Shown here: positions 1-64,000 of the stretch, one piece after another | How the letters are laid out: every line of letters begins with the position of its first letter | Position numbering within the stretch: position 1 is the stretch's first letter | Notes under the pieces: generated by a model | Databases searched by the model: none | Told to the model about the DNA's origin: nothing | What the model saw: only the letters and a program-made list of their open reading frames with translations | Assembly (NCBI GenBank): GCA_963664295.1 | Contig: OY760935.1 | Span: 672,001 to 736,000, forward strand | Source: Candidatus Altimarinota bacterium | GTDB taxonomy: Bacteria > Patescibacteriota > Gracilibacteria > CAIRYL01 > GCA-016699755 | Direction of reading: 5' to 3' | Length of the DNA stretch: 64,000 nucleotides | Made by a program: the position numbers and the translations under genes

Positions 1-471
1 ATTAACTCCTTCACGCAATTTATCTAAAGCACCTTTTACTAGAGGTTTATTTAGCTCAACTAAATATACTTTTTTATGCTCAAAACTGGGATGAGTAAGT
101 TGATAAGCTAAGTCACCATCATTAGTAAGCAATATTAAACCTGTTGTTTCTTTGTCTAGCCTGCCAACAGGATAAACTCGCTCTGGCACATCTAATAAAT
201 CAATTACTATTTTTCTCTCTACTTTTGTTTTATGAGTTGAACAAACATAAGCCAATGGCTTATTTAAAGCATATACCACTTTTTTTTGCTCTCTTTCTTG
301 AATTGCTTTTTCCGAAACTTCCACCTTGTCTTTTTCTGGATCTATTTTTACCCCCTGCTCTGTTATTGTTTTTCCATTCACCTTCACAGCACCCTGATCC
401 ATAAGCTTTTCTGCTTCTCTGCGAGAACATACACCTTGATCAGCCAAATATTTATTTAATCTTATCTGCAC
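1..471 (-). CDS. rRNA pseudouridine synthase (RsuA/RluB family), 3' end outside window
   Basis: Not in the ORF track; manual translation from GTG at 471 gives (M)QIRLNKYLADQGVCSRREAE (S4 domain) ... RVYPVGRLDKETTGLILLTNDG (catalytic GRLD motif). Confidence 0.93.
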   Translation of the reverse strand, partial: MQIRLNKYLADQGVCSRREAEKLMDQGAVKVNGKTITEQGVKIDPEKDKVEVSEKAIQEREQKKVVYALNKPLAYVCSTHKTKVERKIVIDLLDVPERVYPVGRLDKETTGLILLTNDGDLAYQLTHPSFEHKKVYLVELNKPLVKGALDKLREGVN

Positions 472-549
472 ATAGTTATTATAACAAAAAAATTATTTGC
501 CATTTAAAAAAAAGCATGACACAATTTTTTCATCTTTTTTTAAAAAAAC

Positions 550-750
550 ATGGCTGACAACGACAATAAAGTACAAGTTAACCAAGATCTTTGCATTGGC
601 TGTGGCATGTGCGCATCAATATCTCCAGATATTTTTGCAATTAATCACGAAATCGGCAAAGCTGAGGTTAAAGATGACATGGAAAATGCTTGCGATCAAG
701 CCACTCAAGCAAAAGATATGTGTCCTGTTGGCGCTATATCTTGTGAATAA
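550..750 (+). CDS. Single-cluster ferredoxin
   Basis: CIGCGMC ... CPVGAI motif, 66 aa, acidic. Confidence 0.9.
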   Translation: MADNDNKVQVNQDLCIGCGMCASISPDIFAINHEIGKAEVKDDMENACDQATQAKDMCPVGAISCE

Positions 751-769
751 ATAATTTTTATATTTAAAA

Positions 770-997
770 ATGATAACTAAAGAAATGAAAATTTCTACGA
801 TAGTGACGCGCTATCCGGAAAGTATTGATATTTTTTTCGATTTTGGAATGGGCTGTGTTGGTTGCCCTTCTGCGGCTTTTGAAAGCGTAGAAGATGGCGC
901 AAAAAAACACGGTCTTAACGAAGACGAGCTAGAAGACCTTTTGGATCAACTAAACGAAGTTGCAGAAACAGAAGAGGTTGCAAATGAGGAAGAATAA
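770..997 (+). CDS. DUF1858 (hybrid-cluster-associated redox disulfide) domain protein
   Basis: ITKEMKI..IV..YPE...F..FGMGCVGCP.A.FES.EDGA..HG pattern. Confidence 0.85.
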   Translation: MITKEMKISTIVTRYPESIDIFFDFGMGCVGCPSAAFESVEDGAKKHGLNEDELEDLLDQLNEVAETEEVANEEE

Positions 998-1408
998 CTA
1001 ACTTAATTCTTTTAAAAATAAAATTTCTAAAGGCTCTTTTGGCATAATCAATGAACCACATTCTTGATATCCCAATTTTTTATAAAAAAATTGAGCCTCT
1101 TCATTAGATAAAGATGAAGTCATTATTAGTTTGTAATCTTTTTTTCGCATTTCATTTTCCCAAAAATCAAGTATTTGCTTGCCAATTCCTTGATTTCTAA
1201 AGCTTTTTTGTGCGTACAATAAATTAACAAAAGGAATATTATCCCAAAAATATCCCCACCGAAGCCAAGCAATAATTCTATCTTCTTTTTTTACAACAAT
1301 AATTTCTTTGTTTTTAATTTTTTGCTCAAGCATTGCACTTGAAATATGCTTATCTTCTTTGAAGATATTTTTGTCTTTTAATTCAAGATATTGAATATTT
1401 AAACTCAT
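998..1408 (-). CDS. GNAT family N-acetyltransferase
   Basis: RNQGIG acetyl-CoA motif A; AQFFYKKLGY motif B. Confidence 0.85.
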   Translation of the reverse strand: MSLNIQYLELKDKNIFKEDKHISSAMLEQKIKNKEIIVVKKEDRIIAWLRWGYFWDNIPFVNLLYAQKSFRNQGIGKQILDFWENEMRKKDYKLIMTSSLSNEEAQFFYKKLGYQECGSLIMPKEPLEILFLKELS

Positions 1409-3717
1409 AGAGTTTTAATCTTTTTCTCTGTTTTAAATCCTTGAAGAATATCCCCTTCTTCTACTTTTATCTTACCTTCAAACTGAATACCACATTCTTG
1501 GTTTTCTTCTATTTTATCTACTTTTTTCTCAAAATGCTGAATAATAGAAGCAGTACCCTCACCCACTTTTTCATTATTTCTAAGTACAACTATTTTTTGA
1601 CCTTTTTCTATAAAACCCTTATTAACTTTACAACCAACAATAAGCACTTTTCCTTTTGACCAAAAAATCTTCTTTGCTTCTGCTTCTCCTGTCAATATTT
1701 CTTCATATTCTGGCTCAAGCAAGCCCTCTAAAATCTTTTTCACTGTTTCTGTAAGTTCAAAAATAATATCAAAATTTTGAACCTCGGTTTTTTCTTGCTC
1801 TGCTATTCGTTTTACCCTTGGCGAAGTGCGAACATTAAAGCTCACAACAATTCCTTGGCTTGCTGCTGCCATCAAAACATCACTTTCTGTCACAGCGCCA
1901 ACACCAGCATGAATTACTTTTACTGCTACTTCATCATTTTTGATTTTTTCCAACTCCTGACGAACAGCCTCAAGAGAACCATCACTATCTGCCTTAAGAA
2001 CAACTTTCAAAAAATTCATCTTGCCCATTTTAAGTTGTTCCATAATTTCACCAACTCCCATACCAGCACCAGATTTATCACCTTCCAGATCTGAAATTTC
2101 TTCTAATTTTTGCTTAACTATTTTATTTGAAGCAAAAACTTGCAATATTTCACCAGCTGGCACGCTTTCTGAAAGACCGGCAATTTGCACAGCATCAGAA
2201 GGACCTGCTTTTTTTATTTTTTTACCCTCATCAGTAAGCATGGATTTAATCTTTCCACCTACTTTTCCAACAATAAAATTATCAGCAATTTTTAAAGTAC
2301 CTGTATTTATTAAAATAGTAGCAACTGGACCTAATGATTCATCTAAATGAGACTCTATTACAGTGCCAACTGCTAATCTTTTTGGATTTGCTTTTAACTC
2401 AAGCATTTCAGAAACAAGTACAATCATATCTAAAAGCGTGTCTATGCCCTCACCAGTAAGACCAGAAACAGGCACTGTGACGGTGCTTCCTCCCCAATCT
2501 TCTGGAGTGAGATCATGAGAAGATAATTCTCCTTTTACCTTATCTATATTTGCACTTGGACGGTCAATTTTATTGATAGCAACTATTATAGTTGATCCTG
2601 CCTCACGAGCATGATTAATAGCCTCGATTGTTTGTGGTTTTACTCCTTCGTCTGCTGCAACAACCAAAATAGCAATATCTGCTGTTTTTGCACCTCTGGC
2701 ACGCATGGCAGTAAAAGCTTCATGCCCAGGAGTGTCTAAAAAAGTAATTATCTTACCTTTTTTTGTTATTTGATGAGCACCAATTCTCTGTGTAATGCCC
2801 CCTGCTTCACTTTCAGCAACTTTTGTTTTATGAATTGCATCTAATATTTTAGTTTTACCGTGATCAACATGACCCATAACAGCAACAACTGGTGGTCTTT
2901 CTGTTAAGTTTTCTTTTTCATCTGCGAGCAATTTATCTAAATCTTTAGCAAATAAATCCTTAGAACTAGCGGTAGTTTGCTCTTTTTTAACCTTCACCTC
3001 AAGCTCATCAGCAACAATAGCGCAAGTGTCAAAATCAATTGTGTTGTTTATTGTTGCCATTACGCCATTTTTAATCAATATTGCTACTATTTTTGATGGA
3101 CTAACGCCAATTTTTTCAGAAAATTCTTTCACAATAATTTTTTCTGGCAATTCTACTGTGCCTTCTTTCTTTTTTAACTCTGGCGTCTTTGATTTTGCTT
3201 TTTGAAAAACTTTTTGTTCAAGCTTTTCCGCTTCTATTTCTTCTTTGGATTTTCTTTTTTTCTGCTCTACTTTTGACTTTGTTTGTGCTTTTTTAGCTTC
3301 TTCAGGTGATATTTCTATTTTTCTAAAAATAGCTCTTTTTGGCTTATCTTCTTCTTTTTCGCTTTCTTTTTCTTCTTTTTTCTTTGCTTTAATTTTCTTT
3401 TCTTCTTTGCTTTGTTGGCTATCTTCTCTGGATTGCTTGGCAATTCTACTCATTCTTTCTAAGGCGCTTTCTTCTTTTTGTTCCTCTGCCTCCTCTTCTT
3501 GAACCTCCTCTACTTCCTCCTCAAAACTAATTAATGGTGCAATTTTTTTGCCCAATTTGCGAGCAACAAAGCGCACAATACCATTAGCAATGCTTTCTGG
3601 AAATTCACGCTCCGAAGGGCGAACGCCAAAATTAACCTCACTAAGATATTTTCTAAGTTCTTGTGTGCTTATGCCTAAATGTTGTGCAACTGTTATTGCG
3701 CGTATCTTTTTATTCAC
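1405..3717 (-). CDS. infB: Translation initiation factor IF-2
   Basis: [29 protein letters not shown] and NKID GTPase motifs. Confidence 0.98.
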
Positions 3718-3805
3718 CTATTTAGGATGCCATTAAATAAAAGCTAAGGCAAGTCAAAAGCTTAAACACTTCACATTTTCTAAAAAAAATGAGAAAATAT
3801 TAAAG

Positions 3806-4507
3806 ATGAAATACAAAAAAATACTTTTAAAGATATCTGGCGAAACTTTTTCTGAAAATAATTCAAATATTAGTAAGAATCGTTTAGAACAATTTACAGA
3901 AGAATTAAAAGAATTATTAGAGCTTGGTGTAGAAATCGGTCTAGTTATTGGTGGAGGAAATTTTTGGCGCAAACGTGATTTTGGCGAACTTGAGCTTGAG
4001 CCTACAAAATCAGATGAAATTGGCATGATGGCAACAATAATGAATGGACTTATTTTTTCCGCTTACCTAAAAACAAAAAATATTCCTGTTAAGGTTTTTT
4101 CTGCCAAACTTGCTCCAGGATTTGCAGAAAACTACAACGAAGAAGAAGCAAAAAAAGCATTAAAAAAAGGCAAAATAACAATCTTAACCGGAGGCACAGG
4201 TAATCCATTTTTTACCACTGACTCCGCTGTAGTTTTAAGAGCACTAGAACTAGGTTCTGATGTTATATTCAAAGGCACAAAAGTAGATGGTGTTTTTGAC
4301 TCTGACCCAGAAACAAATCCTTCTGCCAAAAAATTCGAAAAAATATCTTACGAAGAAGCAATAGAAAAAAACCTTAAAGTAATGGATCAAACTGCTTTTT
4401 CTTTAGCTTTAAACAAAAGACTTCCTTTGCTAGTTTTTAATATCTTTGAAAAAGGAGCACTCAAAAAGGCAGTAAATGGAGAAAAAATCGGCACCCTTGT
4501 AATTTAA
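3806..4507 (+). CDS. pyrH: UMP kinase
   Basis: LLKISGE, GGGNFWR, GTGNPFFTTDS; syntenic with frr. Confidence 0.97.
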   Translation: MKYKKILLKISGETFSENNSNISKNRLEQFTEELKELLELGVEIGLVIGGGNFWRKRDFGELELEPTKSDEIGMMATIMNGLIFSAYLKTKNIPVKVFSAKLAPGFAENYNEEEAKKALKKGKITILTGGTGNPFFTTDSAVVLRALELGSDVIFKGTKVDGVFDSDPETNPSAKKFEKISYEEAIEKNLKVMDQTAFSLALNKRLPLLVFNIFEKGALKKAVNGEKIGTLVI

Positions 4508-4548
4508 AATTTTTTCTGGCAATATTTTTTGCGATCTTTGTTTTTCTT

Positions 4549-5106
4549 ATGCCAGAACATACTTTGCAGGAGGCAAAAGACCGCTTCCAAAAGGCTCTTG
4601 ATTTTCTAAAAAAAGAATATTCCACGCTTCATACGGGCAGGGCAGACTCTCGCCTTGTTGAAGATGTTTCTATAGACGCTTATGGCTCAACTCAGCCCTT
4701 AAAGCATCTAGCTAATATCTCTATTGATGCACAAACAATAATGATCTCACCATGGGACAAATCCATGCTTCAAGTAATTGAAAAATCTTTAGAAAATAAT
4801 TCAAAAATTAGCTTTAGTATGCAAAATGATGGCACTGTTATTCGTCTTAATGTGCCACCTCTAACAGAGGAAAGCAGAAAAGAAATTGCAAAAACAGTTC
4901 ATTCAATGGCGGAAAACGCTCGCATATCTGTACGCAATGCTCGTCACGATCTTCACTCTGTTTTAAAAAAGAAAAAAGACGATAAAGAAGTTTCTGAAGA
5001 TGAATTTTTCAGAACAGAAAAAGAGCTACAAGAAAAAGTTGATGAAACAAATAAAAAAATCGACGAACTAGCAAAAAATAAAGAATCAGAAATTATGACA
5101 ATTTAA
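4549..5106 (+). CDS. frr: Ribosome recycling factor
   Basis: TGRA, IRLNVPPLTEESRKE, ARISVRNAR. Confidence 0.97.
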   Translation: MPEHTLQEAKDRFQKALDFLKKEYSTLHTGRADSRLVEDVSIDAYGSTQPLKHLANISIDAQTIMISPWDKSMLQVIEKSLENNSKISFSMQNDGTVIRLNVPPLTEESRKEIAKTVHSMAENARISVRNARHDLHSVLKKKKDDKEVSEDEFFRTEKELQEKVDETNKKIDELAKNKESEIMTI

Positions 5107-5115
5107 AAACAATAA

Positions 5116-6300
5116 ATGACTATTTTATTATCTATCCTAGCCTTTTTAATTATTTTTTCTGCGCTCGTACTTGTTCATGAGTTTGGACATTATATTGCAG
5201 CGCGCAAAAGCGGAGTATATGTAAAAGAGTTTGGCTTTGGATTACCACCAAGACTGTGGGGCAAGGAAACAAGTCGCTGGGTGACCTATAAAGATAAAAG
5301 TGGTAAAAAAATCCGCAGAAAAGAAAAAATGATCTGGTCGTTAAACTGGATACCTTTTGGTGGTTTTGTGAGAATGTTAGGAGAAGATGACACCAGTAAA
5401 GAGATAAAAAACGATCCTCGTGCTTTTTTTAATAGACCTTTAGGCTCAAGAATATTGATTGTTGTTGCTGGGGTTTTGATGAATTTTTTAATGGCTTGGG
5501 TTTTGCTAACCATTGCTTTTTCTATTGGCGCACAACCATTACTAATCAATGAAAAAGAAGCCAAAAACTACCTAGAAACAGGCGTAATGGAAAGATCTAA
5601 TGGTGTTGTTTTGGAAAGCATAACACCAGAAATCAAAGAAAAAGCAGAATTGGAAGCAGGCGATATAATTCTTAGCATAAACAATAAAGAAGTTAATAGC
5701 CCAAAAGAAATAACAAGCCTATTAGAAACAGCAAATCTAACAAATGATGCAATTGAATTAAAAATAAAAAGAATATCTGAAGAAGAAGATTTACTATTTA
5801 CTACAAACATAGCTATTGGCTCAGGTGAAAAATTAGGAACACTATACCCTATCCCTCCAATAGAAAAAGTAAACAACTTAAAATTACCTGTTCATAAAGC
5901 AGGTTTTTATTCTTTAGTAAAAATAGGTAAATTTTCTGTTTTAACTGTTGAAGCTTTTGGTAAAACAATAGGAAAAATTATCAGAACCGCTTCTCCTCCA
6001 GATAATGTTTCTGGCCCTGTGGGCATTGCTCGTTTAACACACCAATTTGTTCAACTTGGAGACATAATGACTTTAATTCTGTTTACTGCCATGATTTCTA
6101 TTTCTCTTGCTGTTTTAAATATTATGCCTTTGCCTGCTTTAGATGGTGGTCGTTTAATGTTTTTACTTTTTGAGTTATTCACAGGCAAAAAACCAAGTGT
6201 AAAATGGGAAGCCATGATTCACGGCATAGGATTTGCCTTGCTATTGGCGCTTATTGCAGTGGTGACTTACTCAGATATTTTGAAAATTTTTAACAAATAG
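5116..6300 (+). CDS. rseP: RIP metalloprotease RseP (M50, PDZ)
   Basis: HEFGH zinc motif, IPFGGFVRM, NIMPLPALDGG. Confidence 0.95.
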   Translation: MTILLSILAFLIIFSALVLVHEFGHYIAARKSGVYVKEFGFGLPPRLWGKETSRWVTYKDKSGKKIRRKEKMIWSLNWIPFGGFVRMLGEDDTSKEIKNDPRAFFNRPLGSRILIVVAGVLMNFLMAWVLLTIAFSIGAQPLLINEKEAKNYLETGVMERSNGVVLESITPEIKEKAELEAGDIILSINNKEVNSPKEITSLLETANLTNDAIELKIKRISEEEDLLFTTNIAIGSGEKLGTLYPIPPIEKVNNLKLPVHKAGFYSLVKIGKFSVLTVEAFGKTIGKIIRTASPPDNVSGPVGIARLTHQFVQLGDIMTLILFTAMISISLAVLNIMPLPALDGGRLMFLLFELFTGKKPSVKWEAMIHGIGFALLLALIAVVTYSDILKIFNK

Positions 6301-6808
6301 AATTTTTTATTCTTTGTTCTGCGTTAATTTTTTCTAAAATTTGCAAAACTGTAGGTAACACTAACTCATCTATTTTTTCATTATTTTTTATTTTTGTGCG
6401 CACTATAGTAGCAGAAATATTTAATCTTTGCTCAAGGTCGCAAATTTTTATGTCTTTTTCGTATTTTTCAAATAAATCTTTTACTATTTTTGATCCTGTA
6501 TAAACTGTATTAAAAGGTGGCAAAAAAGACTTCACATGCTTTGTCCATAAAGTAAAATTATTAATATCACGAATTGAGGTAATAAAATATTTATCACGAG
6601 GAATACCAGCTTCTTCCAAGGCAGACCAAATCATTAAAAATCTTTCCCCTGCTGTAAAAGGATTATTTTCTTCATAGGCATCTTCTGCGCTACCAATAGC
6701 AATTAAAATTGTATCTGGATTTTCTTTTTCTAATATTTGTTTTATTGCATCAAGATGACCCAAATGAAATGGTTGAAATCTGCCAATATAAAGCACTGTC
6801 TTTTTCAT
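6290..6808 (-). CDS. Nicotinamide-nucleotide adenylyltransferase (archaeal/NadM type)
   Basis: GRFQPFHLGH, IGSA, NPFTAGER, ISATIVR. Confidence 0.9.
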   Translation of the reverse strand: MKKTVLYIGRFQPFHLGHLDAIKQILEKENPDTILIAIGSAEDAYEENNPFTAGERFLMIWSALEEAGIPRDKYFITSIRDINNFTLWTKHVKSFLPPFNTVYTGSKIVKDLFEKYEKDIKICDLEQRLNISATIVRTKIKNNEKIDELVLPTVLQILEKINAEQRIKNSIC

Positions 6809-6908
6809 CTATTTTAATTTTACATATTTTTTAATATTTTTAAAAATACTCCCCTAGTAAAAAATCAAAATATAAGGTAAAAATATAAGGTCTTATTTTT
6901 AATATTCA

Positions 6909-7964
6909 ATGTCTAGCTACGAAGAATCAGGCGTAAACATAGCCCTCGGTGATTCAGCCTCAAGAACAGCTTTTTTGTATGCAGCAAAAACATTTGGCGT
7001 ACGCCAAGGTCTCATAGGCGAACCATTAGCAGAAGAAGGCGGTTTTACAGGCTTACTTAATTTTGGCAATTTCTATCTTGCCATGAATGCCGATGGCGTG
7101 GGCACAAAAATAGAATTAGCTAGAAAATTACAATATTTTGACGGCCTTGGCTATGATCTTTTGGCTATGGTGGCTGATGATGGAATTTGCATGGGCGCAG
7201 AAACAGTAGCAATAACTAACACTTTTGATACTGACAAAGTTCGTCCTGATGAAATTGAAAAAATGATGAAAAGCTTGTCAAAAGCTTGTATTGAGCAAGA
7301 AGTTGTTATTGCTGGCGGAGAAATTGCAGAAATGAACACACTCTGCAATGGCACAATGTGGAACGCAACTTCAATTGGCGTAGTTAAAAAAGACAAAATT
7401 ATTAACGGAGATAAAATTGAAATTGGCGATGCCGTTATTTCGCTTTATGAAGAGGGTTTGCGCTCTAATGGCTTTTCTCTTGTGCGCAAAATAATAAAAG
7501 AAAAAAACTTGGGACAAGAAATGGAAAAACTTGTCCTCACTCCATCAACAATATATATGCGTGCTGTGCTTTCAGCTTTACATGGTGCTTTTGATCAAGA
7601 TAAAAAAGTAGATCTACACGGACTTTGCCATGTCACTGGCGGAGGCATTGCTGGTAATTTACGGAGAATACTCAAGAAAAAAGGCTTAGGAGCAAGGCTT
7701 GATGACATTTTTAAACCTTCAGATTGGGTCAAAGAACTACAAACTGAAGGAGAAGTTGCTGACAAAGAGGCTTATTCTGTCTGGAATATGGGCAATGGTA
7801 TGCTGATTGTAATTAATCCAAAAGATGCAGATAAGGCCATATCTGAACTTAAAAAAGTAGGAATAAAAGCAAAAATAGTAGGAAAAATAAGCAAAAATCC
7901 ACAAATAATTGTGCGTAATCACGGAGCACAAAAACGAGAAAGAAATTTAATTTTTGACGAATAA
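6909..7964 (+). CDS. purM: Phosphoribosylformylglycinamidine cyclo-ligase (AIR synthase)
   Basis: SYEESGVNI, DGVGTK, GGEIAEM, GLRSNGFSLVR, HVTGGG, NMGNGM. Confidence 0.95.
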   Translation: MSSYEESGVNIALGDSASRTAFLYAAKTFGVRQGLIGEPLAEEGGFTGLLNFGNFYLAMNADGVGTKIELARKLQYFDGLGYDLLAMVADDGICMGAETVAITNTFDTDKVRPDEIEKMMKSLSKACIEQEVVIAGGEIAEMNTLCNGTMWNATSIGVVKKDKIINGDKIEIGDAVISLYEEGLRSNGFSLVRKIIKEKNLGQEMEKLVLTPSTIYMRAVLSALHGAFDQDKKVDLHGLCHVTGGGIAGNLRRILKKKGLGARLDDIFKPSDWVKELQTEGEVADKEAYSVWNMGNGMLIVINPKDADKAISELKKVGIKAKIVGKISKNPQIIVRNHGAQKRERNLIFDE

Positions 7965-7991
7965 TTTTATATTTTAAAAAACTCCCAAAAC

Positions 7992-9077
7992 ATGATTGAA
8001 AATTTCGAAACCCTATTTAAGTGGTCTCAAACAGATTTTCTTTCCCCTAAAAAAATTGACGACCTGAGAAACTTTTTTGGTAATCTTGAAATTGCCTGGG
8101 AAAAAGGCGATGAAAAATCATTCAAAAAAGCAGGAATAAATCCAAATAGCGTAGATGGGTTTTTTCAGCGCAAAACAAAATTAAATATTGAAAAACTTTG
8201 GCAAAAATACCAAAAAATCGGTGCAAAAATGATGTTTATTGAGGACGAAAATTACCCTCAACAATTAAAAGAAATAGACGCACCACCTATTTTTTTGTTT
8301 TATAAAGGTGAAATAAAAGAACAAGATAATTTTGCCTTTGCTGTGGTTGGGTCACGGGTTTATTCTGCCTATGGCAAAGAAGCCACACTAAAAATAGTGC
8401 CTGATATTGCCAAAGCTGGTTTCACTATTGTTTCCGGGCTTGCCAGAGGAATAGACACACTAGCACATAAAGAAGCTTTGCGTATGGAGGGTCGCACACT
8501 GGCCATTTTAGGCTCAGGAATAGATAATATCTGGCCTAGTGAAAATCGTAGCTTGGCTGAAAAAATTATTGATGGACAAGGTGCGGTTATTTCTGAATTT
8601 CCTCTTGGTACTGCGCCAATTGGCTATAACTTTCCTCGCAGAAACAGAATTATTTCCGGTCTTTCCAAGGGAGTTTTAGTAATCGAGGGCAAGAAAAAAT
8701 CCGGCTCACTCATCACAGCACATATTGCGCTTAATCAAGGCCGAGAGGTTTTTTCTCTGCCAGGCAATGGCTTTTCTGCCCTTTCCGAAGGCCCAAACAC
8801 GCTAATTAAAAAAGGTGAAGCAAAACTAGTCACTTGCGTAGAAGATATTTTGGAAGAATTTAATCTTGATTTAAAAACTGAAAAAAAAGATTTACGCGTA
8901 CCAAAAAATGAAAAAGAAAAATCTCTTTTAGATATTCTGGGTGATAATCCAAAAATGTTTGATGAAATTGTAGCAGAAAGCGAGCTTGGCTCTGCAGAGA
9001 TTTCTTCCTTGCTTACTATTTTAGAAATAAAAGGCTATGCCCAAAATTTAGGCATGGGGCAATGGGTGAGAATATAA
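7992..9077 (+). CDS. dprA: DNA-processing protein DprA
   Basis: AVVGSR, IVSGLARGID, FPRRNRIISGLS, SGSLITA; C-terminal winged helix. Confidence 0.96.
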   Translation: MIENFETLFKWSQTDFLSPKKIDDLRNFFGNLEIAWEKGDEKSFKKAGINPNSVDGFFQRKTKLNIEKLWQKYQKIGAKMMFIEDENYPQQLKEIDAPPIFLFYKGEIKEQDNFAFAVVGSRVYSAYGKEATLKIVPDIAKAGFTIVSGLARGIDTLAHKEALRMEGRTLAILGSGIDNIWPSENRSLAEKIIDGQGAVISEFPLGTAPIGYNFPRRNRIISGLSKGVLVIEGKKKSGSLITAHIALNQGREVFSLPGNGFSALSEGPNTLIKKGEAKLVTCVEDILEEFNLDLKTEKKDLRVPKNEKEKSLLDILGDNPKMFDEIVAESELGSAEISSLLTILEIKGYAQNLGMGQWVRI

Positions 9078-9078
9078 A

Positions 9079-10830
9079 TCACCTCACAACAGTCGCCTTA
9101 AAAGGGTTTCTGTCTGAATAATTACCGGAAACATCATGCAAATCAGGAATAATTACTTGATAATATTCCCCTTTTTGATTTGTAATACCTGATAATGTCA
9201 AAATCACTGCCAAATCTTTTATTTCTACATTTTCAACTTTAATTTGTTCATTTACCCTATTTTCTTTGTCTAAATCAATTACTCGAATAACCGAAGAAGC
9301 AAGTGAAGGTGCTATTTTTTCTGAAAATCTCAGCTCAAGATGAGTATCGTCATTAAATTCTGCCCATTGCAAAATAGGTGAAAACCTGTCTGGACGACGA
9401 AAAACAGAAATTTTTCTATCAATAGGCAAGGCAAAATCACAAGTAAGCACATTTTCAGTATCACGCAAATTATCGCAACCATAAGCATCAAAGCTAGTAT
9501 CATTTGCTCCACGAAAAACAAGACTATATTGTTCACTTAAAACTCCTGGCTGTTTTACAAAAATAAAATCAAATTGCTGATCAAAATTAATTTTATGTGG
9601 CAAATTAAATTCATAAGTAAAAATTTTACTCTCTCCAGGTTCAAGTTCAAAAAAATGACCAAACTCAGTGCGATTTTCCAAATCTTCTTTTGTAATTGCG
9701 GTTTCAAAGTCACCAGAACTAGCACTAATTTTCGCTCCTTTTGGTCGTAATATTCTTAAATAAGCCTGATAATGATCAGATTGCAGATTATATGTGCCCT
9801 CGTGTGCTATGCGAATTGTTAATTGTTCAGTCAAATTGCCATCTTCATCAAGATAAAACGAGCTCCAATAATTACGTTTCATAAAACGATCTGCTTTTCG
9901 GCCTCCTATATTGGCAATATTGATAGAAAAAAAGTCCTGCTCCGGCAAAGCGCCAGTCCAGCCATGCTCTGTGAAATCTTTTTGCAAACTCTTGTCATGG
10001 AAAAACACTAAAAAATGCTTTTCGTTTCCCATTTGCGCCAAAAGTTCAAAAAGATTATCCCAGCGAGAAGGAGTTGAAAAAATCTTAGCAACTAACTGAT
10101 CTGCTAAAGGTCCAAAAAAGTTTTTTCTATTTTGCCATTCTTCTTCATTGTGCAGATCGAAATCTTTGCTGTTTTTTTGTAAGGTTTGGAAAAAATTCTC
10201 ACTATTAAGAACTTTTCCGTCGATTTCAAAAGGACCAAAAAGGTCAATAAGCTGAGCGATTGTGTGAATATCTACAGCAAAAATTGCATCAAATTCTGTG
10301 CCAAAAAATCGCGGATCATTGCGCAAAAACAACTCTGCCTGCTTTGCATTCTCGACAAAATCAGGCGAAAAACCAGAATCATGAAAAACCCAACCTCTAT
10401 ATTTTTCATCCTGGGAAAAGATTTTTTCAATTGGTTCTGGTGCTGTAACTATTTCTGTTGGTGGTTCAACAGAAATAGAGTCATAAACAACCACTTCTTT
10501 GCCCCCAAAGCTAACTTTAATCACAGCAAAAGAAGTAATAAAACCACCTGTTGGCCTTAGTTCGTTTTCATTTTGCAAAAGAACTAAATAAGTTTTTTCT
10601 CCAAAAAAACCAACCAAAGAAGGTAAATCATCTGCCAAAAAAGCAAAAGGTCCAAGAATAATTCTGGTAATCCAAAAGAAAATTATAAAAATCAACACTA
10701 AAATACTAGTAATTATTTTATGTCTCCAAATAAATCTACCTATTGCTTTCCAAAAATTTTTAAACTTTTGCCAAAAAGTTTTTTTTAGAAAAATATTTTT
10801 TGATTGAAATTCGCTTTTTTGTTTGTTCAT
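9079..10830 (-). CDS. DUF4012 domain membrane-anchored protein with C-terminal Ig-like domain
   Basis: N-terminal TM; YLVLLQNENELRPTGGFI signature; FSPDF. Confidence 0.8.
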   Translation of the reverse strand: MNKQKSEFQSKNIFLKKTFWQKFKNFWKAIGRFIWRHKIITSILVLIFIIFFWITRIILGPFAFLADDLPSLVGFFGEKTYLVLLQNENELRPTGGFITSFAVIKVSFGGKEVVVYDSISVEPPTEIVTAPEPIEKIFSQDEKYRGWVFHDSGFSPDFVENAKQAELFLRNDPRFFGTEFDAIFAVDIHTIAQLIDLFGPFEIDGKVLNSENFFQTLQKNSKDFDLHNEEEWQNRKNFFGPLADQLVAKIFSTPSRWDNLFELLAQMGNEKHFLVFFHDKSLQKDFTEHGWTGALPEQDFFSINIANIGGRKADRFMKRNYWSSFYLDEDGNLTEQLTIRIAHEGTYNLQSDHYQAYLRILRPKGAKISASSGDFETAITKEDLENRTEFGHFFELEPGESKIFTYEFNLPHKINFDQQFDFIFVKQPGVLSEQYSLVFRGANDTSFDAYGCDNLRDTENVLTCDFALPIDRKISVFRRPDRFSPILQWAEFNDDTHLELRFSEKIAPSLASSVIRVIDLDKENRVNEQIKVENVEIKDLAVILTLSGITNQKGEYYQVIIPDLHDVSGNYSDRNPFKATVVR

Positions 10831-11750
10831 TGGTTTGTGAAAGTTAGCCAGTGAAGATATTTTTCATCTTCACCATGAACAATATTCATAAATTTTTCTC
10901 TTAACATTGAAGTTATTTTCCCTTCTTTGCCATCTGCGATTTTATTGTCATCAAGCTCAGAAATAGCAGAAATTTCCGCTGCAGTACCAGTAAAAAACAA
11001 TTCATCAGCAGAATAAGCCTCTTCTAGAGTGATTGATTTTTCTGTAATTTCAATACCTTCATTTTTAGCAAGCTCAAAAATAGAAGCACGAGTAATGCCT
11101 TTTAAAATTTTACCCAAAGGTGGGGTGTATATTTTTCCGTCTTTTACCATAAAGAAATTTTCCCCTGGACCCTCGGCAATATTACCTTCAAAGTCAAGCA
11201 AAAGCGCTTCATGGTAACCTTTTTTATGCACCTCTAAGCTTGCCAAAATTGAATTAACATAATGACCGGCAATTTTTGCATCTGCTACTGTGCTTTGTGG
11301 ATGAATACGAATGTATTTCGAAGTTTTTACTCGTAATTGTTCATCACCAAGATATTTACCCCAAGGCCAACAAGCAATAGCAACATCAACAGGCGCACCA
11401 GTTGGATTTAGTCCCATTTTTCCAGCTCCATAAAAAGCAACCGGACGAATATAGCCATCAGAAACATTATTTTTATTTATCAAATCAATTTGCGCTTTAT
11501 TTAATTCATCTTTTTCATAAGGCAAATCCATTGCCAAGGCACTGGCAGAATAAAAAAATCTATCTGTGTGCTCTTTTAGTCTAAATATAGCTGGACCCTT
11601 TTTTGTATCATAAAAACGCACTCCTTCAAAAAGCCCACTACCATAGTGCAAGCCATGACTTAAAATATGCACTTGAGCATCTTCCCAAGCCACAAATTCA
11701 CCATTAACCCAAATATAATCTGTGGTATCCATTGTCCAGTTTATCTTCAT
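10827..11750 (-). CDS. ilvE: Branched-chain amino acid aminotransferase (start may be 11732)
   Basis: LHYGSGLFEG.R, AKIAGHYVNS, EGPGENFF, GITR, FFTGTAAEI. Confidence 0.96.
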   Translation of the reverse strand: MKINWTMDTTDYIWVNGEFVAWEDAQVHILSHGLHYGSGLFEGVRFYDTKKGPAIFRLKEHTDRFFYSASALAMDLPYEKDELNKAQIDLINKNNVSDGYIRPVAFYGAGKMGLNPTGAPVDVAIACWPWGKYLGDEQLRVKTSKYIRIHPQSTVADAKIAGHYVNSILASLEVHKKGYHEALLLDFEGNIAEGPGENFFMVKDGKIYTPPLGKILKGITRASIFELAKNEGIEITEKSITLEEAYSADELFFTGTAAEISAISELDDNKIADGKEGKITSMLREKFMNIVHGEDEKYLHWLTFTNQ

Positions 11751-11815
11751 TTTACTTTTAAAAATTCCTGTTTATTTTTTCATATAGCAAAATTTTGAGC
11801 AAGGTTTTTCAGCTT

Positions 11816-13222
11816 CTAAAAGCCCATTTCTTTACGCAAATAATTAATACTACGCCAAAACGCAGGGTCTGTTTTCTTTTTGGCTTCCACTCGCTTAATA
11901 GAATTCATTACGCTTGTGTGGTCTCTGCCACCAAAAAAATCTCCTATTTTTTTGAGCGGTAATTTTAAATATTTTTTACAAAAAAACATGGCAACCTGTC
12001 GAGGAACAAGAAACTCTCTTGCTCTACTTGAGCCAATAACCTCCCTCTTGGTGACAGAATAATGACTTGCAACATGCTCAACCAAATCATTCATATCACG
12101 AGAATAGGCTGGTAATTCCTCTGGATGATCAGAGTTTATGCGCATATCTTTATTTACTCTACCAATAATTTCAGAAACTGATTTTTTAGTTGGATAATCA
12201 CCTTCTATGTCTATTTTTGCTACTATTTGCGTTAAAATTCCTTCCATTTCGCGAATGGAATGATGAATATTTTCAGAAATAAAGCTCAAAATATCCATAT
12301 CTAAAACAACACCAAGCTCCTGGGCTTTTTGTTGTAAAATAGCCACCCTGGTTTCAAAAGCAGGTAAATATAAATCAGCAATCATGCCCATTGAAAAGCG
12401 CGAAACCAGCCTTTTTGACATATCTTTTAATTCTGATGGGGGTTTATCGGAAGAAAGTATAATTTGTTTACCGGCATCAAAAAGATCATTAAAAAGATGA
12501 AAAAAAGCCTCCTCTGTGCGCTCTTTACCAGCTATAAACTGAATATCATCAATAATAAAAACATCTGCTTTGCGCCATTTATCACGAAAACGATCTCCTT
12601 TTTGATTACGAATCATTTCAATAAATTCTGCGAAAAAATTCTCCGCAGAAACAAAAGCAACAGCTTTGCTCGGATTAGATCGTAAGATCTCATTGCCTAT
12701 CCCTTGCAAAAGATGAGTTTTTCCTAAGCCAACTCCACCATATATAAAAAGTGGGTTATATTTTCTGCCTGGTGCTTGTGCAACTGCTTCAGCAGCTGCA
12801 TGAGCAAGGCGATTTTCCGGACCAACAACATAGTTTTGCAAAGTAAAACGAGGGTTCAACATTCTTGAAAGAATACTGCCTCTTATTTTAACTTCAGAAA
12901 CTTTTGGCAATTTTCTGGTCTTTTTTTCTTGTGGAAATACAGTTAATAAATCCAAAACCCTAGGATCTTCCTTGTTTTCCAGTCTTCCATCAACCAAAAA
13001 TTCAACCTTACGCACTTCCGGTCGATATCCTTGAGCTACTTTGACAATTTTTGTGCGAGAATTTTTTTCATGCCAATTCACAAAAATCTGTCTTGGTAAA
13101 CCAACAACCATAGTTTGTCCGTTAATATCAATAACACAACTACCCTGAAACCAAGTAATTAAATGAGGACGAGAAATGTCATCCGAAAGCCCGACTAAAA
13201 CTTTTTTCCAAAGTTCTTTCAT
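11816..13222 (-). CDS. dnaA: Chromosomal replication initiator DnaA
   Basis: YNPLFIYGGVGLGKTHL, IDDIQF, RLVSRF, FGGRDHTSV. Confidence 0.96.
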   Translation of the reverse strand: MKELWKKVLVGLSDDISRPHLITWFQGSCVIDINGQTMVVGLPRQIFVNWHEKNSRTKIVKVAQGYRPEVRKVEFLVDGRLENKEDPRVLDLLTVFPQEKKTRKLPKVSEVKIRGSILSRMLNPRFTLQNYVVGPENRLAHAAAEAVAQAPGRKYNPLFIYGGVGLGKTHLLQGIGNEILRSNPSKAVAFVSAENFFAEFIEMIRNQKGDRFRDKWRKADVFIIDDIQFIAGKERTEEAFFHLFNDLFDAGKQIILSSDKPPSELKDMSKRLVSRFSMGMIADLYLPAFETRVAILQQKAQELGVVLDMDILSFISENIHHSIREMEGILTQIVAKIDIEGDYPTKKSVSEIIGRVNKDMRINSDHPEELPAYSRDMNDLVEHVASHYSVTKREVIGSSRAREFLVPRQVAMFFCKKYLKLPLKKIGDFFGGRDHTSVMNSIKRVEAKKKTDPAFWRSINYLRKEMGF

Positions 13223-14136
13223 AAAATATCGTCGCAGGATTTTTTAAGATACAAAAAAACAGAGTTTGAAGCAATAGCTCCCTCTGCAACCGCAGTTGCC
13301 ACCTGATGAAAATGATTAGAACCATCACTCACATCGCCAGCAGAAAAAACACCAGGAACAGTTGTTTCCATGCCTTTATCAACTTTGATAAATCCATCTT
13401 TATCTATCTCCGCTCCTAATTCTTTGGCAAGTGCATTTTCCGGCTCAAAACCAACTAAAACAAAAACTCCATCTACTTTTAAGTCATTACCAGTGCTTAA
13501 TTTTACTCCTTCTAATTTTTCTTCTCCTAAAAATTCTTCCACCTCTGTTTCATATAAAAACTCAACATTTTTATAAGTTTTTAATTTCTCAAGCCAAAAA
13601 GCTTCACAGCGAGTAAAGTTCTTGCGAATAATCATATAAACCTTTTCGCAAATCTCGCCAAGAAAAATAGCCGCAGTAATAGCAGAGTCACCTCCACCAA
13701 CAATAGCCACTGTTTTGTCTTTGAAGAAAAAACCATCACAAGTGGCACAATAGCTCACTCCTCTGCCAAAAAAACGCTTTTCCGAAGGCAATCCAAGCTT
13801 TCTATGCTTTGAGCCAGTAGCAATAATTACAGATTTTGCCTCATATTTTTCTGAGCTCATTGTTTCAAGCTTAAAAACATCACCTTCTTTTTTAATACTA
13901 GTCACCATATCGGTTTTCATTGGTACATCATAACTTTCTGCGTGTTCTTTGAATTTTTTTGCCAATTCATTGCCACGAATTTTTTCAAATCCAAGATAAT
14001 TTTCAATTTCATATGCCATAGAACAAGTGCCCCCAGCATGAGCGCCAATCATCATTGTGTCTATTTTTGAGCGAGCAGCATAAACAGCAGAGCTAAAGCC
14101 TGCTGCGCCTGTACCTACAATTACTAAATCGTGCAT
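13219..14136 (-). CDS. trxB: Thioredoxin-disulfide reductase
   Basis: GTGAAG, GVSYCATCDG, VGGGDSA, GVFSAGD. Confidence 0.93.
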   Translation of the reverse strand: MHDLVIVGTGAAGFSSAVYAARSKIDTMMIGAHAGGTCSMAYEIENYLGFEKIRGNELAKKFKEHAESYDVPMKTDMVTSIKKEGDVFKLETMSSEKYEAKSVIIATGSKHRKLGLPSEKRFFGRGVSYCATCDGFFFKDKTVAIVGGGDSAITAAIFLGEICEKVYMIIRKNFTRCEAFWLEKLKTYKNVEFLYETEVEEFLGEEKLEGVKLSTGNDLKVDGVFVLVGFEPENALAKELGAEIDKDGFIKVDKGMETTVPGVFSAGDVSDGSNHFHQVATAVAEGAIASNSVFLYLKKSCDDIL

Positions 14137-14211
14137 AAACTAAAAAAATGCAGGATTTATTCTGCACTTTTTTCGCTCAAATATCAAGAAATTAGCTAAT
14201 AATATATTTGT

Positions 14212-15330
14212 TTAATTTTCCTGCTCCCATGCATTAATAATATTAGCAATACCATCACCTGAAAATACTTCATAAGCTGAACCATCTCCACCGTCTATTA
14301 AAGTCGCTCCATTATTTACTTGAACTTCTGCATTACCTCTATTGGCAACAAATTGTTCACCTCTCTCAGTTGCAACTTGTGCAAGAAAAAGATCTGCCTC
14401 TTCTTGTCCTTTTGCGCCAGAAGCAGAAGCAACAAGAGTATCTACTTCTGTTATATTTAAATCATCACCAACTCCTCCTGATCTAACAAAAGCAAGTAAG
14501 CCACCACGATTAACTTTTCCTCCTGCTTCTTCCATTGCCTGCACAATAGGATACAAATTATTTAAATCTAATTCTGCACCATTTTCAGCAATAATATGCA
14601 TAAGATCATTTTGGCTTAACCCACCATTTAAATTTAACATTGCAAGCATTTGAGCTTGTCCATCCGCTTTTGTATAATGATCTTTTTCCGCCTGCACATA
14701 ATTCTCTGAAGCCTTTTGAGCACTCATTTTTGCAAACTCTAATTCAACCATCGCATTTGACTGATCTTGCCAAGAATACAAAAGACATAAAGCCATAACA
14801 AGCACTAATGCAGTCGCTGTTGATTGTATAGCACCATTTAAGCTTACCTCCTTGCCTAAAGCATCTCTTACTTGACCAACAATATCCTTGCTCTGCTCTA
14901 TAAATTCTTTTGCTTCTGGTGGTAATTTCGCTAATAATTTATCCAACTTACTTCTTTGTAAGCTTTCTGGTAATCCTTTTGCATGATCCTGCATAGATGA
15001 TTCCACTGAAACTAAAGATGATTTTTTTGTTGGCTCTGGTTTTGATTTTTTTGATTTTAAACCCCTAACAACTCCTCCAATAGTTTCTTTAATTTTTGCC
15101 ATTGTACTGTCTTGGACTTTTACAAACTTTGCCCCTGTCTGAGCCTCAGCACAAACACCTTCAGACGAAGGAGAAAATCTCATTTTATTCAAAACAGCCT
15201 CTTGACTAAATGGTGTCCCGTTGGCCTTTTCATATTCTTGCAATCTTTTGCCCCACTCGTCAGCAGTTAAACGCCTATTATCTGGTCTACGCTTAATTTT
15301 TTCACCTCCGTCTTTTATTATGCTTACCAT
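14212..15330 (-). CDS. Hypothetical protein with one internal TM helix
   Basis: 372-aa open frame; hydrophobic ATALVLVMALCLLYSW; no recognised motif. Confidence 0.7.
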   Translation of the reverse strand: MVSIIKDGGEKIKRRPDNRRLTADEWGKRLQEYEKANGTPFSQEAVLNKMRFSPSSEGVCAEAQTGAKFVKVQDSTMAKIKETIGGVVRGLKSKKSKPEPTKKSSLVSVESSMQDHAKGLPESLQRSKLDKLLAKLPPEAKEFIEQSKDIVGQVRDALGKEVSLNGAIQSTATALVLVMALCLLYSWQDQSNAMVELEFAKMSAQKASENYVQAEKDHYTKADGQAQMLAMLNLNGGLSQNDLMHIIAENGAELDLNNLYPIVQAMEEAGGKVNRGGLLAFVRSGGVGDDLNITEVDTLVASASGAKGQEEADLFLAQVATERGEQFVANRGNAEVQVNNGATLIDGGDGSAYEVFSGDGIANIINAWEQEN

Positions 15331-15440
15331 TTTTCAGGGGATTAAATTTTAAAAGATATTTTACAAATGTGTAGATTTGTTTTTATTATAAAATTTTGAT
15401 TTTGTCAAGGGTTTTTATAAATTTTTTAAAAAAATTTTTT

Positions 15441-16046
15441 TTATTCTTCTTCATTAATAGCCTTTGCGTCGCTTTCTATAGCCAAATTTCTTTCTATGGA
15501 ATTTACAGCATCTAAAGTGAGCCTACTTGCAATAAATAATTCTCTTCCATATCCATGCTTTCCATCATCTTGTGCTAATGTTGTTTCTACAATTTCATCT
15601 ATTTCTGGCTTATCACCCGCAAAATCAATACTTGCAACATCATCGTCATCTTTTCCGATTAAATTTAACACCGCATTCACCGTCTTAACTCTTGCCTCCT
15701 CTGGATCTGTATTATTTGCAAGCTTAGGCAAAATCAAACCTTTTGTATTCCTTAGTTCTTTTAAAAATTCTTCTATCTGCATCCTGGTTAAATTTTGCTG
15801 TCCATTAGGTATAATATCAACAACATCATAAGGCTCTTTTGTTTCTTGAGTATTATCTTGAAAATACTTATAACCTTCTTTTGCACCCACAGCAACAAGA
15901 GCAATTAATAATATTATCCTACACTTAATAGCTAACCTTATTGGGATTGTTGCCACACGCAACAGTGTTAATTTTTTTTCTGCTTTTCTTCTTGCCTTTA
16001 GTCTCTCTTGAATAGGTGGCAATCCCCCATAAGTATTCATAAGCAC
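15441..16046 (-). CDS. Hypothetical membrane-anchored protein
   Basis: Basic N-terminus then IILLIALVAVG; true start uncertain (ATG near 16040). Confidence 0.65.
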   Translation of the reverse strand: MLMNTYGGLPPIQERLKARRKAEKKLTLLRVATIPIRLAIKCRIILLIALVAVGAKEGYKYFQDNTQETKEPYDVVDIIPNGQQNLTRMQIEEFLKELRNTKGLILPKLANNTDPEEARVKTVNAVLNLIGKDDDDVASIDFAGDKPEIDEIVETTLAQDDGKHGYGRELFIASRLTLDAVNSIERNLAIESDAKAINEEE

Positions 16047-16091
16047 TTTAAAAAGTACTGCACTTTAACCATTTTTTCTTTTTTTTGCAAG

Positions 16092-17366
16092 TTATTTTTT
16101 TGGCTCAATTCTTTTTAGTCCACCAGCAAAAGGCCAAAGAACTTCAGGTATATCCACTGATCCATCTTTATTTTGAAAATTTTCCAAAATAGCAATTAAA
16201 GGACGAGAAGAAACCGCAGTGCCATTAAGAGTATGCGCTGTTTCGATTGTGCCATCTTTTCTGCGTACACGAATATTAAGTCTCCTAGCCTGAAAATCAG
16301 TACAATTTGAAGTACTTGTTAGCTCTCTATATTGATTTTGACCTGGCAACCAAGCTTCTATGTCATATTTTTTTGCTGCACTTCCTCCAAGGTCACCACC
16401 ACAAATATTTACCACTCTATATGGTATTTTAAGTTGATCCATTATGTGTTTTTCCATGTTCAAAATTTCTTCATGCATTTGCCAGCTATCTTCCGGCTTA
16501 GAAATAATCACCATTTCAATTTTTTCAAACTGATGAACACGCAAAATACCTTTCATATCTTTACCATATGTACCCGCCTCTCTACGAAAACAAGGAGAAT
16601 AACCAGCAAAACGCTTTGGCAATTCATCTTCTTCCAAAATTTCGTCCATATGATAAGCAGTAAGAGGAACTTCTGATGTACCAATCAAAAATAAATCATC
16701 TTCACCAGGATTTACTGTATAAATCTGATTTTTATCTGCTGGAAAAAAGCCAGTACCAAACATAGCTTCCTCACGCACCATAAAAGGAGGAATTGTTGGA
16801 CAAAAACCTTTTTTTTGAATTTCTAAAAAAGCCCAATTCATCAAAGCCATTTGCAAAATAGCTAATTCGTGTTTTAAAAAGAAAAAACGAGAACCAGAAA
16901 CCTTTGCAGAACGCTCAATATCAAGAATACCAAGATTTTCAGCCACTTCCCAGTGTTCTTTTGGTTCAAAATCAAATTGTGGAATATCACCTACTTTTTC
17001 AATTTCTATATTATCTTCCTCTTCTAATCCCTCTGGCACGCTCTCATGCGGAGGATTTGGCAATGTGTACATTATTTCATTATATTTTTCTGTTGTTTCT
17101 TCTATTGCTGTTTCTACTGTTTTTAAGTCAACAGAAACCTGTTTCATTTCAGCAAGCACTTTTTCTTTTTCCTCTCCTTGCAATGAAGGAATTTTTTTTG
17201 ACGCTTCATTTTGTTTATTTCTAAGTTCATCTCTTTTTTGCATTGCTTCTCTGCGTTCTTTGTCCACCTCTAAAAGCGAAGTAATAAGTTCAGGATCAAT
17301 ATGTTTCTTTTTTAAGGTTTTTTGAAAATCTTCAGGATTTTCACGAATCTTTTTGATATCAAGCAT
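16092..17366 (-). CDS. serS: Serine--tRNA ligase
   Basis: MLDIKKIRENPE start, GTSEVPL, FRREAG, RVHQFEK, SNCTDFQARR, HTLNGTA. Confidence 0.98.
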   Translation of the reverse strand: MLDIKKIRENPEDFQKTLKKKHIDPELITSLLEVDKERREAMQKRDELRNKQNEASKKIPSLQGEEKEKVLAEMKQVSVDLKTVETAIEETTEKYNEIMYTLPNPPHESVPEGLEEEDNIEIEKVGDIPQFDFEPKEHWEVAENLGILDIERSAKVSGSRFFFLKHELAILQMALMNWAFLEIQKKGFCPTIPPFMVREEAMFGTGFFPADKNQIYTVNPGEDDLFLIGTSEVPLTAYHMDEILEEDELPKRFAGYSPCFRREAGTYGKDMKGILRVHQFEKIEMVIISKPEDSWQMHEEILNMEKHIMDQLKIPYRVVNICGGDLGGSAAKKYDIEAWLPGQNQYRELTSTSNCTDFQARRLNIRVRRKDGTIETAHTLNGTAVSSRPLIAILENFQNKDGSVDIPEVLWPFAGGLKRIEPKK

Positions 17367-17465
17367 GATTTTAAATATAGGTACTTTTAATTTCTCATAA
17401 AAAAAGCCTAATTTCAAATAAATAAAACTTGCTAAAAACCACCTTTTTATGGGAAAATTAAAGTA

Positions 17466-18458
17466 ATGAACAAAGAAATAGAAAAAAAATTAGAACAAAT
17501 CAGAAAAAAAAGAGATTTAAGTATTACTGATCTTTGCTCAATTGACGACTTAAGCAAAAAAGACATTGAGCTTATTTTTGATCTTGCTCAAGAATTTAAA
17601 AAAATAGGCAATAAAAAACTCGATTTATTAAAAAATAAAACCATATTTAACACTTTCTTTGAAAATTCAACTCGCACAAGATCAAGCTTTGAGCTTGCTG
17701 GAAAAACATTGGGTGCAAACACAATCAATATCACAGCAGACACAACCTCGGTCAAAAAAGGAGAAACAATAGTAGATACCGCGCAAACAGTTGATTCTCT
17801 CAATGCTGACGCAATTGTTGTTCGCACTTCTTATGCTGGTATTCCTGCTCAACTAAAAAAACATGTAAACGCTTGCATAGTTAATGCTGGTGAAGGTTGC
17901 CAGGAGCACCCTTCACAAGGCTTATTAGACGGATTTACTATTACTGAGCATTTTGACTCTCTTAAAAATAAAACTGTTTTAGTCATAGGCGACTTGCTCC
18001 ATTCTCGTGTTTTTGGCTCTTTGGGCAGAATTGTGCTCAAACTGGGTGGTAATTTACGAATTTGCGCTCCAGAAACACTAATTCACAAAGATACAAAAAA
18101 AGTTTTCAAAGGAATAAAAATTTTTTCAGATATCAACAAAGCACTTAAGGGAGTTGATGTTGTTTACACTCTTCGTGTACAAACAGAAAGAGGAGCTCAA
18201 GGATATGTTCCAAATTTAAAAGAATTTTCCAAAGCTTTTGGGATAAACGCAGAGCGCTTTGCAATGGCAAATAAAAACGCTATTTTGATGCATCCTGGTC
18301 CTGTTATTCGCAATATTGAAGTTAGCTCAGACCTAGTTGCACACAAAAACTCAAAAATATTAACTCAAGTAAATAATGGCTTAGCTGTTCGCAAAGCTAT
18401 TTTATGGCTGTTAATCGACAGGCGTGATGGAAAAATTAAAAAAATTACCCGAATTTAA
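17466..18458 (+). CDS. pyrB: Aspartate carbamoyltransferase catalytic subunit
   Basis: FFENSTRTRSSFE, HPSQGLLD, MHPGP. Confidence 0.97.
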   Translation: MNKEIEKKLEQIRKKRDLSITDLCSIDDLSKKDIELIFDLAQEFKKIGNKKLDLLKNKTIFNTFFENSTRTRSSFELAGKTLGANTINITADTTSVKKGETIVDTAQTVDSLNADAIVVRTSYAGIPAQLKKHVNACIVNAGEGCQEHPSQGLLDGFTITEHFDSLKNKTVLVIGDLLHSRVFGSLGRIVLKLGGNLRICAPETLIHKDTKKVFKGIKIFSDINKALKGVDVVYTLRVQTERGAQGYVPNLKEFSKAFGINAERFAMANKNAILMHPGPVIRNIEVSSDLVAHKNSKILTQVNNGLAVRKAILWLLIDRRDGKIKKITRI

Positions 18459-18486
18459 TGTATTACTGTACTAATACAGTAATACA
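18459..18486. repeat. Perfect 12-bp inverted repeat TGTATTACTGTA-ctaa-TACAGTAATACA (copy 1)
   Basis: Read directly in the pyrB-pyrC spacer; second copy at 38522-38557. Confidence 0.9.
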
Positions 18487-18494
18487 AAAATAAA

Positions 18495-19775
18495 ATGAAA
18501 AAAATAATTATCACTAACGGCAGAGTTATAGACCCAAAAAACAAACTAGATAAAATAGTTGATATTTTAATTGAAAATGGAAAAATTAAAAAAATAGGAA
18601 AAATAAGTGACTCAAAAACAGAAAAAATTAACGCCAAAGGGCTAATTGTTGCCCCAGGGTTTGTAGATATGCATGTGCACTTGCGCGAACCAGGTGGAGA
18701 AGCAAAAGAAACAATAGAAACAGGATTAAAATCAGCCTTAAAAGGAGGTATTACCTCAGTTTTAGCTATGCCAAACACAAACCCTTTAATAGACAGTCCT
18801 GTTTTGGTTAAATATCAACTTAACAAAGCAAAAGAGCTCAATCTTGCCAACCTTTTTGTTTCCGCCAGGATTACAAAAAATGGTTGCTTGTCAGATATGC
18901 GTCAGCTTCAACTTGCTGGTGCCATTGCTTTAACTGATGATGGCGATGATGTAGAAGATGCAGGCCTATTGCGTCATGCTTTTGAGTGGGCAAAAACATT
19001 TGATTTGCCTATTCTAGTGCACGCAGAAATGACCAGTATTTCCGGGAATGGTGCAATGCATGAAGGGGAAATTTCCAGCAAACTTGGATTAACTGGCATT
19101 CCTCGTTCTGCCGAAGATTTAGCTGTTTACAAGAGCATTCTTCTTGCAGAAGAAATTGGTGCAAAGGTTCATATTACCCATGTTTCCACCTTTGGTGCTG
19201 TAGAAGCAATTCGACAAGCAAAAAAAAGAGGAGCAAAAGTGACAGCAGAAGCCACTCCTCATCATTTTTCTCTAACTCACGAAGAATGTTTAAATTGGAA
19301 TACAAATGCAAAAATGTATCCCCCGCTTCGAGAAGAAAAAGACATAAAAGCAGTTCAAAAAGGGCTCAAAGATGGCACAATCGACGCAATAGCCACTGAT
19401 CATGCACCTCATACCGCAATGGACAAACTTGTCCCTTTTGATGAAGCTACTCGTGGCACTGTCGGCTTAGAAACTTCTTTTGCTGTTGGTAATACATATC
19501 TTGTGCGCAATAAAGCGCTCACTCTCAATGAATTAATCTCAAAAATGACCTATAAGCCAGCAAAAATATTAGGAATTAAAAAAGGAACTTTAAATATTGG
19601 TACTGATGCAGATATAGCTATTATTGACCCAAATAAAAAATGGGTAGTTAATCCTGACAATTTTGAATCAAAAGGCAAAAACAGTGCCTTTGCAAACAAA
19701 ACATTATATGGACAAATTGTGCACACACTCGTTAATGGTGAAATTAAATTAAAAAACAAAAAAATAATTCAATAA
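18495..19775 (+). CDS. pyrC: Dihydroorotase (type I)
   Basis: PGFVDMHVHLREPG, AMPNT, ATDHAPH, GLET. Confidence 0.96.
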   Translation: MKKIIITNGRVIDPKNKLDKIVDILIENGKIKKIGKISDSKTEKINAKGLIVAPGFVDMHVHLREPGGEAKETIETGLKSALKGGITSVLAMPNTNPLIDSPVLVKYQLNKAKELNLANLFVSARITKNGCLSDMRQLQLAGAIALTDDGDDVEDAGLLRHAFEWAKTFDLPILVHAEMTSISGNGAMHEGEISSKLGLTGIPRSAEDLAVYKSILLAEEIGAKVHITHVSTFGAVEAIRQAKKRGAKVTAEATPHHFSLTHEECLNWNTNAKMYPPLREEKDIKAVQKGLKDGTIDAIATDHAPHTAMDKLVPFDEATRGTVGLETSFAVGNTYLVRNKALTLNELISKMTYKPAKILGIKKGTLNIGTDADIAIIDPNKKWVVNPDNFESKGKNSAFANKTLYGQIVHTLVNGEIKLKNKKIIQ

Positions 19776-19844
19776 AAGTCTTTGCTTTGCAAAAAAAACA
19801 AAAGCGTGTAAGAATTTACAGGCTTAAATTTTTAATCGAATATT

Positions 19845-21032
19845 ATGTTTCAGAGATTTTTATCTTATTTTATATTTTTCATGACCCTTTGGTTAATTTT
19901 GGGTTTCTTTTTTGGTCCTGACAAACAAGAAGAAACACAAAATAGTAATTTACCAATCACAATATCAACCAAAGACGAATGGGTACACGGTCAATTAGTC
20001 AATTTTACAATTAAAAATAATACAGATCAGGAAATTGTCTTAGGTGAAACACAAAACCCACCAGAAAATATAACTTTTCAAAATACAGATCCTGCCTCAC
20101 AAGATTTTGTAAATATTGATATCAATAGAGAAAAACTGGAAGAGCCCTTGGTTTTGCCAGCAGGTGAAAAAGTCACACTATCTTATACAGACTGGAATAA
20201 TGAACTTTTTGATAAAACAGGAGATTATAAAATTTGTGTTAATCATGATAACGAAAATTATTGCGAAAAATTTACCCTGGAAAATCCTGGCATTCTAAGA
20301 TCACTTTGGAGGGTTGTCTTTTTTAAGCCAATTTTTAATATTTTAATTTTCTTTGTAAAAATCTTCCCTGGACACAGTCTTGCATTAGCAATTTTGGTTT
20401 TAACCCTAATAATCAAACTTTTACTTATTTCTCCAAGTAAAAAATCTCTTGTACAACAACAAAAAATGCAGGCTCTGCAAGATGAGGTGAATGCCGTTCG
20501 TCAAAAATACTCAGGCGACCAACAAAAAACAGCAGAAGCAACTATGGCAATCTGGAAAAAACATAAGGTAAACCCGTTCTCCTCTTTTATGCCTATGTTT
20601 ATCCAGCTTCCTGTGATGATTGCTTTGTTTTATGTTGTTAAGCAAGGTTTAATGCCACATAATGAAATTTATCTTTGGTCTCCATTGCAGGATTTTTCAC
20701 TTGATCTTGTTTCTAAGGATTTATTAGGAATTCTCGATCTTGGCTCACAAAATGTACTCTGGTTAGCCATTGCTGTTGCTTTATTTCAATTCATTTCCAT
20801 GAAGCTAATTATGGTGATGAAGAAAAACGGCAAAAATAACAAAAAAGACACTAAAAAAGAAGAAAGCTCTGAACAAAAACAAGTTCAAAAAGCCGGACAA
20901 ATTATGATGTATATGATGCCTCTTTTAATTGGCTTCTTCTCTTATTCCATGCCTGCTGCAGTTGGTTTTTATTGGGCTATTTCTACTGTGTTTACTATTG
21001 GGCAACAGTATTATTTAAGTAAACACGCCTAA
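19845..21032 (+). CDS. yidC: Membrane protein insertase YidC/Oxa1
   Basis: LTLIIKLLL.P, KHKVNPF, IQLPVMIALF, PAAVGFYWAISTVFTIGQQ. Confidence 0.92.
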   Translation: MFQRFLSYFIFFMTLWLILGFFFGPDKQEETQNSNLPITISTKDEWVHGQLVNFTIKNNTDQEIVLGETQNPPENITFQNTDPASQDFVNIDINREKLEEPLVLPAGEKVTLSYTDWNNELFDKTGDYKICVNHDNENYCEKFTLENPGILRSLWRVVFFKPIFNILIFFVKIFPGHSLALAILVLTLIIKLLLISPSKKSLVQQQKMQALQDEVNAVRQKYSGDQQKTAEATMAIWKKHKVNPFSSFMPMFIQLPVMIALFYVVKQGLMPHNEIYLWSPLQDFSLDLVSKDLLGILDLGSQNVLWLAIAVALFQFISMKLIMVMKKNGKNNKKDTKKEESSEQKQVQKAGQIMMYMMPLLIGFFSYSMPAAVGFYWAISTVFTIGQQYYLSKHA

Positions 21033-21087
21033 TAATTAATTTCGCCCTTATTTGGCTTCAAGGGGCAAGTTCATAATCTAATCTGCT

Positions 21088-21196
21088 TGTCATTGCGGAC
21101 TTTTTGGGGTGTCATTGTGATGTCATTGTGGGCTACGAACCGCAATCTCGGGAGGGGGAAAAACACACCCTTACTGTCATTCTGAGCGTAATGACA
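21088..21196. repeat. Truncated GTCATT-tagged REP-like repeat cluster (locus 1)
   Basis: TGTCATTGCGGACTTTTTGGGGTGTCATT..., CCGCAATCTC and ACACACCCTTACTGTCATTCTGAGCG are shared with the loci at 37.6, 43.0 and 59.5 kb. Confidence 0.8.
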
Positions 21197-21343
21197 AAAC
21201 AAAAGTACTCTCTCAAAATCACAGAGGAAAAACGAACTTGAGATACCAAAAAAAGGGAGTCAGGATAAAAAAATAAAAGTCTCATTCAAAACAAGTCTCA
21301 TCACAAAAACAACAACAAGATCAAACCTCGCAACAAGAAAAAA

Positions 21344-21949
21344 TTAATTATCCACCTTAAGAAAACCACTCAAAAACTCACCAAGAGCCATAAAAATAGA
21401 AACCAAAAACCAGCTAACAGGCAAAGCAAAAAGCAAAATTACAATCATCATTGAACCCCCAATATTAAAAAGTTGCCAAAAAACCAACATTAAAACAAAA
21501 CCAGCAAAAGCAACACCAGCAAATTCAAAAACTGAAACTTCTTTTGCGGAACGCTCCGCCAAAAGAACACTAATCATTGCAGAAAAAATAAAATACAAAC
21601 CAACAACTCCCAAAGAAGCACCACTTTTAATTAAACTAAAAGGTATAATTGCGAAAAAAAGCAAAATTGTGACCAATAAAGTTTCGAATAAAATTTTCTT
21701 ACGATTAAAAAATTTTTCAGGATTAGCAACAGCAAGAAAAAAACTAGCTAATAAATTAGCAGAAATAGCACCAACAAAGGCAATAACTAAAACTGAAAAA
21801 TTAGAAAAAGCATCATTTTCTATACTACCTGAGGCAGGCAATTGCAAAAGAGCAAAAGCTAATAAAAAAATACAAGTGCCCAAAAAACCACCAGCGGTTG
21901 CCGGCATAATGCGAAAAAATATATCTGTTGCGGAAAGGCGATTTTTCAT
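21344..21949 (-). CDS. Hypothetical polytopic membrane protein
   Basis: About 6 hydrophobic segments. Confidence 0.75.
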   Translation of the reverse strand: MKNRLSATDIFFRIMPATAGGFLGTCIFLLAFALLQLPASGSIENDAFSNFSVLVIAFVGAISANLLASFFLAVANPEKFFNRKKILFETLLVTILLFFAIIPFSLIKSGASLGVVGLYFIFSAMISVLLAERSAKEVSVFEFAGVAFAGFVLMLVFWQLFNIGGSMMIVILLFALPVSWFLVSIFMALGEFLSGFLKVDN

Positions 21950-21966
21950 TATAGTTTTTAACTCCT

Positions 21967-22428
21967 TTATATTATGCCAGATTTTTTATCTTTTTTAAAG
22001 CTGGAAAAAAGCAACAAAAAAGCTCCAATACAAATAAAAAAGTCAGCAAAATTAAAAGAAGGCCAAAAAGAAAAATCAATAAAATCAACAACTTTCCCAA
22101 AAACTACTCTTTCTATTAAATTGGCTATTGCTCCGGCAAAAATCAAAACCCCTGCCCAAAAATTTAATTTATCTAAAGGCAAAGAATAATAAAAATAAAT
22201 TCCCAAACCACCCAAAAGTGCCAAAGATAAAACAATTATTGCCAACTTTGGAAAAGGAATGGAAAAAGCAAGTTGTTCATTATATGATAACTGGAGAGTA
22301 AGAAAATTATCTATTAAAACAACAGGTTTTTGTAAATATTGAACCGCAGAATATTTTGAAACTAAATCAAAAGCCAAAAAAGCTAAAACACCTAAGAAAA
22401 ATCTCATAAAAAAGTAAATCTTATTCAT
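21967..22428 (-). CDS. lspA: Lipoprotein signal peptidase II
   Basis: D..SK, N...AFS, GAIANLIER...G.VVDFI, FNFAD. Confidence 0.9.
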   Translation of the reverse strand: MNKIYFFMRFFLGVLAFLAFDLVSKYSAVQYLQKPVVLIDNFLTLQLSYNEQLAFSIPFPKLAIIVLSLALLGGLGIYFYYSLPLDKLNFWAGVLIFAGAIANLIERVVFGKVVDFIDFSFWPSFNFADFFICIGAFLLLFSSFKKDKKSGII

Positions 22429-22467
22429 ATAATATAAAAAGTATTGATAAATAATGATAGTTTGCTC

Positions 22468-22495
22468 TTGACATTTATATAAAATATAGTAAAGT
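22468..22495 (+). promoter_or_regulatory. Putative sigma70 promoter of the ugd operon
   Basis: TTGACA-16 nt-TAAAGT, 24 nt upstream of the ATG. Confidence 0.5.
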
Positions 22496-22519
22496 TAATA
22501 TCCTTTATCCCTTTAATCA

Positions 22520-23830
22520 ATGAAAGTAACTGTAATTGGCACGGGCTATGTTGGCTTGGTTTCTGGCGCTTGTTTCGCAGAAAAAGGCGCTGATGTTGTT
22601 TGTGTTGATATTGATGAAAACAAGGTAAACAATCTTAAAAAAGGAATTATTCCAATCTATGAGCCTGGGCTTGAAGAAATTGTGAAAAAAAATATTGCCA
22701 GAGGAATGCTAAGTTTTTCTACAAATATTAAAGAAGGTGTGCAACATGGAAAAATTATTTTTTCTGCTGTAGGAACTCCACCAGACAAAGACCATAAAGC
22801 AGACCTAAGCGCAGTAAAGGCAGTTGCCAAAAGCTTTGGTGAAGTTATTGAAGAGCCAAAAATTTTTGTGAATAAATCTACTGTGCCTGTTGGCACTGCA
22901 AAAATTTGCGAAGAAATTATCAATCAAGAAATTGCAAAAAGAGAAAAAAATATTGAATTTAGAGTTGTTTCTAATCCTGAGTTTTTGCGAGAAGGAGTAG
23001 CAGTAAGCGACACACTCTATCCAGAAAGAATTATAGTTGGCACAGAAGATGAACAAATAAAAGCCATTATGAAAAAATTTTATGCACCTTTTGTGTCTGA
23101 GGAAAGACCACTTATTTTTACAAGTGTAAAAAGTGCAGAAATTATCAAGTATGCTTCTAATTCATTTTTAGCTACTAAAATTTCTTTTATTAACGAAGTT
23201 GCAAATTTTTGCGAAAAAAGTGGAGGCAATATAGACCAGGTTGCTTACGGAATGGGCTTTGATAGTAGAATTGGCAAAAAATACCTTCAAGCTGGCATTG
23301 GCTATGGTGGATCTTGTTTACCAAAAGACGTAAAAGCGCTTTTAATGACTGGCAAAAAACATGATTATGATTTTAAAATTCTCTCTGCAGTAGAACAAGT
23401 AAACAAAGAACAAAAACTAAAACCATATCAAATAGCCAAAAAAGAATTTGGCGACTTAAAAGGAAAAAATATTGCCATACTTGGCCTTGCTTTTAAACCA
23501 GACACAGACGATATGCGCGAAGCACCTGCTATTGATGTTGTTAATGCACTTGTTGCTGATGGCGCTTTGGTGCGTGTTTTTGACCCAATTGCCCAAGAAA
23601 ATGCAAAAAAAGATTTGCCTCAAAAAATAGTTTTTACAAAAAACATCAAAGAAGCAGTAGAAAACGCTGATGCTGTTCTTTTTCTAACTGAATGGGGTGA
23701 TTTTTACAATCTCGATCTAGTAGAACTGAAAAATATTTTAAAAGGAGATATAATTATTGATGGAAGAAATATATTTAACCCCGAAGAAGTAAAAAAAATA
23801 GGTTTTAAATATTTTAGCATTGGTAGGTAA
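22520..23830 (+). CDS. ugd: UDP-glucose 6-dehydrogenase
   Basis: GTGYVGL, NKSTVPVGT, SNPEFLREG, GYGGSCLPKD, GLAFKPDTDDMRE. Confidence 0.95.
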   Translation: MKVTVIGTGYVGLVSGACFAEKGADVVCVDIDENKVNNLKKGIIPIYEPGLEEIVKKNIARGMLSFSTNIKEGVQHGKIIFSAVGTPPDKDHKADLSAVKAVAKSFGEVIEEPKIFVNKSTVPVGTAKICEEIINQEIAKREKNIEFRVVSNPEFLREGVAVSDTLYPERIIVGTEDEQIKAIMKKFYAPFVSEERPLIFTSVKSAEIIKYASNSFLATKISFINEVANFCEKSGGNIDQVAYGMGFDSRIGKKYLQAGIGYGGSCLPKDVKALLMTGKKHDYDFKILSAVEQVNKEQKLKPYQIAKKEFGDLKGKNIAILGLAFKPDTDDMREAPAIDVVNALVADGALVRVFDPIAQENAKKDLPQKIVFTKNIKEAVENADAVLFLTEWGDFYNLDLVELKNILKGDIIIDGRNIFNPEEVKKIGFKYFSIGR

Positions 23831-24789
23831 TGAAAATTCTTGTCACAGGTGTTGCAGGATTTATAGGCTCACACACAGCAAAAAAACTTCTCCAAAAAGG
23901 TGATGAAGTTGTTGGTTTGGATAATTTTAATGATTATTACAATCCAAAAATAAAAGAAAAAAATGCACAAGAACTAAGTGAATTTAAAAACTTTAAGTTA
24001 ATTCGAGGTGATATTTTGGATTATGGGCTTTTAGAAAAACTTTTTGAACAAGAAAAATTTGATAAAGTTTGTCACCTAGCAGCAAGGGCAGGCGTACGTC
24101 CAAGCATTGAAGATCCTTTTTTGTATGAAGAGGTTAATGTACGTGGCACTCTTAATCTGCTTGAGCTTTCCCGCCAACATAATATTAAAAACTTTGTTTT
24201 TGCTTCTTCATCTTCTGTATATGGTGAAAGCAAAACAATCCCCTTTTCCGAGGAACAAAAATTGGACAACCCTATTTCGCCTTATGCGGCCACAAAAAAA
24301 TCCAACGAAAATTTTGCCTATACTTATAGCAATTTATATAATCTCCCTTGCGTTGGCTTGAGATATTTTACTGTTTATGGACCTTCCGGTAGGCCAGATA
24401 TGGCACCTTTTTTGTTTACTAAATGGATTTATGAAGGCAAACCTTTGAAAAGATTTGGTGATGGCTCCACAGCAAGAGATTATACTTTTGTTGATGATAT
24501 TGCTAATGGCACTATTTCTGCCCTTGATTTTAAAACTAACTTTGAAATTTTTAACCTTGGCAATGGGTCACCTGTAAAATTAAATGACTTCATTGCTATT
24601 ATTGAAAAAAAACTTGGCAAAAAAGCAATAATTCAAGAAGCACCAATGCAAGCTGGTGATGTGCCTATTACTTATGCTGATACAAGCAAAGCAAAAAAAT
24701 TACTTAACTTTGAGGCAAAGGTCAGTATTGAACAAGGAATAGATATTTTTGCAGATTGGTTTAAAAAAAATTACAATCTTTTTAATTAA
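23830..24789 (+). CDS. UDP-glucuronate 4-epimerase (extended SDR)
   Basis: TGVAGFIG, HLAARAGVR, YAATKK, GRPDMA. Confidence 0.9.
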   Translation: MKILVTGVAGFIGSHTAKKLLQKGDEVVGLDNFNDYYNPKIKEKNAQELSEFKNFKLIRGDILDYGLLEKLFEQEKFDKVCHLAARAGVRPSIEDPFLYEEVNVRGTLNLLELSRQHNIKNFVFASSSSVYGESKTIPFSEEQKLDNPISPYAATKKSNENFAYTYSNLYNLPCVGLRYFTVYGPSGRPDMAPFLFTKWIYEGKPLKRFGDGSTARDYTFVDDIANGTISALDFKTNFEIFNLGNGSPVKLNDFIAIIEKKLGKKAIIQEAPMQAGDVPITYADTSKAKKLLNFEAKVSIEQGIDIFADWFKKNYNLFN

Positions 24790-25178
24790 AGATCTTCTAG
24801 CTCACTCAAAAGATTTTCTGCTTCTTCCTGAACTTCTTCTTGGTGTTCTGCTTCTGCCTGCTTTCTTTCTTGGCGTTTTTTTTGCCTTTCTTCTTCGGCT
24901 TTTTTTAAATCTTCTTCACTAATCTCTGGAGCTTCATCTGTATTTTGGTCATATTTTTTATCAATTTCTTTAATTTTTTTCTGTTCACTGGTAAGAATGT
25001 CTCTTAATTCTGCAACTTGATCATCAGACATAACAGGTAAAACAGAAAACCAATATTTCCGCTCATCATCGTCCATGGAAATACTTTTTAAAATCATATC
25101 CACCAGATCAGGATATTTTTCTTTTACCTCTTCTGGTATTTCTATTGTTGTGCCTGAATTTTGATTTGCGTCTGTCAT
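24786..25178 (-). CDS. Acidic helical hypothetical protein
   Basis: LVDMILKSISMDDDERKYWF..LPVM core plus coiled tail; resembles a recurrent CPR hypothetical (from memory, unverified). Confidence 0.75.
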   Translation of the reverse strand: MTDANQNSGTTIEIPEEVKEKYPDLVDMILKSISMDDDERKYWFSVLPVMSDDQVAELRDILTSEQKKIKEIDKKYDQNTDEAPEISEEDLKKAEEERQKKRQERKQAEAEHQEEVQEEAENLLSELEDL

Positions 25179-25221
25179 ATGCTTTTATTTCTTTATATTA
25201 TCTCAAAAAATTACCAAAAAA

Positions 25222-26091
25222 TCAAACTGCCTTTTTCCAAATTTTCACATTCCTTTTAATTAAAAAAGCGTGAGAAAGAAACAAAAATCCAGCCATCAAT
25301 ATTGGAACAACCAAAAAAGTCAAAGAATGGCCAAAAACCTCAATTTCTATCAAAAGATTAAAAACTGTATGCAGAATTATTGCCATTAAAAGCGCCTCTG
25401 CTACTAACTCTCTTTTTTCATGACCTTCTGGAGAAGGTTCGCCTTTAAGAATGTGCTGAAAAATAATATGAAACCTAATTGTTTCCCAAAATTTATGGAA
25501 AACTTTCTTAACAGAAACAGTATGATGAGGGGTAATTTTCATAGACAAAAAGGCATAACCCCAAAAAAGACCAAAAACACCGGAAAAAATAGTGTGTCCC
25601 ATCATAGTGCCAAAACTTCTAAAAGCAAAAATTGGCCAAAAAGATTGGCTGATGCCATTTGTTATTAAAGCTTCAAAAAAATAAAAAATATTCTCCATAA
25701 AAGCAAAACCAAGCGCAGCAGAAACAGAATAAATAACTCCATCTACTATTTGATTAAACTCTATTTTTAAGCGACTACCTAGCTCTAAAACTGCTATGTG
25801 TTTTAATCCTTCCTCCAAAACCGCCAACAAAAAAGTTGCTACCACAACAGAAATATAAAAAGTTTTGCCTGCAAAAGTATTCCAAAATTCCATTAAATTT
25901 GGCGAATGATTAAGCACATGACCAATTCCCAAGATTGGCAAAATAGCCAAACAGCCATAAATAAAACTGCGTGCAATCATTTTTTTTGGTTCTGGCTCTT
26001 TTGAGTCTTTTTTGTACCACAAAACAAGCCACAATAAAGCTGGCGCAAGAGCAAAGAAAAAAGCCAAAAAATGAATTAAATAATCTTTCAT
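25222..26091 (-). CDS. PrsW family intramembrane glutamic protease
   Basis: EPEP, EEGLK, ALGFAFMEN, H..FSG..G, LHTVFN motifs. Confidence 0.9.
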   Translation of the reverse strand: MKDYLIHFLAFFFALAPALLWLVLWYKKDSKEPEPKKMIARSFIYGCLAILPILGIGHVLNHSPNLMEFWNTFAGKTFYISVVVATFLLAVLEEGLKHIAVLELGSRLKIEFNQIVDGVIYSVSAALGFAFMENIFYFFEALITNGISQSFWPIFAFRSFGTMMGHTIFSGVFGLFWGYAFLSMKITPHHTVSVKKVFHKFWETIRFHIIFQHILKGEPSPEGHEKRELVAEALLMAIILHTVFNLLIEIEVFGHSLTFLVVPILMAGFLFLSHAFLIKRNVKIWKKAV

Positions 26092-26142
26092 CTTATTATG
26101 ATAGCATTTTTCGCTTAATAAAGCGAGAAAAAGCCTATAATT

Positions 26143-27621
26143 TTATTTAGTTTTGTAGATATTTTTAATTTTAAAAGCTTTTTTTCTAATTAAAAAATAA
26201 ACACCAATTAGGGCTACAATAAGAGCAATTATGATAAAATAAATTTCCAAGTCAGTTGGATAAACCATAATTTCTATTATTCTTTCTCTGCTTTCGTCTT
26301 TTATGTCTGTGACTTTTAAAATAATCTTATTTTTACCTATTTTTCTGAGTTTCTGCTCAAAAATTGCTTCTGTTTTTACTTCATCACCTGGAAATTGCCA
26401 TAAAAACTCTAATTCTCCTCCCTCTGGGTCACGTGAGCCACCAGCATTAAAAGAAATAATATCATTTTTTTGCACCGAAGTATCAGAAATAAGTAACATA
26501 ATTTCTGGCCCTTTGTTTTTATCGTTTGGATCAGCATTATCACCTAGCCCATCATTATCTGAATCTTGTGATTCGTTTTTATCAAGAGGAAAAGCATCTT
26601 CGCCGTCTATTACGCCGTCTTTATCTGTGTCTTGTTTGAGTGGGTTTGTGCCTATTGCCAATTCTTTTTCATCTTCCAATTTATCATTATCGTCGTCTTT
26701 GTCTGCGTTATCCCCTATGCCGTCTTTGTCTTTGTCTTCCCATTCTGTTGCATCAAGCGGAAAAACATCTTTTTTGTCTTTAATCCCATCATTATCGTCA
26801 TCATCATCTTCATTGTTATCTATTCCATCTCCATCTGTATCAAAGCCTTTTTTGTTATCTAAAGGAAAATCATCTTCACTGTCTATTATTCCATCTTCAT
26901 CTGTGTCTGCCTTTAGAGGATCTGTGCCTTTTAATTTTTCTCCTTCATCAGAAACACCATCATTATCATCGTCTTGATCTTCGTTATTGCCTATTCCATC
27001 GTTATCTGAGTCTTCTGTTTCATTGGGATTATTTGGAAAAGCATCGATGAGGTCAGGAACCGTATCATTATCGTCATCTTCGTCTTTGTTGTCACCTTCT
27101 CCGTCATTATCAGAATCCTGCCATTCCGCAGGATTTAATGGAAATTTGTCTTCACCATCATTCACACCATCACCATCATCGTCATTATCTTTGCGGTTAG
27201 GCACGCCATCAGCATCTGTGTCTAAATCCACATAATAATTTATTATTATTTTATTATTAATTGTGTTGTCCCCTACTTCTTCCCAAGGAATTATTTTTAC
27301 TGCCAACGTGTGTTCACCCTCCACGCTTGGCATAAAATCAACAAAAACATCACCACTGGAATTACCAAGAGCAGTAATAGACTGATCACCGCCAACAAAA
27401 ACTCCTTCTGTTTCATCAAAAACCTTAACAACACCTTTAAGTGGCTCACTAGAGCTATTATTTACTTTTACAAAAATTCTTAAATTTTGACCCAAAATAG
27501 GATCAATTGGAGAAAAAGTAATAGATTGTGTGCTCACACTTAAATCAGCAGAGCAAAAACAAGTTCCAACTAAAAAAAATAGGAAAAAAGAAATTATTTT
27601 AAAAATTTTTTGTTTATACAT
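26143..27621 (-). CDS. Cell-surface Ca-binding protein: signal peptide, CARDB/Ig domain, thrombospondin type-3-like repeats, PKD domain, C-terminal TM anchor
   Basis: Many D.D.DG..D..D.FP.D repeats; FNAGGSRDPEG..L.F.W (PKD); hydrophobic C-terminus with basic tail. Confidence 0.85.
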   Translation of the reverse strand: MYKQKIFKIISFFLFFLVGTCFCSADLSVSTQSITFSPIDPILGQNLRIFVKVNNSSSEPLKGVVKVFDETEGVFVGGDQSITALGNSSGDVFVDFMPSVEGEHTLAVKIIPWEEVGDNTINNKIIINYYVDLDTDADGVPNRKDNDDDGDGVNDGEDKFPLNPAEWQDSDNDGEGDNKDEDDDNDTVPDLIDAFPNNPNETEDSDNDGIGNNEDQDDDNDGVSDEGEKLKGTDPLKADTDEDGIIDSEDDFPLDNKKGFDTDGDGIDNNEDDDDDNDGIKDKKDVFPLDATEWEDKDKDGIGDNADKDDDNDKLEDEKELAIGTNPLKQDTDKDGVIDGEDAFPLDKNESQDSDNDGLGDNADPNDKNKGPEIMLLISDTSVQKNDIISFNAGGSRDPEGGELEFLWQFPGDEVKTEAIFEQKLRKIGKNKIILKVTDIKDESRERIIEIMVYPTDLEIYFIIIALIVALIGVYFLIRKKAFKIKNIYKTK

Positions 27622-27666
27622 ACCTAAAATTTGCCAAAATAAAGCTCTAATGTCAAAATTAAAACA

Positions 27667-28557
27667 ATGGATAAATTAAATAAATTTAAAAAAATCAAAG
27701 CAGGAATTTTTTCAATTCTTACTGCCTTATTTCTAGCTTGTTTTAAGATTGTGGTTTTTGCTCTTTCTGGCTCTGTGGCTATTTTAGCTAGTGCACTTGA
27801 TTCTGTTTTGGATATGTTTGTTTCTACTATCAACCTTGTTGCCATTCGTGAAGCAGAAAAACCACCCGACAAAGACCACTCTTATGGTCATGGCAAAATT
27901 GAAGCTGTGGCTGGATTTTTTCAATCTATTTTGATTTTTGGCTCTGGTGTTTATCTTTTTTATGAATCTTTTTTGCTTCTAATCAATCCTCAGCCAATAG
28001 TTCATTCTTCTTACGGAATTTTAGTAATGATTGTTGCTATTTTTGCTACCTATTTTCTTTCTAGATATCTCCATAAAACAGCAAAAGAAACTAATTCACT
28101 TGTTCTTCATTCAGACAGGCTTCATTTCATTACTGATCTTTGGCGTGATTTAGCTGTTATTATTTCTTTAGTAATTATTTATTTTTTTAATTTCTACAGA
28201 CTAGACAGTATTATTGGCTTAATGATTTCTTTTTATATTGCTATTTCTTCTTTAAAAATTTTTAAAGAATCTTTTGATATTCTCACAGACCGAGAGCTTA
28301 ATAGTATTTTTCGACAAACAATTATTCAAGAAATCAACAATTTTTATCCAGAAATTAAAAGTTTTCATGGGCTCAAAACCAGAAAATCTGGTAATGAAAA
28401 ATTTGTGGACTTTGATTTGGTTTTTAATGAGGATATTTCACTCAAAAAAGCTCATGAAATAGCAGAAAAACTAACTCAAAAAATAAAAAATAAAATAGAT
28501 AACATCAAAGTAATGATCCACTTTGACACTTATGACGACAGCAAAAAAGATGATTAA
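27667..28557 (+). CDS. Cation diffusion facilitator transporter (FieF-like)
   Basis: SGSVAILASALDS..D, PPD..H.YGHGK.E, H...D, AHEI. Confidence 0.92.
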   Translation: MDKLNKFKKIKAGIFSILTALFLACFKIVVFALSGSVAILASALDSVLDMFVSTINLVAIREAEKPPDKDHSYGHGKIEAVAGFFQSILIFGSGVYLFYESFLLLINPQPIVHSSYGILVMIVAIFATYFLSRYLHKTAKETNSLVLHSDRLHFITDLWRDLAVIISLVIIYFFNFYRLDSIIGLMISFYIAISSLKIFKESFDILTDRELNSIFRQTIIQEINNFYPEIKSFHGLKTRKSGNEKFVDFDLVFNEDISLKKAHEIAEKLTQKIKNKIDNIKVMIHFDTYDDSKKDD

Positions 28558-29738
28558 CTAAAGGCTTTTTTGATTTTTTCCATAGCTTTTTCGCAAGTTT
28601 CTTCATCAGGAACAAGTGCAAAACGCACGTATCTACTGCCAGGATTTATACCATCAATGGTACTAGAAATCCACTCTCCAGGAGTGACAATAACGCCAAT
28701 TTCCGGAGCAAGAAGAGCTTTTGCAAAATCCACAGAATTTTCATAATTATCTGGTATTTTCTGCCAAAAATAAAAAGTGCTTTCTGGCGAACAATCTTTC
28801 CAGCCAATAGAAGAAAAGGTGTCTTTTAAAATTTTTCTTCTATTTCTATATTTTTCACGCATTTCTGCTACATGATTTTCGTCTTCGAGTGCGGATATTC
28901 CTGCATCTTGAACAAAAGTTGGTGTACCAGAATCCACATTAGTTTTTACTTTTTTAAAAGCAGTAATAATATCTGCATTACCAGCAACCCAGCCAACTCT
29001 GTAGCAAGTCATATTTGATCTTTTGGAAAGAGAATGAAAAGTCACAACAGGGTCATTTTTTTCACAATATTCCAAAATAGAATGTGGCTTATCTTCTTCA
29101 TTAAAATAAATCTCTGTATAACACTCATCGCTAGCAATAATCACATCGTATTTTTTGCCAAATTCAATTGCTTTTCTAAAAAATTCTTCAGTAGCCTGCA
29201 CTCCGCAAGGATTAGAAGGATAATTAATCCACATTATTTTCGCTCTTTTTGCTGTTTCTTCTGGTATTGAATCAATATCCATTAAAAAATTATTTTCTTC
29301 CAAAAGAGGTAAAAAATAATTTTCTCCACCAGCAAACAAAGTCCCTCTTTCATAAGGCGGATAGCCAGGGTTAGGACTAATCACTACGTCACCTTCGTTA
29401 AGATAAGCTAATGGAAAATGAAAAACAGCTTCTTTTGAACCAATACTTGAAGTTATTTCTGTTTCTGGATTAAGCTCAACTCCAAAACGATTTTTTGTCC
29501 AATTAGCAATGGTTTGCAAAAATTTCTTATCACCAGCATAAGACGGATAACCAGCAGACTTGCGATCATCTACTGCTTTTTTGCAAGCAGAGCGAATAAT
29601 CTCCGGAGTAGGATCAATAGGATCACCAACACCAAAGTCAATTGGCTCAATTCCTTGTTCTTTTAATTTTTGCACCTTCTGATTAACTTCATCAAAAGCA
29701 TAAAAACCAAGACTGTTTAGCTTTGAGGATACTTCCAT
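28554..29738 (-). CDS. PLP class I/II aminotransferase, LL-diaminopimelate aminotransferase-like
   Basis: DFGVGDP, IGSKEA, NYPSNP, DECY, SLSKRSNMTCYRVG, KTNVDSG. Confidence 0.85.
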   Translation of the reverse strand: MEVSSKLNSLGFYAFDEVNQKVQKLKEQGIEPIDFGVGDPIDPTPEIIRSACKKAVDDRKSAGYPSYAGDKKFLQTIANWTKNRFGVELNPETEITSSIGSKEAVFHFPLAYLNEGDVVISPNPGYPPYERGTLFAGGENYFLPLLEENNFLMDIDSIPEETAKRAKIMWINYPSNPCGVQATEEFFRKAIEFGKKYDVIIASDECYTEIYFNEEDKPHSILEYCEKNDPVVTFHSLSKRSNMTCYRVGWVAGNADIITAFKKVKTNVDSGTPTFVQDAGISALEDENHVAEMREKYRNRRKILKDTFSSIGWKDCSPESTFYFWQKIPDNYENSVDFAKALLAPEIGVIVTPGEWISSTIDGINPGSRYVRFALVPDEETCEKAMEKIKKAFS

Positions 29739-29755
29739 TTTACTGTAATAAAAAT

Positions 29756-31648
29756 TTAAAGACCCCAGAATTTTACAATCAAAAGAGTGCTAATTACAAC
29801 CAATATTATACTCAAAGGAGCACCAACTTTGAAAAAATCTTTAAATTTATAATTACCAGCACTAAAAATCATTGCATTTGTCTGATAGCCCACAGGGGTT
29901 AAAAAAGTCATCGAAGAAGCAAAAATAACCGCAAGAACAAAAGAAAAGGGATTTAGTTCTAACTTTTCTGCAACAGAAAGAGCAATAGGAATAAGCAAAA
30001 TAACCGAAGCATTATTGGAAATAATTGAGGTTAAAAAGAGAGTAAAAAGAGAAAAAATACCCAAAATAAAAATAGGTGGTAAAAAATTAGCTAAAAATAA
30101 AATAATTTTTGCCACTTCTTCTGCGGCGCCACTCTTTTCAAGAGCAATTCCCAAGGGTATAACACCAGCTAAAACAAAAATAATATTCCAATTAACATTG
30201 GTACGAAAGCTTTTAAAATCAAGACAATTAGCAAAAATCATCAACAAAACGCCAGTTAGCGAAGAAACCATAATTGGCATAATTCTTAAGGCAGAAACAA
30301 TAACAACACCAATAACAATAGCCATTGCTGTCCACATTTTTTCAGTATTAAATTCTTTTTCTACAGTTTCTAAAACAACAAAATCATTGGAATTTTGTAT
30401 CTCTGTCAAAGTTTGCTTATTTGTTTTTATTAAAATAATTTCTCCTGTTTTAAGGGGCATATTACTAAGCCTTTTTTCACTCACGTCATCTCTTTGTATG
30501 CCTACCACTGTTGCATTAAATTTTTTCCAAAAATTTATTGCTGAAAGTGATTTTTGGTGAAACATAGTTGAAGATCTAACAACTACTTTGACTATTTGAC
30601 CTGTGCCAGCAGGAAAGCGCTTTTTTGTTTCATCAAAATCAAGAAGAAGTTTAATTCCATCTTTGCTGTTTTTATCTAAATCAAATATTCTTTGTTCATC
30701 AGCTTTGATTAAGACAATATCTCCCTCTTCTAAGGGCATATTTTCACAATCTTTCACAAAAGAATTATCACCTCTAATTAACTTTATTACTTTAAGTTCA
30801 TTTTTTTCTAAAAAACCTGATTTTTTTAAGCTTTTTTTAATCAATTTTGATCCTTTTTCAATAATAATTTCTGCTAAAAAATCATTTTCAATTTCATTTT
30901 CTTCATTATTTTTTTCTGCTCCGCTATAAGGCAACAAAAACCTGCCAAAAAACACAAAAAAGGCAATAGTTGCCAAAAGCATGATTATACCTAAGTTAGT
31001 AAACTCAAACATTTCTATTGCCGGAAAGCCAGAGCTTTCCAAGATGCTACTTGCCAAAATATTAGTTGAATTACCAATCAAGGTTAATGTGCCACCAGAC
31101 ATAGCAACAAAAGAAAGTGGTATCAACAAGCGACCTGATGGAATTTTTGATCTTTTTGCAAGATCTAAGACCATAGGCAACATAATAGCCACCAAAGCGG
31201 TATTGTTTACAAATGCAGACATGGGCCCAACTATCATAGAAATAGCCAAAATCTGTTTTAGCTCGTTATTGCCTGCAAAAGAAAAAATATGTCGACCAAG
31301 AATATGAATTATGCCTGTTTTTTGGATACCAGCAGACAAAATAAACATAGCCATAACTGTTATTGTGGCTGAATTGGAAAATCCAGAAACACCCTCTGTT
31401 GGAGTCACTATATTAAAAATCATCAAAACCACCATAATCAAAAAAGCTGTCAACTCGATTGGCAGTTTTTCAGTTGTAAATAAGTACAAAGCACCAACAA
31501 TAATTACAAAAACACGAAAAATATCGCCACAATTGATTAAGGTAAAAAGCAACAAAGCAATCCCTATGGTTATTAAAACTAATCTTATTTCTTTTTTGTG
31601 CTTTGAGGGCTTTTTAATTATAGAAGCCAACGATGTCATGAATGACAT
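29756..31648 (-). CDS. SLC13/DASS family permease with two TrkA-C domains
   Basis: SAFVNNT, GGTLTLIGNSTN, ISNNA, TPVGYQTN. Confidence 0.9.
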   Translation of the reverse strand: MSFMTSLASIIKKPSKHKKEIRLVLITIGIALLLFTLINCGDIFRVFVIIVGALYLFTTEKLPIELTAFLIMVVLMIFNIVTPTEGVSGFSNSATITVMAMFILSAGIQKTGIIHILGRHIFSFAGNNELKQILAISMIVGPMSAFVNNTALVAIMLPMVLDLAKRSKIPSGRLLIPLSFVAMSGGTLTLIGNSTNILASSILESSGFPAIEMFEFTNLGIIMLLATIAFFVFFGRFLLPYSGAEKNNEENEIENDFLAEIIIEKGSKLIKKSLKKSGFLEKNELKVIKLIRGDNSFVKDCENMPLEEGDIVLIKADEQRIFDLDKNSKDGIKLLLDFDETKKRFPAGTGQIVKVVVRSSTMFHQKSLSAINFWKKFNATVVGIQRDDVSEKRLSNMPLKTGEIILIKTNKQTLTEIQNSNDFVVLETVEKEFNTEKMWTAMAIVIGVVIVSALRIMPIMVSSLTGVLLMIFANCLDFKSFRTNVNWNIIFVLAGVIPLGIALEKSGAAEEVAKIILFLANFLPPIFILGIFSLFTLFLTSIISNNASVILLIPIALSVAEKLELNPFSFVLAVIFASSMTFLTPVGYQTNAMIFSAGNYKFKDFFKVGAPLSIILVVISTLLIVKFWGL

Positions 31649-31769
31649 ATTCTTTGGATAAATTCCTCAAGCTATTTTCTCATAATCAAAAACAAAAGCA
31701 ACTAAGCTGACTTGCTAATAATTGAGATTTTTGGCAAAAAATGTTAAAATTAAATAAATTAAAAAACAA

Positions 31770-32468
31770 ATGATAGAAAAATTAACAGAAGTACAAGAGA
31801 CTGTTTTCTCGTCTTCAAGCGAATCAATAGGTCAAATAGTTTATCTTTGGCCAACTGTCCTAGCTGCAATTGGCGTTCTGGTTTTAGGCTGGCTTCTGTC
31901 ATATTTGGTAGGTAAATTTTTTGTTAAATTAGGCGAAAAAGCTCGTTTAAATTATGTTTTGGACAAAATTGGTTTTAGTAATTTATTAAAAAAAGCAAAA
32001 ATAAAATCTCCACCAAGCTTAGTTATTGGTCGTTTTTTTCAAGGTTGGATTATTACTGTTTTTCTTCTTGGTACTGCCAATATTCTTCAGCTTGATCCTG
32101 TTTCTGATTTCTTAACAAAAATTATTGATTTTTTACCTAATATTCTTGTTGCTCTATTGATTATGCTCTTTGCTTTTCGCATGGGCGATTTTGTTGGCGC
32201 AATTGTAAACAGTGTTCTTTCTGCAACCGGATCTCATGGTGCAAAAGTTTTATCTATGGTGATTAAAGGTATTTTAATTGCCTTTGGTGTCTTGGCTGCT
32301 TTGGTTGAGCTTAATATTGCTCCTGAGCTAATGCAAATTTTATTTACTGGTTTTATTTTTATGATTGGCTTGGCTGGCGGACTTGCTTTTGGGCTAGGCG
32401 GAAAAGATGTAGTAAGAGAATTTTTGGAGGATTTGCGTGATGAGAAAAAAAATAAGCAAAAAAAATAA
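31770..32468 (+). CDS. TM-helix-repeat membrane protein (CmpX/MscS-associated type)
   Basis: FLPNILVA repeat, LAFGLGGKD C-terminal motif. Confidence 0.8.
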   Translation: MIEKLTEVQETVFSSSSESIGQIVYLWPTVLAAIGVLVLGWLLSYLVGKFFVKLGEKARLNYVLDKIGFSNLLKKAKIKSPPSLVIGRFFQGWIITVFLLGTANILQLDPVSDFLTKIIDFLPNILVALLIMLFAFRMGDFVGAIVNSVLSATGSHGAKVLSMVIKGILIAFGVLAALVELNIAPELMQILFTGFIFMIGLAGGLAFGLGGKDVVREFLEDLRDEKKNKQKK

Positions 32469-32523
32469 TTTTCTTGCCAAAAAAAACATTAAATAGTAAG
32501 GTTAAAACCTTTTTTATTTTTGA

Positions 32524-32892
32524 ATGAACACGGAAATAGGCAAAAAAACAGTGACTGAAGCTGTTATTGGTGATGATTGTATTACCATGATAAACGATCC
32601 ACGCGGTACTGGTCCAAAAAAAGACTATTTTTTAAGCCCAGATACTATTGCTAAACACTGCCAAGACAGGCCTCTTACTTGTCCATCTTTGCGCTTTGTT
32701 CGTGGTGGTTGGCACTATTGCACCCTAGACCAACCTGGTTTTGCTACTAATAAAGACCACAGACCGCCTTTTGATTGCCCAATTTCAAAAGCACAAAAAA
32801 ATCTAGCTGATTCAATTTCTTTTGTAATAAGACCTATTCCTCAGATTGAAAATACTTCTTTAAGTTCTTCTCAATCCGAGCAAGTGAAGTAG
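32524..32892 (+). CDS. Hypothetical Cys-containing protein
   Basis: 122-aa frame fills the gap; upstream TTGCCA..TAAGGT; overlaps the purC 3' end by 59 nt. Confidence 0.5.
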   Translation: MNTEIGKKTVTEAVIGDDCITMINDPRGTGPKKDYFLSPDTIAKHCQDRPLTCPSLRFVRGGWHYCTLDQPGFATNKDHRPPFDCPISKAQKNLADSISFVIRPIPQIENTSLSSSQSEQVK

Positions 32893-33820
32893 GATTACCA
32901 AGAGCAGGCTCAAAATAACTACCTGTAATTGTTTCGTACGCATTGATATAGCGCCTGGAAAGCTCGATAATGAGATCATCAGGTGCTTTTGGTAATACTT
33001 TGTCATTGTATGGATCACAATTTTCTGTAAACCAAAGACGCAAAAATTCTTTATCAAAACTATCTGGCTCTTCTCCGTTAGCAAGGCGTTTTTCATAAGT
33101 ATCTGTAAGCCAGTAGCGTGAAGAATCAGGTGTCAAAACCTCGTCCACAAGCATGATATCGCCATCTTCATCTTCACCAAATTCAAACTTTGTATCAACA
33201 AGAATAAATCCATGTTTTTTTGCTATTTCCGAACCTCTTTTAAATACAGCCAAGGCATATTCAGTAATCTTTTGCCATTTTTCCGCAGAAACAAGACCTG
33301 TTTGAATTATTTCCTTTGGGGAAATTTGACGATCATGCTCATCTTCTTTTGTTGTTGGAGTAATAATTGGTTCATCAAATTTTTCATTCTTTTTCATACC
33401 TTCCGGCAATTGAACTCCGCAAAAATCTCGAACTCCATTATTATAATTAACCCAGGCTGATGTATCTGTGGAGCCTGTTAAATAGCCACGCACAACCACC
33501 TCAACAGGAAAAACTTCTGCTTTTTTTACAACCATAACATTGGGATCAGGCACACCAAGCATGTGATTTGGCACTATATCAGCAGTTTGACGAAACCAAA
33601 AAGCTGAAATTTGATTTAAAACTTGCCCTTTAAAAGGAACTGAAGCCAAAATACGATCAAAAGCACTTTGACGATCAGTAGTTATTAAAATTCTCTTCCC
33701 GTTTATTTCAAAAGTATCACGCACTTTTCCTTTGTGAATTCTTTTTGCATCAAGCAAAAGTTCAACTTGAGTAAGCGTATCAGAAAGATGGTTTTTGATA
33801 AATTCTTCTGGAGGAGGCAT
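32834..33820 (-). CDS. purC: SAICAR synthase
   Basis: GKVRD, TDRQSAFD, PVEVVVRGYLTGS, ILVDTKFEFG, DEVLTPDSSRYW. Confidence 0.97.
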   Translation of the reverse strand: MPPPEEFIKNHLSDTLTQVELLLDAKRIHKGKVRDTFEINGKRILITTDRQSAFDRILASVPFKGQVLNQISAFWFRQTADIVPNHMLGVPDPNVMVVKKAEVFPVEVVVRGYLTGSTDTSAWVNYNNGVRDFCGVQLPEGMKKNEKFDEPIITPTTKEDEHDRQISPKEIIQTGLVSAEKWQKITEYALAVFKRGSEIAKKHGFILVDTKFEFGEDEDGDIMLVDEVLTPDSSRYWLTDTYEKRLANGEEPDSFDKEFLRLWFTENCDPYNDKVLPKAPDDLIIELSRRYINAYETITGSYFEPALGNPTSLARIEKNLKKYFQSEE

Positions 33821-33880
33821 GTTTTTTGTAAAAAAGTAGCGAAAAAATTATGACATTTTAAAGCTAAAAAGCAAATATTT

Positions 33881-34546
33881 TTAATTCATCCCTGATAGCA
33901 AATCTTTTATAGCCTCATCAGGTGTGTTGGATTTGGTAATACCACTGGCAACCAAAACGCCCATTGCGCCAAGCTCAATAGAAATTCGCACATCTTCGCC
34001 ATTTTTTATGCCAGCTCCTACTAAAACTTTACCTGCACCAATTTTTTCAACTGATTCTTTGATAAGTTCTGGCTGAGCAGTAGAAACAGAAATATCCCCA
34101 CCAATTAGCTCTGGTGGCTCTACTGCTATTAAATCTGGTGAAAAATTTTGCATTATTTCTGCACCTTCGTCTGCGGTTTCTGCGCAACAAACAACAAAAA
34201 GACCAATTTCTTTTGCCCTAATAATTGCTTTTCCTAATGTTTCCATATCTGAAAATCTATTTTCAGAATGATTTAAGATTGTGCCATAAGCGCCAGTATT
34301 TTTTACAGTTTCTGGTAATACTTTACCTGTATATGAACCATAAGTTATTCCGTCTATATGTTGAGCAAAAACAGGAATACTTGTGTTTTTTACTGTTGCA
34401 CTCAAATCAGCTGTTTGCACAGCAACGGCAATGCTCATGTCAGTTTCATTTGCTATTTCTTCGTGTATTTTTGCCATTTTTAAGGCATTTTCACCAATTG
34501 AACTTTCTGTGGCTTTAAAGTTTGTAAGTAATACTGGTAATTTCAT
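33881..34546 (-). CDS. tpiA: Triosephosphate isomerase, short archaeal type
   Basis: NFK, AQH.D, NHSE, AVEPPELIG, GAGI, GVLVASG; 221 aa. Confidence 0.93.
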   Translation of the reverse strand: MKLPVLLTNFKATESSIGENALKMAKIHEEIANETDMSIAVAVQTADLSATVKNTSIPVFAQHIDGITYGSYTGKVLPETVKNTGAYGTILNHSENRFSDMETLGKAIIRAKEIGLFVVCCAETADEGAEIMQNFSPDLIAVEPPELIGGDISVSTAQPELIKESVEKIGAGKVLVGAGIKNGEDVRISIELGAMGVLVASGITKSNTPDEAIKDLLSGMN

Positions 34547-34607
34547 TTTTATTATTTAAACATCAAAAAACATTCTCTCAAAACCTGGGTTTTATCTCAA
34601 GTTTAAT

Positions 34608-35249
34608 TTATAAATCAGCTTCTTCTTTGCCTAAAAATTTAGGATTATGCGGAAATACATACACCTCATATACAGTGACAATTTTACCCAACACTTCACG
34701 CACATTTTGCCTAAGCCAATATAAATAAATGTGTTTATCTGCAATTACTCCTGCTGAATCAATGCCAAAACTCTCACAAATAAAAATACAACGAGGCAAA
34801 TGAAACTTTTGACTAACTAATAAGGCTGAGTCCACCCCAAAAATTTTTTTTGCACGAGCACAAGTATCATAAGTGCGAAAACCCGCATAATCTAGATAAA
34901 TATCCTCCTCTGGAACCCCAAGTTCTACTGCATAATTTTTCATTACTATTGGCTCATTGTAGTTAACAAGTGAGTTATCACCACTCATTAAAATTTTTTC
35001 CACTTTTCCGTCCTTATAAAGATCTACTGCGGTTTGAACACGGTCTGCAGTCACATCAGAAGGCGTGTATTTGCCAAAAACCGCAGCACCAAAAACAATA
35101 GCTACTGGCTTTTCTGGTGCTTCTGTGCGGGTGTAAATTTTATTGTGCGTTTTTAAAAAAATAATCAACAAAGGCAAAACAGCCATTAAAATACAAATAA
35201 TAATAAAAATTATAATTTTTTTCTGATGTCTCTTTAAAAATCTAAGCAT
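34608..35249 (-). CDS. SanA/YdcF (DUF218) family protein
   Basis: AIVFGA, DR...A..LY, SGDN....YNEP..M, DYAGFRTYD, Q.FHLPR. Confidence 0.9.
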   Translation of the reverse strand: MLRFLKRHQKKIIIFIIICILMAVLPLLIIFLKTHNKIYTRTEAPEKPVAIVFGAAVFGKYTPSDVTADRVQTAVDLYKDGKVEKILMSGDNSLVNYNEPIVMKNYAVELGVPEEDIYLDYAGFRTYDTCARAKKIFGVDSALLVSQKFHLPRCIFICESFGIDSAGVIADKHIYLYWLRQNVREVLGKIVTVYEVYVFPHNPKFLGKEEADL

Positions 35250-36279
35250 AAATTATGTTTAAAAATTCTTTTACTGCCTCTTTTTCCGGCACAGTTTTTA
35301 TCAATTTGCCTTGTTTATAAATTGCATAAACATTTTTACCTGCAATAAGGGCAAAATCCGCATGTTTTGCCTCACCAGGACCATTAACCACACAGCCCAT
35401 TACTGCAATAGTTAAACCAGCTGGCAAATCTTGAGTTTTTTTATAAACCTCATGGGCAACTTTGCGGTGATCAGTCTCGTTTCTGCCACAAGCTGGGCAA
35501 GAAATAAAATTACGATTGTGTTTTGCAAGCTCCAAATCCTGCAAAATTTGGTAAGCAAGTTCAACTTCTTTCACTGGATCTTCTGTTAAGGAAATGCGAA
35601 TTGTGTCACCAATTCCCTCAGAAAGCAAAGCACCAAGGGCAATTCCGCTTTTTATTGACCCATTCTCAAAAATCCCTGACTCAGTAAGGCCAATATGAAT
35701 TGGATAATCTGTATTTTCACTTAATAATCTATTGGTTTCGATTGTTGTTTTAACTGAGCTGGATTTAATTGAAACACAAATATCAAAAAAACCTTCTTTT
35801 TCAAGAATACTAGCATGACTTAAGGCACTTTTTACTAAATTTTCCGGACTTGGTGATTTATATTTTGTTTCCAAAGAGCCCGCATTAACCCCAATTCGTA
35901 TTGGTATTTTTGCTTTTTTACAAGCAGAAACAAGCTCGTGTAAATATTCTTTACGATTTATATTTCCTGGATTAAAGCGAATTTTGCTAGCTCCATTTTT
36001 TATGCATGCAAGCGCAAGCTCATGATCAAAATGAATATCAGCAACCAAAGGCAATGGTGATTTTTTAGCAATTTCTCCAAAACTTTCACTAGCAGTAATA
36101 TCAGGAATAGCAAGACGCACAATCTGACATTTTATTTGGTGCAATTTTTTTATCTGAACAAGGGTTTTTTTGCTATCTCTGGTGTCTGTTTTGCACATAG
36201 ATTGCACAACAATAGGCGCATTTCCACCAATGATCACTCCGCCAACATTAATTTTTCTAGTGTTTTTTCTTTTAAACAA
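35242..36279 (-). CDS. ispG: HMBPP synthase IspG (MEP pathway)
   Basis: VQSM, ADIHF, RIGVNAGSL, GIGDTIRISL, CPACGR, MGCVVNGPGE. Confidence 0.97.
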   Translation of the reverse strand: MFKRKNTRKINVGGVIIGGNAPIVVQSMCKTDTRDSKKTLVQIKKLHQIKCQIVRLAIPDITASESFGEIAKKSPLPLVADIHFDHELALACIKNGASKIRFNPGNINRKEYLHELVSACKKAKIPIRIGVNAGSLETKYKSPSPENLVKSALSHASILEKEGFFDICVSIKSSSVKTTIETNRLLSENTDYPIHIGLTESGIFENGSIKSGIALGALLSEGIGDTIRISLTEDPVKEVELAYQILQDLELAKHNRNFISCPACGRNETDHRKVAHEVYKKTQDLPAGLTIAVMGCVVNGPGEAKHADFALIAGKNVYAIYKQGKLIKTVPEKEAVKEFLNIIYA

Positions 36280-36313
36280 TTTTTACAAAAATAAGGTATT
36301 ATGATTTTACTTT

Positions 36314-37516
36314 ATGAAAGTTCAAATTAAAACCCTTGGCTGTAAAATGAATTTTGTAGATTCAGAGCGAATTGCAAAAGAGCTTAGCACTATGGGCTTT
36401 GAAATATCTGAAAAAAATCCTGATTTAATTATAGTAAACACCTGCACAGTCACAGATAATGCAGACAAAAAATCTCTTTCTTTTGCAAAATCTGCACTAA
36501 AAAAAGGAAAAAAAGTAATTATTACTGGCTGTTCTGTAAAAATAGAAAAAGAAAAAATAGCTCAAAATTTGCCCAAAGCTTTAATTTTTGATAACAAAGA
36601 ACAAATTATTGAATATCTTAAAGAACTAAAAGAAAAAAAATCTTCATCTAAATCTAATATTTTTGAATCCCCTCGCACACGCGCTTTTGTAGAAATTCAA
36701 ACTGGCTGTGATACTTATTGTAGCTATTGCATTGTGCCTTTTACTCGTGGACCTAGTGTAAATCGAGATGAAAAAGAAATAATTCAAGAAATTAAGGAAT
36801 TGGAAGAAAAAAATTACAAAGAAATTGTTTTAACAGGAATAAATCTTGCTTCTTGGGGTGCATCAAACACAAACAAGCCAGAAGAAAGTCGCTTTAGCTA
36901 CTTACTTGAACAAATTTTAAAAAAAACTAATATTCCTCGTATCCGTATTTCCTCTGTGGGTGCAAAATTTTTAGATAATTATTTTTTTGATCTATTTTCT
37001 GATCCAAGAATATGTGATCATCTACACATTTCTGTTCAATCGGGGTCTGACCAAATCCTCGCAAAAATGAATAGAGGGCATGGCACAAAAGAAATTATTT
37101 CTGTGGCAGAACGGGCAAAAAAAGTACGCCCAAATGTGGCTTTGACTTCGGATTTTATTGTTGGTTTTCCTGGCGAAACTGAAAAATATTTTTTAGAAAG
37201 CGAGAATCTAGCTCATCAAATGGGCTTAGCAAAAATGCATGTTTTTCCTTTTTCTGTGCGGTCAGGAACTGTTGCAGAAAAAATGCCTGAACAAATTTCC
37301 ACTCAAATTAAAAAAGAACGTGCTGACTATTTAAAAAAAGTTGGCGATAAACTAAGAAAAAAATTTATTGCTAATAATTTAGGCTCAAATCGCACTGTGC
37401 TTTTTGAAAATGACGGCCTGGGTTGGACAAAAAACTACATTAAAACAAAAAAACTAGGTGCAGAAGAAAATGAAATAATTAAAATTAAGCTTAGTGATGA
37501 TAATATTGTGTTTTAA
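36314..37516 (+). CDS. mtaB: tRNA methylthiotransferase, MiaB-like (MtaB type)
   Basis: TLGCKMN, NTCTVT, GCDTYCSYC radical SAM motif, IVGFPGET, HVFPFS.R.GT.A. Confidence 0.85.
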   Translation: MKVQIKTLGCKMNFVDSERIAKELSTMGFEISEKNPDLIIVNTCTVTDNADKKSLSFAKSALKKGKKVIITGCSVKIEKEKIAQNLPKALIFDNKEQIIEYLKELKEKKSSSKSNIFESPRTRAFVEIQTGCDTYCSYCIVPFTRGPSVNRDEKEIIQEIKELEEKNYKEIVLTGINLASWGASNTNKPEESRFSYLLEQILKKTNIPRIRISSVGAKFLDNYFFDLFSDPRICDHLHISVQSGSDQILAKMNRGHGTKEIISVAERAKKVRPNVALTSDFIVGFPGETEKYFLESENLAHQMGLAKMHVFPFSVRSGTVAEKMPEQISTQIKKERADYLKKVGDKLRKKFIANNLGSNRTVLFENDGLGWTKNYIKTKKLGAEENEIIKIKLSDDNIVF

Positions 37517-37583
37517 TGCTCTATTTTATAAGTTGCAACTTAGGTGCTATCCCTCTAAAATTCACCCTGACTTCTCTTCGTTT

Positions 37584-38520
37584 TGTCATTGCGGACATCT
37601 TGGGCTCTTTTTGGATTGTCATTGCGGACTTTTTGGGTTGTCATTGCAGGCTTGATCCGCAATCTCCTTATCCATTCGTGCAAGTCCTGCCAGGTAATTC
37701 AACAGTAATGACAACGGGAGATCCTTCGCTTCGCCTAAAGGCTCGCTCAGGATGACAGAAAAAGGGGCAAGAGGTGTCATTGTGAGCGAAAAACACCACC
37801 TTGCTGTCATTCTGAGCGTAATGAAATGGAGCGAAGAATCTCCTTGAACATGCGCTCAAAATCTATCTCGGTTATTACAACAGTAATGACAACGGGAGAT
37901 CCTTCGCTTCGCCTAAAGGCTCGCTCAGGATGACAGAAAAAGGGGCAAGAGGTGTCATTGTGAGCGAAAAACACCACCTTGCTGTCATTCTGAGCGTAAT
38001 GAAATGGAGCGAAGAATCTCCTTGAACATGCGCTCAAAATCTATCTCGGTTATTACAACAGTAATGACAACGGGAGATCCTTCGCTTCGCCTAAAGGCTC
38101 GCTCAGGATGACAGAAAAAGGGGCAAGAGGTGTCATTGTGAGCGAAAAACACCACCTTACTGTCATTCTGAGCGTAATGAAATGGAGCGAAGAATCTCCT
38201 TGAACATGCGCTCAAAATCTATCTCGGTTATTACAACAGTAATGACAACAGGAGATCCTTCGCTTCGCCTAAAGGCTCGCTCAGGATGACAGAGTAAGTA
38301 AGAGAGAGGGAGAATGACAGAAAAAAGGAGAGGTCAAGATAACAGAGTAAAGGGGATCAAGACAACAAAGAAAAGGAGGCAAGATGACAAAAAAGCACTT
38401 AAGACAAAAAAATAGCCTGCTTCGTCATCCGCCTAAGCAAATCCCTTGCAATAACAAAAAAATAAAAACAATTAAAAAAAATTCATTGCCCCAGATAAAG
38501 CCAAATAATCAACACTAAAA
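37584..38520. repeat. GTCATT-tagged REP/REPIN-like composite element (locus 2), containing a tandem array and a ~290-bp tail shared with locus 3
   Basis: Short TGTCATTGCGG units, inverted REP pair, right-hand ..ATGACA units; 38235-38520 nearly identical to 43327-43637. Confidence 0.9.
37701..38293. repeat. Tandem array of a 178-bp unit, about 3.3 copies
   Basis: AACAGTAATGACAAC recurs at 37701, 37879, 38057 and 38235; only two single-base differences seen. Confidence 0.97.
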
Positions 38521-38521
38521 A

Positions 38522-38557
38522 TGTATTACTGTACCAGTACACTAATACAGTAATACA
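38522..38557. repeat. Second copy of the TGTATTACTGTA...TACAGTAATACA palindrome (12-nt loop)
   Basis: Same arms and AAAATAAAAT flank as 18459-18486, with an 8-nt CCAGTACA insertion. Confidence 0.9.
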
Positions 38558-38571
38558 AAAATAAAATTAAT

Positions 38572-39252
38572 TTACTTAATCTTCACAATCAAAAACTCAT
38601 ACTCACCACCAGGAGCAGAAACTTGAATTGTCTCCCCTTTCTTTTTACCTAAAAGTGTTTTACCAATTGGAGACTCATTAGAAATACGGGCAGAAAACGG
38701 ATCAGCTTCAGTAGAACCAACAATAGTGTATTCTTCTGGATCTTCATTTTTAGTAAGATTTTGAATTACTACTGTTGTTCCAATACGAATTAAAGCTGTT
38801 TTGTGAGCTGTTTTCTCGTCAATAATCTGCACATTCTTAATCATTTTTTTAAGCTCTGCAATACGCCCCTCACAAAAAGCTTGTTCATTTTTTGCCTCTT
38901 CATATTCTGCATTTTCTGAAAGATCACCATAAGAAATAGCTTCTTGCAAACGCTGAGCAACTTCATCTCTTTTAGTTTCTTCTAAATATTTCAATTCATC
39001 TTTTAACTTTTGCAAACCATCTTCTGTTAACAATACTTTATCTTTTTCAGAGACAGGTGTGTTTAATATGTCCTCAGTGTTTACTTTTGGAGCTTTTTTA
39101 GCTGGTTTTTCTGCTTTTTTTACTATTTTTTTAGCTGGTTTAACAACTTTTTCAGATTTTTTAACTACTTTTTTAGGAGCAGTTTTTTTAACTTTTTTAT
39201 CTTCAACTTTCTTTTTTGTTGTCTTCTTGATCTTCTCTTCTTTTTTTGCCAT
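38572..39252 (-). CDS. greA: Transcription elongation factor GreA with Lys-rich N-terminal extension
   Basis: LT..GL.KL..EL, GDLSENAEY, IVGSTEADP...ISNESP.G. Confidence 0.95.
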   Translation of the reverse strand: MAKKEEKIKKTTKKKVEDKKVKKTAPKKVVKKSEKVVKPAKKIVKKAEKPAKKAPKVNTEDILNTPVSEKDKVLLTEDGLQKLKDELKYLEETKRDEVAQRLQEAISYGDLSENAEYEEAKNEQAFCEGRIAELKKMIKNVQIIDEKTAHKTALIRIGTTVVIQNLTKNEDPEEYTIVGSTEADPFSARISNESPIGKTLLGKKKGETIQVSAPGGEYEFLIVKIK

Positions 39253-39282
39253 TTTTTTAAAAAATAAAAGTTTTAAAATTAA

Positions 39283-40659
39283 CTATTTTTTGCCTTTTTC
39301 GTCTTCATCACCAACAAAAAGGTCTTTAAAAGAAACATTTTTCTTTACTCTCCTTGGTAAACTTTTTTCATCATGATTTGGCTCTCTTATGCGAACAGAA
39401 GCTGGATGTTCTCTTAATTTTTGCATTACTTTTGCTTCAATCTGACGAATACGCTCGCGAGTGACTCCGAATTCTTTTCCAACCTCTTCTAATGTGTGTC
39501 CAACGCCATCAATAAGCCCAAAACGCATTTCAATAATTTTGCGTTCACGCGGATTTAAAAAGCGTAATAAAGAGCGAATATTTTCTTTGATAAGTTGGCG
39601 ATTAGTTGAATCAGATGGAGAAATAGCCTCTTCATCTTCAATGAAATCAGCTAATTTTGAGTCTTCTTCAGAGCCAACTGGTGCTTCTAATGAAACTATA
39701 TCTTGTGAAATTTTTAATATATGGCGAACTTTTTTTTCTGGTAATTGCATTTCTGAGGCAATTTCTTCTACTGTAGGGTCGCGACCAAGTTCTTGCATTA
39801 ACCTTCTTTGGGTATGTGTGAGCTTATTGATTGTTTCCACCATGTGCACAGGTATGCGAATAGTACGAGCTTGATCAGCAATAGCTCTAGTAATTGCCTG
39901 ACGAATCCACCAGGTAGCATAAGTTGAAAATTTAAAACCTCGATTTGGGTCAAATTTCTCAACTGCTCTAAATAAACCAATATTTCCTTCTTGAATTAAA
40001 TCAAGAAAAGAAAGTCCTCTACCGATATACTTTTTAGCAATAGAAACCACTAACCTAAGGTTTGCTTCTGCTAAATGTTGTTTTGCTTTTGCATCTCCTT
40101 TGGCTATTCTTTTTGCTAAACGAATTTCTTCGTCAGCAGAAAGAAGCTCTGTGCGACCTATTTCTGATAAATACATTCTTACTGAGTCATTAGAAATCTC
40201 AGAAAGGTCCATTCCTCCTTTAATTACTTTATTAGGGTCTACCTCTTCTTCATCGTCATCCAATAACTCTTCTTTGGCTAAATCTACATCATCTGCATCG
40301 TCAATATCATCTAAATCAGCCTCTTTATTTTTTGCGTCTTGCTTTTCAATCATTTTTAAAAGAGGGTCTTTCTTTTTCTTTTTCTTTTTGCCGTCCTTTT
40401 CGGTTTCCTCATCTTTCTTTTGCTCCCAAATCAAAGCATCTTTTACATCAATAACCTCTACTCCAATATTCATAAACAGAGTAAAAGCCTCGTCTAATAA
40501 AATTACATTTTTTTCAGCCTCTGGAAAGGCTTTCATGAGTTCTTGTTGAGTTATGAAACCTTGCTCACGACCCTTTTTTACAAGTTTGCGTACAGCCTCT
40601 GGGAATTTTTCCAGTTCCTCTTTGCTGGGCTGCCTGATAAAAACTTTACTTTTAGCCAT
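39283..40659 (-). CDS. rpoD: Primary sigma factor RpoD
   Basis: [52 protein letters not shown]. Confidence 0.98.
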
Positions 40660-42399
40660 TTAGAAATTTTTTTTTAAAGCTAGTAATTGGTTGATCTGCA
40701 TATATATTTCTTTTGCTTTTGTATTATCTTCTGTGCAGTCTTTTAGTTGCTCAATGAGCTCTTTTTGCTTATATATAAAATTTAAATTATTTATCTGTGC
40801 TATGAGTTTTTTTAATTCTTTTTTACGCAAGCTTTCTGGAATATGCTCTGTTTTCTCTTCTGCATAAAGGGCAATTAATTCCCACTTTTTGGCTTCATCA
40901 TCAGACAAAACTTCTTTGGGAGTGCAAAAACCCGTGTTATTATAGTGATTTTTTAGCTTTTTGAAAATAGTTTTTTCCTCCCCATCAGGAAAAAGACTCT
41001 CCACAAGAGATTTATCTACTTCTTCAAAAAATTCAGGAAAAGCTACCAGAAGCCCTATAAAATACTCTAACTGGGAATATTTTTGATTATTTATTGGTTT
41101 TTGAGAGCTTTTTTCTTCTTGAGGAGCAAAGGTGTTGTTTTTTTTATAATCTGCAAATTCAATCTTGAGCGAGTCTTCACTTGTGCCTAGTTTTTCAGAT
41201 AATATTTTTAGATAGTGTTCTTTTTCTATTTCTCCAGGAAATTTGCTTAATAAAGGAAAAACATCTTCCAAAATTGCCCTTTTATCTTCTATTTTGCTTG
41301 TGTCTTTGTCTTTTAAGGCTATGTCTATTAAAAAATCCATTGCTTTTTGACGATTTTCTACTCTTTGCTTAAATTCTTCAGGGTTTTCCTGTAAGCAATC
41401 ATCAGGATCTTTGCCTTCTGGCAAAGGTACAACAAAAACATTAGCACCAGCAAAAATAGCAATTTCTATTGCTCTTTTGGTCGCAACAATGCCAGCAAGA
41501 TCAGAATCAAGGGCAAAAACTATGTTTTTTGATGATTTTGTAATTTGCTTGGCATGAGAAAGTGAAAAAGCCGTACCACTAGCAGCAACAACATTTTGCA
41601 AGCCATGATCAGCACAAGCCAAACAGTCAAATTGCCCCTCTACAACAAGACAAAAGTCCTCTTTGCGAATTGTTTCACGAGCAAAATTAAGCCCAAAAAG
41701 AATTTCTGATTTTTTGAACAATGCTGTTTCCGGGGAATTTAAAAATTTTGGCTTACTATTGCCAAAAATCCTACCTGAATAACCCAAAACTGCGTTGGCA
41801 TTGGAAAAAAACGGAAACATTATACGACTACGAAATTTATCTTTAGTTTTTATGGCTTTTTTGTCTTCTACTGTGCTCAAACCAACATCAATAAGCTCTT
41901 TATGGGAAAATCCTTTTTCTATAAGATATTTTTCCATTTCTTTATCCCCTTTCCAAGCAAAACCAACCCTGTATTTTTTAAGAGTTTTTTCAGATATTTT
42001 GCGCTTTGCGACTTCTTCTTGGGCATTTTTATTGTTCCAAAAATTATGTTCGTATTTTTTAGTGGCAATTTCTAATAATTCTATTAAACGATCTCTTTTT
42101 TCTTTTTTCTCTGGAGAATACTCTGGCAAACGCACATTAGCTTTTTCTGCTAACAATCTTAATGCTTCAGGAAAACTAATATTTTCAATTTGCTGAACAA
42201 AAGCAAAAATATCCCCACCAGAATTACAAGCAAAACACCAGGCCATACCACGATCGTTGCTAACCACGAGTGAGGGATGAGTGTCTTTATGAAACGGGCA
42301 AAGTCCTTTGAAATTTTTGCCTGCTGGCTTGAGCTGAACATAGCTGGAAACTACGTCCACAATACTAAGCCTATTTCTAATTTCTTCTTTTGGATCCAT
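40660..42399 (-). CDS. dnaG: DNA primase
   Basis: CPFH..CFAC zinc finger, KFLNSPET, VEGQFD, DSD.AG TOPRIM; upstream of rpoD. Confidence 0.97.
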   Translation of the reverse strand: MDPKEEIRNRLSIVDVVSSYVQLKPAGKNFKGLCPFHKDTHPSLVVSNDRGMAWCFACNSGGDIFAFVQQIENISFPEALRLLAEKANVRLPEYSPEKKEKRDRLIELLEIATKKYEHNFWNNKNAQEEVAKRKISEKTLKKYRVGFAWKGDKEMEKYLIEKGFSHKELIDVGLSTVEDKKAIKTKDKFRSRIMFPFFSNANAVLGYSGRIFGNSKPKFLNSPETALFKKSEILFGLNFARETIRKEDFCLVVEGQFDCLACADHGLQNVVAASGTAFSLSHAKQITKSSKNIVFALDSDLAGIVATKRAIEIAIFAGANVFVVPLPEGKDPDDCLQENPEEFKQRVENRQKAMDFLIDIALKDKDTSKIEDKRAILEDVFPLLSKFPGEIEKEHYLKILSEKLGTSEDSLKIEFADYKKNNTFAPQEEKSSQKPINNQKYSQLEYFIGLLVAFPEFFEEVDKSLVESLFPDGEEKTIFKKLKNHYNNTGFCTPKEVLSDDEAKKWELIALYAEEKTEHIPESLRKKELKKLIAQINNLNFIYKQKELIEQLKDCTEDNTKAKEIYMQINQLLALKKNF

Positions 42400-42505
42400 G
42401 TTTTGTTGGCTTTTTATTTTTGCATAAGTTTGGCGCTTTTAGCAAAGAGAAAGTTAATTTTTTTAAAAATACTCTTGACGAATTAATTTTTTATTTTATT
42501 TTAAT

Positions 42506-42537
42506 TAAAAAGCCGAAGCTTTTGGCTCGGCTTCGGC
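42506..42537 (-). terminator. Probable intrinsic terminator of the 42569-42907 ORF
   Basis: GCCGAAGC/GCTTCGGC stem (42512-42519/42530-42537) followed by a T-run on the minus strand. Confidence 0.6.
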
Positions 42538-42568
42538 GAAAACAAAACAAATTTATTAATTTTAATTC

Positions 42569-42907
42569 TTAAGCAGCATTTAATAAATCATTTACCTCAT
42601 TTGACACACTTATTTGCACATCTTCTGGTGGCATACCATTTCTTGTTGCTTCCTGTATTGGCACAACTATTCTGCCATCAAGTAAGTCGCCTACTGCTTT
42701 TTCTGTTGACTTTAAAACATCAGCTGGAATATTGTTTGTATTTGTTCTTGCCTCTCTTGCCCCCTCTTGTATTGCTCTATTTTGCCAAATAAGCTGTTGG
42801 TTGTTTACATGAGGATAAACCCAACTCTCACTTCTTGTCATTGGTCCAAAGCGTGTTTCTACTCTATCTGAAGGTTTTTTCTCTGGAGAATTATTCCTTA
42901 AGCGCAT
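42569..42907 (-). CDS. Orphan hypothetical protein
   Basis: 112-aa frame with its own promoter and terminator. Confidence 0.7.
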   Translation of the reverse strand: MRLRNNSPEKKPSDRVETRFGPMTRSESWVYPHVNNQQLIWQNRAIQEGAREARTNTNNIPADVLKSTEKAVGDLLDGRIVVPIQEATRNGMPPEDVQISVSNEVNDLLNAA

Positions 42908-42929
42908 TTTTGTTTTTAAAGTTATTTAT

Positions 42930-42958
42930 ATTTTATAATATTTTTTATATTATGTCAA
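42930..42958 (-). promoter_or_regulatory. sigma70 promoter of the orphan ORF
   Basis: TTGACA-17 nt-TAAAAT on the minus strand. Confidence 0.65.
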
Positions 42959-43040
42959 CATAAACTAACCTATTATTAAAAAAAGGAGGGGGTTATTACT
43001 ACAAATAATGACAAAAAAATCTCCTTAAGCACGACCTTTT

Positions 43041-43637
43041 CGTCATTCTGAGCGGAAAACACCACCTTGCTGTCATTCTGAGCGGAATGAAATGGAGCGA
43101 AGAATCTCCTTGTCCATGTGCTCAAGTCCTATCTTGTCATTGCGGACTTTTTGGGCTCTTTTTGGATTGTCATTGCGGACTTGATCCGCAATCTCGGAAG
43201 GTGTCATTGTGGATTTTTTGGGGTGTCATTCTGAGCGCAAACACACCCTTGCTGTCATTCTGAGTGAAATGAAATGGAGCGAAGAATCTCCTTGTCCATT
43301 CGTGCAAGTCCTGCCTTAGGTAATTCAACAGTAATGACAACAGGAGATCCTTCGCTTCGCCTAAAGGCTCGCTCAGGATGACAGAGTAAGAGGGATTAGG
43401 ATGACAGAAAAAGTAAGAGAGAGGGAGAATGACAGAAAAAAGGAGAGGTCAAGATAACAGAGTAAAGGGGATCAAGACAACGAAGAAAAGGAGGCAAGAT
43501 GACAAAAAAGCACTTAAGACAAAAAAAATAACCTATTTCGTCATCCGCCTAAGCAAATCCCTTGCAATAACAAAAAAATAAAAACAATTAAAAAAAATTC
43601 ATTGCCCCAGATAAAGCCAAATAATCAACATTAAAAA
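43041..43637. repeat. GTCATT-tagged REP/REPIN-like composite element (locus 3)
   Basis: Two left REPs (TGTCATTCTGAG...AGCGAAGAATCTCC), one right REP (GGAGATCCTTCGCTTCGCCTAAAGGCTCGCTCAGGATGACA), tail shared with locus 2. Confidence 0.9.
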
Positions 43638-44606
43638 CTAATTAAGTTGCTCTGCAGTAATAATTAACCTATTTTTCGCAGTACCAACAGGAGTACAAGT
43701 CATCAAAGTAGCTATTTTTTGAGAAACTGGCTGATCAAGCACAGTAACATCTTCAGGCTTAACTACTTTTCTTTCGTTAATCTGGTAATCAAACTTCTTT
43801 TGATCCCAATAAATAGTAAAAGCATCACCCACCTCAAGGTCGTGTAGTAAAGCAAAAACATCTTTATATCGACCATTGTCCCAAGGATAATAAGAAGAAT
43901 GACCAGTAATAAACACATTACCGTTTTGCCCCGGAACTGCTGTGCCAGGATAATGCACCACTCCATCTTTTAAAGCATCTTGAATATCATTTTCTAATGT
44001 TTGCCAATCCTCATTGATAAGCGAATTTTCCGGAATTTTAACTATAGGAATATTTTTAGCTATTTTAGGGATAATAATGCGATTTTCCAGAGGAGAAACT
44101 GTGATATTTAAACTTGGAAAAATTTTTCTATTTTCCCTTTTCATACCAGCAGTTGGCAAAAATTTAGGACGAGTTATTTTTTGGTTTGCTGTCACTTGCT
44201 CAAGTCCTATTTGCGTTTCTGTGTATTTATCAGGATTGATTTTTTTGTCTATTATCTGTGAAAAAGCCTGATAATTAAGACCAAAAAATAAAACTGCAAA
44301 AACCGTACCTGCAGTAAGGGTGAATTTAAAAAATTCTGAGATTTTTCCTAATTTTTTACTTTCTTTTGCTTGTTTTATTGGCGCTTGCCATTCTTTTTTG
44401 CGGGTTTTTACTTCTTTTATTATCTTAAATCTACGCTCCAATTCATCTCTTTCTATGTGTGGAATATGCAGAGTTGGCATGTTTGTTAAGTCAATTTGAT
44501 ATGATTGAATTGAGTCTTTCTTGTCTTCTCTTGCTACACGCTTAAAACCCCTTTTTAAAGGGTTTTTAAATATCTTCCGCAAATGTTTATCAAAATCTTT
44601 TTTCAT
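43638..44606 (-). CDS. Sortase (class D/E-like)
   Basis: GVVHYPGTA.PG..GNVFITGHSS, TLMTCTP.G...RL; internal TM anchor. Confidence 0.92.
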   Translation of the reverse strand: MKKDFDKHLRKIFKNPLKRGFKRVAREDKKDSIQSYQIDLTNMPTLHIPHIERDELERRFKIIKEVKTRKKEWQAPIKQAKESKKLGKISEFFKFTLTAGTVFAVLFFGLNYQAFSQIIDKKINPDKYTETQIGLEQVTANQKITRPKFLPTAGMKRENRKIFPSLNITVSPLENRIIIPKIAKNIPIVKIPENSLINEDWQTLENDIQDALKDGVVHYPGTAVPGQNGNVFITGHSSYYPWDNGRYKDVFALLHDLEVGDAFTIYWDQKKFDYQINERKVVKPEDVTVLDQPVSQKIATLMTCTPVGTAKNRLIITAEQLN

Positions 44607-44696
44607 ACTTCATTAGGGTCAAATAATTGTCTCATAAATAACCCTAAAAAGCAACTTAGTCACATTGACACAAGCTATTTTTATGATGCGTAAAAA

Positions 44697-45779
44697 CTAG
44701 AAATAAGCTTTTGGATTTTTCTTTACTCCATTGATCACAACCTCAAAATGAAGATGAATACCTGTTCTGCCATATACCCTACCAGTATTACCCATATAGC
44801 CAATTGGTGTTTTGCGAGATACCTTTTGCCCTTTTCGTACATAAATATCTCTCATGTGAGCATATAAGGTGGTCATGCCATTTCCATGATCAATTACAAC
44901 AACATTGCCATAACCTCCATTCCAACCTGACTCTGCACGAATAACAGTGCCACTTTCTGCTGCCCAAATTGTACTTCCACCAGCTTGCGCAATATCTACA
45001 GCATAATGTCCATAGCGATAACCTTGGGTGTATCTACCCTCACAAGGAAAAAATAAGGTACCATTGTAGGTACCTGTTGCTTGTGATCCTGCTGGTGCGT
45101 TTTTGTATACACCGCCAGCACTTGAGGCAATTGCAACTGGCACTTCTTTTTGAACTCCAGGAATAATAACAGCTTTTCCTGCAATTAATCCTTCTTCTTC
45201 ATCGATATTATTTTGAGCAATAATTTTATCTGCCTCAACTTTATATTCTTTTGCCAAACCAGCCACTGTTTCGTTCTTTTTTACAGTGTGCAAAAGCCCA
45301 TCTACAGGCAATATTTTTAATGTTTGCCCTGGCTTTAGGCTGTCTGGATTAGTTATGTCGTTATTTTGCACAACAGTAGCAACAGAAACACCATAACGAT
45401 AAGCAATACTGGAAACAGTATCACCAGACTCAACAATAATATCAACAACCTGCCCAACTCCTTCCCTGTTTCCTCTGCTGGTTTGAATTTCCGGCTTAAT
45501 TAAAAATCCTTCGTCTGTAAGTGCGATTGTTTCTTTAAAACTTTCTGCTGATGCCTCTTCAGGAAGCCAAAAATCCGCCTCACTCACAAAAAAAGCTGGT
45601 AAAATAGAAGAACTAACAAAAAACAAAACTCCAGCAACAACAACTCGAAAAAAGAAATTTTTTTCACTTGTTGTATAGGGTTTGTAAACTGGTTTTTTGT
45701 GACCCACTTCTTTTTTTATGCCCCTTAAGCGCTGATGGCGCATTTTTCTTGCCAATGTATTTGCTTTTGTAAAAACCAT
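44697..45779 (-). CDS. LysM x2 + M23 metallopeptidase
   Basis: Two LysM repeats; HYAVD, YAHM, HLHFEV. Confidence 0.93.
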   Translation of the reverse strand: MVFTKANTLARKMRHQRLRGIKKEVGHKKPVYKPYTTSEKNFFFRVVVAGVLFFVSSSILPAFFVSEADFWLPEEASAESFKETIALTDEGFLIKPEIQTSRGNREGVGQVVDIIVESGDTVSSIAYRYGVSVATVVQNNDITNPDSLKPGQTLKILPVDGLLHTVKKNETVAGLAKEYKVEADKIIAQNNIDEEEGLIAGKAVIIPGVQKEVPVAIASSAGGVYKNAPAGSQATGTYNGTLFFPCEGRYTQGYRYGHYAVDIAQAGGSTIWAAESGTVIRAESGWNGGYGNVVVIDHGNGMTTLYAHMRDIYVRKGQKVSRKTPIGYMGNTGRVYGRTGIHLHFEVVINGVKKNPKAYF

Positions 45780-45845
45780 ATTGTTTTTCGTCGAGCTATT
45801 TTACTTATTTTTACCAAAAAAAACAAATTTACTCAAGAGAGCTAA

Positions 45846-46520
45846 TTATTTACCAAAATTTCTTTGCACAGATTTATAATAAAAAATGGCTTCTTGAAGG
45901 TCTTTTTCAGTAAATTCAGGCCACATTTTATCCAAAAAATAAAGCTCGGCATAAGCTGATTGCCAAAGCATAAAATTGGATAATCTTTTTTTGCCACCTG
46001 TGCGAATAACAAGATTAATTGCTGGTAAATCCTCAGTATCAAGAAATTTTTCCAGATCTTTTTCTGTTATTTTTTGTGGAATTTTTTTAAATAATTTATT
46101 TACTGCTCTGATTATTTCATCTCTACCACCATAATTGATAGCAGGGCAAAAAATTAATTTTTCACCATTTTTTGTCTTTTCTTCTAGTTCTTTAAGTGCT
46201 TTTTGGCACGACTTGGGCAACTTGCTGACATCACCAAAAATTTTTACTCTTATTCCATTTTTTACAAATTTTTTCCATTTTTTAGCAAATTTCTCCAAAA
46301 GAGCAAAAAGATTATCAAGCTCTTTCTGCTCCCTGTTCATATTTTCTGTAGAAAGAGTATAAACTGTTAATATTTTTATTTCTGGATCATCTGCGCAAAT
46401 TTCCGTAAACATTTCTAAATTTTCCACTCCTTTTTTGTGTCCAAAAAATTTATTTTTACCAAGATTTTTTGCCCATCTCCTGTTGCCGTCCATTATTAAA
46501 CCTATGTGCATCAGAAACAT
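45846..46520 (-). CDS. uppS: Undecaprenyl diphosphate synthase (start 46520 or 46511)
   Basis: HIGLIMDGNRRWA, STEN..R, NYGGRDEI, IRTGG..RLSNFMLWQSAYAE. Confidence 0.95.
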   Translation of the reverse strand: MFLMHIGLIMDGNRRWAKNLGKNKFFGHKKGVENLEMFTEICADDPEIKILTVYTLSTENMNREQKELDNLFALLEKFAKKWKKFVKNGIRVKIFGDVSKLPKSCQKALKELEEKTKNGEKLIFCPAINYGGRDEIIRAVNKLFKKIPQKITEKDLEKFLDTEDLPAINLVIRTGGKKRLSNFMLWQSAYAELYFLDKMWPEFTEKDLQEAIFYYKSVQRNFGK

Positions 46521-46551
46521 TTTAATTGAGTTTAAAAAGAAAATAAACCTC

Positions 46552-48231
46552 TTAAATATTTGATTTTTTAATATCTTTTTTAGCCTCAAAATCAAGCGCC
46601 ATAAAATTAATCTCCAAAGGATAAGCGCTTTCCTCTGTAAATTTTATTTTTGCTTTTAGATAATTTCTTAATGCAATTCGGCTATGTGCAAAACTTTCTT
46701 TTAAGCCATCTGAATCCGCCACAGAGTCAGCATCCGCATTCCAAGTAAAACTTAATTTGTTTTCAATGAATTTATTTTTTTTATCCCAAATATCAAACTT
46801 AAGATTAAACGAACTACTGGAATGTAAACGACCTTTTGCGTAAAAATTTTTACTTTTTTTAATAGTTAATGGTTGGTCAAAATCAATTTCTCCGCTTTCA
46901 TAAGCGCAGGCAATATTTGTACCATTGTCATTAAGACCATCAAAAAGACAATAAACCTTTGAATTAAGAGCAGAACTACCATAAGTATAAGCATCATAAT
47001 TTATAAATCTTTCAATATTCCAACCTGTAATTTCACTCCAAGCATCATTTTCTACATCATAAGCAAGAACAAGATTATTAGTGCTACTATCACGAGCGCA
47101 AGTAATTAAAATCTTGCCAACACCGCTAGCATAAATTAGGTCAGAATTAGAAAAATCAATATCAGAAAAATAATCTCTACCCAAAGCAAAAGAAAGGCCT
47201 CTACTACTTGCTGATGTTTGCTGAAAAACACCAAATTTATTAACATAAAAAATTCCTTTAGAAGTTGAAGCAATTCCGCCTTTATTGCCAAAATTTCCAT
47301 CTTGAAAATTTACATTTGGAACTTCCGCAGTACTAGTCACCATATTAACAACTTTCAAATTAAAACCGGCTTTTCCCTGATCATAAACAGCAACTATTTG
47401 ATTACCAATTGCACCAATTTCCTTTAATTCACCAAAAGAATTATTCTGAAAACTTCCAGGACCACCATAATAAGAAAGATAATAAGTTGGATACCAGGAA
47501 CAAAAAGGCACACTTGAACCAGAATATTTATTGCTCCAAAGTAATTCTGTTTTATTACTACTAGTGTTGCCAGCAAATAATCTATCATCATGAATAAATA
47601 AGATTTTTGCCCTAGGAGAACCTGCGATCTCCGCAATTTGATAGCGTAAATCACCATCAACAGTGGCGCTTCCTCCTTCAGAGTCGGTAATAATCTCGCC
47701 GTCTTGAAATTCACCGCTAATGTTCATCAAAGTTAAAGTTCCGCTAGTCGTAGGTGTACCTGCTATATTTTGCAATAAAACAGCAGTTGCCCCACTTGTT
47801 GCACCTGTTAAAATTTTATTCCCTGTAAATTCGGTTGTTTTGTTTTTATAATCAAGAACTTTTTTGACAACATGAATTCTGTCCTCACCATTACAAATAT
47901 ACAAAAAATCACCATAAACAGCAGAAGAAAATGGCTCACTTGAACTAAAATCACTTTTAATAAGCTCAAAAGAGCTGTCACTGGGATTATAAAACGCCAA
48001 AGTTGTTCCATAAGTTAAAGCAATTTTATTGTCATATTCTTTGAGCATAGTGATTTTTTCACTCACTCCACTAAGCTCAAAAAATTCAGTAATTCCCTTT
48101 CTCTTGCGCAAAATACCATTGCCTTCATAAAATAAATTTTCCAACCTAGTACAATGGTCTTTGTTTATTAAGCTTGGTAAATCTTTTTTGTTTAAGCCTT
48201 TTTTTGTGCCATAAAAAATTTTTTTCTCCAT
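46552..48231 (-). CDS. Putative podoviral nozzle / DNA-stabilisation protein (P22 gp10 / T7 gp12-like beta-propeller)
   Basis: N-terminal GLN...LEN....G.LRKRKG, beta-repeat composition, LAYDVENDAWS; directly follows the adaptor-like gene. Confidence 0.6.
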   Translation of the reverse strand: MEKKIFYGTKKGLNKKDLPSLINKDHCTRLENLFYEGNGILRKRKGITEFFELSGVSEKITMLKEYDNKIALTYGTTLAFYNPSDSSFELIKSDFSSSEPFSSAVYGDFLYICNGEDRIHVVKKVLDYKNKTTEFTGNKILTGATSGATAVLLQNIAGTPTTSGTLTLMNISGEFQDGEIITDSEGGSATVDGDLRYQIAEIAGSPRAKILFIHDDRLFAGNTSSNKTELLWSNKYSGSSVPFCSWYPTYYLSYYGGPGSFQNNSFGELKEIGAIGNQIVAVYDQGKAGFNLKVVNMVTSTAEVPNVNFQDGNFGNKGGIASTSKGIFYVNKFGVFQQTSASSRGLSFALGRDYFSDIDFSNSDLIYASGVGKILITCARDSSTNNLVLAYDVENDAWSEITGWNIERFINYDAYTYGSSALNSKVYCLFDGLNDNGTNIACAYESGEIDFDQPLTIKKSKNFYAKGRLHSSSSFNLKFDIWDKKNKFIENKLSFTWNADADSVADSDGLKESFAHSRIALRNYLKAKIKFTEESAYPLEINFMALDFEAKKDIKKSNI

Positions 48232-48236
48232 AAAAA

Positions 48237-48833
48237 TCAGTAAAAATCACCACAAGAAACATGAATTAGGGGAATATTTCTGTTATAAGTGGAAAATAAA
48301 TTTTCTAATATTTTTTTTAATCTATTTTGAGAATTTTCTTCGTCTTCAAGCTCCTCATCATCAATTGCAAAAAATTGATCTAAAGCTTGTTCATAAAAAA
48401 TTTTAAACTCATAATCACCAGTTAATGTGTCTGTATCTGCATCTAGCTCAGCTATATTTGGTATATATCTAAGCAAAAAGCTACCATTTAAATTGCCAGT
48501 AAAATGAACTTTATCGCCAGCCAAATAAAAACCTGGAGCACTTGCTCCATATTCAGTGGTGAAAAATTTTGAAACAGGATCACCAGCAGAATTAACAGAA
48601 AAAAAACCACAATTCAGACTGTTAATATGAGCAAAATCACTTGGTAAATCATATTCAACAGTACCACCCGAAACAGAATATGATTGAGTTTTAATAAATT
48701 TTTCCGGCTCAATTCTTACAAGCTGTTCATAAAGCCATTTTTCTGCATAATTAAGCCATTTATAAAATTTTTCATCTGTAATATTTTCGCCTTTATAGTC
48801 CTCAAAGGCATTTCTAAGCTCTAAAACATTCAT
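48237..48833 (-). CDS. Putative phage head-tail adaptor (tail tubular A / gp4-like)
   Basis: M...EL...D..F..WLN.A, G..EYDLPSDF, LRYIP...L..D.D motifs typical of adaptors. Confidence 0.65.
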   Translation of the reverse strand: MNVLELRNAFEDYKGENITDEKFYKWLNYAEKWLYEQLVRIEPEKFIKTQSYSVSGGTVEYDLPSDFAHINSLNCGFFSVNSAGDPVSKFFTTEYGASAPGFYLAGDKVHFTGNLNGSFLLRYIPNIAELDADTDTLTGDYEFKIFYEQALDQFFAIDDEELEDEENSQNRLKKILENLFSTYNRNIPLIHVSCGDFY

Positions 48834-48840
48834 AAAAAAA

Positions 48841-48870
48841 CAAAAAAAGATCAGTTCATCTAATCTTTTT
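48841..48870 (-). terminator. Leader terminator directly before the adaptor gene
   Basis: Minus strand AAAAAGATTAG-ATGAA-CTGATCTTTTT then TTGTTTTTTT-ATG. Confidence 0.55.
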
Positions 48871-48913
48871 ATTCATTTTAATATTCTCTGCGTTTTTTTA
48901 TGTTTATATTGTT

Positions 48914-48942
48914 ATTTTATCAAATCTAGATAAAAATCACAA
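48914..48942 (-). promoter_or_regulatory. sigma70 promoter of the adaptor-nozzle module
   Basis: TTGTGA-17 nt-TAAAAT with extended -10 TG; sequence-similar to the 53837-53865 promoter. Confidence 0.6.
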
Positions 48943-48977
48943 ATTTTTTTTCGCACTTTTTTGGCGCAAAAATTTTT

Positions 48978-49703
48978 CTATTTAAATTTTTCTCTCAAAA
49001 TATCCGCTGTCTTATGAACCAAAGATTGAATTCTTTTTCCAATAGAATTTACAATTTTTTGCTGATTATTTTTTAATTTTTCTGCAAAATTCCAAACAAG
49101 TGATAAATTTTTGAGTGCATTTTGCAAATCGTTGTCTAAATTTTTATCCAAAAAATTTTCAATTCCGGCTTTTACTGCATTTCCAATTAGATCAGATTTG
49201 TTTTTTAAAACATCTAAATCGCTAACATTAGACAAAAATCCACATTCTATTAAAACAGCCAAAGGCGCAGTATCATGCACAATTCCCAATTTACCATAAC
49301 GACTTAATCTCTCGCTTTTTGCTCCCCTATTTTTTAAGCCGGTTTTTTGGCAAATTTCCTTCAAGATATTTTCCGCCAATTTTTTGGACTCCCCGGAATT
49401 GTGATAATAAAAAGCTTCTGCACCTTTGGCCAAACTGCCAGCAGAATTACAATGAATACTAACAAGCAAAGAATTTGTGCAATCCAAACCAAAAGAATTT
49501 ATTTTTTTAATTTTTTCCGCCAAGGTTAAATCTTCATCAACGCCAATATAAACAACATTTTCTCCAAAAATAGAGCGGGTAATTTGTAAATTTAATTCCC
49601 TTTCTGTTGTGCCATCTTTGGCAATTGCACCAGGGTCATTTTTTTTAAAAAAATTTCCACTTTTTCCATGACCTGCCACAATAAAAATTTTTTCAGTTTT
49701 CAT
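48978..49703 (-). CDS. N-acetylmuramoyl-L-alanine amidase (Amidase_3), endolysin-like
   Basis: AGHG..DPGA..E, SIHCNS, LIECGFLSN; ATG at 49703 overlaps the upstream TGA. Confidence 0.9.
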   Translation of the reverse strand: MKTEKIFIVAGHGKSGNFFKKNDPGAIAKDGTTERELNLQITRSIFGENVVYIGVDEDLTLAEKIKKINSFGLDCTNSLLVSIHCNSAGSLAKGAEAFYYHNSGESKKLAENILKEICQKTGLKNRGAKSERLSRYGKLGIVHDTAPLAVLIECGFLSNVSDLDVLKNKSDLIGNAVKAGIENFLDKNLDNDLQNALKNLSLVWNFAEKLKNNQQKIVNSIGKRIQSLVHKTADILREKFK

Positions 49704-49942
49704 GCTCCAAAAACAAAAGTAATAAAAGTCCAAACAACACCAATCAAAGAGCCGGAAATCGCAACACCACCAACAATAAAAGCTTTCCAAAGTTCAAGTT
49801 TTTTTACTCTTTGGTTCATTTTTTCCATACTCTTTGCCATTTCCCGATGTACCTGATTATTTTCATCAAATTTGCTGTTTATATGTTGTTTTAAGCCATC
49901 AATTCGTTCTGCAATTTGTCCTAAATTTAACTTTTTCGCCAT
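49700..49942 (-). CDS. Small coiled-coil + C-terminal TM protein, holin/XhlA-like
   Basis: 80 aa; coiled coil ending RVKKLE then FIVGGVAISGSLIGVVWTF; coupled to the amidase. Confidence 0.55.
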   Translation of the reverse strand: MAKKLNLGQIAERIDGLKQHINSKFDENNQVHREMAKSMEKMNQRVKKLELWKAFIVGGVAISGSLIGVVWTFITFVFGA

Positions 49943-50511
49943 TTTGTAGATGATAAATTTCCAATAAAATTAAGATCGTCTCTTTCTGATTCACTTGCCG
50001 GAGTTGTTTCTGAGGCAATAAGCCCATCAAAAACAAAAGCTCCACAGCGTTCGTGAATTTCCCGGCTTAATTCCGAGCAATAATATTTATTTTTATCATG
50101 CGCCACAACAAAGCTCTGTTTTTGCAAAAATTTTAATTTCGCACAAACAACAGCTCTCCAAATAAGTCCCACAAAATCATACAAAAAACCTTTTTTAACA
50201 TATTGCAAAGCAGTTTTGCGCACATTACGAAGTCGCCAAACAGAACGAAAAACATCATGCGATCCAGAGCGCCTGCGCACATCACGCAAAGAAACAATGC
50301 GCACACCAGAGCAATAATCATCTTTGAAAAAAAACTTACGCACAGAAAAATCACTCTCAAGACATTTTCCTCTGCCAATATACAAAATTGCATGGGAATA
50401 AGGGGAGTTTGTGCCCCAGCGAATTAAGCGAGAAAGTAAACTTTTTCCGTCTCGATATAAAAACAAATCACCAACCCGCAAATTCCGCACCAAAGTTTTA
50501 TTATTCTCCAT
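49927..50511 (-). CDS. Permuted papain-like NlpC/P60 amidase (YiiX/YebB family)
   Basis: GDLFL..LSRLIRWGT.S.YSHA (His first), Y.YD, YYCSEL (Cys later). Confidence 0.85.
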   Translation of the reverse strand: MENNKTLVRNLRVGDLFLYRDGKSLLSRLIRWGTNSPYSHAILYIGRGKCLESDFSVRKFFFKDDYCSGVRIVSLRDVRRRSGSHDVFRSVWRLRNVRKTALQYVKKGFLYDFVGLIWRAVVCAKLKFLQKQSFVVAHDKNKYYCSELSREIHERCGAFVFDGLIASETTPASESERDDLNFIGNLSSTKWRKS

Positions 50512-50854
50512 TTTGAATTACAAAAGAGTTTTTTAAAATAAACTCATTAAGACCATTGGCATCTTGTTCAACAAAACCACCAACAGAAGAAACAAGCTCA
50601 ACAATTTCTTCATATTCTTTGCTGGTAATAATAATTTCTCCATTTATTTCTCTTTCTATCTTTAAGTCGTCAATAATTTGTTCTGCTCTTTTGTGACAAA
50701 AAATAAGCCAATTTTCACCATTTTTTTCTGCCAATAATGGCTCACCCAAAACCACAGAAAAATCATATCTTTTTTGATTGTGCATAAAGCCAGCATTTTC
50801 CATTATTCGCAAATCAGCTTCTTTGTTCGCAGGAACAGCAATAAATACATTCAT
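50501..50854 (-). CDS. Hypothetical protein in the virion cluster
   Basis: 117-aa frame overlapping the next gene. Confidence 0.65.
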   Translation of the reverse strand: MNVFIAVPANKEADLRIMENAGFMHNQKRYDFSVVLGEPLLAEKNGENWLIFCHKRAEQIIDDLKIEREINGEIIITSKEYEEIVELVSSVGGFVEQDANGLNEFILKNSFVIQNGE

Positions 50855-50913
50855 AAAAAATAAGAAAAATTAAAAATTTTCATCTTCATTAATTTCCCAA
50901 TAAAACAAGGCAT

Positions 50914-51636
50914 TTAAGATAAATAGCTACCAGAACTCAAAGCATTATAAAAATTAGCAACACGCAAAGCAGAAAAATATTCAGGATCAATGCGAAAATA
51001 ACGACATTCTCCTTGCAAGTAATAATTTGAACTAGAATCTTTGCCAATAGCAAAAGCATTAGTGGAACTAGTGTCATAAGCAACACCTGTCTGACTATCA
51101 CTACCAAATTCAGCGCCATTGATATAAATTTTGACACCAGAAGAAACGCTACCGGTGATAGTAAGAACAAAAGGAGTGTCAGCAGAAATATAATCAGAAA
51201 CAGAAGAAATAGTAATTAACTTAACAGCGCCATCAAGAGAATATTGGAATTTAATCTCATCAGTAGAAGCATAATAATTACAGCGTGGATAAGCACTATA
51301 GCCAAAAAGAGCATAGAAAAAATTATGATTTACAGAAAGGCTATCAAGAGAATAAATACCCGTAATGCAAAAATTACTCAATGTTCCCCAAGGTACACTT
51401 TCGCCAGTTGGTTTTTTTAAATAATCATCGCCAGCAAAAGAATAGCCAATAGTAGCAACAGTGGTATCATTTGTGTCAGCCTCAGATGTAGAGCCATTTT
51501 GTATGGTGATATTATTTTTACTTCTATCCTGCCAAACTTGCTCATTATTACCAACTTTGCCATCTAAAAAAACAATAGAATTATCTTTTCTTAAACTACT
51601 ACTAATGCCTATGTTTAATGTTTTTGCAATATCCAT
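50914..51636 (-). CDS. LamG/ConA-like jellyroll protein, candidate head-spike fibre
   Basis: WQDRSKN, YSFAGDDY, VKIYINGAE, FAIG...Y.L.G...FRI, LRVANFY; follows the spike-base gene. Confidence 0.7.
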   Translation of the reverse strand: MDIAKTLNIGISSSLRKDNSIVFLDGKVGNNEQVWQDRSKNNITIQNGSTSEADTNDTTVATIGYSFAGDDYLKKPTGESVPWGTLSNFCITGIYSLDSLSVNHNFFYALFGYSAYPRCNYYASTDEIKFQYSLDGAVKLITISSVSDYISADTPFVLTITGSVSSGVKIYINGAEFGSDSQTGVAYDTSSTNAFAIGKDSSSNYYLQGECRYFRIDPEYFSALRVANFYNALSSGSYLS

Positions 51637-51640
51637 AAAA

Positions 51641-51901
51641 TTAATAAATAGCAATAATGTGTTGAGCAGTAGTGTCAGTTGCTTTTACACGAGTTGTATT
51701 AACAGGCAAAAAAGAACCATCAGGCACATTCTTAAAAACAACAGCTGAACTTTCAGAATTTAAAACTGAAATATCTCCCCCACTACCAACATAAAGAGAA
51801 CGAGCAGAAATGCTCAAATCATTGTCATCATCAGGTGTCACAGAAGCAAATTGATAAGCTGGTGACACAGAAATTTTTTGATCAGTCACTGGATTAGACA
51901 T
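51641..51901 (-). CDS. Head spike base protein, Rcc01079 (RcGTA GhsA)-like family
   Basis: SPA..F..VTPDD..DL....RSLYVG.GGDI.V.......V.F.NVP.G..LPV...RV.AT.TTA..I.A.Y, 86 aa. Confidence 0.8.
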   Translation of the reverse strand: MSNPVTDQKISVSPAYQFASVTPDDDNDLSISARSLYVGSGGDISVLNSESSAVVFKNVPDGSFLPVNTTRVKATDTTAQHIIAIY

Positions 51902-51923
51902 AATTAAAATAAAAAATGAAAAA

Positions 51924-52070
51924 TTATTTTTTAGGGGGTCTGCCTCTTTTTTTAGGCATAAATTTCATTTTAATAATTTTTGCTTCATCATTTTTAATCA
52001 TTTTTTTTGCTTTCCAAGCGGGCACTGCAACAATGCGCCCAAAGCGATTTTTTATTTTTTGTGTTTGCAT
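51924..52070 (-). CDS. 48-aa basic protein with C-terminal AT-hook-like KKRGRPPKK
   Basis: Below the ORF-track cut-off; manual translation MQTQKIKNRFGRIVAVPAWKAKKMIKNDEAKIIKMKFMPKKRGRPPKK*. Confidence 0.6.
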   Translation of the reverse strand: MQTQKIKNRFGRIVAVPAWKAKKMIKNDEAKIIKMKFMPKKRGRPPKK

Positions 52071-52077
52071 AGTTTTA

Positions 52078-52111
52078 TTAAAAAATCATGACGGGCATAT
52101 AAAAATGCCCG
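52078..52111 (-). terminator. Hairpin/terminator after the major capsid gene
   Basis: CGGGCAT-6 nt-ATGCCCG stem (52092-52111), T-run shortly after on the minus strand. Confidence 0.55.
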
Positions 52112-52122
52112 CACAAAATTCT

Positions 52123-52989
52123 TTAAACAGAAATTTGAACATCAATAAGACGATTAGCACCTTCTGTAAAAGTTTTTACACCAAATTTAGCCTGAGATTT
52201 AAAAAGATAAACAAAATCATCTCTAAATTCAGGAGGAGTAATTTGCACTTTTGGTTTAATATTAGCCGCAAAACAAATAGGCTTACCACCACCAGCAAGA
52301 GCATGTTTAGTGCCAGTAGCAGTGACAAGATTGTTAGAACAATAAATTTTAATACCAGCAACAGTACCAACATAACCTCTAGTCACAACATTATCACCCA
52401 TTTGACCAGATCTTAAAACAGCTTCAGATTGCAATAAAAGAGCTTTTTCTACAGGTGAAATAATCAAAAATCTATCATCTTGCGGAACATTATTCACATC
52501 AAGAATTTGCCCAATACCAACAATAAATTTATAAATATTGTCTTTAGTAAGAACAGCCGGGTTAGTAGCAGTACCACCAACAAGCTCAGCATCAGCAGTA
52601 TGTTCAGCATTAGCATACTCAGCCATAATCGCATCATCATAAGCACTAGCAAAACTCTCAGCCGCATCAGCAATAAATTGATCCTTAGGACTAACTTTCA
52701 TGTATTTAACATCTTCTTCAGAAAGTTTCACAGCCCAAGCTTTACGAGTATCAAGAGAAAAAGTTTCATCAGCAACAGTAAGATCCTGCACAGTAGGAGA
52801 AGAATAAGAAGTCTCAAGATTACCAACAGAGATTTTATTAACACGAGGAAAATGCACAGTATCATTGCCATCAAAACTTCCTTCAAATTTTGTGTTAGCA
52901 ATATCCATACCAACAAACCTCTCACGAAGAACCTCCTGCAAAACCGAACTCCAAGCCTCAGCATTCAAACCCGCAACATTATTAGCCAT
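52123..52989 (-). CDS. Major capsid protein (HK97 fold, P22-coat/podovirus-like)
   Basis: E.WS..L...L, FEG.....DTVHFPR, A..A...D..I, LD..NVP.DDRFLIISP, G.VGTVAG.KIY.SNNL, FGVK; strongly T-ending codons. Confidence 0.85.
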   Translation of the reverse strand: MANNVAGLNAEAWSSVLQEVLRERFVGMDIANTKFEGSFDGNDTVHFPRVNKISVGNLETSYSSPTVQDLTVADETFSLDTRKAWAVKLSEEDVKYMKVSPKDQFIADAAESFASAYDDAIMAEYANAEHTADAELVGGTATNPAVLTKDNIYKFIVGIGQILDVNNVPQDDRFLIISPVEKALLLQSEAVLRSGQMGDNVVTRGYVGTVAGIKIYCSNNLVTATGTKHALAGGGKPICFAANIKPKVQITPPEFRDDFVYLFKSQAKFGVKTFTEGANRLIDVQISV

Positions 52990-53053
52990 AATAAAAATAG
53001 AAAAAATAAAACAAAAAAATATTCATATTCAAATTACTCAGTCAAAAACAAAC

Positions 53054-53686
53054 TCAAGCAAAACGCACTTCACCAAAACGATTTTCACATTCAGAAATAT
53101 ATTTTTTTCTTTGATAATCAGTGAACACATCAAAATCATCTGTATTGACCAAATAAAATTCATCAGCAGTATTCACATTTGACCTAGGGGGCATAGTTGC
53201 AACAGAACGCAATTCCTCCCTTTTTTTGTCCGCCTCATTGCGAATACCAAGAATAGCAATAGATTTAGCAAGAGCAGTCTCAAAAGGCACGCCATAATCA
53301 ATCAGCGTCGTCATCTCCTGAGAAAACTTCTCGCCATATCTTGCATCAAACTCAGTCTCCGAAAGCCCGCTTTTTTCACGAGCTACCTGCAAAGCAGACT
53401 GATAATTAAAATTTTCACTTTTTTGCTCCGATTTCTGATCTTCTACTTTTAAAATTGTGCCAATTTCTCTCTGTACCCACTCCGGCGCAGAAGAAATATC
53501 TTCATCATTTTGCGCTTTTTCAAGCCATTTATTAACAGTCGCCTCTCGCACAATTTTTCTATCCTCAAGTTTTTTTTCATTATTATCACAAGGTTCATCG
53601 CCAGCATCAACGGTGTCCTCAACTGACTCATCACAAGGTGGCAAAACCTGCTCATCTTCCATGGTGGTCAAATTTTCTTTTTCCAT
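53054..53686 (-). CDS. Putative capsid scaffolding protein
   Basis: Acidic disordered N-terminus, helical body, short C-terminal helix; immediately upstream of the capsid gene. Confidence 0.6.
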   Translation of the reverse strand: MEKENLTTMEDEQVLPPCDESVEDTVDAGDEPCDNNEKKLEDRKIVREATVNKWLEKAQNDEDISSAPEWVQREIGTILKVEDQKSEQKSENFNYQSALQVAREKSGLSETEFDARYGEKFSQEMTTLIDYGVPFETALAKSIAILGIRNEADKKREELRSVATMPPRSNVNTADEFYLVNTDDFDVFTDYQRKKYISECENRFGEVRFA

Positions 53687-53785
53687 AAAAATCGTGAAAA
53701 ATCTTAAAAATCAAATGGCAGTAAAATACTGCAAATTCTCATTTTAATTTTTTTCTACCGACTTAAATCAAATGAAACATAAAAA

Positions 53786-53813
53786 CAAAAAAGATTGGCA
53801 AAAATCCAATCTT
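53786..53813 (-). terminator. Leader terminator of the scaffold-capsid module
   Basis: Minus strand AAGATTGG-ATTTTTG-CCAATCTT-TTTTG. Confidence 0.65.
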
Positions 53814-53836
53814 CATTTTTATCATCATTTTATTTA

Positions 53837-53865
53837 ATTATATCAAATTCTACAGAAAAACACAA
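53837..53865 (-). promoter_or_regulatory. sigma70 promoter of the scaffold-capsid module
   Basis: TTGTGT-17 nt-TATAAT with extended -10 TG. Confidence 0.7.
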
Positions 53866-53877
53866 ATTTTTTTCATT

Positions 53878-54408
53878 TTACTTTTGCGCCAAAAATTTTT
53901 TCACCTTCACAAAAATAATCTTCAAAAGCTCAATTACTGCAGAAAAGACAAAAATCAAAAGTGTATAATAAAAACATGCAAGCGCAAAAAGCTGACCTTC
54001 ATAATCATAAGCTGGCTCAAAAGCATGGTACCCACTGCCATCAGGAAACACTATTCTTCCTGTAGGCGTATACTCAGCGCCATAAGAAAGAAAAATTTGA
54101 TCATGAAGATAGCCAAAAAACCAAGCAAAAATCAAAACAAAAACAAATGAAACCAAAAAAGAGTTAGTTATATTTTTTACTGGCTTATAAATGAAACTTA
54201 AAGTAAAAACTGGCAACCATGCGAGAAACATAATTACAAAAAAAGCCAAAGACATTGCAATAAAAAATAAAATATCGTCCTTCAGCGGAAGTGAACGATA
54301 CTTGATCGCCCCAATACACAAAACAATAAAAATAGGTGCATAAAACCCAAGCAAACTTCTCCATGCTTGATCTTTTTTACCAATATTGTTTTTAATTTTG
54401 TTAGTCAT
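53878..54408 (-). CDS. Four-TM membrane protein, candidate immunity protein 2
   Basis: Paralog of the upstream gene (WLPVFTLSFIYKPVKNITNSFLVSF; GAEYTPTGRI). Confidence 0.7.
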   Translation of the reverse strand: MTNKIKNNIGKKDQAWRSLLGFYAPIFIVLCIGAIKYRSLPLKDDILFFIAMSLAFFVIMFLAWLPVFTLSFIYKPVKNITNSFLVSFVFVLIFAWFFGYLHDQIFLSYGAEYTPTGRIVFPDGSGYHAFEPAYDYEGQLFALACFYYTLLIFVFSAVIELLKIIFVKVKKFLAQK

Positions 54409-54907
54409 AAAATTTTTTCTTTAAATAATTAAAAACACTACCTAGGCAAGAAAACACAAAAACCTGCAAAATAAACAAAATAAGAACAATAATAAAGCCG
54501 TCTCTATCAACTTCGGCAGATGGGCTATAAAAATAAAGATTATGCTCCATAGAAAAACCGATCCTGCCGGAAGGCGTAAAAACTGCCCCATGCCAAAGCC
54601 AAATTTTTTTATAAAGAAAAACACTTAAATAATAAAACAAAGAAATAAATGCAAAAGAAACAACAAAAGAATTAACAATGTTTCTGGCAGGTTTATAAAA
54701 AACACTTAAAATAAATATAGGAACCCAAACAAAAAGACAATAATAAGATAAAAAAAATAAAAATGACCAATAATTAACATCAAATCCTGCCCTAAATAAA
54801 TTGTCAAAATTTACAACCCAGGGCAATAGAGCAAAAGCAAGTGCTCCCCTAATTGATTTGAAGCTATCTCTAATAAAATTCTCAATTTTTTTAGTTTCGC
54901 TGGTCAT
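54401..54907 (-). CDS. Four-TM membrane protein, candidate immunity protein 1
   Basis: WVPIFILSVFYKPARNIVNSFVVSF; GAVFTPSGRI; start overlaps the toxin 3' end. Confidence 0.7.
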   Translation of the reverse strand: MTSETKKIENFIRDSFKSIRGALAFALLPWVVNFDNLFRAGFDVNYWSFLFFLSYYCLFVWVPIFILSVFYKPARNIVNSFVVSFAFISLFYYLSVFLYKKIWLWHGAVFTPSGRIGFSMEHNLYFYSPSAEVDRDGFIIVLILFILQVFVFSCLGSVFNYLKKKFYD

Positions 54908-55982
54908 AAAGTTGGTAACCAAAATCTAAATAATATGAATCACCAGGGTTATCTTTTCCTAAATTATCAATTGCTGCTGCATCTTTAATTTTATCGTAAT
55001 CAAGATCAAAATGATTAGCAGTATATCCAATAATCATATTACCTGGTGCATCATATCTTATCAAATCTCCATTAAATATATATGAATAATAATATCGTTC
55101 GATTTTATCACCACTGCCTGTTCCTGATTTTTGACCAAAAATTGGATGATAAGAATGAACATAATCATAGGGACCATTGCGACGAAATAGACCTAAAAAA
55201 TCGCCCAAGCTTAATAAGCTTGGTATGCCCGGTGTCGGCTTATCAAAAACTAATATTGAAAATACTTTATTAGGCGTATAAGGGCGCATAAATAATATCC
55301 TCAAGTCTCTAATTGCCTTTTCGCATTCCTCAAAAAACAAATCCTGAATATCAAAAGGGCAAACATCATTTAGTCCACAAAAAGTAAATCTGCCTACTAA
55401 ATCTTTAGGATCAATCGAATTGCTCTCATCAAAAAAGCTCACTCTGACAATTGTCTCCCATGTAGTTTGAATTCCAAGGACTTTATTGACAATATTAGTA
55501 ATGGCTTGTGAAGGATTATCCACCTCCAAAATCCCAGGTAAAATCTCACCAGTGTAAGGATTATAAAAATCAATCTTGCCTCCTTCTGGCTTAAAAAATT
55601 CCTCTTCACCTGCAGATAAATTCATTTGAACTTCTGCATTTGTGCTTGTATACAAGCCGTCCACAGTCATCTTGTCTCCATTATCATCCAAAACAAAAGT
55701 GCCATCAGGCATATAAATATTACCATTTTCATCAATAGACCTACCTGCATCTTGCAACATTTCAACAATATCCTCCTTTGTTTTTGCATCTTTTTTAATC
55801 TTTTCCTGTAAAACATCACAAGGAATACAAGCGGGAGAATAAATCCACATTTCAGTACCGTCATTGCAAGTGACGCCATCATCAGAAATTCCCCCATGAT
55901 AAGAACAGCAACCACGCATAGAACCTCCGGCAGAGGCTAGTTGTGTTTTTCTGTGAGATGTTAATTTAAGCTCTTCAGACAT
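54891..55982 (-). CDS. Putative polymorphic toxin: Cys/His-rich N-terminal motif + C-terminal Ntox44-like domain
   Basis: N-terminal RGCCSYHGG..CNDG; C-terminal NGPYDY..YIFNG....YDAPGNMIIGY....DNPGD...GY..Y matches the Ntox44 GNxxxG/DxxxD pattern. Confidence 0.65.
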   Translation of the reverse strand: MSEELKLTSHRKTQLASAGGSMRGCCSYHGGISDDGVTCNDGTEMWIYSPACIPCDVLQEKIKKDAKTKEDIVEMLQDAGRSIDENGNIYMPDGTFVLDDNGDKMTVDGLYTSTNAEVQMNLSAGEEEFFKPEGGKIDFYNPYTGEILPGILEVDNPSQAITNIVNKVLGIQTTWETIVRVSFFDESNSIDPKDLVGRFTFCGLNDVCPFDIQDLFFEECEKAIRDLRILFMRPYTPNKVFSILVFDKPTPGIPSLLSLGDFLGLFRRNGPYDYVHSYHPIFGQKSGTGSGDKIERYYYSYIFNGDLIRYDAPGNMIIGYTANHFDLDYDKIKDAAAIDNLGKDNPGDSYYLDFGYQLYDQRN

Positions 55983-56000
55983 AATAAAATCTAAAAATTT

Positions 56001-56327
56001 CTAAAACCTTGGAGATAAATTTTCAATTTCTTCGTCAAGCCCTCTTTCCAACTGATCTTCCTCAAACGCAGTGCGAAAAAAAGCAATCAACTCACCCATT
56101 CCTCGCTTAAATTCACGCAAATCTTTTTTAAAATTCTTCTGTGACTGTAAATAAACCAAAACCTCCATTAAATACAGCAAATCACTCTCATTTTCTTGCC
56201 AAAATTTTGCAAAAATCCTGCGTTTTAATTTACTTCCCAAAATAGACTCCGAATAGGTTTCTTCATTTTTATTTTTTGTAGCAAAAAGCCGTCTCAAAAA
56301 ACCAATTTTTTTTAACATATTCAACAA
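56001..56327 (-). CDS. Small helical hypothetical protein downstream of the portal gene
   Basis: 108-aa frame; position typical of portal-associated small genes. Confidence 0.6.
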   Translation of the reverse strand: MLNMLKKIGFLRRLFATKNKNEETYSESILGSKLKRRIFAKFWQENESDLLYLMEVLVYLQSQKNFKKDLREFKRGMGELIAFFRTAFEEDQLERGLDEEIENLSPRF

Positions 56328-56335
56328 ATAAAAAA

Positions 56336-57874
56336 TTATTTAATTTCCAAATCGCCTTCTTCTAAAGGCAAACCAAGAATTTGCGATCTTTTTATAATCG
56401 CTTTCTTATGCGCCAAAGAGCCTGTTGGCAAAACTTTAAGCATCTCATCAAGACGCGCCAACTCCGCAGTATAACTTGGATAAACACCACTACGAGAATC
56501 AATTTCAATACTAAATTCGTTTTCAGAAATTAACTTACTAACCATGCCCAAAGTCACTCCCTCTGCGACTAAAGTCTGGTCATCATGTGCTACAAAATCA
56601 CGAATTGAAGTCAAAACACACTCAATAGCAAAACGGATTTCCTCTGCATTTTGTTCCATAATCTGACGAACAAATGCATTAGAATTTTCCTCTCTCAAAA
56701 GAGCATGTCTAGCTGTGTCATTATTAGAAACTGATAAGTCATCAAGGTTAATACCAATTCTTTTTACAATTTGATCATATTTTTCAAACAAGCGCTCAAA
56801 CTCAGAAGTAAGCTGTTCGCCAATAATAGACTTAATTTTTCCATATTCTAATTGTCCGTTGTCATCAGCCTCAACAGGAATAATGCCCATTTCTCCGCGA
56901 CTTTTTGCCTCCAAAGCTTTATAAACCCAATTTTGAAACTCAGCAATTTTGCTCTTTTTCATAGTGATTGTATATAGCGGATCAACACGATTAGAAATTG
57001 CAGATATTGCCATATTCATCAACTTTCTTGCCTCAATATGCAGGTTATAAAGTAAATTTCCCAAACCAGCGTTATAAAAACCTTTCAAAGAAGAAAAACA
57101 AACAAAATGCAAAAGTGGCAAATAAGGATTACTATTTTTGTCCCAAAAAGGATAATTATCACCACAAGCCTTTTTTAAGCAAATAGCATTACTACCAGCC
57201 AAAACAAAATACTGTTTTTTACTTTTCGAAAAATAATGCACAAGCTCAACAAAGTCATCTTTATCATCAGAGCTTTCTCTGCCAGCAAATGGCACTCTGC
57301 CTAGTAAAACTTTTTTTGCTTCAGGAAAAAGCTGATGAAATTCATCAATTGAATAAAGATAAGAAAAAGCAATTTCATCAGCATCTAAACTTCCTCCCTC
57401 GGAACGAAGCTCACTGGCTTGCGGGTCAATCCAAACATCATTAATGGAGCAAGTTTCAAAACAAATTGGATTCCTAGCAGTGCCAGCGCCAATTTTGATA
57501 AAGGCATCACCAAAAAGAAGACCACGAAAAAAAGCACCTGATTTTTCAGTAAAAACCCTGGAAAAACCGCTCCTACTAAGCACAAAATCAAGACCTTTCC
57601 TTACTGCCTCATGCGAATTGCTATCAGCTAAATTACTCTTAAGACGAAAGTCCAATAGCTTCATTTTTGCCACAGTTTTCCAAAGAGCTTGAAAAAGCAA
57701 AAATCCATTTAATGTTTTTTTGGGACTTTTTTTCTCTGTTAAAAATTGATCTTGATATAAAACCTGTATTTTTGCACATTCTGCTGTTTTTTCATTTTTC
57801 TGAGCATTGGCTCTTTGCACAAGATTATCAACAAGCAAAAACTGCTTATTATCTGACAAATTTTCAATTTGCAT
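56336..57874 (-). CDS. Putative portal protein (P22/podovirus-like); start 57874 or 57913
   Basis: ~512 aa; LLFGDAFIK, VWIDPQA, NYPF...LP..H, GFY..GLG..L, M.I..I...V.P, G......TA; first gene of the head cluster. Confidence 0.75.
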   Translation of the reverse strand: MQIENLSDNKQFLLVDNLVQRANAQKNEKTAECAKIQVLYQDQFLTEKKSPKKTLNGFLLFQALWKTVAKMKLLDFRLKSNLADSNSHEAVRKGLDFVLSRSGFSRVFTEKSGAFFRGLLFGDAFIKIGAGTARNPICFETCSINDVWIDPQASELRSEGGSLDADEIAFSYLYSIDEFHQLFPEAKKVLLGRVPFAGRESSDDKDDFVELVHYFSKSKKQYFVLAGSNAICLKKACGDNYPFWDKNSNPYLPLLHFVCFSSLKGFYNAGLGNLLYNLHIEARKLMNMAISAISNRVDPLYTITMKKSKIAEFQNWVYKALEAKSRGEMGIIPVEADDNGQLEYGKIKSIIGEQLTSEFERLFEKYDQIVKRIGINLDDLSVSNNDTARHALLREENSNAFVRQIMEQNAEEIRFAIECVLTSIRDFVAHDDQTLVAEGVTLGMVSKLISENEFSIEIDSRSGVYPSYTAELARLDEMLKVLPTGSLAHKKAIIKRSQILGLPLEEGDLEIK

Positions 57875-57969
57875 AAAAATAGATAAAAATAAAAAACTTA
57901 TTTTTATGCTCATTTTTATAAATTTATATTTATCTATTTATTAAAACTAATTCACACAAATCTAATTAA

Positions 57970-57995
57970 CAAAAAAAGAAACTCTGCGATTTCTT
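57970..57995 (-). terminator. Leader terminator of the portal module (may also terminate MATE)
   Basis: Minus strand AAGAAA-TCGCAGAG-TTTCTT-TTTTTG; weak AT-rich stem. Confidence 0.45.
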
Positions 57996-58015
57996 CATCT
58001 TCATATTTCAAATAA

Positions 58016-58044
58016 ATAATACCAAAAAAAGCCCAAAAAATCAA
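58016..58044 (-). promoter_or_regulatory. sigma70 promoter of the portal module
   Basis: TTGATT-17 nt-TATTAT with extended -10 TG. Confidence 0.6.
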
Positions 58045-58050
58045 GCAAAT

Positions 58051-59391
58051 TCACTCTCCAAGCTGTTTTATGTGATAATTTGTATAAAAAATAGTAATCA
58101 CAGTAGTCACCCAATCAATACAAAAAATACCCAACCAAATCGCTAAAATTGGAAAATCAAAAACCTTAACCAAAACATAATAAACAGGCAAAGGTAAAAC
58201 AATTTGACGCAAAAAACTAATATAAAAAGCATAAGCCGGTTTTTTAATTGCCTGCAAAGTAGCCATATTCAAAGCCAAAAAAACATAAGACCAAGCAGAA
58301 AGAGACAATATTTTTAAGGCAATTCCGCCAATTTCAATAACTTTTTGATCATCACTAAAAAAGCTCATCAAATTATATGAAGCAAAAAAGATAAAAAGCA
58401 CTGAAAACAGCATAATAATAGAACCATATTTTATAGCTGTTTTGCGCACTTCGTTCATTCTTTGATAATTTCCCGCACCATTATTCTGACCAACAATAGC
58501 CAAAACAGCTATATTAAGACCCATAATAGGCAAAAGAAAAATCTGTTCAGCACGAGTCATAATTCCATAAGCCGCCACTGCCTCTTCTCCGTAAAATTTT
58601 AAAAAATAAGTAATTACAAAAATACCAAGAGCAATAGTCATCATGTTTACACTAGAAGGAAAACCTTGCTTGATAATTTCCCAATAAGCTTCTTTTCGAG
58701 GGCGCAAGTCAGATAATTTTTTAATATGCAAAAACCCCATTCTATAGCTTGTAATAGTAATATAAATAGTATTGATCGCCATAATCAAAACAGTAGCCAA
58801 AGCAACTCCTGAAATCCCCAAAGCAGGCACGCCAAAACCACCATACAAAAACCAAGGATCAAAAATTAAATTAAGAAAAAAGCCTAAAACCAATAAATTA
58901 CGATAAACTTTAGTATTACCAGAGGCAATAAGAGTGCTGTTAATAGAATGAGTAGTAATAAAAAAGAAAGTACCAAGAAAAATAATATTTATATAAGAGA
59001 GAGCTAAATCAAAAGATGCTTGACTTGTTGCAAGTAATTTAAATAAATATGGTGCTAAAAAAAGCCCAAAAAACATTAAAAAAACAGCAAAAATCATTCC
59101 AAAAGAAACAACTTGCGTTGAAAAAAGTCTGGCTTTTTCTTTTTCTCCAGCGCCCAAAGCATTTGAAATCAATGCAGATCCACCAGTAGAAATACCATTC
59201 GCAAAAGACAAAATAATAAAAAACACTGGAAAACTAATAGACATAGCCGCCAGCGCCTCAGTGGACATTTGCCCCGCAAAATAAGTATCCACCACGTTAT
59301 ACATGGTCTGAAAAAAGAAACCAATACTCGCAGGCATTGCTATTTTGGCGATCAAAGATGAAATTTTTCCTTCTACAAGTTCTGCTTTCAA
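58051..59391 (-). CDS. MATE family efflux transporter
   Basis: IAMPA.....Q.MYNVVDT, NLIFDP, GISGVALAT, VGQNNGAGN; about 12 TM. Confidence 0.94.
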   Translation of the reverse strand: MKAELVEGKISSLIAKIAMPASIGFFFQTMYNVVDTYFAGQMSTEALAAMSISFPVFFIILSFANGISTGGSALISNALGAGEKEKARLFSTQVVSFGMIFAVFLMFFGLFLAPYLFKLLATSQASFDLALSYINIIFLGTFFFITTHSINSTLIASGNTKVYRNLLVLGFFLNLIFDPWFLYGGFGVPALGISGVALATVLIMAINTIYITITSYRMGFLHIKKLSDLRPRKEAYWEIIKQGFPSSVNMMTIALGIFVITYFLKFYGEEAVAAYGIMTRAEQIFLLPIMGLNIAVLAIVGQNNGAGNYQRMNEVRKTAIKYGSIIMLFSVLFIFFASYNLMSFFSDDQKVIEIGGIALKILSLSAWSYVFLALNMATLQAIKKPAYAFYISFLRQIVLPLPVYYVLVKVFDFPILAIWLGIFCIDWVTTVITIFYTNYHIKQLGE

Positions 59392-59494
59392 ATATATATA
59401 AAAAGAGCTGAATAATTATATCAAAACAAACAAAAAATAAAACCTTCAAAAACATAATTAAAATAGAAAACTTATAATTAAAAATTTTTCTAGG

Positions 59495-64000: not shown

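Follow-up and report, generated by a model that had tools for sequence, protein, structure and literature searches.

What does a podovirus-type gene cluster do in the chromosome of a Gracilibacteria host? A sequence-only reading had proposed either a domesticated short-tailed particle with its terminase elsewhere or a DNA-free capsid with protein cargo. The window is a stretch of 64,000 nucleotides, and positions refer to it unless the source genome (G000) is named; G004 denotes the genome of the host's sister genus. The 16-gene cluster is real, intact and assembled correctly. At 46552..57913, 16 co-oriented ORFs without frameshifts lie on the minus strand, in the order first reported for about 15 unbroken ORFs. 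The reported spacing also holds, with a gap of 138-177 bp to a MATE gene and about 35 bp, from the likely start, to uppS. A single 15,973-bp contig (two runs, probably of the source sample) spans the cluster and crosses both borders with 0 differences, which speaks against a border misassembly. As reported, no att-like repeat was detected at the borders and no ORF of the cluster is broken. The reported absence of an integrase extends to the whole of G000, where the lone tyrosine recombinase is Xer-sized and no serine-recombinase motif was found. A replication gene for the set was not found. A functional temperate prophage would carry an integrase and att sites, which were not found for the G000 set, and a contiguous genome with the terminase beside the portal, an arrangement that the set shows in neither G000 nor G004.

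All genes of the cluster are on the minus strand. The portal protein (56336..57913) has 512 aa from a likely ATG at 57874 and is 55% identical to that of G004. Alone, it matches P22_portal weakly (Pfam, E 0.007), and 7 of 50 aligned portal homologues match this family (best 2e-6). It is about 70 aa below the median phage relative (581 aa among the chosen relatives vs 504-520 aa in the gene set). In the related phage contig L013, portal homologues stand directly after TerL. The portal gene is followed by a conserved 108-aa protein of no known family (56001..56327), which is 45% identical to the gene after the portal in G004 and whose homologues also follow portals in the phages L219 and L227. 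A capsid scaffolding protein (53054..53686) is assigned by position and composition; its gene lies upstream of the capsid gene in G000, G004 (42% identity) and related phages. The HK97-fold major capsid protein of 288 aa (52123..52989) matches phrog_267 (E 7e-35) and PF25209 (over the cut-off) and is 72% identical to that of G004. Homologues of a 48-aa basic peptide (51924..52070) follow the capsid gene in related phage contigs. Of the capsid and portal folds, without which the particle reading would fall, the capsid was recovered by the match of its family HMM to solved PDB capsids, and the portal is supported through those homologues that match P22_portal.

The spike base protein (51641..51901) belongs to the RCAP_Rcc01079 family (NF048002, 84 bits, cut-off 28), which we take to be the base of the RcGTA head spike. 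It also matches phrog_12296 and has homologues in phages L219 and L225. A LamG/concanavalin-like lectin domain protein (50914..51654; PF13385, E 4e-6, just below the cut-off) is likely a spike tip or receptor binder. A 117-aa protein (50501..50854) has no family match in Pfam, PHROGs or NCBIfam. A permuted papain-like (YaeF/C92) enzyme (49927..50511), 53% identical to that of G004, matches PF05708 (E 0.001, below the Pfam cut-off) and NF008552 (E 1e-4). An 80-aa holin-like protein (49700..49942; 60% identity to G004), suggested by a C-terminal hydrophobic segment, stands beside an N-acetylmuramoyl-L-alanine amidase (48978..49700; PF01520, E 1e-28, over the cut-off; phrog_435 endolysin). The cluster ends with a head-tail adaptor (48237..48833; PF24175 SU10_adaptor, over the cut-off) and a short-tail nozzle (46552..48231), a beta-propeller of the P22 gp10/T7 gp12 class according to AF2 and Foldseek. 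The nozzle model has a pLDDT of 88.7, and its top Foldseek matches are podovirus tail/nozzle chains (9nwi, E 5e-17; P22 8eap; T7 6r21).

The locus itself is terminase-less and has no repressor, as first described, but neither holds for the genome. The search for TerL/TerS elsewhere, which the sequence-only reading had called for, detected an intact module at G000:C1:1199821-1202472, about 470 kb from the cluster on the same chromosome and amid host genes. It encodes TerL, the large terminase (G000:C1 1199821-1201122), a predicted TerS of 79 aa (1201115-1201354) and a DUF5659 protein (1201393-1201671) on the minus strand, and a CI/LexA-like repressor on the plus strand (1201807-1202472). TerL is not detected by Pfam terminase models; it is intact with all invariant columns present and is 67% identical across the two genera. 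The small terminase is predicted to bind TerL by its C-terminus. The complex model scored 0.73 (best of 3 controls, 0.00; partner pLDDT at least 63), at least 82% of contacts are shared between its runs, and the predicted interface is TerS residues 63-78. Of solved complexes, 116 of 157 attain this mark, as do 2 of 215 mismatched pairs, and the pass may stem from likeness to solved terminases. The predicted TerS proteins have 79 and 84 aa and no HTH family match; a mechanical, noisy pick of the genes lying upstream of related TerLs gives a median of 104 aa, so the short length is not decisive. Part of PMC6854486 describes GTA-type small terminases as short, with no N-terminal HTH and with a C-terminus that binds TerL. 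The predicted TerS may resemble the RcGTA TerS presented there in its short length and, by the model, in a TerL-binding C-terminus. With an intact packaging motor in the genome, the chief argument for a DNA-free capsid with protein cargo falls away. Such a shell would not need an intact TerL conserved to this degree across genera.

The proposed cargo was a toxin. The polymorphic toxin-like gene (54891..55982) has a conserved N-terminus of about 110 aa and an exchangeable C-terminus. A contig of the X4 seawater strain departs after codon 111 (98 unlike bases, one contig), and the G004 homologue has the N-terminus alone in common; three different C-termini are thereby seen in G000, the X4 strain and G004. 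Two membrane protein paralogues follow (paralogue 1, 54401..54922; paralogue 2, 53878..54408), which are candidate immunity genes by their paralogy and by the position of the first behind the toxin-like gene. Paralogue 2 has a 270-bp in-frame deletion in another strain (joint 54067-54338, one X5 contig). The gene thus shows the general features of polymorphic toxins, namely a fixed N-terminus, a swapped C-terminus and downstream immunity candidates, and its toxicity is putative. The specific toxin label is reduced to a lead, as Ntox44 (PF15607) reached an Atlas score of 0.82 and Pfam made no detection. As with the MuF polymorphic toxins of temperate phages described in part of PMC5576092, the C-terminus is variable, the portal is near and candidate immunity genes lie downstream. 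Unlike in those toxins, where a MuF N-terminal domain comes directly after the portal, the gene has no MuF match in Pfam, PHROGs or NCBIfam, and one gene separates it from the portal. In G004, the homologue lies behind greA and a tRNA-like gene, apart from all particle genes. A role of the toxin-like protein as particle cargo is therefore a candidate only, and the protein-cargo capsid is weakened further.

These observations also bear on an explanation that we regard as improbable, in which the domesticated genes transfer no DNA and the filled particles, like those of PBSX, act as weapon, decoy or toxin carrier. An exchangeable C-terminus close to the MuF toxin position (PMC5576092, in part) would suit a weapon, as would the rarity of the N-terminus, whose model matches 3 of 301 class genomes (one of them weakly, the other two being G000 and G004, which match by construction). 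The missing MuF match and the separate location in G004 argue against it.

The sister genus shows whether the dispersal is a peculiarity of one genome. G004 keeps the same set as three pieces, each bordered by housekeeping genes. Its terminase module lies between typA and a peroxiredoxin gene and matches that of G000 in all four genes and their order, and its portal pair is separate from the scaffold-to-tail block, with host genes flanking both. The loci number two in G000 and three in G004, and host genes surround all of them. The host tree places G000 and G004 as sisters (100/100, 951 columns), and the gene trees group them apart from phage relatives (SH-aLRT 100 for capsid, 100 for portal, 99 for TerL). 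The nearest relatives in these trees, which left out RcGTA sequences, are uncultured phage contigs. The comparison with the host tree that had been proposed for capsid and portal is thus consistent with vertical inheritance, although two placed genomes cannot show co-diversification. Besides these two genomes, the known carriers comprise one further strain and a few context-free proteins, and the sister genera are not independent.

We consider it rather unlikely that the genes are remains of one old prophage, split by genome rearrangement, slowly decaying and functionless for the host. Their distribution is narrow: among 20 genomes of the order, the portal HMM matches G000 and G004 and the portal was not found in the other 18. 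Gene order is heavily shuffled between the two hosts anyway, which would allow for passive dispersal. The accessory genes that are missing differ between the two, and the 12 shared genes (identity 40-72%, median 48%) have diverged beyond the host median (61%, 42 genes). Ordinary prophage terminase-portal modules are present in G004 and G002, so prophages do enter the host's family. Against decay, both genera retain all 12 shared genes at full length although synonymous divergence is saturated, and the retained set is coherent, comprising packaging, head, neck, lysis and switch. Pseudogene debris, att repeat and integrase, as noted, were not found in G000. Since synonymous sites are saturated, the comparison between genera cannot date selection. 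A second, independent seawater strain retains the cluster, with one contig that joins uppS to the nozzle end. Contigs of depth 4-5 show 21 synonymous and 9 non-synonymous changes between strains in the portal on 148/578 sites (pN/pS about 0.11), 8 and 7 in the scaffold on 90/354 sites (about 0.22), and 5 to 5 in LamG among the 10 of 28 differences listed. At the sequence level, this shows purifying selection on the gene set, whereas near-neutral dN/dS had been named as a sign against a maintained particle. Pseudogenes and near-neutral substitution would mark a decaying remnant; here, ORFs are unbroken and the portal and scaffold ratios are low, next to the partial LamG count. None of the 6 sequencing runs listed carries a virus-fraction label.

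The uncultured podovirus-like contigs L013, L014 and L218-L229 have homologous TerL, portal, capsid, adaptor and nozzle genes in the same relative order, and some also hold the spike base, LamG and 108-aa genes. Unlike the host set, they are contiguous, with TerL directly before a longer portal and with large ejection-type genes. Related phages keep TerL, portal, scaffold and capsid as one block, and some have capsids 50-58% identical to the host's. Two large genes follow the tail gene in these phages (7 of 12 loci extend that far), and 4 of 4 scanned proteins of about 850 aa have a CHAP or M23 domain. Neither large gene was found in G000, which bears out the reported lack of long ejection proteins; in G004, the first alone was sought and it was not found. 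The post-nozzle tail gene is absent from G000 and present in 11 of 12 phage loci and G004. Without these genes, the G000 particle may be unable to deliver DNA, a point that also favours a weapon or decoy. The missing parts are those that a related phage would supply. The genes could accordingly be helper-dependent, borrowing tail-tip/ejection proteins from an infecting related podovirus or blocking its assembly as a capsid-forming satellite or defence element, and the CI-like switch could sense infection. We think this quite unlikely, because the set owns lysis genes, and with two or three separate host loci and no integrase, replication gene or att site found, nothing could excise as a satellite genome.

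We therefore somewhat favour a GTA-like short-tailed particle that one Gracilibacteria clade has domesticated, with its genes dispersed, and that would package host DNA. The first branch of the sequence-only reading is thereby supported by the terminase module, retention in G004, trees, synteny and selection. Judged from its genes, the host likely builds its own virus-like particles carrying pieces of its DNA. Under DNA stress, self-cleavage of the S24-type repressor would release the DUF5659-TerS-TerL operon. A prohead would form from portal, scaffold and capsid, and the terminase with its 79-aa small subunit would fill it with chromosomal DNA, because there is apparently no means to excise the scattered genes or to amplify them. 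Once adaptor and nozzle had closed the head, holin and amidase would release the particle. Spike base and LamG would then bind a recipient surface glycan. In the weakest step, as no ejection tube was found, DNA released at the surface may enter via recipient ComEC, DprA and pilus machinery. ComEC and DprA genes are present in the host, and 5 of 5 family genomes tested have ComEC, whether or not they carry the particle genes. RcGTA uptake reportedly depends on recipient DprA. It is quite possible, though we hold it more loosely, that a marine Gracilibacteria clade independently tamed a podovirus into an ejection-stripped GTA, the first described in Patescibacteria, with a stand-alone repressor-gated packaging module and DNA handed to recipient competence; the particle may carry a strain-specific polymorphic toxin.

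In RcGTA, the tail is of siphovirus type and control is by CtrA/GafA; in the present set, the nozzle is of the P22/T7 class and the switch CI/LexA-like. Both are multi-locus, and RcGTA and the Rhodogtaviriformidae are vertically inherited according to parts of PMC9662315 and PMC6854486; inheritance here is consistent with this in two genomes. The viriform criteria for a GTA given in part of PMC9662315 are particle-forming proteins, endogenisation, vertical inheritance, packaging of mostly random host DNA, an own genome not wholly packaged, and delivery. Caudoviricete-derived proteins able to form a particle are represented, at the gene level, by capsid, portal, adaptor, nozzle and TerL. Full endogenisation, often at several loci, is seen in the scattered loci of both genomes and the lack of integrase and att in G000. 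At a distance of about 470 kb, one headful could probably not hold both G000 loci. By description, in part of PMC12946183, FpGTA of Faecalibacterium prausnitzii is also a podovirus-like, GTA-like element whose genes are distributed over separate operons. It has TerL, portal, scaffold, capsid and lysis genes, a short TerS in which no DNA-binding domain is obvious, and no replication genes. In that account, its DNA delivery is likewise unproven, whereas particles and about 9 kb of packaged DNA were observed; the present set is known from genes. The FpGTA terminase lies within the head operon, in another phylum, while here it stands apart with its own repressor. Patescibacteria prophages and phage RSA-ATP1 (parts of 10.1101/2024.03.08.584096 and PMC12455944) also place tailed-phage head genes in Patescibacteria genomes; unlike our loci, they are contiguous and about 40 kb long, and att sites are predicted for some of them. 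The main texts of these two sources contain 0 occurrences of the term 'gene transfer agent'.

That about 14 kb of intact particle genes persist across two genera, in a genome of 1.2 Mb, implies that the host benefits from them. Such a set is likely to be overlooked by prophage finders or taken for debris, because its loci are split and its terminase escapes Pfam models. After FpGTA, it would be the second GTA-like system of podovirus type. For gene exchange in Patescibacteria, part of PMC12455944 names conjugation, competence and transduction. In these small, stripped genomes, a host-encoded packaging particle would add a further route.

The cluster of podovirus-type genes at 46552-57913, running from portal to nozzle, lies in a Gracilibacteria genome (G000) that is a single contig of 1,215,430 bp, is rated 100% complete and reads genetic code 11. 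The class assignment follows the nearest named relatives of its capsid and terminase, which carry the label Candidatus Gracilibacteria. The cluster is filled by 16 minus-strand ORFs without a break, where the sequence-only reading had counted about 15 co-oriented ones, and its GC resembles that of the flanks. The major capsid protein is identified by phrog_267 and PF25209, and PDB capsids are matched by HMM. The adaptor is supported by PF24175, the amidase by PF01520 and the spike base by NF048002, above cut-off; LamG and the C92/YaeF-like enzyme score below their family cut-offs. The nozzle is the last gene (559 aa). Its model, built with 30 homologues, has a pLDDT of 88.7, compared with only 33 from the single sequence, and its first matches in a Foldseek search are the podovirus tail or nozzle chains of Pa223 (E 5e-17), SU10, P22 gp10 and T7 gp12, which upholds this label too. 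The portal is weak by itself, but 7/50 aligned homologues match P22_portal, and in the related uncultured phage contig L013 the portal homologue comes right after the large terminase gene (TerL). Alignments of the portal and of the nozzle retrieved no useful match in PDB sequence searches.

Both borders of the cluster are covered with 0 differences by a 15,973-bp contig from runs X1 and X3. These runs probably represent the source sample, so this contig is not independent support. A 2017 seawater study contains a strain 96-99% alike G000, and one contig of this independent strain joins uppS to the nozzle end; the MATE border is unbridged among the pieces listed for it. No att-like repeat bracketing the cluster was found, in agreement with the first inspection. 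Intergenic repeat patches at 42960-43600 and 59300-59900 flank the wider region and terminate the 15,973-bp contig on either side. They are multi-copy and read-polymorphic, with depth spikes and many joints, and probably belong to a dispersed family of REP-like repeats rather than being att sites. Beyond them, inspection shows ilvD-like and leuA/cimA-like genes at 59913-63083; it is unusual for Patescibacteria to have genes for amino-acid biosynthesis.

The cluster had been called terminase-less and without a repressor, which does not hold for the genome as a whole. An intact TerL (433 aa) is encoded at G000:C1:1199821-1201122, a position beyond the window and separated from the cluster by about 470 kb. 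It was located through the gene preceding the portal in related phage contigs, matched to G000. It matches phrog_2 (E 1e-27), T4 gp17 and another solved TerL, and retains all invariant columns of a 17-row alignment, including positions that we take to be the Walker A, Walker B, coupling and nuclease motifs. Pfam missed this gene; the PF03237 and PF04466 matches in G000 are weak false ones, the best lying in a UvrD-like helicase. Upstream of TerL are a predicted small terminase, TerS (G000:C1:1201115-1201354, 79 aa), and a DUF5659 gene (G000:C1:1201393-1201671), and an HTH-S24 repressor (G000:C1:1201807-1202472) is divergent to these three. A pilin/ABC block lies on one side of the module and host genes on the other. 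Together with the cluster, the module is called the kit here.

TerS residues 63-78 are predicted to contact the TerL N-terminus with a score of 0.73 (best of three controls, 0.00), at least 82% contact agreement between runs and a partner pLDDT of at least 63. This mark is reached by 116/157 solved complexes and 2/215 mismatched pairs; the pass may stem from likeness to solved terminases. According to the available text of PMC6854486, the TerS of RcGTA, a known gene transfer agent (GTA), has no DNA-binding domain at its N-terminus and binds TerL via its C-terminus. The predicted C-terminal contact of the kit TerS resembles this arrangement, a likeness that is only suggestive, since what stands upstream of related TerLs is diverse (47 distinct genes with a median of 104 aa in a noisy pick).

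A 133-aa HTH paralogue of the repressor (G000:C1:352816-353217; L196:12816-13217), about 50% identical over 73 aa, sits directly upstream of radC, and in two compared genomes without the kit, G002 and G003, HTH-only relatives come after a glmS-like gene. The switch may be connected with a family of host regulators and with competence or repair. A second S24-domain gene (G000:C1:1202495-1202893) comes next after the repressor. Its likely counterpart in the sister genus (G004 contig C29, L297) stands beside homologues of the next two flanking genes of G000, without the terminase module, and hints at where the module entered or left.

The same kit is present in G004, which belongs to the sister genus in the same family, and so is shared with one close relative. 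There, C44 carries scaffold, capsid (72%), C92 enzyme, holin-like gene, amidase, adaptor, nozzle and a 543-aa tail gene, C29 the portal (55%) with a 103-aa gene, and C45 the repressor, DUF5659, TerS and TerL (67%). All three blocks are contig-internal with host genes on either side, and in related phages TerL immediately precedes the portal. Since gene order is shuffled throughout between G000 and G004, dispersal alone is no proof of taming. Ordinary prophage terminase-portal modules, unrelated to the kit TerL, are also held by G004 and G002, which speaks against domestication. In G002 they are two closely similar methylase-TerS-TerL-portal modules (G002:C1:215173-219477 and 462486-466778). 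A closely similar module occurs at least once in G004 (C46 and C52; L305, L308, L309); the pieces on C52 are weaker, and some frames are broken.

A four-marker host tree of 13/20 order genomes (G007 and six others left out) unites G000 and G004 as sisters at 100/100; it replaced a SerRS-only tree in which their relation was unresolved. With a few context-unknown proteins, the two form a clade apart from sampled relatives in the capsid tree (68 rows, SH-aLRT 100), and the same clade appears in the portal (100, 23 rows) and TerL (99, 31 rows) trees, whose rows are a subset of the best matches. The capsid, portal and TerL groupings are consistent with the host tree, although two placed genomes are too few to show co-diversification. 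Portals of the clade have 504-520 aa, compared with a median of 581 aa in 47 chosen full-length relatives. The portal HMM matches 2/20 order genomes, G000 and G004, and TerL is found in 2/5 family genomes by protein search and 0/5 further genomes by HMM; TerL relatives in other genomes of the phylum (4/400) are only 28-37% identical. The capsid HMM matches 8/401 class genomes, namely G000, G004 and six others. Four of the six were inspected: G320 has a contiguous prophage, and G264, G339 and G169 have phage-like contigs or contig ends (G302 and G327 lay outside the inspection). The simplest history would be a single capture before the genera split, with dispersal afterwards.

With the capsid as sole query no viral contig was found, and among the matches listed the capsids of isolated phages reach no more than about 30% identity. 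For many contigs with capsid relatives (viral and metagenome loci L015-L074 and the end of G339:C2), translation improves if TGA encodes a residue, at 43 loci according to a rough coverage criterion. Code 11 applies to the kit and to L013 and L014, the phages nearest to it.

The 12 kit genes shared by G000 and G004 are 40-72% identical (median 48%), and 42 host genes have a median of 61%; synonymous sites are saturated in both sets. That these 12 genes have stayed full-length across such divergence is difficult to reconcile with neutral decay. Between strains, a 728-bp stretch of the portal has 21 synonymous and 9 non-synonymous changes (30/31 differences listed; 148/578 sites; pN/pS about 0.11), the scaffold 8 and 7 (15/15 differences listed; pN/pS about 0.22) and the 108-aa gene 8 (of which one falls in its stop codon) and 1. 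The differences come from contigs of depth 4-5, and the synonymous share of possible transitions is about 35%. Near-neutral evolution is countered for portal and scaffold; LamG gives 5 and 5 among 10/28 differences listed. No prophage integrase was found in the rest of the genome either; the searches gave one tyrosine recombinase, Xer-sized, and no serine-recombinase motif. G000 has a single phrog_2 terminase, and neither BLAST nor profiles from 167 related-phage protein clusters found a further kit locus, although a very divergent one could escape. Promoter-like sites are not in excess (44 observed, 50.2 in shuffles), no convincing upstream motif is shared across kit loci, and codon use of kit genes, spread from the 3rd to the 98th percentile of the genome, is uninformative.

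The layout in 12 viral contigs with full-length nozzle homologues is taken as ancestral: adaptor, nozzle, and a tail gene homologous to the 543-aa gene of G004 (11/12). In the 7/12 that reach further, genes of about 805-917 aa and then 543-1421 aa follow. The former have a CHAP or M23 cell-wall hydrolase domain in 4/4 scanned, which would fit an ejection-protein role. Profiles of these three families have no match in G000, in line with the reported lack of long ejection proteins; the first large family also has no profile match in G004, yet is found in G339. These missing delivery genes argue against a working GTA. Judged by gene content, it is plausible that the kit could assemble heads, fill and close them, and set them free.

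For the passage of DNA across a recipient envelope we prefer uptake of particle-released DNA, which would be performed by the competence machinery of the recipient. ComEC is present in 5/5 family genomes, DprA is encoded at 7992-9077, and G000 also has a type IV pilus-like block (by inspection). Natural competence is reported in Saccharibacteria (PMC10187176, in the text available), and RcGTA uptake needs DprA, according to a reference title in PMC11841831. The pilus-like block (G000:C1:1193965-1198992; PilB-like ATPase, PilC-like protein and pilin) immediately adjoins the terminase module.

The toxin-like gene at 54891..55982 (363 aa) is followed by membrane paralogues. The N-terminus is conserved and the C-terminus exchangeable; Ntox44 is a lead from the Atlas (0.82) that Pfam does not detect. 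A contig of the seawater strain (run X4) matches it up to codon 111 and continues with 98 unlike bases, a difference that rests on the loose end of the contig, not on uncovered bins. In another seawater contig, the second membrane gene has lost 270 bp in frame. In G004, the same N-terminus is joined to another C-terminus, and a small membrane protein is encoded next; this copy has greA and a tRNA-like gene in front of it and is apart from the particle genes. Two features separate greA from the toxin-like gene, at about G004:C62 1690-1983 (L304): the tRNA-like gene (by eye) and a promoter-like sequence. They suggest a tRNA-linked toxin-immunity cassette. MuF toxins adjoin portal genes (PMC5576092, in the part available), whereas the toxin-like gene has no MuF match; an Atlas search with its N-terminus gave no usable match. 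The gene behaves like a polymorphic toxin and may be an independent cassette inserted into the operon; any cargo role is putative.

The proposal of a domesticated short-tailed particle using a terminase encoded elsewhere gains from the distant TerL module, the G004 kit, the trees and purifying selection. Maintenance of the kit by the host is likely. That it performs GTA-like DNA packaging and transfer is slightly favoured; only two genomes carry it, and they are sisters, which counts against a working GTA. Among the six viriform GTA criteria in the available text of PMC9662315, two apply to the kit, two are consistent with it and two are matters of experiment. The way of working of the kit would be most like that of FpGTA, described as the first podovirus-like GTA-like element, which has two operons (PMC12946183, in the part available). 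The kit is placed in no named GTA family; its likeness to these is one of description, and the relatives closest to it are podovirus-like contigs from uncultured phages. The literature searched, which was incompletely covered, yielded no GTA described in Patescibacteria, in keeping with the statement that none was known. To the dispersed GTA-like systems the kit would add a variant, in a phylum that had no described GTA within that partial coverage.

Follow-up and report, generated by a model that had tools for sequence, protein, structure and literature searches.

A split, podovirus-derived gene set in a Patescibacteria genome, with predicted leader-terminator gates and a distant repressor-linked terminase: a possible antitermination-controlled, GTA-like system

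Genes of the virion cluster

The window considered here is a stretch of 64,000 nt (positions 672,001 to 736,000 of contig OY760935.1) from the genome of a Candidatus Altimarinota bacterium. Coordinates refer to the window unless the genome is named, and all the features of the cluster lie on its minus strand. In the direction of transcription, the first gene encodes a P22-like portal protein (56336..57913; 512-525 aa; weak PF16510 match), with 55-56% identity to its counterpart in G004, a genome of a second genus, and 21-24% identity to the proteins encoded between TerL and the scaffold in the phage-like loci L057 and L058. An ORF of 105-108 aa (56001..56327) follows, which is also found behind the portal gene in G004 (45% identity), and then an insert (53878..55982) that is absent from the G004 portal locus and consists of a 363-aa ORF, whose C-terminus is likely variable, and two membrane ORFs. 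The 363-aa ORF has an Ntox44-like similarity, which we record only as a lead.

The next genes encode a likely scaffold protein of 210 aa (53054..53686; 42% identity to G004), matching (E 3e-8) a family whose genes immediately precede that of the capsid in phage-like loci, and the major capsid protein of 288 aa (52123..52989), assigned through PF25209, PF11651, phrog_267 and solved phage capsids. The capsid protein is 72% identical to that of G004, and by coding score the codon usage of its gene ranks at the 98th percentile of the genome. Immediately 3' of the capsid gene there is a strong hairpin (52091..52112; -15.9 kcal/mol when extended), which is an additional internal stop needing read-through. 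It is followed by a run of ORFs (48978..52070) encoding a 48-aa, an 86-aa fibre-like, a LamG-domain, a 117-aa, a C92-like and an 80-aa protein and an endolysin-like amidase. The LamG ORF was not found in G004 nor in four other relatives, and the 80-aa product, by its C-terminal hydrophobic stretch, is a holin candidate. The cluster ends with a SU10-type head-tail adaptor of 198 aa (48237..48833; PF24175, E 2e-9) and, directly after it, a likely tail nozzle of 559 aa (46552..48231), which has no Pfam match above cut-off and is 27% identical to the protein at the same position in L058. Nozzle, scaffold and small terminase were assigned by position or weak homology.

Promoters and hairpins at the module heads

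The first-pass annotation had described three promoters, each followed by a hairpin, in the long gaps of this cluster. All six elements were confirmed on the minus strand, as were the 17-bp spacers and the TG of an extended -10 in each promoter. Promoter 1 (58016..58044; TTGATT-17-TG.TATTAT) lies 5' of the portal module, promoter 2 (53837..53865; TTGTGT-17-TG.TATAAT) 5' of the scaffold, capsid and lysis module, and promoter 3 (48914..48942; TTGTGA-17-TG.TAAAAT) 5' of the adaptor and nozzle genes. The corresponding hairpins with U-tracts, which together with the promoters we call gates 1 to 3, are at 57970..57996, 53786..53813 and 48841..48870, and start 20, 23 and 46 nt from the -10. The third had been placed about 8 nt before the adaptor ATG, and indeed 7 T's separate its tract from this codon.

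A scan with a generic sigma70 consensus gave 64 matches against 70.9 expected, with promoter 2 not among the 60 of them that were listed, and this generic promoter and terminator scan was dropped as uninformative in AT-rich DNA. The worry that such promoters occur at background frequency is therefore borne out for the generic scan only, since the genome-specific tests were well above background. Precisely, 45 of the 63 genome matches to TTG-N14-TG-N-TANNWT were intergenic (intergenic DNA being 9.5% of the genome), and a matrix trained on this genome without the three gate sites scored at least 10 in 266 regions against 17.7 expected. With matrix scores of 11.6, 10.6 and 12.5, promoters 1, 2 and 3 ranked 202, 239 and 175 of 693: for this 1.2-Mb genome they are unremarkable sigma70 promoters of the housekeeping type and of middling strength. 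Promoters 2 and 3, which had been called visibly homologous, are indeed identical at 28 of 41 nt, a similarity that the word overstates and that ranks 82nd among 20,910 promoter pairs; promoter 1 matches either of them at just 21 of 41 nt (mean of pairs 19.4). No promoter scoring above 0.3 was found downstream of any of the three gate hairpins. A further hairpin with a T-tract (-9.2 kcal/mol) lies 5' of promoter 1, overlapping the stop of the MATE gene and the -35 of promoter 1, and perhaps serves to terminate the MATE gene itself.

The hairpins are of unequal quality, and their reading as terminators gained support from fold scoring at gates 2 and 3 and not at gate 1. Gate 2 (core -7.6 to -8.9 kcal/mol; z -4.6) and gate 3 (core -6.7 to -7.6 kcal/mol; z -4.3) were each matched by none of 200 shuffles and, in a second shuffle test, by none of 300. 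Gate 1 (-4.2 kcal/mol, one G-C pair) was no better than shuffles (z +0.19), the fold of minimum energy is a different one from its hairpin, and no hairpin satisfying the two-G-C rule was present. Compared with the 26 hairpin-bearing gaps among 36 convergent gaps examined, the three gates fall in the weakest 4%, 15% and 19%; with folds as weak as these, and with gate 1 resembling shuffles, the hairpins may leak. They begin 54, 64 and 109 nt beyond the upstream stop, whereas the median distance of 133 ordinary hairpins is 26 nt. The AAGA…TCTT stem, proposed as a signature of the gates, occurs at the base of ordinary terminators too, in 14 of 260 intergenic hairpins, and was discarded as a recognition motif. 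An Rfam search of positions 45,000-60,000 gave no match at gathering level, and the Rho N-terminal domain is absent from the window genome and from G004.

We then considered how often a promoter is followed by a terminator in this order. With a loose cut-off, 12 of 652 upstream regions of the genome had it, three of them among the seven regions of the cluster (p ~2e-4), and with a strict one nine of 652, two of them in the cluster (p ~3e-3), the thresholds having been picked after the sites had been seen. Of the nine regions that lie outside the cluster at the loose cut-off, several have leaders of 74-108 nt, for example before the genes that from their sequence we name L10 and argininosuccinate-synthase-like, and genes of both kinds are subject to attenuation. 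It had been suggested that further copies of the cassette could reveal the missing terminase; the terminase locus of the window genome has none, and as markers of other phage modules such copies were rejected too, the remaining gate-like matches preceding host genes. At one gate-like match, at genome position 944,782, a better-looking promoter lies downstream. The order predicted for target genes, a sigma70 promoter and then an intrinsic terminator, is present as putative elements, with gate 1 weak, and we consider termination in the leaders to be probable.

The distant terminase locus and the second genus

The terminase, noted as missing from the cluster, was found elsewhere in the genome in a repressor-linked operon. 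An intact TerL gene lies 470 kb away (genome 1,199,821-1,201,122, minus strand). It was located solely through neighbour genes in related phage loci, its product matching phrog_2 (E 1e-27), a G004 protein (67% identity) and the protein encoded immediately ahead of the L057 portal; the Pfam terminase families PF03237, PF17289 and PF04466 had no match in the genome. The operon reads DUF5659, a 79-aa ORF, TerL, and is divergent from a repressor-like gene with HTH and S24 domains; the same module of DUF5659, small ORF, TerL and repressor is present in G004. This CI/LexA-like repressor has C/H and R where the catalytic Ser and Lys would be expected, at the positions that we take to correspond to the LexA motif, and by this composition (HTH and S24 without Ser/Lys) it appears RogA-like. 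A second, S24-only ORF beside it was rejected as a member of the module and assigned to the host locus because its G004 counterpart sits elsewhere.

DUF5659 occupies the position of Cro at this switch. Elsewhere in the class it usually precedes other mobile-element ORFs, several of them primase-like, and not virion genes; it was found in none of 60 phage-like loci (mostly the morphogenesis region alone), and a homologue search returned only DUF5659 itself. Its predicted model (pLDDT 93.6) gave in fold searches a best Z of 4.0-4.7 and a best E of 0.26, with no clear match to a solved structure, solved antiterminators included, and with viral DUF5659-like models only. Of the regulators that had been suggested, the Q-like ones, searched for with PF06530, have no match in either genome, and each genome has a single NusG. 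ECF-type sigma-region-4 gave six genome matches, four above cut-off, but the promoters are of sigma70 type and no such gene lies near the modules.

In G004 the portal and the scaffold/capsid modules lie at other chromosomal sites, among different host genes, and each is headed by TTGACT-17-(T/C)ATAAT (scores 16.5 and 11.7) and then by a hairpin with U-tract. The scaffold module has a divergent gene upstream and two hairpins (-16.0 and -8.8; z -4.1), which cannot be that gene's terminator. The adaptor gene is preceded by a hairpin with U-tract (-10.4), the counterpart of gate 3, with no counterpart of promoter 3 at that position, so that polymerases coming from upstream must read through this hairpin. 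Before the C92-like, 80-aa and amidase genes there is an extended -10 match without a gate, and a 544-aa tail-like ORF of G004 was not found in the window genome. No element between -35 and -10 was found to be common to all five promoters (three of the window and two of G004), nor one that promoters 2 and 3 share with promoter 1 or across the genera.

The phage-like loci (L009-L068, with PF25209 capsids, from metagenomes) have the same gene order, and to this phage family we trace the capsid, scaffold, portal, adaptor, nozzle and TerL. TGA read as sense gives the better reading in 48 of the 60. Unlike the host-borne system, their genes from TerL through portal and scaffold to capsid form one contiguous run, and gates are nearly absent: with one and the same test, gates were seen at 5 of the 6 module heads borne by hosts and at 1 of 79 regions in these loci, where 16 of the 79 regions have a sigma70-like promoter. 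The latter comparison was redone with the generic consensus because the host-trained matrix (0 gates in 78 regions) under-scored phage-like promoters. These loci also carry large genes after the nozzle, likely for ejection proteins, no homologue of which was found in the window genome with 83 profiles; such proteins diverge fast.

Control of the modules and nature of the system

Domestication by the host, proposed in the first-pass annotation, is well supported by intact frames, one host-borne clade, two genera and mostly synonymous differences between strains. The genes shared with G004 are intact at 38-72% identity (host genes: median 54%, 19 genes), the capsids borne by hosts group in a single clade (SH-aLRT 100 in a quick tree), as do the two host TerL proteins, and in the portal gene of a related strain, where the differences rest on single contigs of depth <5, we counted 21 synonymous and 9 non-synonymous changes (30 of 31 differences listed; 141:537 sites; ratio ~0.11). 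As expected of a GTA, phage-derived head, portal, terminase and tail genes are intact. No integrase, replication module or att repeats are linked to them; the flanks are host genes, the sole tyrosine recombinase of the genome is XerC/D-like and lies among host genes, and the two ends of the cluster share no repeat longer than 11 nt. Inheritance is vertical, under purifying selection and with dispersed genes, in a narrow distribution (the capsid in 2 of 41 relatives, TerL in 2 of 20 genomes of the order). The best reading of these data is a domesticated, split, GTA-like podovirus system, and from sequence we infer that it uses antitermination and transfers genes. Whether its particle transfers DNA as a GTA is close to an even question, leaning slightly to the negative.

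We tentatively propose, at a little under even confidence, that a host lineage keeps a podovirus gene set split over its chromosome, in leader-terminated modules opened together by an antiterminator under a distant repressor. In the OFF state, the gate hairpins would end transcription and leave leader RNAs of 45-75 nt, while the repressor would block the DUF5659-terminase promoter. Having no Ser/Lys, the repressor would be released by something other than RecA autocleavage, and once it is lifted DUF5659 would make RNA polymerase read through the gates, so that the structural modules open together. The product would package host DNA, and the amidase and holin candidate would release the particle. 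A trans-acting read-through factor of some kind may quite possibly exist, its chances being nearly balanced; that it is DUF5659, a positional candidate as the leading gene of the switched operon and the sole candidate that travels with the switch, is doubtful.

Alternatively, the hairpins could be fixed, leaky attenuators that damp constitutive promoters to low, steady expression of the structural genes, the repressor controlling the terminase operon and DUF5659 acting at initiation, Cro-like or as an activator. We consider this somewhat unlikely. It would fit the weakness of the gate hairpins, the Cro position of DUF5659 and the lack of a known antiterminator family and of a common binding element in our searches; moreover, 12 of 36 phage-like relatives have a sigma70-like promoter before the scaffold gene, and in several of these a palindrome can be seen in the spacer, a sign that control was ancestrally exerted at initiation. 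However, two strong hairpins are stacked before the G004 scaffold gene, a constant leak through the amidase and holin-candidate genes would presumably be costly, and the capsid codon usage suggests bursts of high expression.

In a second alternative, quite unlikely in our view, the leader RNA would control translation by hiding the start region, or ribosomes on short uORFs would melt the hairpins, and no trans-acting antiterminator would be needed. Extended folds do pair the leader with the T-rich tail beside or across the start codon, both at gate 3 and in the G004 portal leader, and short ATG-started ORFs reach into or across the hairpin in 4 of 5 leaders. With this base composition, however, an ATG should occur about once per 60 nt, none lies upstream in the G004 scaffold leader, the leader peptides have no common sequence, and gates 1 and 2 end ~100 nt 5' of the start codon.

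It is very unlikely that the hairpins are insulators which, like T4-type PeSL elements, stop upstream genes or host read-through, with promoter matches that are unused: the three window upstream genes are all co-oriented, AAGA…TCTT hairpins are common as ordinary terminators and the G004 adaptor hairpin has no promoter, but the G004 scaffold gate stands behind a divergent gene, no promoter scoring above 0.3 follows the three window hairpins, these lie unusually far from upstream stops, and the promoters of both genomes score like real ones. A decaying prophage remnant, with gates arising by chance in AT-rich DNA, is highly improbable and largely refuted by the conservation in G004, since the background-level generic scan, the weak gate 1, the narrow distribution and the lack of ejection-protein matches to the profiles are set against intact genes in two genera with identities comparable to host genes, modules retained at different sites, a synonymous excess and recurring gates.

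Antitermination of this kind is known from lambda, where Q acts at pR'-tR'. In Caulobacter crescentus, RogA, a LexA/CI-like protein with an S24 domain without catalytic residues (PMC9632790), represses gafYZ, and GafZ is an antiterminator (PMC9632790, PMC11150451). The Caulobacter GTA resembles the present system in its virion genes without nearby replication or integrase genes, its regulators at a separate locus, its repressor and its terminators between promoter and structural genes. It differs in that here the particle genes are of podovirus type (P22/SU10-like), the host is one of the Patescibacteria, the terminase itself is within the repressed operon, the switch has no recognisable GafY/GafZ-like gene and the promoters have no spacer palindrome in common; several short promoter-proximal intrinsic terminators take the place of the three 150-bp repeats described after the first Caulobacter gene. 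The AlpR/AlpA system of Pseudomonas aeruginosa and lambda Q share with it a repressor-controlled small gene and targets at several loci with a sigma70 promoter and then an intrinsic terminator. AlpR, in contrast, autocleaves (PMC7969949), which the present repressor lacks the residues for, and a binding element located between -35 and -10 serves Q, AlpA and GafZ alike (GafZ: PMC11150451; AlpA: PMC7969949), of which none was found across the promoters here; nor did the searches give a Q-family match or a clear DUF5659 fold match to a solved antiterminator. T4-type PeSL elements are likewise composites of a sigma70 promoter and a terminator hairpin at module borders, one group having an AGNA-loop-TCNT stem, and their stems, most of which are situated between -35 and -10 or run into one of the promoter boxes, have been interpreted as stops for transcription arriving from upstream (PMC2839356, PMC4122927). 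The gates were rejected as PeSL elements, their stems lying downstream of the promoter boxes, 20-46 nt from the -10 and within the promoter's own transcript instead of within, overlapping or upstream of the boxes, and the cassettes being only weakly similar, where PeSL elements form multicopy homologous cassettes. Judged by titles and abstract openings, the literature met in our searches does not seem to contain a description of such a system.

The fullest version of our proposal, a podovirus-derived Patescibacteria GTA cut into portal, capsid/lysis, tail-base and terminase modules, of which the structural ones gained leader terminators, with DUF5659 as a new antiterminator family and a non-cleavable RogA-like repressor, is unlikely to hold in all its parts; if true, it would mean convergence on the RogA-GafZ logic of Caulobacter with unrelated parts. 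Domestication, here by splitting and terminator gating, would then have taken place independently. Patescibacteria have stripped-down genomes, yet ~15 kb of phage-derived genes have been kept across two genera, which implies a benefit. If the particle is GTA-like, it may be a route for gene exchange among these symbionts or for acting on their hosts.

The three gates in their genome

The source genome, a single contig of 1,215,430 bp with 33.5% GC (100% complete as judged by markers), has host genes that are read under code 11; the window spans its positions 672,001-736,000. The cluster is a minus-strand run, bounded by genes for a MATE protein and for undecaprenyl diphosphate synthase, in which portal, 105-aa ORF, three-gene insert, scaffold, major capsid, small ORFs, amidase, SU10-type adaptor and likely nozzle follow in this order. 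The first-pass annotation had described a promoter followed by a hairpin and U-tract (a gate) at the head of three modules, and all six elements were recovered, on the minus strand, at 58016-58044 and 57970-57996 before the portal (gate 1), at 53837-53865 and 53786-53813 before the scaffold and capsid (gate 2) and at 48914-48942 and 48841-48870 before the adaptor and nozzle (gate 3).

The promoters were compared with background in two ways: a generic scan gave no support (64 promoter-like sites, with 70.9 expected) and, of the three gate hairpins, listed that of gate 2 alone, whereas a genome-specific test was positive. Precisely, 45 of the 63 genome matches to the extended -10 pattern were intergenic, against 9.5% for the background, and with a matrix trained without these three sites promoters 1, 2 and 3 scored 11.6, 10.6 and 12.5, a score of at least 10 being reached in 266 of 693 regions (17.7 expected). 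The median leader after promoters scoring at least 11 was 24 nt; at the three gates leaders were 80-150 nt long. Folding relative to shuffles was significant for gates 2 and 3 (z -4.6 and -4.3) and not for gate 1 (z +0.19), and all three gate hairpins are weak relative to those of convergent gaps. A promoter preceded a terminator in 12 of 652 upstream regions with a loose cut-off and in 9 with a strict one, both thresholds having been fixed after the sites had been seen, and three and two of these, respectively, were among the seven regions of the cluster; an earlier version of this test found the order in 5 of 58 long leaders, where 0.5 were expected. The AAGA…TCTT base, previously described at all three gates, proved to be shared with ordinary terminators (14 of 260 hairpins). 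The homology claimed for promoters 2 and 3 stood in modest form (28 of 41 nt, rank 82 of 20,910), the likeness being absent from promoter 1.

Other promoter-then-terminator leaders, 74-108 nt long, precede host genes at genome positions 89,971, 620,730, 1,102,570, 70,376 and 1,081,660, and are riboswitch or attenuator candidates. Short related pseudo-ORFs (RRFFAPFH…QNDSK) at 37807-38037, at 37985-38215 and within 59297-59674 (regions 37807-38215 and 59297-59715) suggest an intergenic repeat family.

The insert (53878-55982, minus strand) resembles a polymorphic toxin/immunity insert in the MuF-like position after the portal, and is absent from the portal locus of the second-genus genome, G004. 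Its 363-aa ORF, directly 3' of the portal module, gave a weak lead towards Ntox44 (atlas score 0.82) and no Pfam match; one contig of a related strain ceases to match near 55650, which suggests that the C-terminus of this ORF is variable. A second contig of that strain lacks 270 nt of the second membrane ORF, and coding scores within the cluster are lowest for the two membrane ORFs of the insert.

A separate terminase and repressor locus

Three Pfam terminase families found no terminase in the source genome. In L057, one of the phage-like loci, the portal is preceded by a gene with 54% identity to the source-genome gene at 1,199,821-1,201,122, which matches phrog_2 (terminase large subunit, TerL) and has 42-45% identity to annotated terminases. 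TerL is the last gene of an operon, 470 kb from the cluster, that consists of DUF5659 (79 aa), a 79-aa ORF, likely by its position the small terminase, and TerL. It had been suggested that further copies of the gate cassette could reveal this locus; the operon has a promoter of its own (score 14.2) but lacks a leader hairpin. Divergent from the operon runs a gene for a 221-aa HTH+S24 repressor-like protein, and the same four genes lie among other host genes in G004. In both repressors the positions that the LexA motif assigns to the catalytic Ser and Lys are occupied by C/H and R. An HTH-only paralogue of the repressor (L132, genome 352,816-353,217) adjoins a radC-like gene in the source genome, and similar HTH matches (L129-L131) occur in three relatives without a terminase.

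Of the regulators proposed at first, Q (PF06530) had no match in the source genome or in G004, and NusG was found once in each; neither genome gave a Rho N-terminal domain. By position, DUF5659 is a candidate read-through factor. It is single-copy in the source genome and present in 20 of 151 genomes of the class, where it usually stands ahead of other mobile-element ORFs, several of them primase-like; its model (pLDDT 93.6) had no clear match among solved structures.

Gates in a second genus and how they may be opened

G004, which is from the same family but another genus, carries a scaffold–capsid–C92–80 aa–amidase–adaptor–nozzle run and a portal–103 aa pair on separate contigs with differing host neighbours. 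Both modules begin with TTGACT-17-(T/C)ATAAT (scores 16.5 and 11.7), followed by U-tract hairpins, two before the scaffold (-16.0 and -8.8) and one before the portal (-6.1), with folding z of -4.1 and -3.4, respectively. The picture is not wholly clean, as C92 of G004 is preceded by an extended -10 match that has no gate; no binding element common to the five promoters of the window and G004 was found. We conclude that the gates are real, gate 1 weakly so, and that their logic is conserved across the two genera.

A 544-aa ORF after the G004 nozzle (L004:5306-6940, plus strand), with a DUF3383 segment and BNR and lectin-like matches, is likely a receptor-binding tail protein; LamG and fibre-like ORFs take its place in the source genome, so adsorption parts differ between the two genera.

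We tentatively favour antitermination in trans as the way in which the gates are opened. Fixed, leaky attenuation is the next reading, rather unlikely although to be taken seriously, and control by translation of the leader seems improbable. That the hairpins act as insulators is still harder to credit: the G004 adaptor is preceded by a hairpin (-10.4) and U-tract without a promoter, as insulation would have it, but the G004 scaffold follows a divergent gene, which the scaffold hairpins cannot end. A chance remnant is very improbable.

Relatives, domestication and known systems

There were 57 capsid homologues, the query included; 70 loci were retrieved and the 60 closest (L009-L068) analysed, the ten most distant being excluded. 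In these, TerL, portal, small ORF, scaffold and capsid are contiguous; we term them phage-like, as putative free phages. By a heuristic, TGA was better read as sense in 48 of the 60. Code 11 applies to the host-borne copies, and two genetic codes are therefore in use among the hosts of the family. In these loci, portal and adaptor families were for the most part assigned from position and size. With a generic consensus, a sigma70-like promoter was present upstream of scaffold, portal or adaptor in 16 of 79 distinct phage-like regions (6% expected on shuffled sequence), and a hairpin (-4 or better) with four U's followed the promoter in 1 of 79, but in 5 of the 6 host-borne module heads. The terminators thus seem to have been added in the host-borne lineage, and the promoters to be partly ancestral. 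The two host-borne capsids form one clade with three unplaced proteins (SH-aLRT 100, quick tree), and the two host-borne terminases likewise group together.

Eight loci (L022, at 7430-7576, L023, L024, L027, L029, L033, L060 and L062) share, upstream of scaffold, a TTGA-16-TATACT promoter with an apparent spacer palindrome and a conserved leader of ~85 nt with two small hairpins, possibly an operator plus a translational autoregulation element.

All phage-derived reading frames are intact, cluster GC is in line with genome GC, no att-like repeat flanking the cluster was found, and the sole tyrosine recombinase of the genome is XerC/D-like and lies among host genes. Identity to G004 (capsid 72%, TerL 67%, portal 55%, others 38-60%) overlaps that of 19 host genes (median 54%). 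The related strain comes from a single seawater sample, with contigs at depth under 5: the 46 coding differences listed are 32 synonymous and 14 non-synonymous, those listed in the portal 21 and 9 (30 of 31 counted; ratio about 0.11), and the gate 3 leader, where covered, has no change among the differences listed, a weak sign. The capsid occurs in 2 of 41 relatives, TerL in 2 of 20 genomes of the order, and 400 further genomes of the phylum gave capsids, distant ones, in 2 only. A search of the source genome with 83 profiles gave nothing homologous to the large post-nozzle genes, so DNA delivery is putative.

Caulobacter RogA is reported to be a LexA/cI-like repressor without catalytic Ser/Lys (PMC9632790), and represses gafYZ, GafZ antiterminating the gene transfer agent (GTA) cluster (PMC11150451). 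The same two residues are missing from the source-genome and G004 repressors. P. aeruginosa AlpR/AlpA follows the same logic of repressor, antiterminator and leader terminator (PMC7969949), and PeSL elements differ from the gates in stem position (PMC2839356, PMC4122927). In the literature searched, no paper appeared to describe a comparable system. Split between loci, linked to a repressor and derived from a phage, the system to which the gates belong resembles the Caulobacter RogA/GafZ circuit in the way it would work and is a putative GTA, in which no member of the antiterminator families searched was recognised.

Follow-up and report, generated by a model that had tools for sequence, protein, structure and literature searches.

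The MuF toxins of temperate phages (Jamet et al. 2017, PMC5576092; Zhang et al. 2012, PMC3482391) are encoded downstream of the portal gene, within the head module, combine a conserved N-terminus with an exchangeable C-terminus, have an immunity candidate directly behind them and have been proposed to be delivered inside the capsid. The locus described here, which lies in the window (the whole stretch of 64,000 nucleotides that was analyzed), resembles them in each of these respects. It differs in that its toxin candidate is without a MuF domain by Pfam, that a 108-aa gene lies between portal and toxin, and that its immunity candidates are multi-pass membrane proteins of more than 150 residues that have been duplicated. 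The carrier differs as well, as it is apparently a dispersed, host-kept element of the Gracilibacteria class with a podovirus-type adaptor and not an intact temperate phage.

The C-terminal domain of the toxin candidate is related to Ntox44 (PF15607), which includes TseR. Shared with that family are the GNxxxG and DxxxD motifs, the first Asp of the DxK motif, a mostly helical fold (in the model) and a C-terminal position on a carrier; the differences are that valine replaces the lysine of DxK, that the match falls under the Pfam cut-off and that a LysM-like domain is in front. The table of Zhang et al. gives neither an immunity protein nor MuF or capsid export for Ntox44, and TseR is PAAR-fused and a reported RNase. 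The same LysM-like and Ntox44 tip, from residue ~140 onward, is found on Rhs toxins of Patescibacteria-type genomes, where it sits on an Rhs cage and begins directly after the DPxG site, whereas the carrier here is a 111-residue domain.

Gene transfer agents (GTAs) with genes at several loci include RcGTA, VSH-1 and BaGTA. As in the gene set described here, their head, packaging, lysis and regulator genes are at separate sites, have no integrase beside them and show host-like divergence. The present gene set differs from these agents in its phage ancestry (P22/SU10-like), in its narrow distribution, in that DNA transfer by it is putative, and in the toxin-immunity cassette that its head operon contains. 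No description of such a cassette in a GTA head operon was found in the literature searched.

All features of the window described below are on the reverse strand. The P22-like portal protein (56336..57913) was assigned on position and conservation together with a weak PF16510 match (E=0.0072); it is 55% identical to its counterpart in G004, a genome of the sister genus, and has four further homologs. Behind it is a conserved 108-aa gene (56001..56327, 45% to G004), in whose slot the free phage L014 has a 94-aa gene. The scaffold protein (53054..53686, 42% to G004) had no profile match and was assigned by its position, its acidic composition and its occupying the same slot in L014; the major capsid protein (52123..52989) matched phrog_267 (E=7e-35) and is 72% identical to that of G004. 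The order in L014 is portal, 94-aa gene, scaffold and capsid, with no insert. In the window the toxin candidate and its immunity genes are within the portal-scaffold interval, as the original prediction had it, but not directly behind the portal, because the 108-aa gene intervenes.

Further along are three variable genes (50501..51901), encoding an 86-aa protein of a tail-fibre family, a 246-aa LamG-like protein and a 117-aa protein, which are candidate receptor-binding parts and are absent from the corresponding slot of G004. They are followed by a C92 permuted papain-like gene, an 80-aa holin-like gene, identified by size and position, and an Amidase_3 endolysin (48978..50511). An SU10-type adaptor of 198 aa (PF24175, E=2e-9) and a 559-aa putative podovirus nozzle (46552..48833) are 40% and 38% identical to G004, respectively. 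The nozzle assignment is based on position and size, with no nozzle profile match, and no internal ejection proteins were identified. In run X3, possibly that of the source sample, a single contig spans 44000-59573 and shows 0 differences. Run X4 gave no cover over 54217-55418, a gap that was disregarded because of the low depth of this run.

The three ORFs of the cassette were found where they had been predicted. The toxin candidate is a 363-aa protein (54891..55982) with no signal peptide or hydrophobic segment (peak hydropathy 0.98). Its end overlaps by 17 nt the gene for imm1, a 168-aa membrane protein (54401..54907, ATG at 54907), which in turn has an 8-nt overlap with that for imm2, a 176-aa paralog (53878..54408); the two are 38% identical over 95 aa (E=1e-20), so that the predicted arrangement of overlapping genes and paralogs was borne out. 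Four membrane segments had been attributed to the gene next to the toxin. By hydropathy imm1 has three clear segments and an N-terminal fourth that falls below the threshold, while imm2 has four and, by the positive-inside rule, an acidic 39-residue loop predicted to be outside. No homologs of imm1 or imm2 were identified in 5.8 billion proteins, their atlas matches were all under 0.9, and the predicted complex of imm1 with the Ntox44 domain scored 0.12, the mark being 0.32, which speaks neither for nor against binding. Cognate immunity genes are expected directly downstream of their toxin genes, and imm1, which is so placed and overlaps the toxin gene, is on this positional basis likely the cognate immunity protein. 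The 363-aa protein and imm1/imm2 very likely form a toxin-immunity cassette.

Three regions were distinguished in the toxin candidate: a shared N-terminal domain (residues ~20-111, 55650..55925), with a GCCSxHGG..CxDG Cys/His motif and a helical/beta part; a LysM-like domain (residues ~140-207, 55362..55565), with which the exchangeable tip starts; and an Ntox44-type domain (residues ~208-363, 54894..55361). The GNMIIG, DNPGD and DYV motifs named in the original prediction correspond to G314-G319, D344-D348 and D273-V275, and the GYQLY stretch given there as the terminus is present, but the protein ends four residues later, in GYQLYDQRN. The LysM-like domain had been overlooked. Its model aligned with LysM-containing structures with low Z-scores (3.5-4.2, rmsd 2.3-3.0 over 45-53 residues), and the aligned region of the homolog P0002 has a Pfam LysM match above the cut-off. 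The model of the tip (pLDDT 88.6) consists largely of helices, plus a single short beta hairpin; Ntox44 is classed as an all-alpha fold. No solved structural relative of the Ntox44-type domain was found for fold comparison; Foldseek returned no match to the tip, and the best hit of a wide search (Z 5.4) was a designed protein. The fold-search results contained no likeness to TelC, a lipid II phosphatase.

Comparison of relatives showed that the C-terminus is exchanged. With the G004 protein the similarity spans residues 21-104 (42%, E=1e-4), after which that protein has a papain-like end (Lnb_N, E=0.013, below cut-off). Similarly, P0009 shares residues 19-112 (50%, E=5e-13) and continues into a different C-terminal domain, whose third atlas match was a colicin M cluster (0.95, 210/256 features, PF14859 on 47% of members). 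Both the papain-like and the colicin-M-like labels derive from weak matches. A contig from a near-identical strain has 0 differences over toxin codons 1-111, followed by 98 unlike letters; this strain evidence consists of single contigs at a depth of <5. Also, eight of the 37 tip homologs have a sub-cut-off MuF match. An invariant C-terminus, which would have counted against a toxin, is therefore not what these tips, swapped among relatives, present; the conserved N-terminus and exchanged C-terminal domains are as expected of a polymorphic toxin.

The Ntox44-like character of the C-terminus, as originally predicted, is supported by the homologs and by two of the three family motifs. PF15607 matched 32 of the 37 toxin homologs, 26 of them above the cut-off. 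The proposed search of the C-terminus itself produced a match for the last 109 aa (12.8 bits, E=0.16) that is below the 24-bit cut-off, and a Pfam search with the whole 363-aa protein gave no PF15607 match. An HMM built from 28 homologs, with the query left out, scored the toxin at 72.4 bits (best of 200 shuffles, 7.8), a score that is partly circular since the homologs had been found with the query. GNxxxG is present (G314-N315..G319), as is DxxxD, whose D344 and D348 are kept in 29/29 homologs; DxK is the motif that departs. Ntox44 was found in two of 401 genomes in a search of the phylum, one of which (G087) was dropped as a sub-cut-off match in a large surface protein. Matches in another phylum search were mostly to the Rhs part of the profile.

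Capsid cargo commonly follows DNA into the cytoplasm, and the tip of a particle-delivered cassette could be a TseR-like RNase injected there, with the membrane proteins blocking its uptake or binding it at the inner face. TseR of Yersinia pseudotuberculosis (PAAR-Ntox44) has been reported to be a cation-dependent RNase (PMC13577199), and it is named an RNase also in 10.64898/2026.05.10.723254. In addition, Zhang et al. 2012 (PMC3482391) file Ntox44 among predicted RNases, mention that immunity proteins in the membrane may act by blocking uptake and list a two-helix membrane immunity protein for CdiAC toxin, a predicted RNase. Membrane immunity, from which an envelope target had originally been argued, consequently does not by itself imply such a target. 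Other features of the tip and its relatives do point to the envelope: the LysM-like domain; the envelope-directed appearance of the alternative tips; the conserved imm2 loop predicted outside; and the contexts of other Ntox44 proteins, all six of those inspected having a signal-like segment, peptidoglycan-binding domains or a membrane-anchored neighbor. We consider RNase activity in the cytoplasm unlikely and incline slightly towards an envelope target.

A second alternative is that this allele encodes an impaired or inactive toxin domain and that the cassette is kept since its two immunity genes guard against the related tips of other strains. D273 of the DxK motif is kept, but V275 replaces a near-invariant lysine (28/29 aligned homologs) and H276 a common asparagine (22/29). 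A sequencing error at V275 is unlikely because GTT is at least two bases from a lysine codon and run X3 shows no difference. The duplication of the immunity genes, and the turnover seen in a strain contig whose imm2 copy has a 270-nt in-frame skip, also fit a weakened toxin. Against this, the ORF is intact, every other motif residue is kept, the tip is modeled as folded at the pLDDT given above, and P0008, a full-length Rhs protein, likewise is without the DxK lysine. Loss of function is accordingly a rather improbable explanation, and this allele, judged from its sequence, is probably active.

The N-terminal domain is a candidate for loading the toxin into particles. It is common to P0009, P0002 and the G004 toxin, while P0003 has the motif part alone, and its family was found in two of five whole genomes searched, both of which hold the particle genes. 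PF04233 and PF06152 gave no match at E<=0.5, in agreement with the original statement that there is no MuF domain, and the toxin lacks the CxxC..HPNC motif that the MuF-like homologs have. The Cys/His motif by itself is no capsid-specific mark because it is frequent in small signal-peptide proteins of prophages (8/8 loci). This occurrence in secreted proteins would suit a cassette that is real but not particle cargo, being freed by lysis or contact, or acting as an addiction module, and merely located in the head operon. The low-confidence model of the domain (pLDDT 63.7), which has no viral fold match at E<=0.001, would suit it too, as would the situation in G004, where the toxin pair is away from the head genes behind its own promoter-like sequence. 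However, the toxin has no signal peptide, the N-terminal family is limited, among the five whole genomes, to the two with particle genes, and the same tip occurs on MuF-like proteins. Moreover, the toxin homolog P0003, which retains the DxK lysine, and the portal P0042 each come from a 4,524-nt Logan contig, probably one and the same, which would link toxin and portal in a third lineage. Locus scans of viral and metagenome contigs with the portal alignment, and of viral contigs with the tip alignment, found nothing. A cassette that is not particle cargo is rather improbable, and cargo of the particle is the reading to which we give a small preference.

The surroundings of the cassette, with head, tail-tip and lysis genes, are unlike an ordinary prophage. 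An intact 433-aa terminase, revealed by phrog_2 and 67% identical in G004, and an S24 repressor are 470 kb from the head genes; this dispersed, probably host-kept element with its detached terminase had been missed originally. The terminase escaped PF03237, PF17289, PF04466, PF03354 and TIGR01630, and neither phmmer with the other terminases of G004 nor two motif screens found it, so that a terminase-less capsid had been considered until phrog_2 revealed it. The PF03237 match in this genome is a UvrD-like helicase, and the G004 terminases on C46 and C52 are part of other elements. In G004 the corresponding genes are on four contigs amid host genes. No integrase or replication module was seen at the head or terminase locus, the sole tyrosine recombinase found being located outside these two loci, at 1,158 kb. 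Seven upstream regions had no 10-12-mer in common.

The median identity of the module to G004 is 53% (n=7), compared to 58% for host genes (n=40, p=0.28). The shared ORFs are all open in both genera, with synonymous sites saturated or nearly so, and pN/pS is 0.26-0.60 for the module and 0.22-0.50 for host genes. As in a GTA, the host chromosome carries intact genes for head, portal, terminase and lysis, and we regard the gene set as probably a host-kept particle system. A defunct, ordinary prophage with a MuF slot, of which dispersed genes are left that no longer yield particles, would agree with their presence in two of eight genomes of the family, the heavy rearrangement of genomes in this lineage and the lack of identified ejection proteins, but is very improbable given the open shared ORFs with host-like pN/pS and the intact terminase, repressor and lysis genes.

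Under the host-kept particle reading, the S24 repressor would gate expression of the particle genes and the N-terminal Cys/His domain, in the role of MuF, would load a small number of toxin copies into the head. The terminase would pack DNA, presumably that of the host, as neither locus showed a phage replicon. Holin and amidase would then free the particles from the producer, and these small, short-tailed particles would bring the toxin to the envelope of cells that are not immune, where it may exit via portal and nozzle. There, the LysM-like domain could anchor it to peptidoglycan and the Asp-rich Ntox44 site, which is probably metal-binding, could hydrolyze an envelope substrate, e.g., a lipid-linked wall precursor, with imm1/imm2 shielding producers and kin via the outward loop. 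As a whole chain, a host-kept GTA-like particle carrying a polymorphic, likely envelope-acting toxin is a tentative reading, somewhat short of an even chance. More speculative, and on balance doubtful, is the fuller proposal of an armed GTA-like particle from a podovirus domesticated in a Patescibacteria lineage, with a new non-MuF loading domain and exchangeable envelope toxins (Ntox44-LysM, colicin-M-like, papain-like) in its head, by which non-kin would be killed or host cells breached while immune kin get DNA, and in which this Ntox44 branch would be an envelope enzyme and not an RNase.

If correct, this would add a second carrier family for capsid-slot toxins beside MuF, in a host-kept particle system, and would connect gene transfer agents with phage-derived weapons, two ideas kept apart so far. 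For ultra-small, host-dependent bacteria, about which little is known, it would also supply a concrete mechanism by which they antagonize other cells. The target of Ntox44 in turn becomes open to direct testing, as gene contexts point to the envelope and the one reported activity is that of an RNase.

The three open reading frames of the putative toxin cassette were confirmed from the sequence, on the minus strand. The toxin gene (54891-55982, 363 aa) is overlapped at its end by 17 nt by imm1, encoding a 168-aa membrane protein, which in turn is overlapped by 8 nt by imm2, encoding its 176-aa paralog (38% over 95 aa, E=1e-20). As originally predicted, the cassette lies between the portal and scaffold genes, with a 108-aa gene also on the portal side and the major capsid gene on the scaffold side. 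The source genome is a single contig of 1.215 Mb, and one contig of sequencing run X3, possibly of the source sample, spans 44000-59573 with 0 differences. Depth across this stretch in X3 gave no sign of amplification, contig depth being a weak measure. In the X4 sample, imm2 carried a 270-nt in-frame skip in a single shallow contig (depth 2.9).

The toxin C-terminus had been described as Ntox44-like, a domain defined in the available text of PMC3482391 as all-alpha with DxK, GNxxxG and DxxxD motifs. A Pfam search with the whole toxin gave no match, and its last 109 residues scored 12.8 bits against PF15607 (cut-off 24). A phmmer search of 1.84 billion proteins with the toxin returned 37 other proteins, 32 of which matched PF15607, 26 above the cut-off. 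An HMM of 28 homologs, excluding the query, scored the toxin at 72.4 bits, where the highest-scoring of 200 shuffled sequences reached 7.8, a partly circular comparison. In a motif alignment covering 29 of the 37 homologs, D273, G314, N315, D344 and D348 were invariant and the G319 position was kept in 28. The DxK lysine, present in 28/29, is V275 in the toxin, confirming the alteration noted originally; the next residue is H in the toxin and N in 22/29. The sole other aligned sequence lacking this lysine was a full Rhs protein (P0008). Comparison with these homologs indicates that the C-terminal domain derives from Ntox44: the homology, GNxxxG and DxxxD stood, whereas the Pfam score and DxK lysine did not. 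Structure searches found no solved structure matching the helical domain.

In a predicted model of residues 136-363 (pLDDT 88.6), residues ~143-207 aligned with LysM-containing structures (Z 3.5-4.2, which is low; rmsd 2.3-3.0), and the corresponding region of the homolog P0002 matched Pfam LysM above the cut-off. A LysM-like domain is thus predicted to precede the Ntox44-type domain. In Rhs homologs the LysM plus Ntox44 unit starts directly after the DPxG site, marking it as a mobile tip. The tip, whole or part, also stands behind a MuF-like N-terminus in 8/37 homologs (MuF matches below cut-off), so phage head proteins already employ it.

Toxin residues ~20-111 define a small family. Its member in G004, a genome of the sister genus (42% over residues 21-104), has a papain-like end (Lnb_N, E=0.013), and its gene is followed by one for a one-helix DKNYY protein. 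P0009 shares 50% over residues 19-112; the third-ranked atlas hit for its end was a colicin M cluster (0.95, 210/256 features, family on 47% of members), and this end contains DxYDF, a motif of colicin M. P0002 has LysM plus a more distant Ntox44, and in P0003 a close tip accompanies only the motif part of the N-terminal domain. In seawater run X4, an 871-nt contig (depth 4.6) matched 55650-56419 with 13 differences, but with 0 over the first 111 toxin codons, followed by 98 unlike letters. Read by hand in this single shallow contig, the 30 letters past the break form ten sense codons resembling the P0002 linker. The papain-like and colicin-M-like ends and the break after codon 111 bear out the suspected C-terminal swapping, and indicate, at the level of sequence, that the tip is exchanged among relatives sharing the N-terminal domain.

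The toxin lacks a signal peptide, and a poor model of the N-terminal domain (pLDDT 63.7) gave no viral structure match. The Cys/His motif by itself is common in small prophage signal-peptide proteins (8/8 loci). Such proteins, with a GCCSxHGG..CNDG..SPSCxC motif, recurred in unrelated prophages (L043-L050), several of their genes adjoining repressor or integrase genes and others lying amid structural genes. Three tandem ~445-aa Rhs-like orphan cassettes were observed in another Patescibacteria genome (G257:C2; L029, L034, L036).

We lean slightly towards the envelope as the toxin target. This is based on the LysM-like domain, on alternative tips that resemble colicin M or papain (weak labels), on an acidic conserved imm2 loop predicted outside by the positive-inside rule, and on six other Ntox44 gene contexts (five taken one per organism from 31 records, excluding the C. 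botulinum row, and the sixth from genome G389). In Enterobacter and Pantoea the overlapping gene encodes a single hydrophobic segment at the N-terminus (barely above threshold in Enterobacter); C. tyrobutyricum has Ntox44 fused with peptidoglycan-binding and glycoside-hydrolase-like domains; signal-like N-termini were seen in the Bacillus toyonensis and Paenibacillus phage Bloom proteins; and in G389 a membrane protein comes after the Rhs protein. Counting against an envelope target, the PAAR-Ntox44 effector TseR is stated to be a cation-dependent RNase in the accessible part of a review (PMC13577199) and is named likewise in that of 10.64898/2026.05.10.723254. The accessible parts of PMC9134191 and PMC7790226 just restate the nuclease label. 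The original argument from membrane immunity is insufficient alone, because the available text of Zhang et al. (PMC3482391) lists CdiAC with a membrane immunity protein and notes that such proteins may block uptake. Its Ntox44 entry gives neither an immunity protein nor MuF export.

The particle genes in the window, bounded by a MATE transporter and uppS, comprise the portal, 108-aa gene, scaffold, capsid, three variable genes, C92 peptidase, holin-like gene, amidase, SU10-type adaptor and probable nozzle. No ejection proteins were identified among them, a gap in the mechanism proposed below. Five terminase profiles had no match in the source genome; the phrog_2 profile located a large terminase at 1,199,821-1,201,122, an open 433-aa gene preceded by a 79-aa ORF and a DUF5659 gene. 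Besides these, the cassette (G000:C1:1199821-1202893, L063), which lies outside the window, contains a divergent repressor of the S24 type and one further S24-like ORF, and it adjoins a cluster of type IV pilus genes. A single tyrosine recombinase was found in the genome, far from both the head and the terminase loci. The capsid gene (52123-52989) has a GC3 of 0.163, below the 5th percentile (0.172) of the 579 long ORFs of the genome, and may be highly expressed. Short intergenic repeats with recurring spurious ORFs of identical translation (37516-38500, 59400-59900) and an X3 depth spike above 100 at 59025-60226 look like a multicopy miniature repeat family.

In G004 the orthologous genes occupy four pieces, each among different host genes: C45 bears the terminase cassette (terminase 67%), C29 the portal with a 103-aa gene, C44 the genes from scaffold to nozzle together with a fibre-like gene, and C62, near its end, the toxin pair behind greA. 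The set is split at the same junction where the source genome bears the toxin cassette. Module identity between the genomes (median 53%, n=7) did not differ from that of host orthologs in the compared regions (median 58%, n=40; p=0.28), and pN/pS was 0.26-0.60 for the module and 0.22-0.50 for host genes, synonymous sites being at or near saturation. We regard the carrier as a probable particle system, dispersed over the chromosome and kept by the host. The G004 fibre-like gene (L005:5225-6940; 571 aa, DUF3383, BNR, lectin-like) follows the nozzle, and no homolog was found in the source genome, where three other genes follow the capsid; candidate receptor-binding parts differ between the two. 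The stretch between greA and the G004 toxin gene (L011:1690-1984) contains a TTGACA/TATAAT promoter-like site and, by eye, a sequence resembling a tRNA; similar promoter-like sites also stand before the portal and scaffold pieces. G004 also has an unrelated integrated element with a serine-recombinase-like gene and split terminase (C52; L041, L042) and, on C46 (L037), a third terminase accompanied by an SPP1-like portal.

The free phage L014 (IMGVR_UViG_3300005095_000366), readable only with code 25 (TGA=Gly), has portal, 94-aa, scaffold and capsid genes without an insert, from which we infer that the toxin cassette was added at this junction. Its capsid is 45% identical to that of the window, which uses code 11; by this similarity, one capsid family covers both Gracilibacteria codes. 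The capsid occurred in 2/61 genomes searched, the portal in 2/20 of the order and the terminase in 3/151 of the class (the third only 36%), a rarity that counts against a broad gene transfer agent (GTA). Three metagenome portals matched at 56-65%; one (P0042) and toxin homolog P0003 come from the same source and a 4,524-nt contig each, suggesting that they are linked.

The observations concern gene content, the order of the domains, exchange of the tip and conservation; from them we infer the following functional steps. Most likely, the S24 repressor would gate a lytic burst in some cells. The N-terminal domain would hold a few toxin copies as heads assemble, the detached terminase would fill the heads, and the holin and amidase would release the particles. 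At the recipient, the toxin would leave via portal and nozzle, bind the wall and cleave an envelope substrate unless intercepted by imm1 or imm2.

Some gene transfer agents have genes at multiple loci, and the carrier resembles them in gene layout. The toxin cassette would work like the MuF toxins described in the accessible part of PMC5576092. By Pfam the toxin is not a MuF toxin, as the original prediction held, although MuF3 and MuF4 profiles could alter this class. A literature search of papers open without subscription found neither the N-terminal family nor a LysM-Ntox44 tip described, and no toxin reported from a GTA-like element of Patescibacteria. We tentatively propose, as a possibility short of an even chance, that this is a domesticated GTA-like particle carrying exchangeable envelope toxins in its head.
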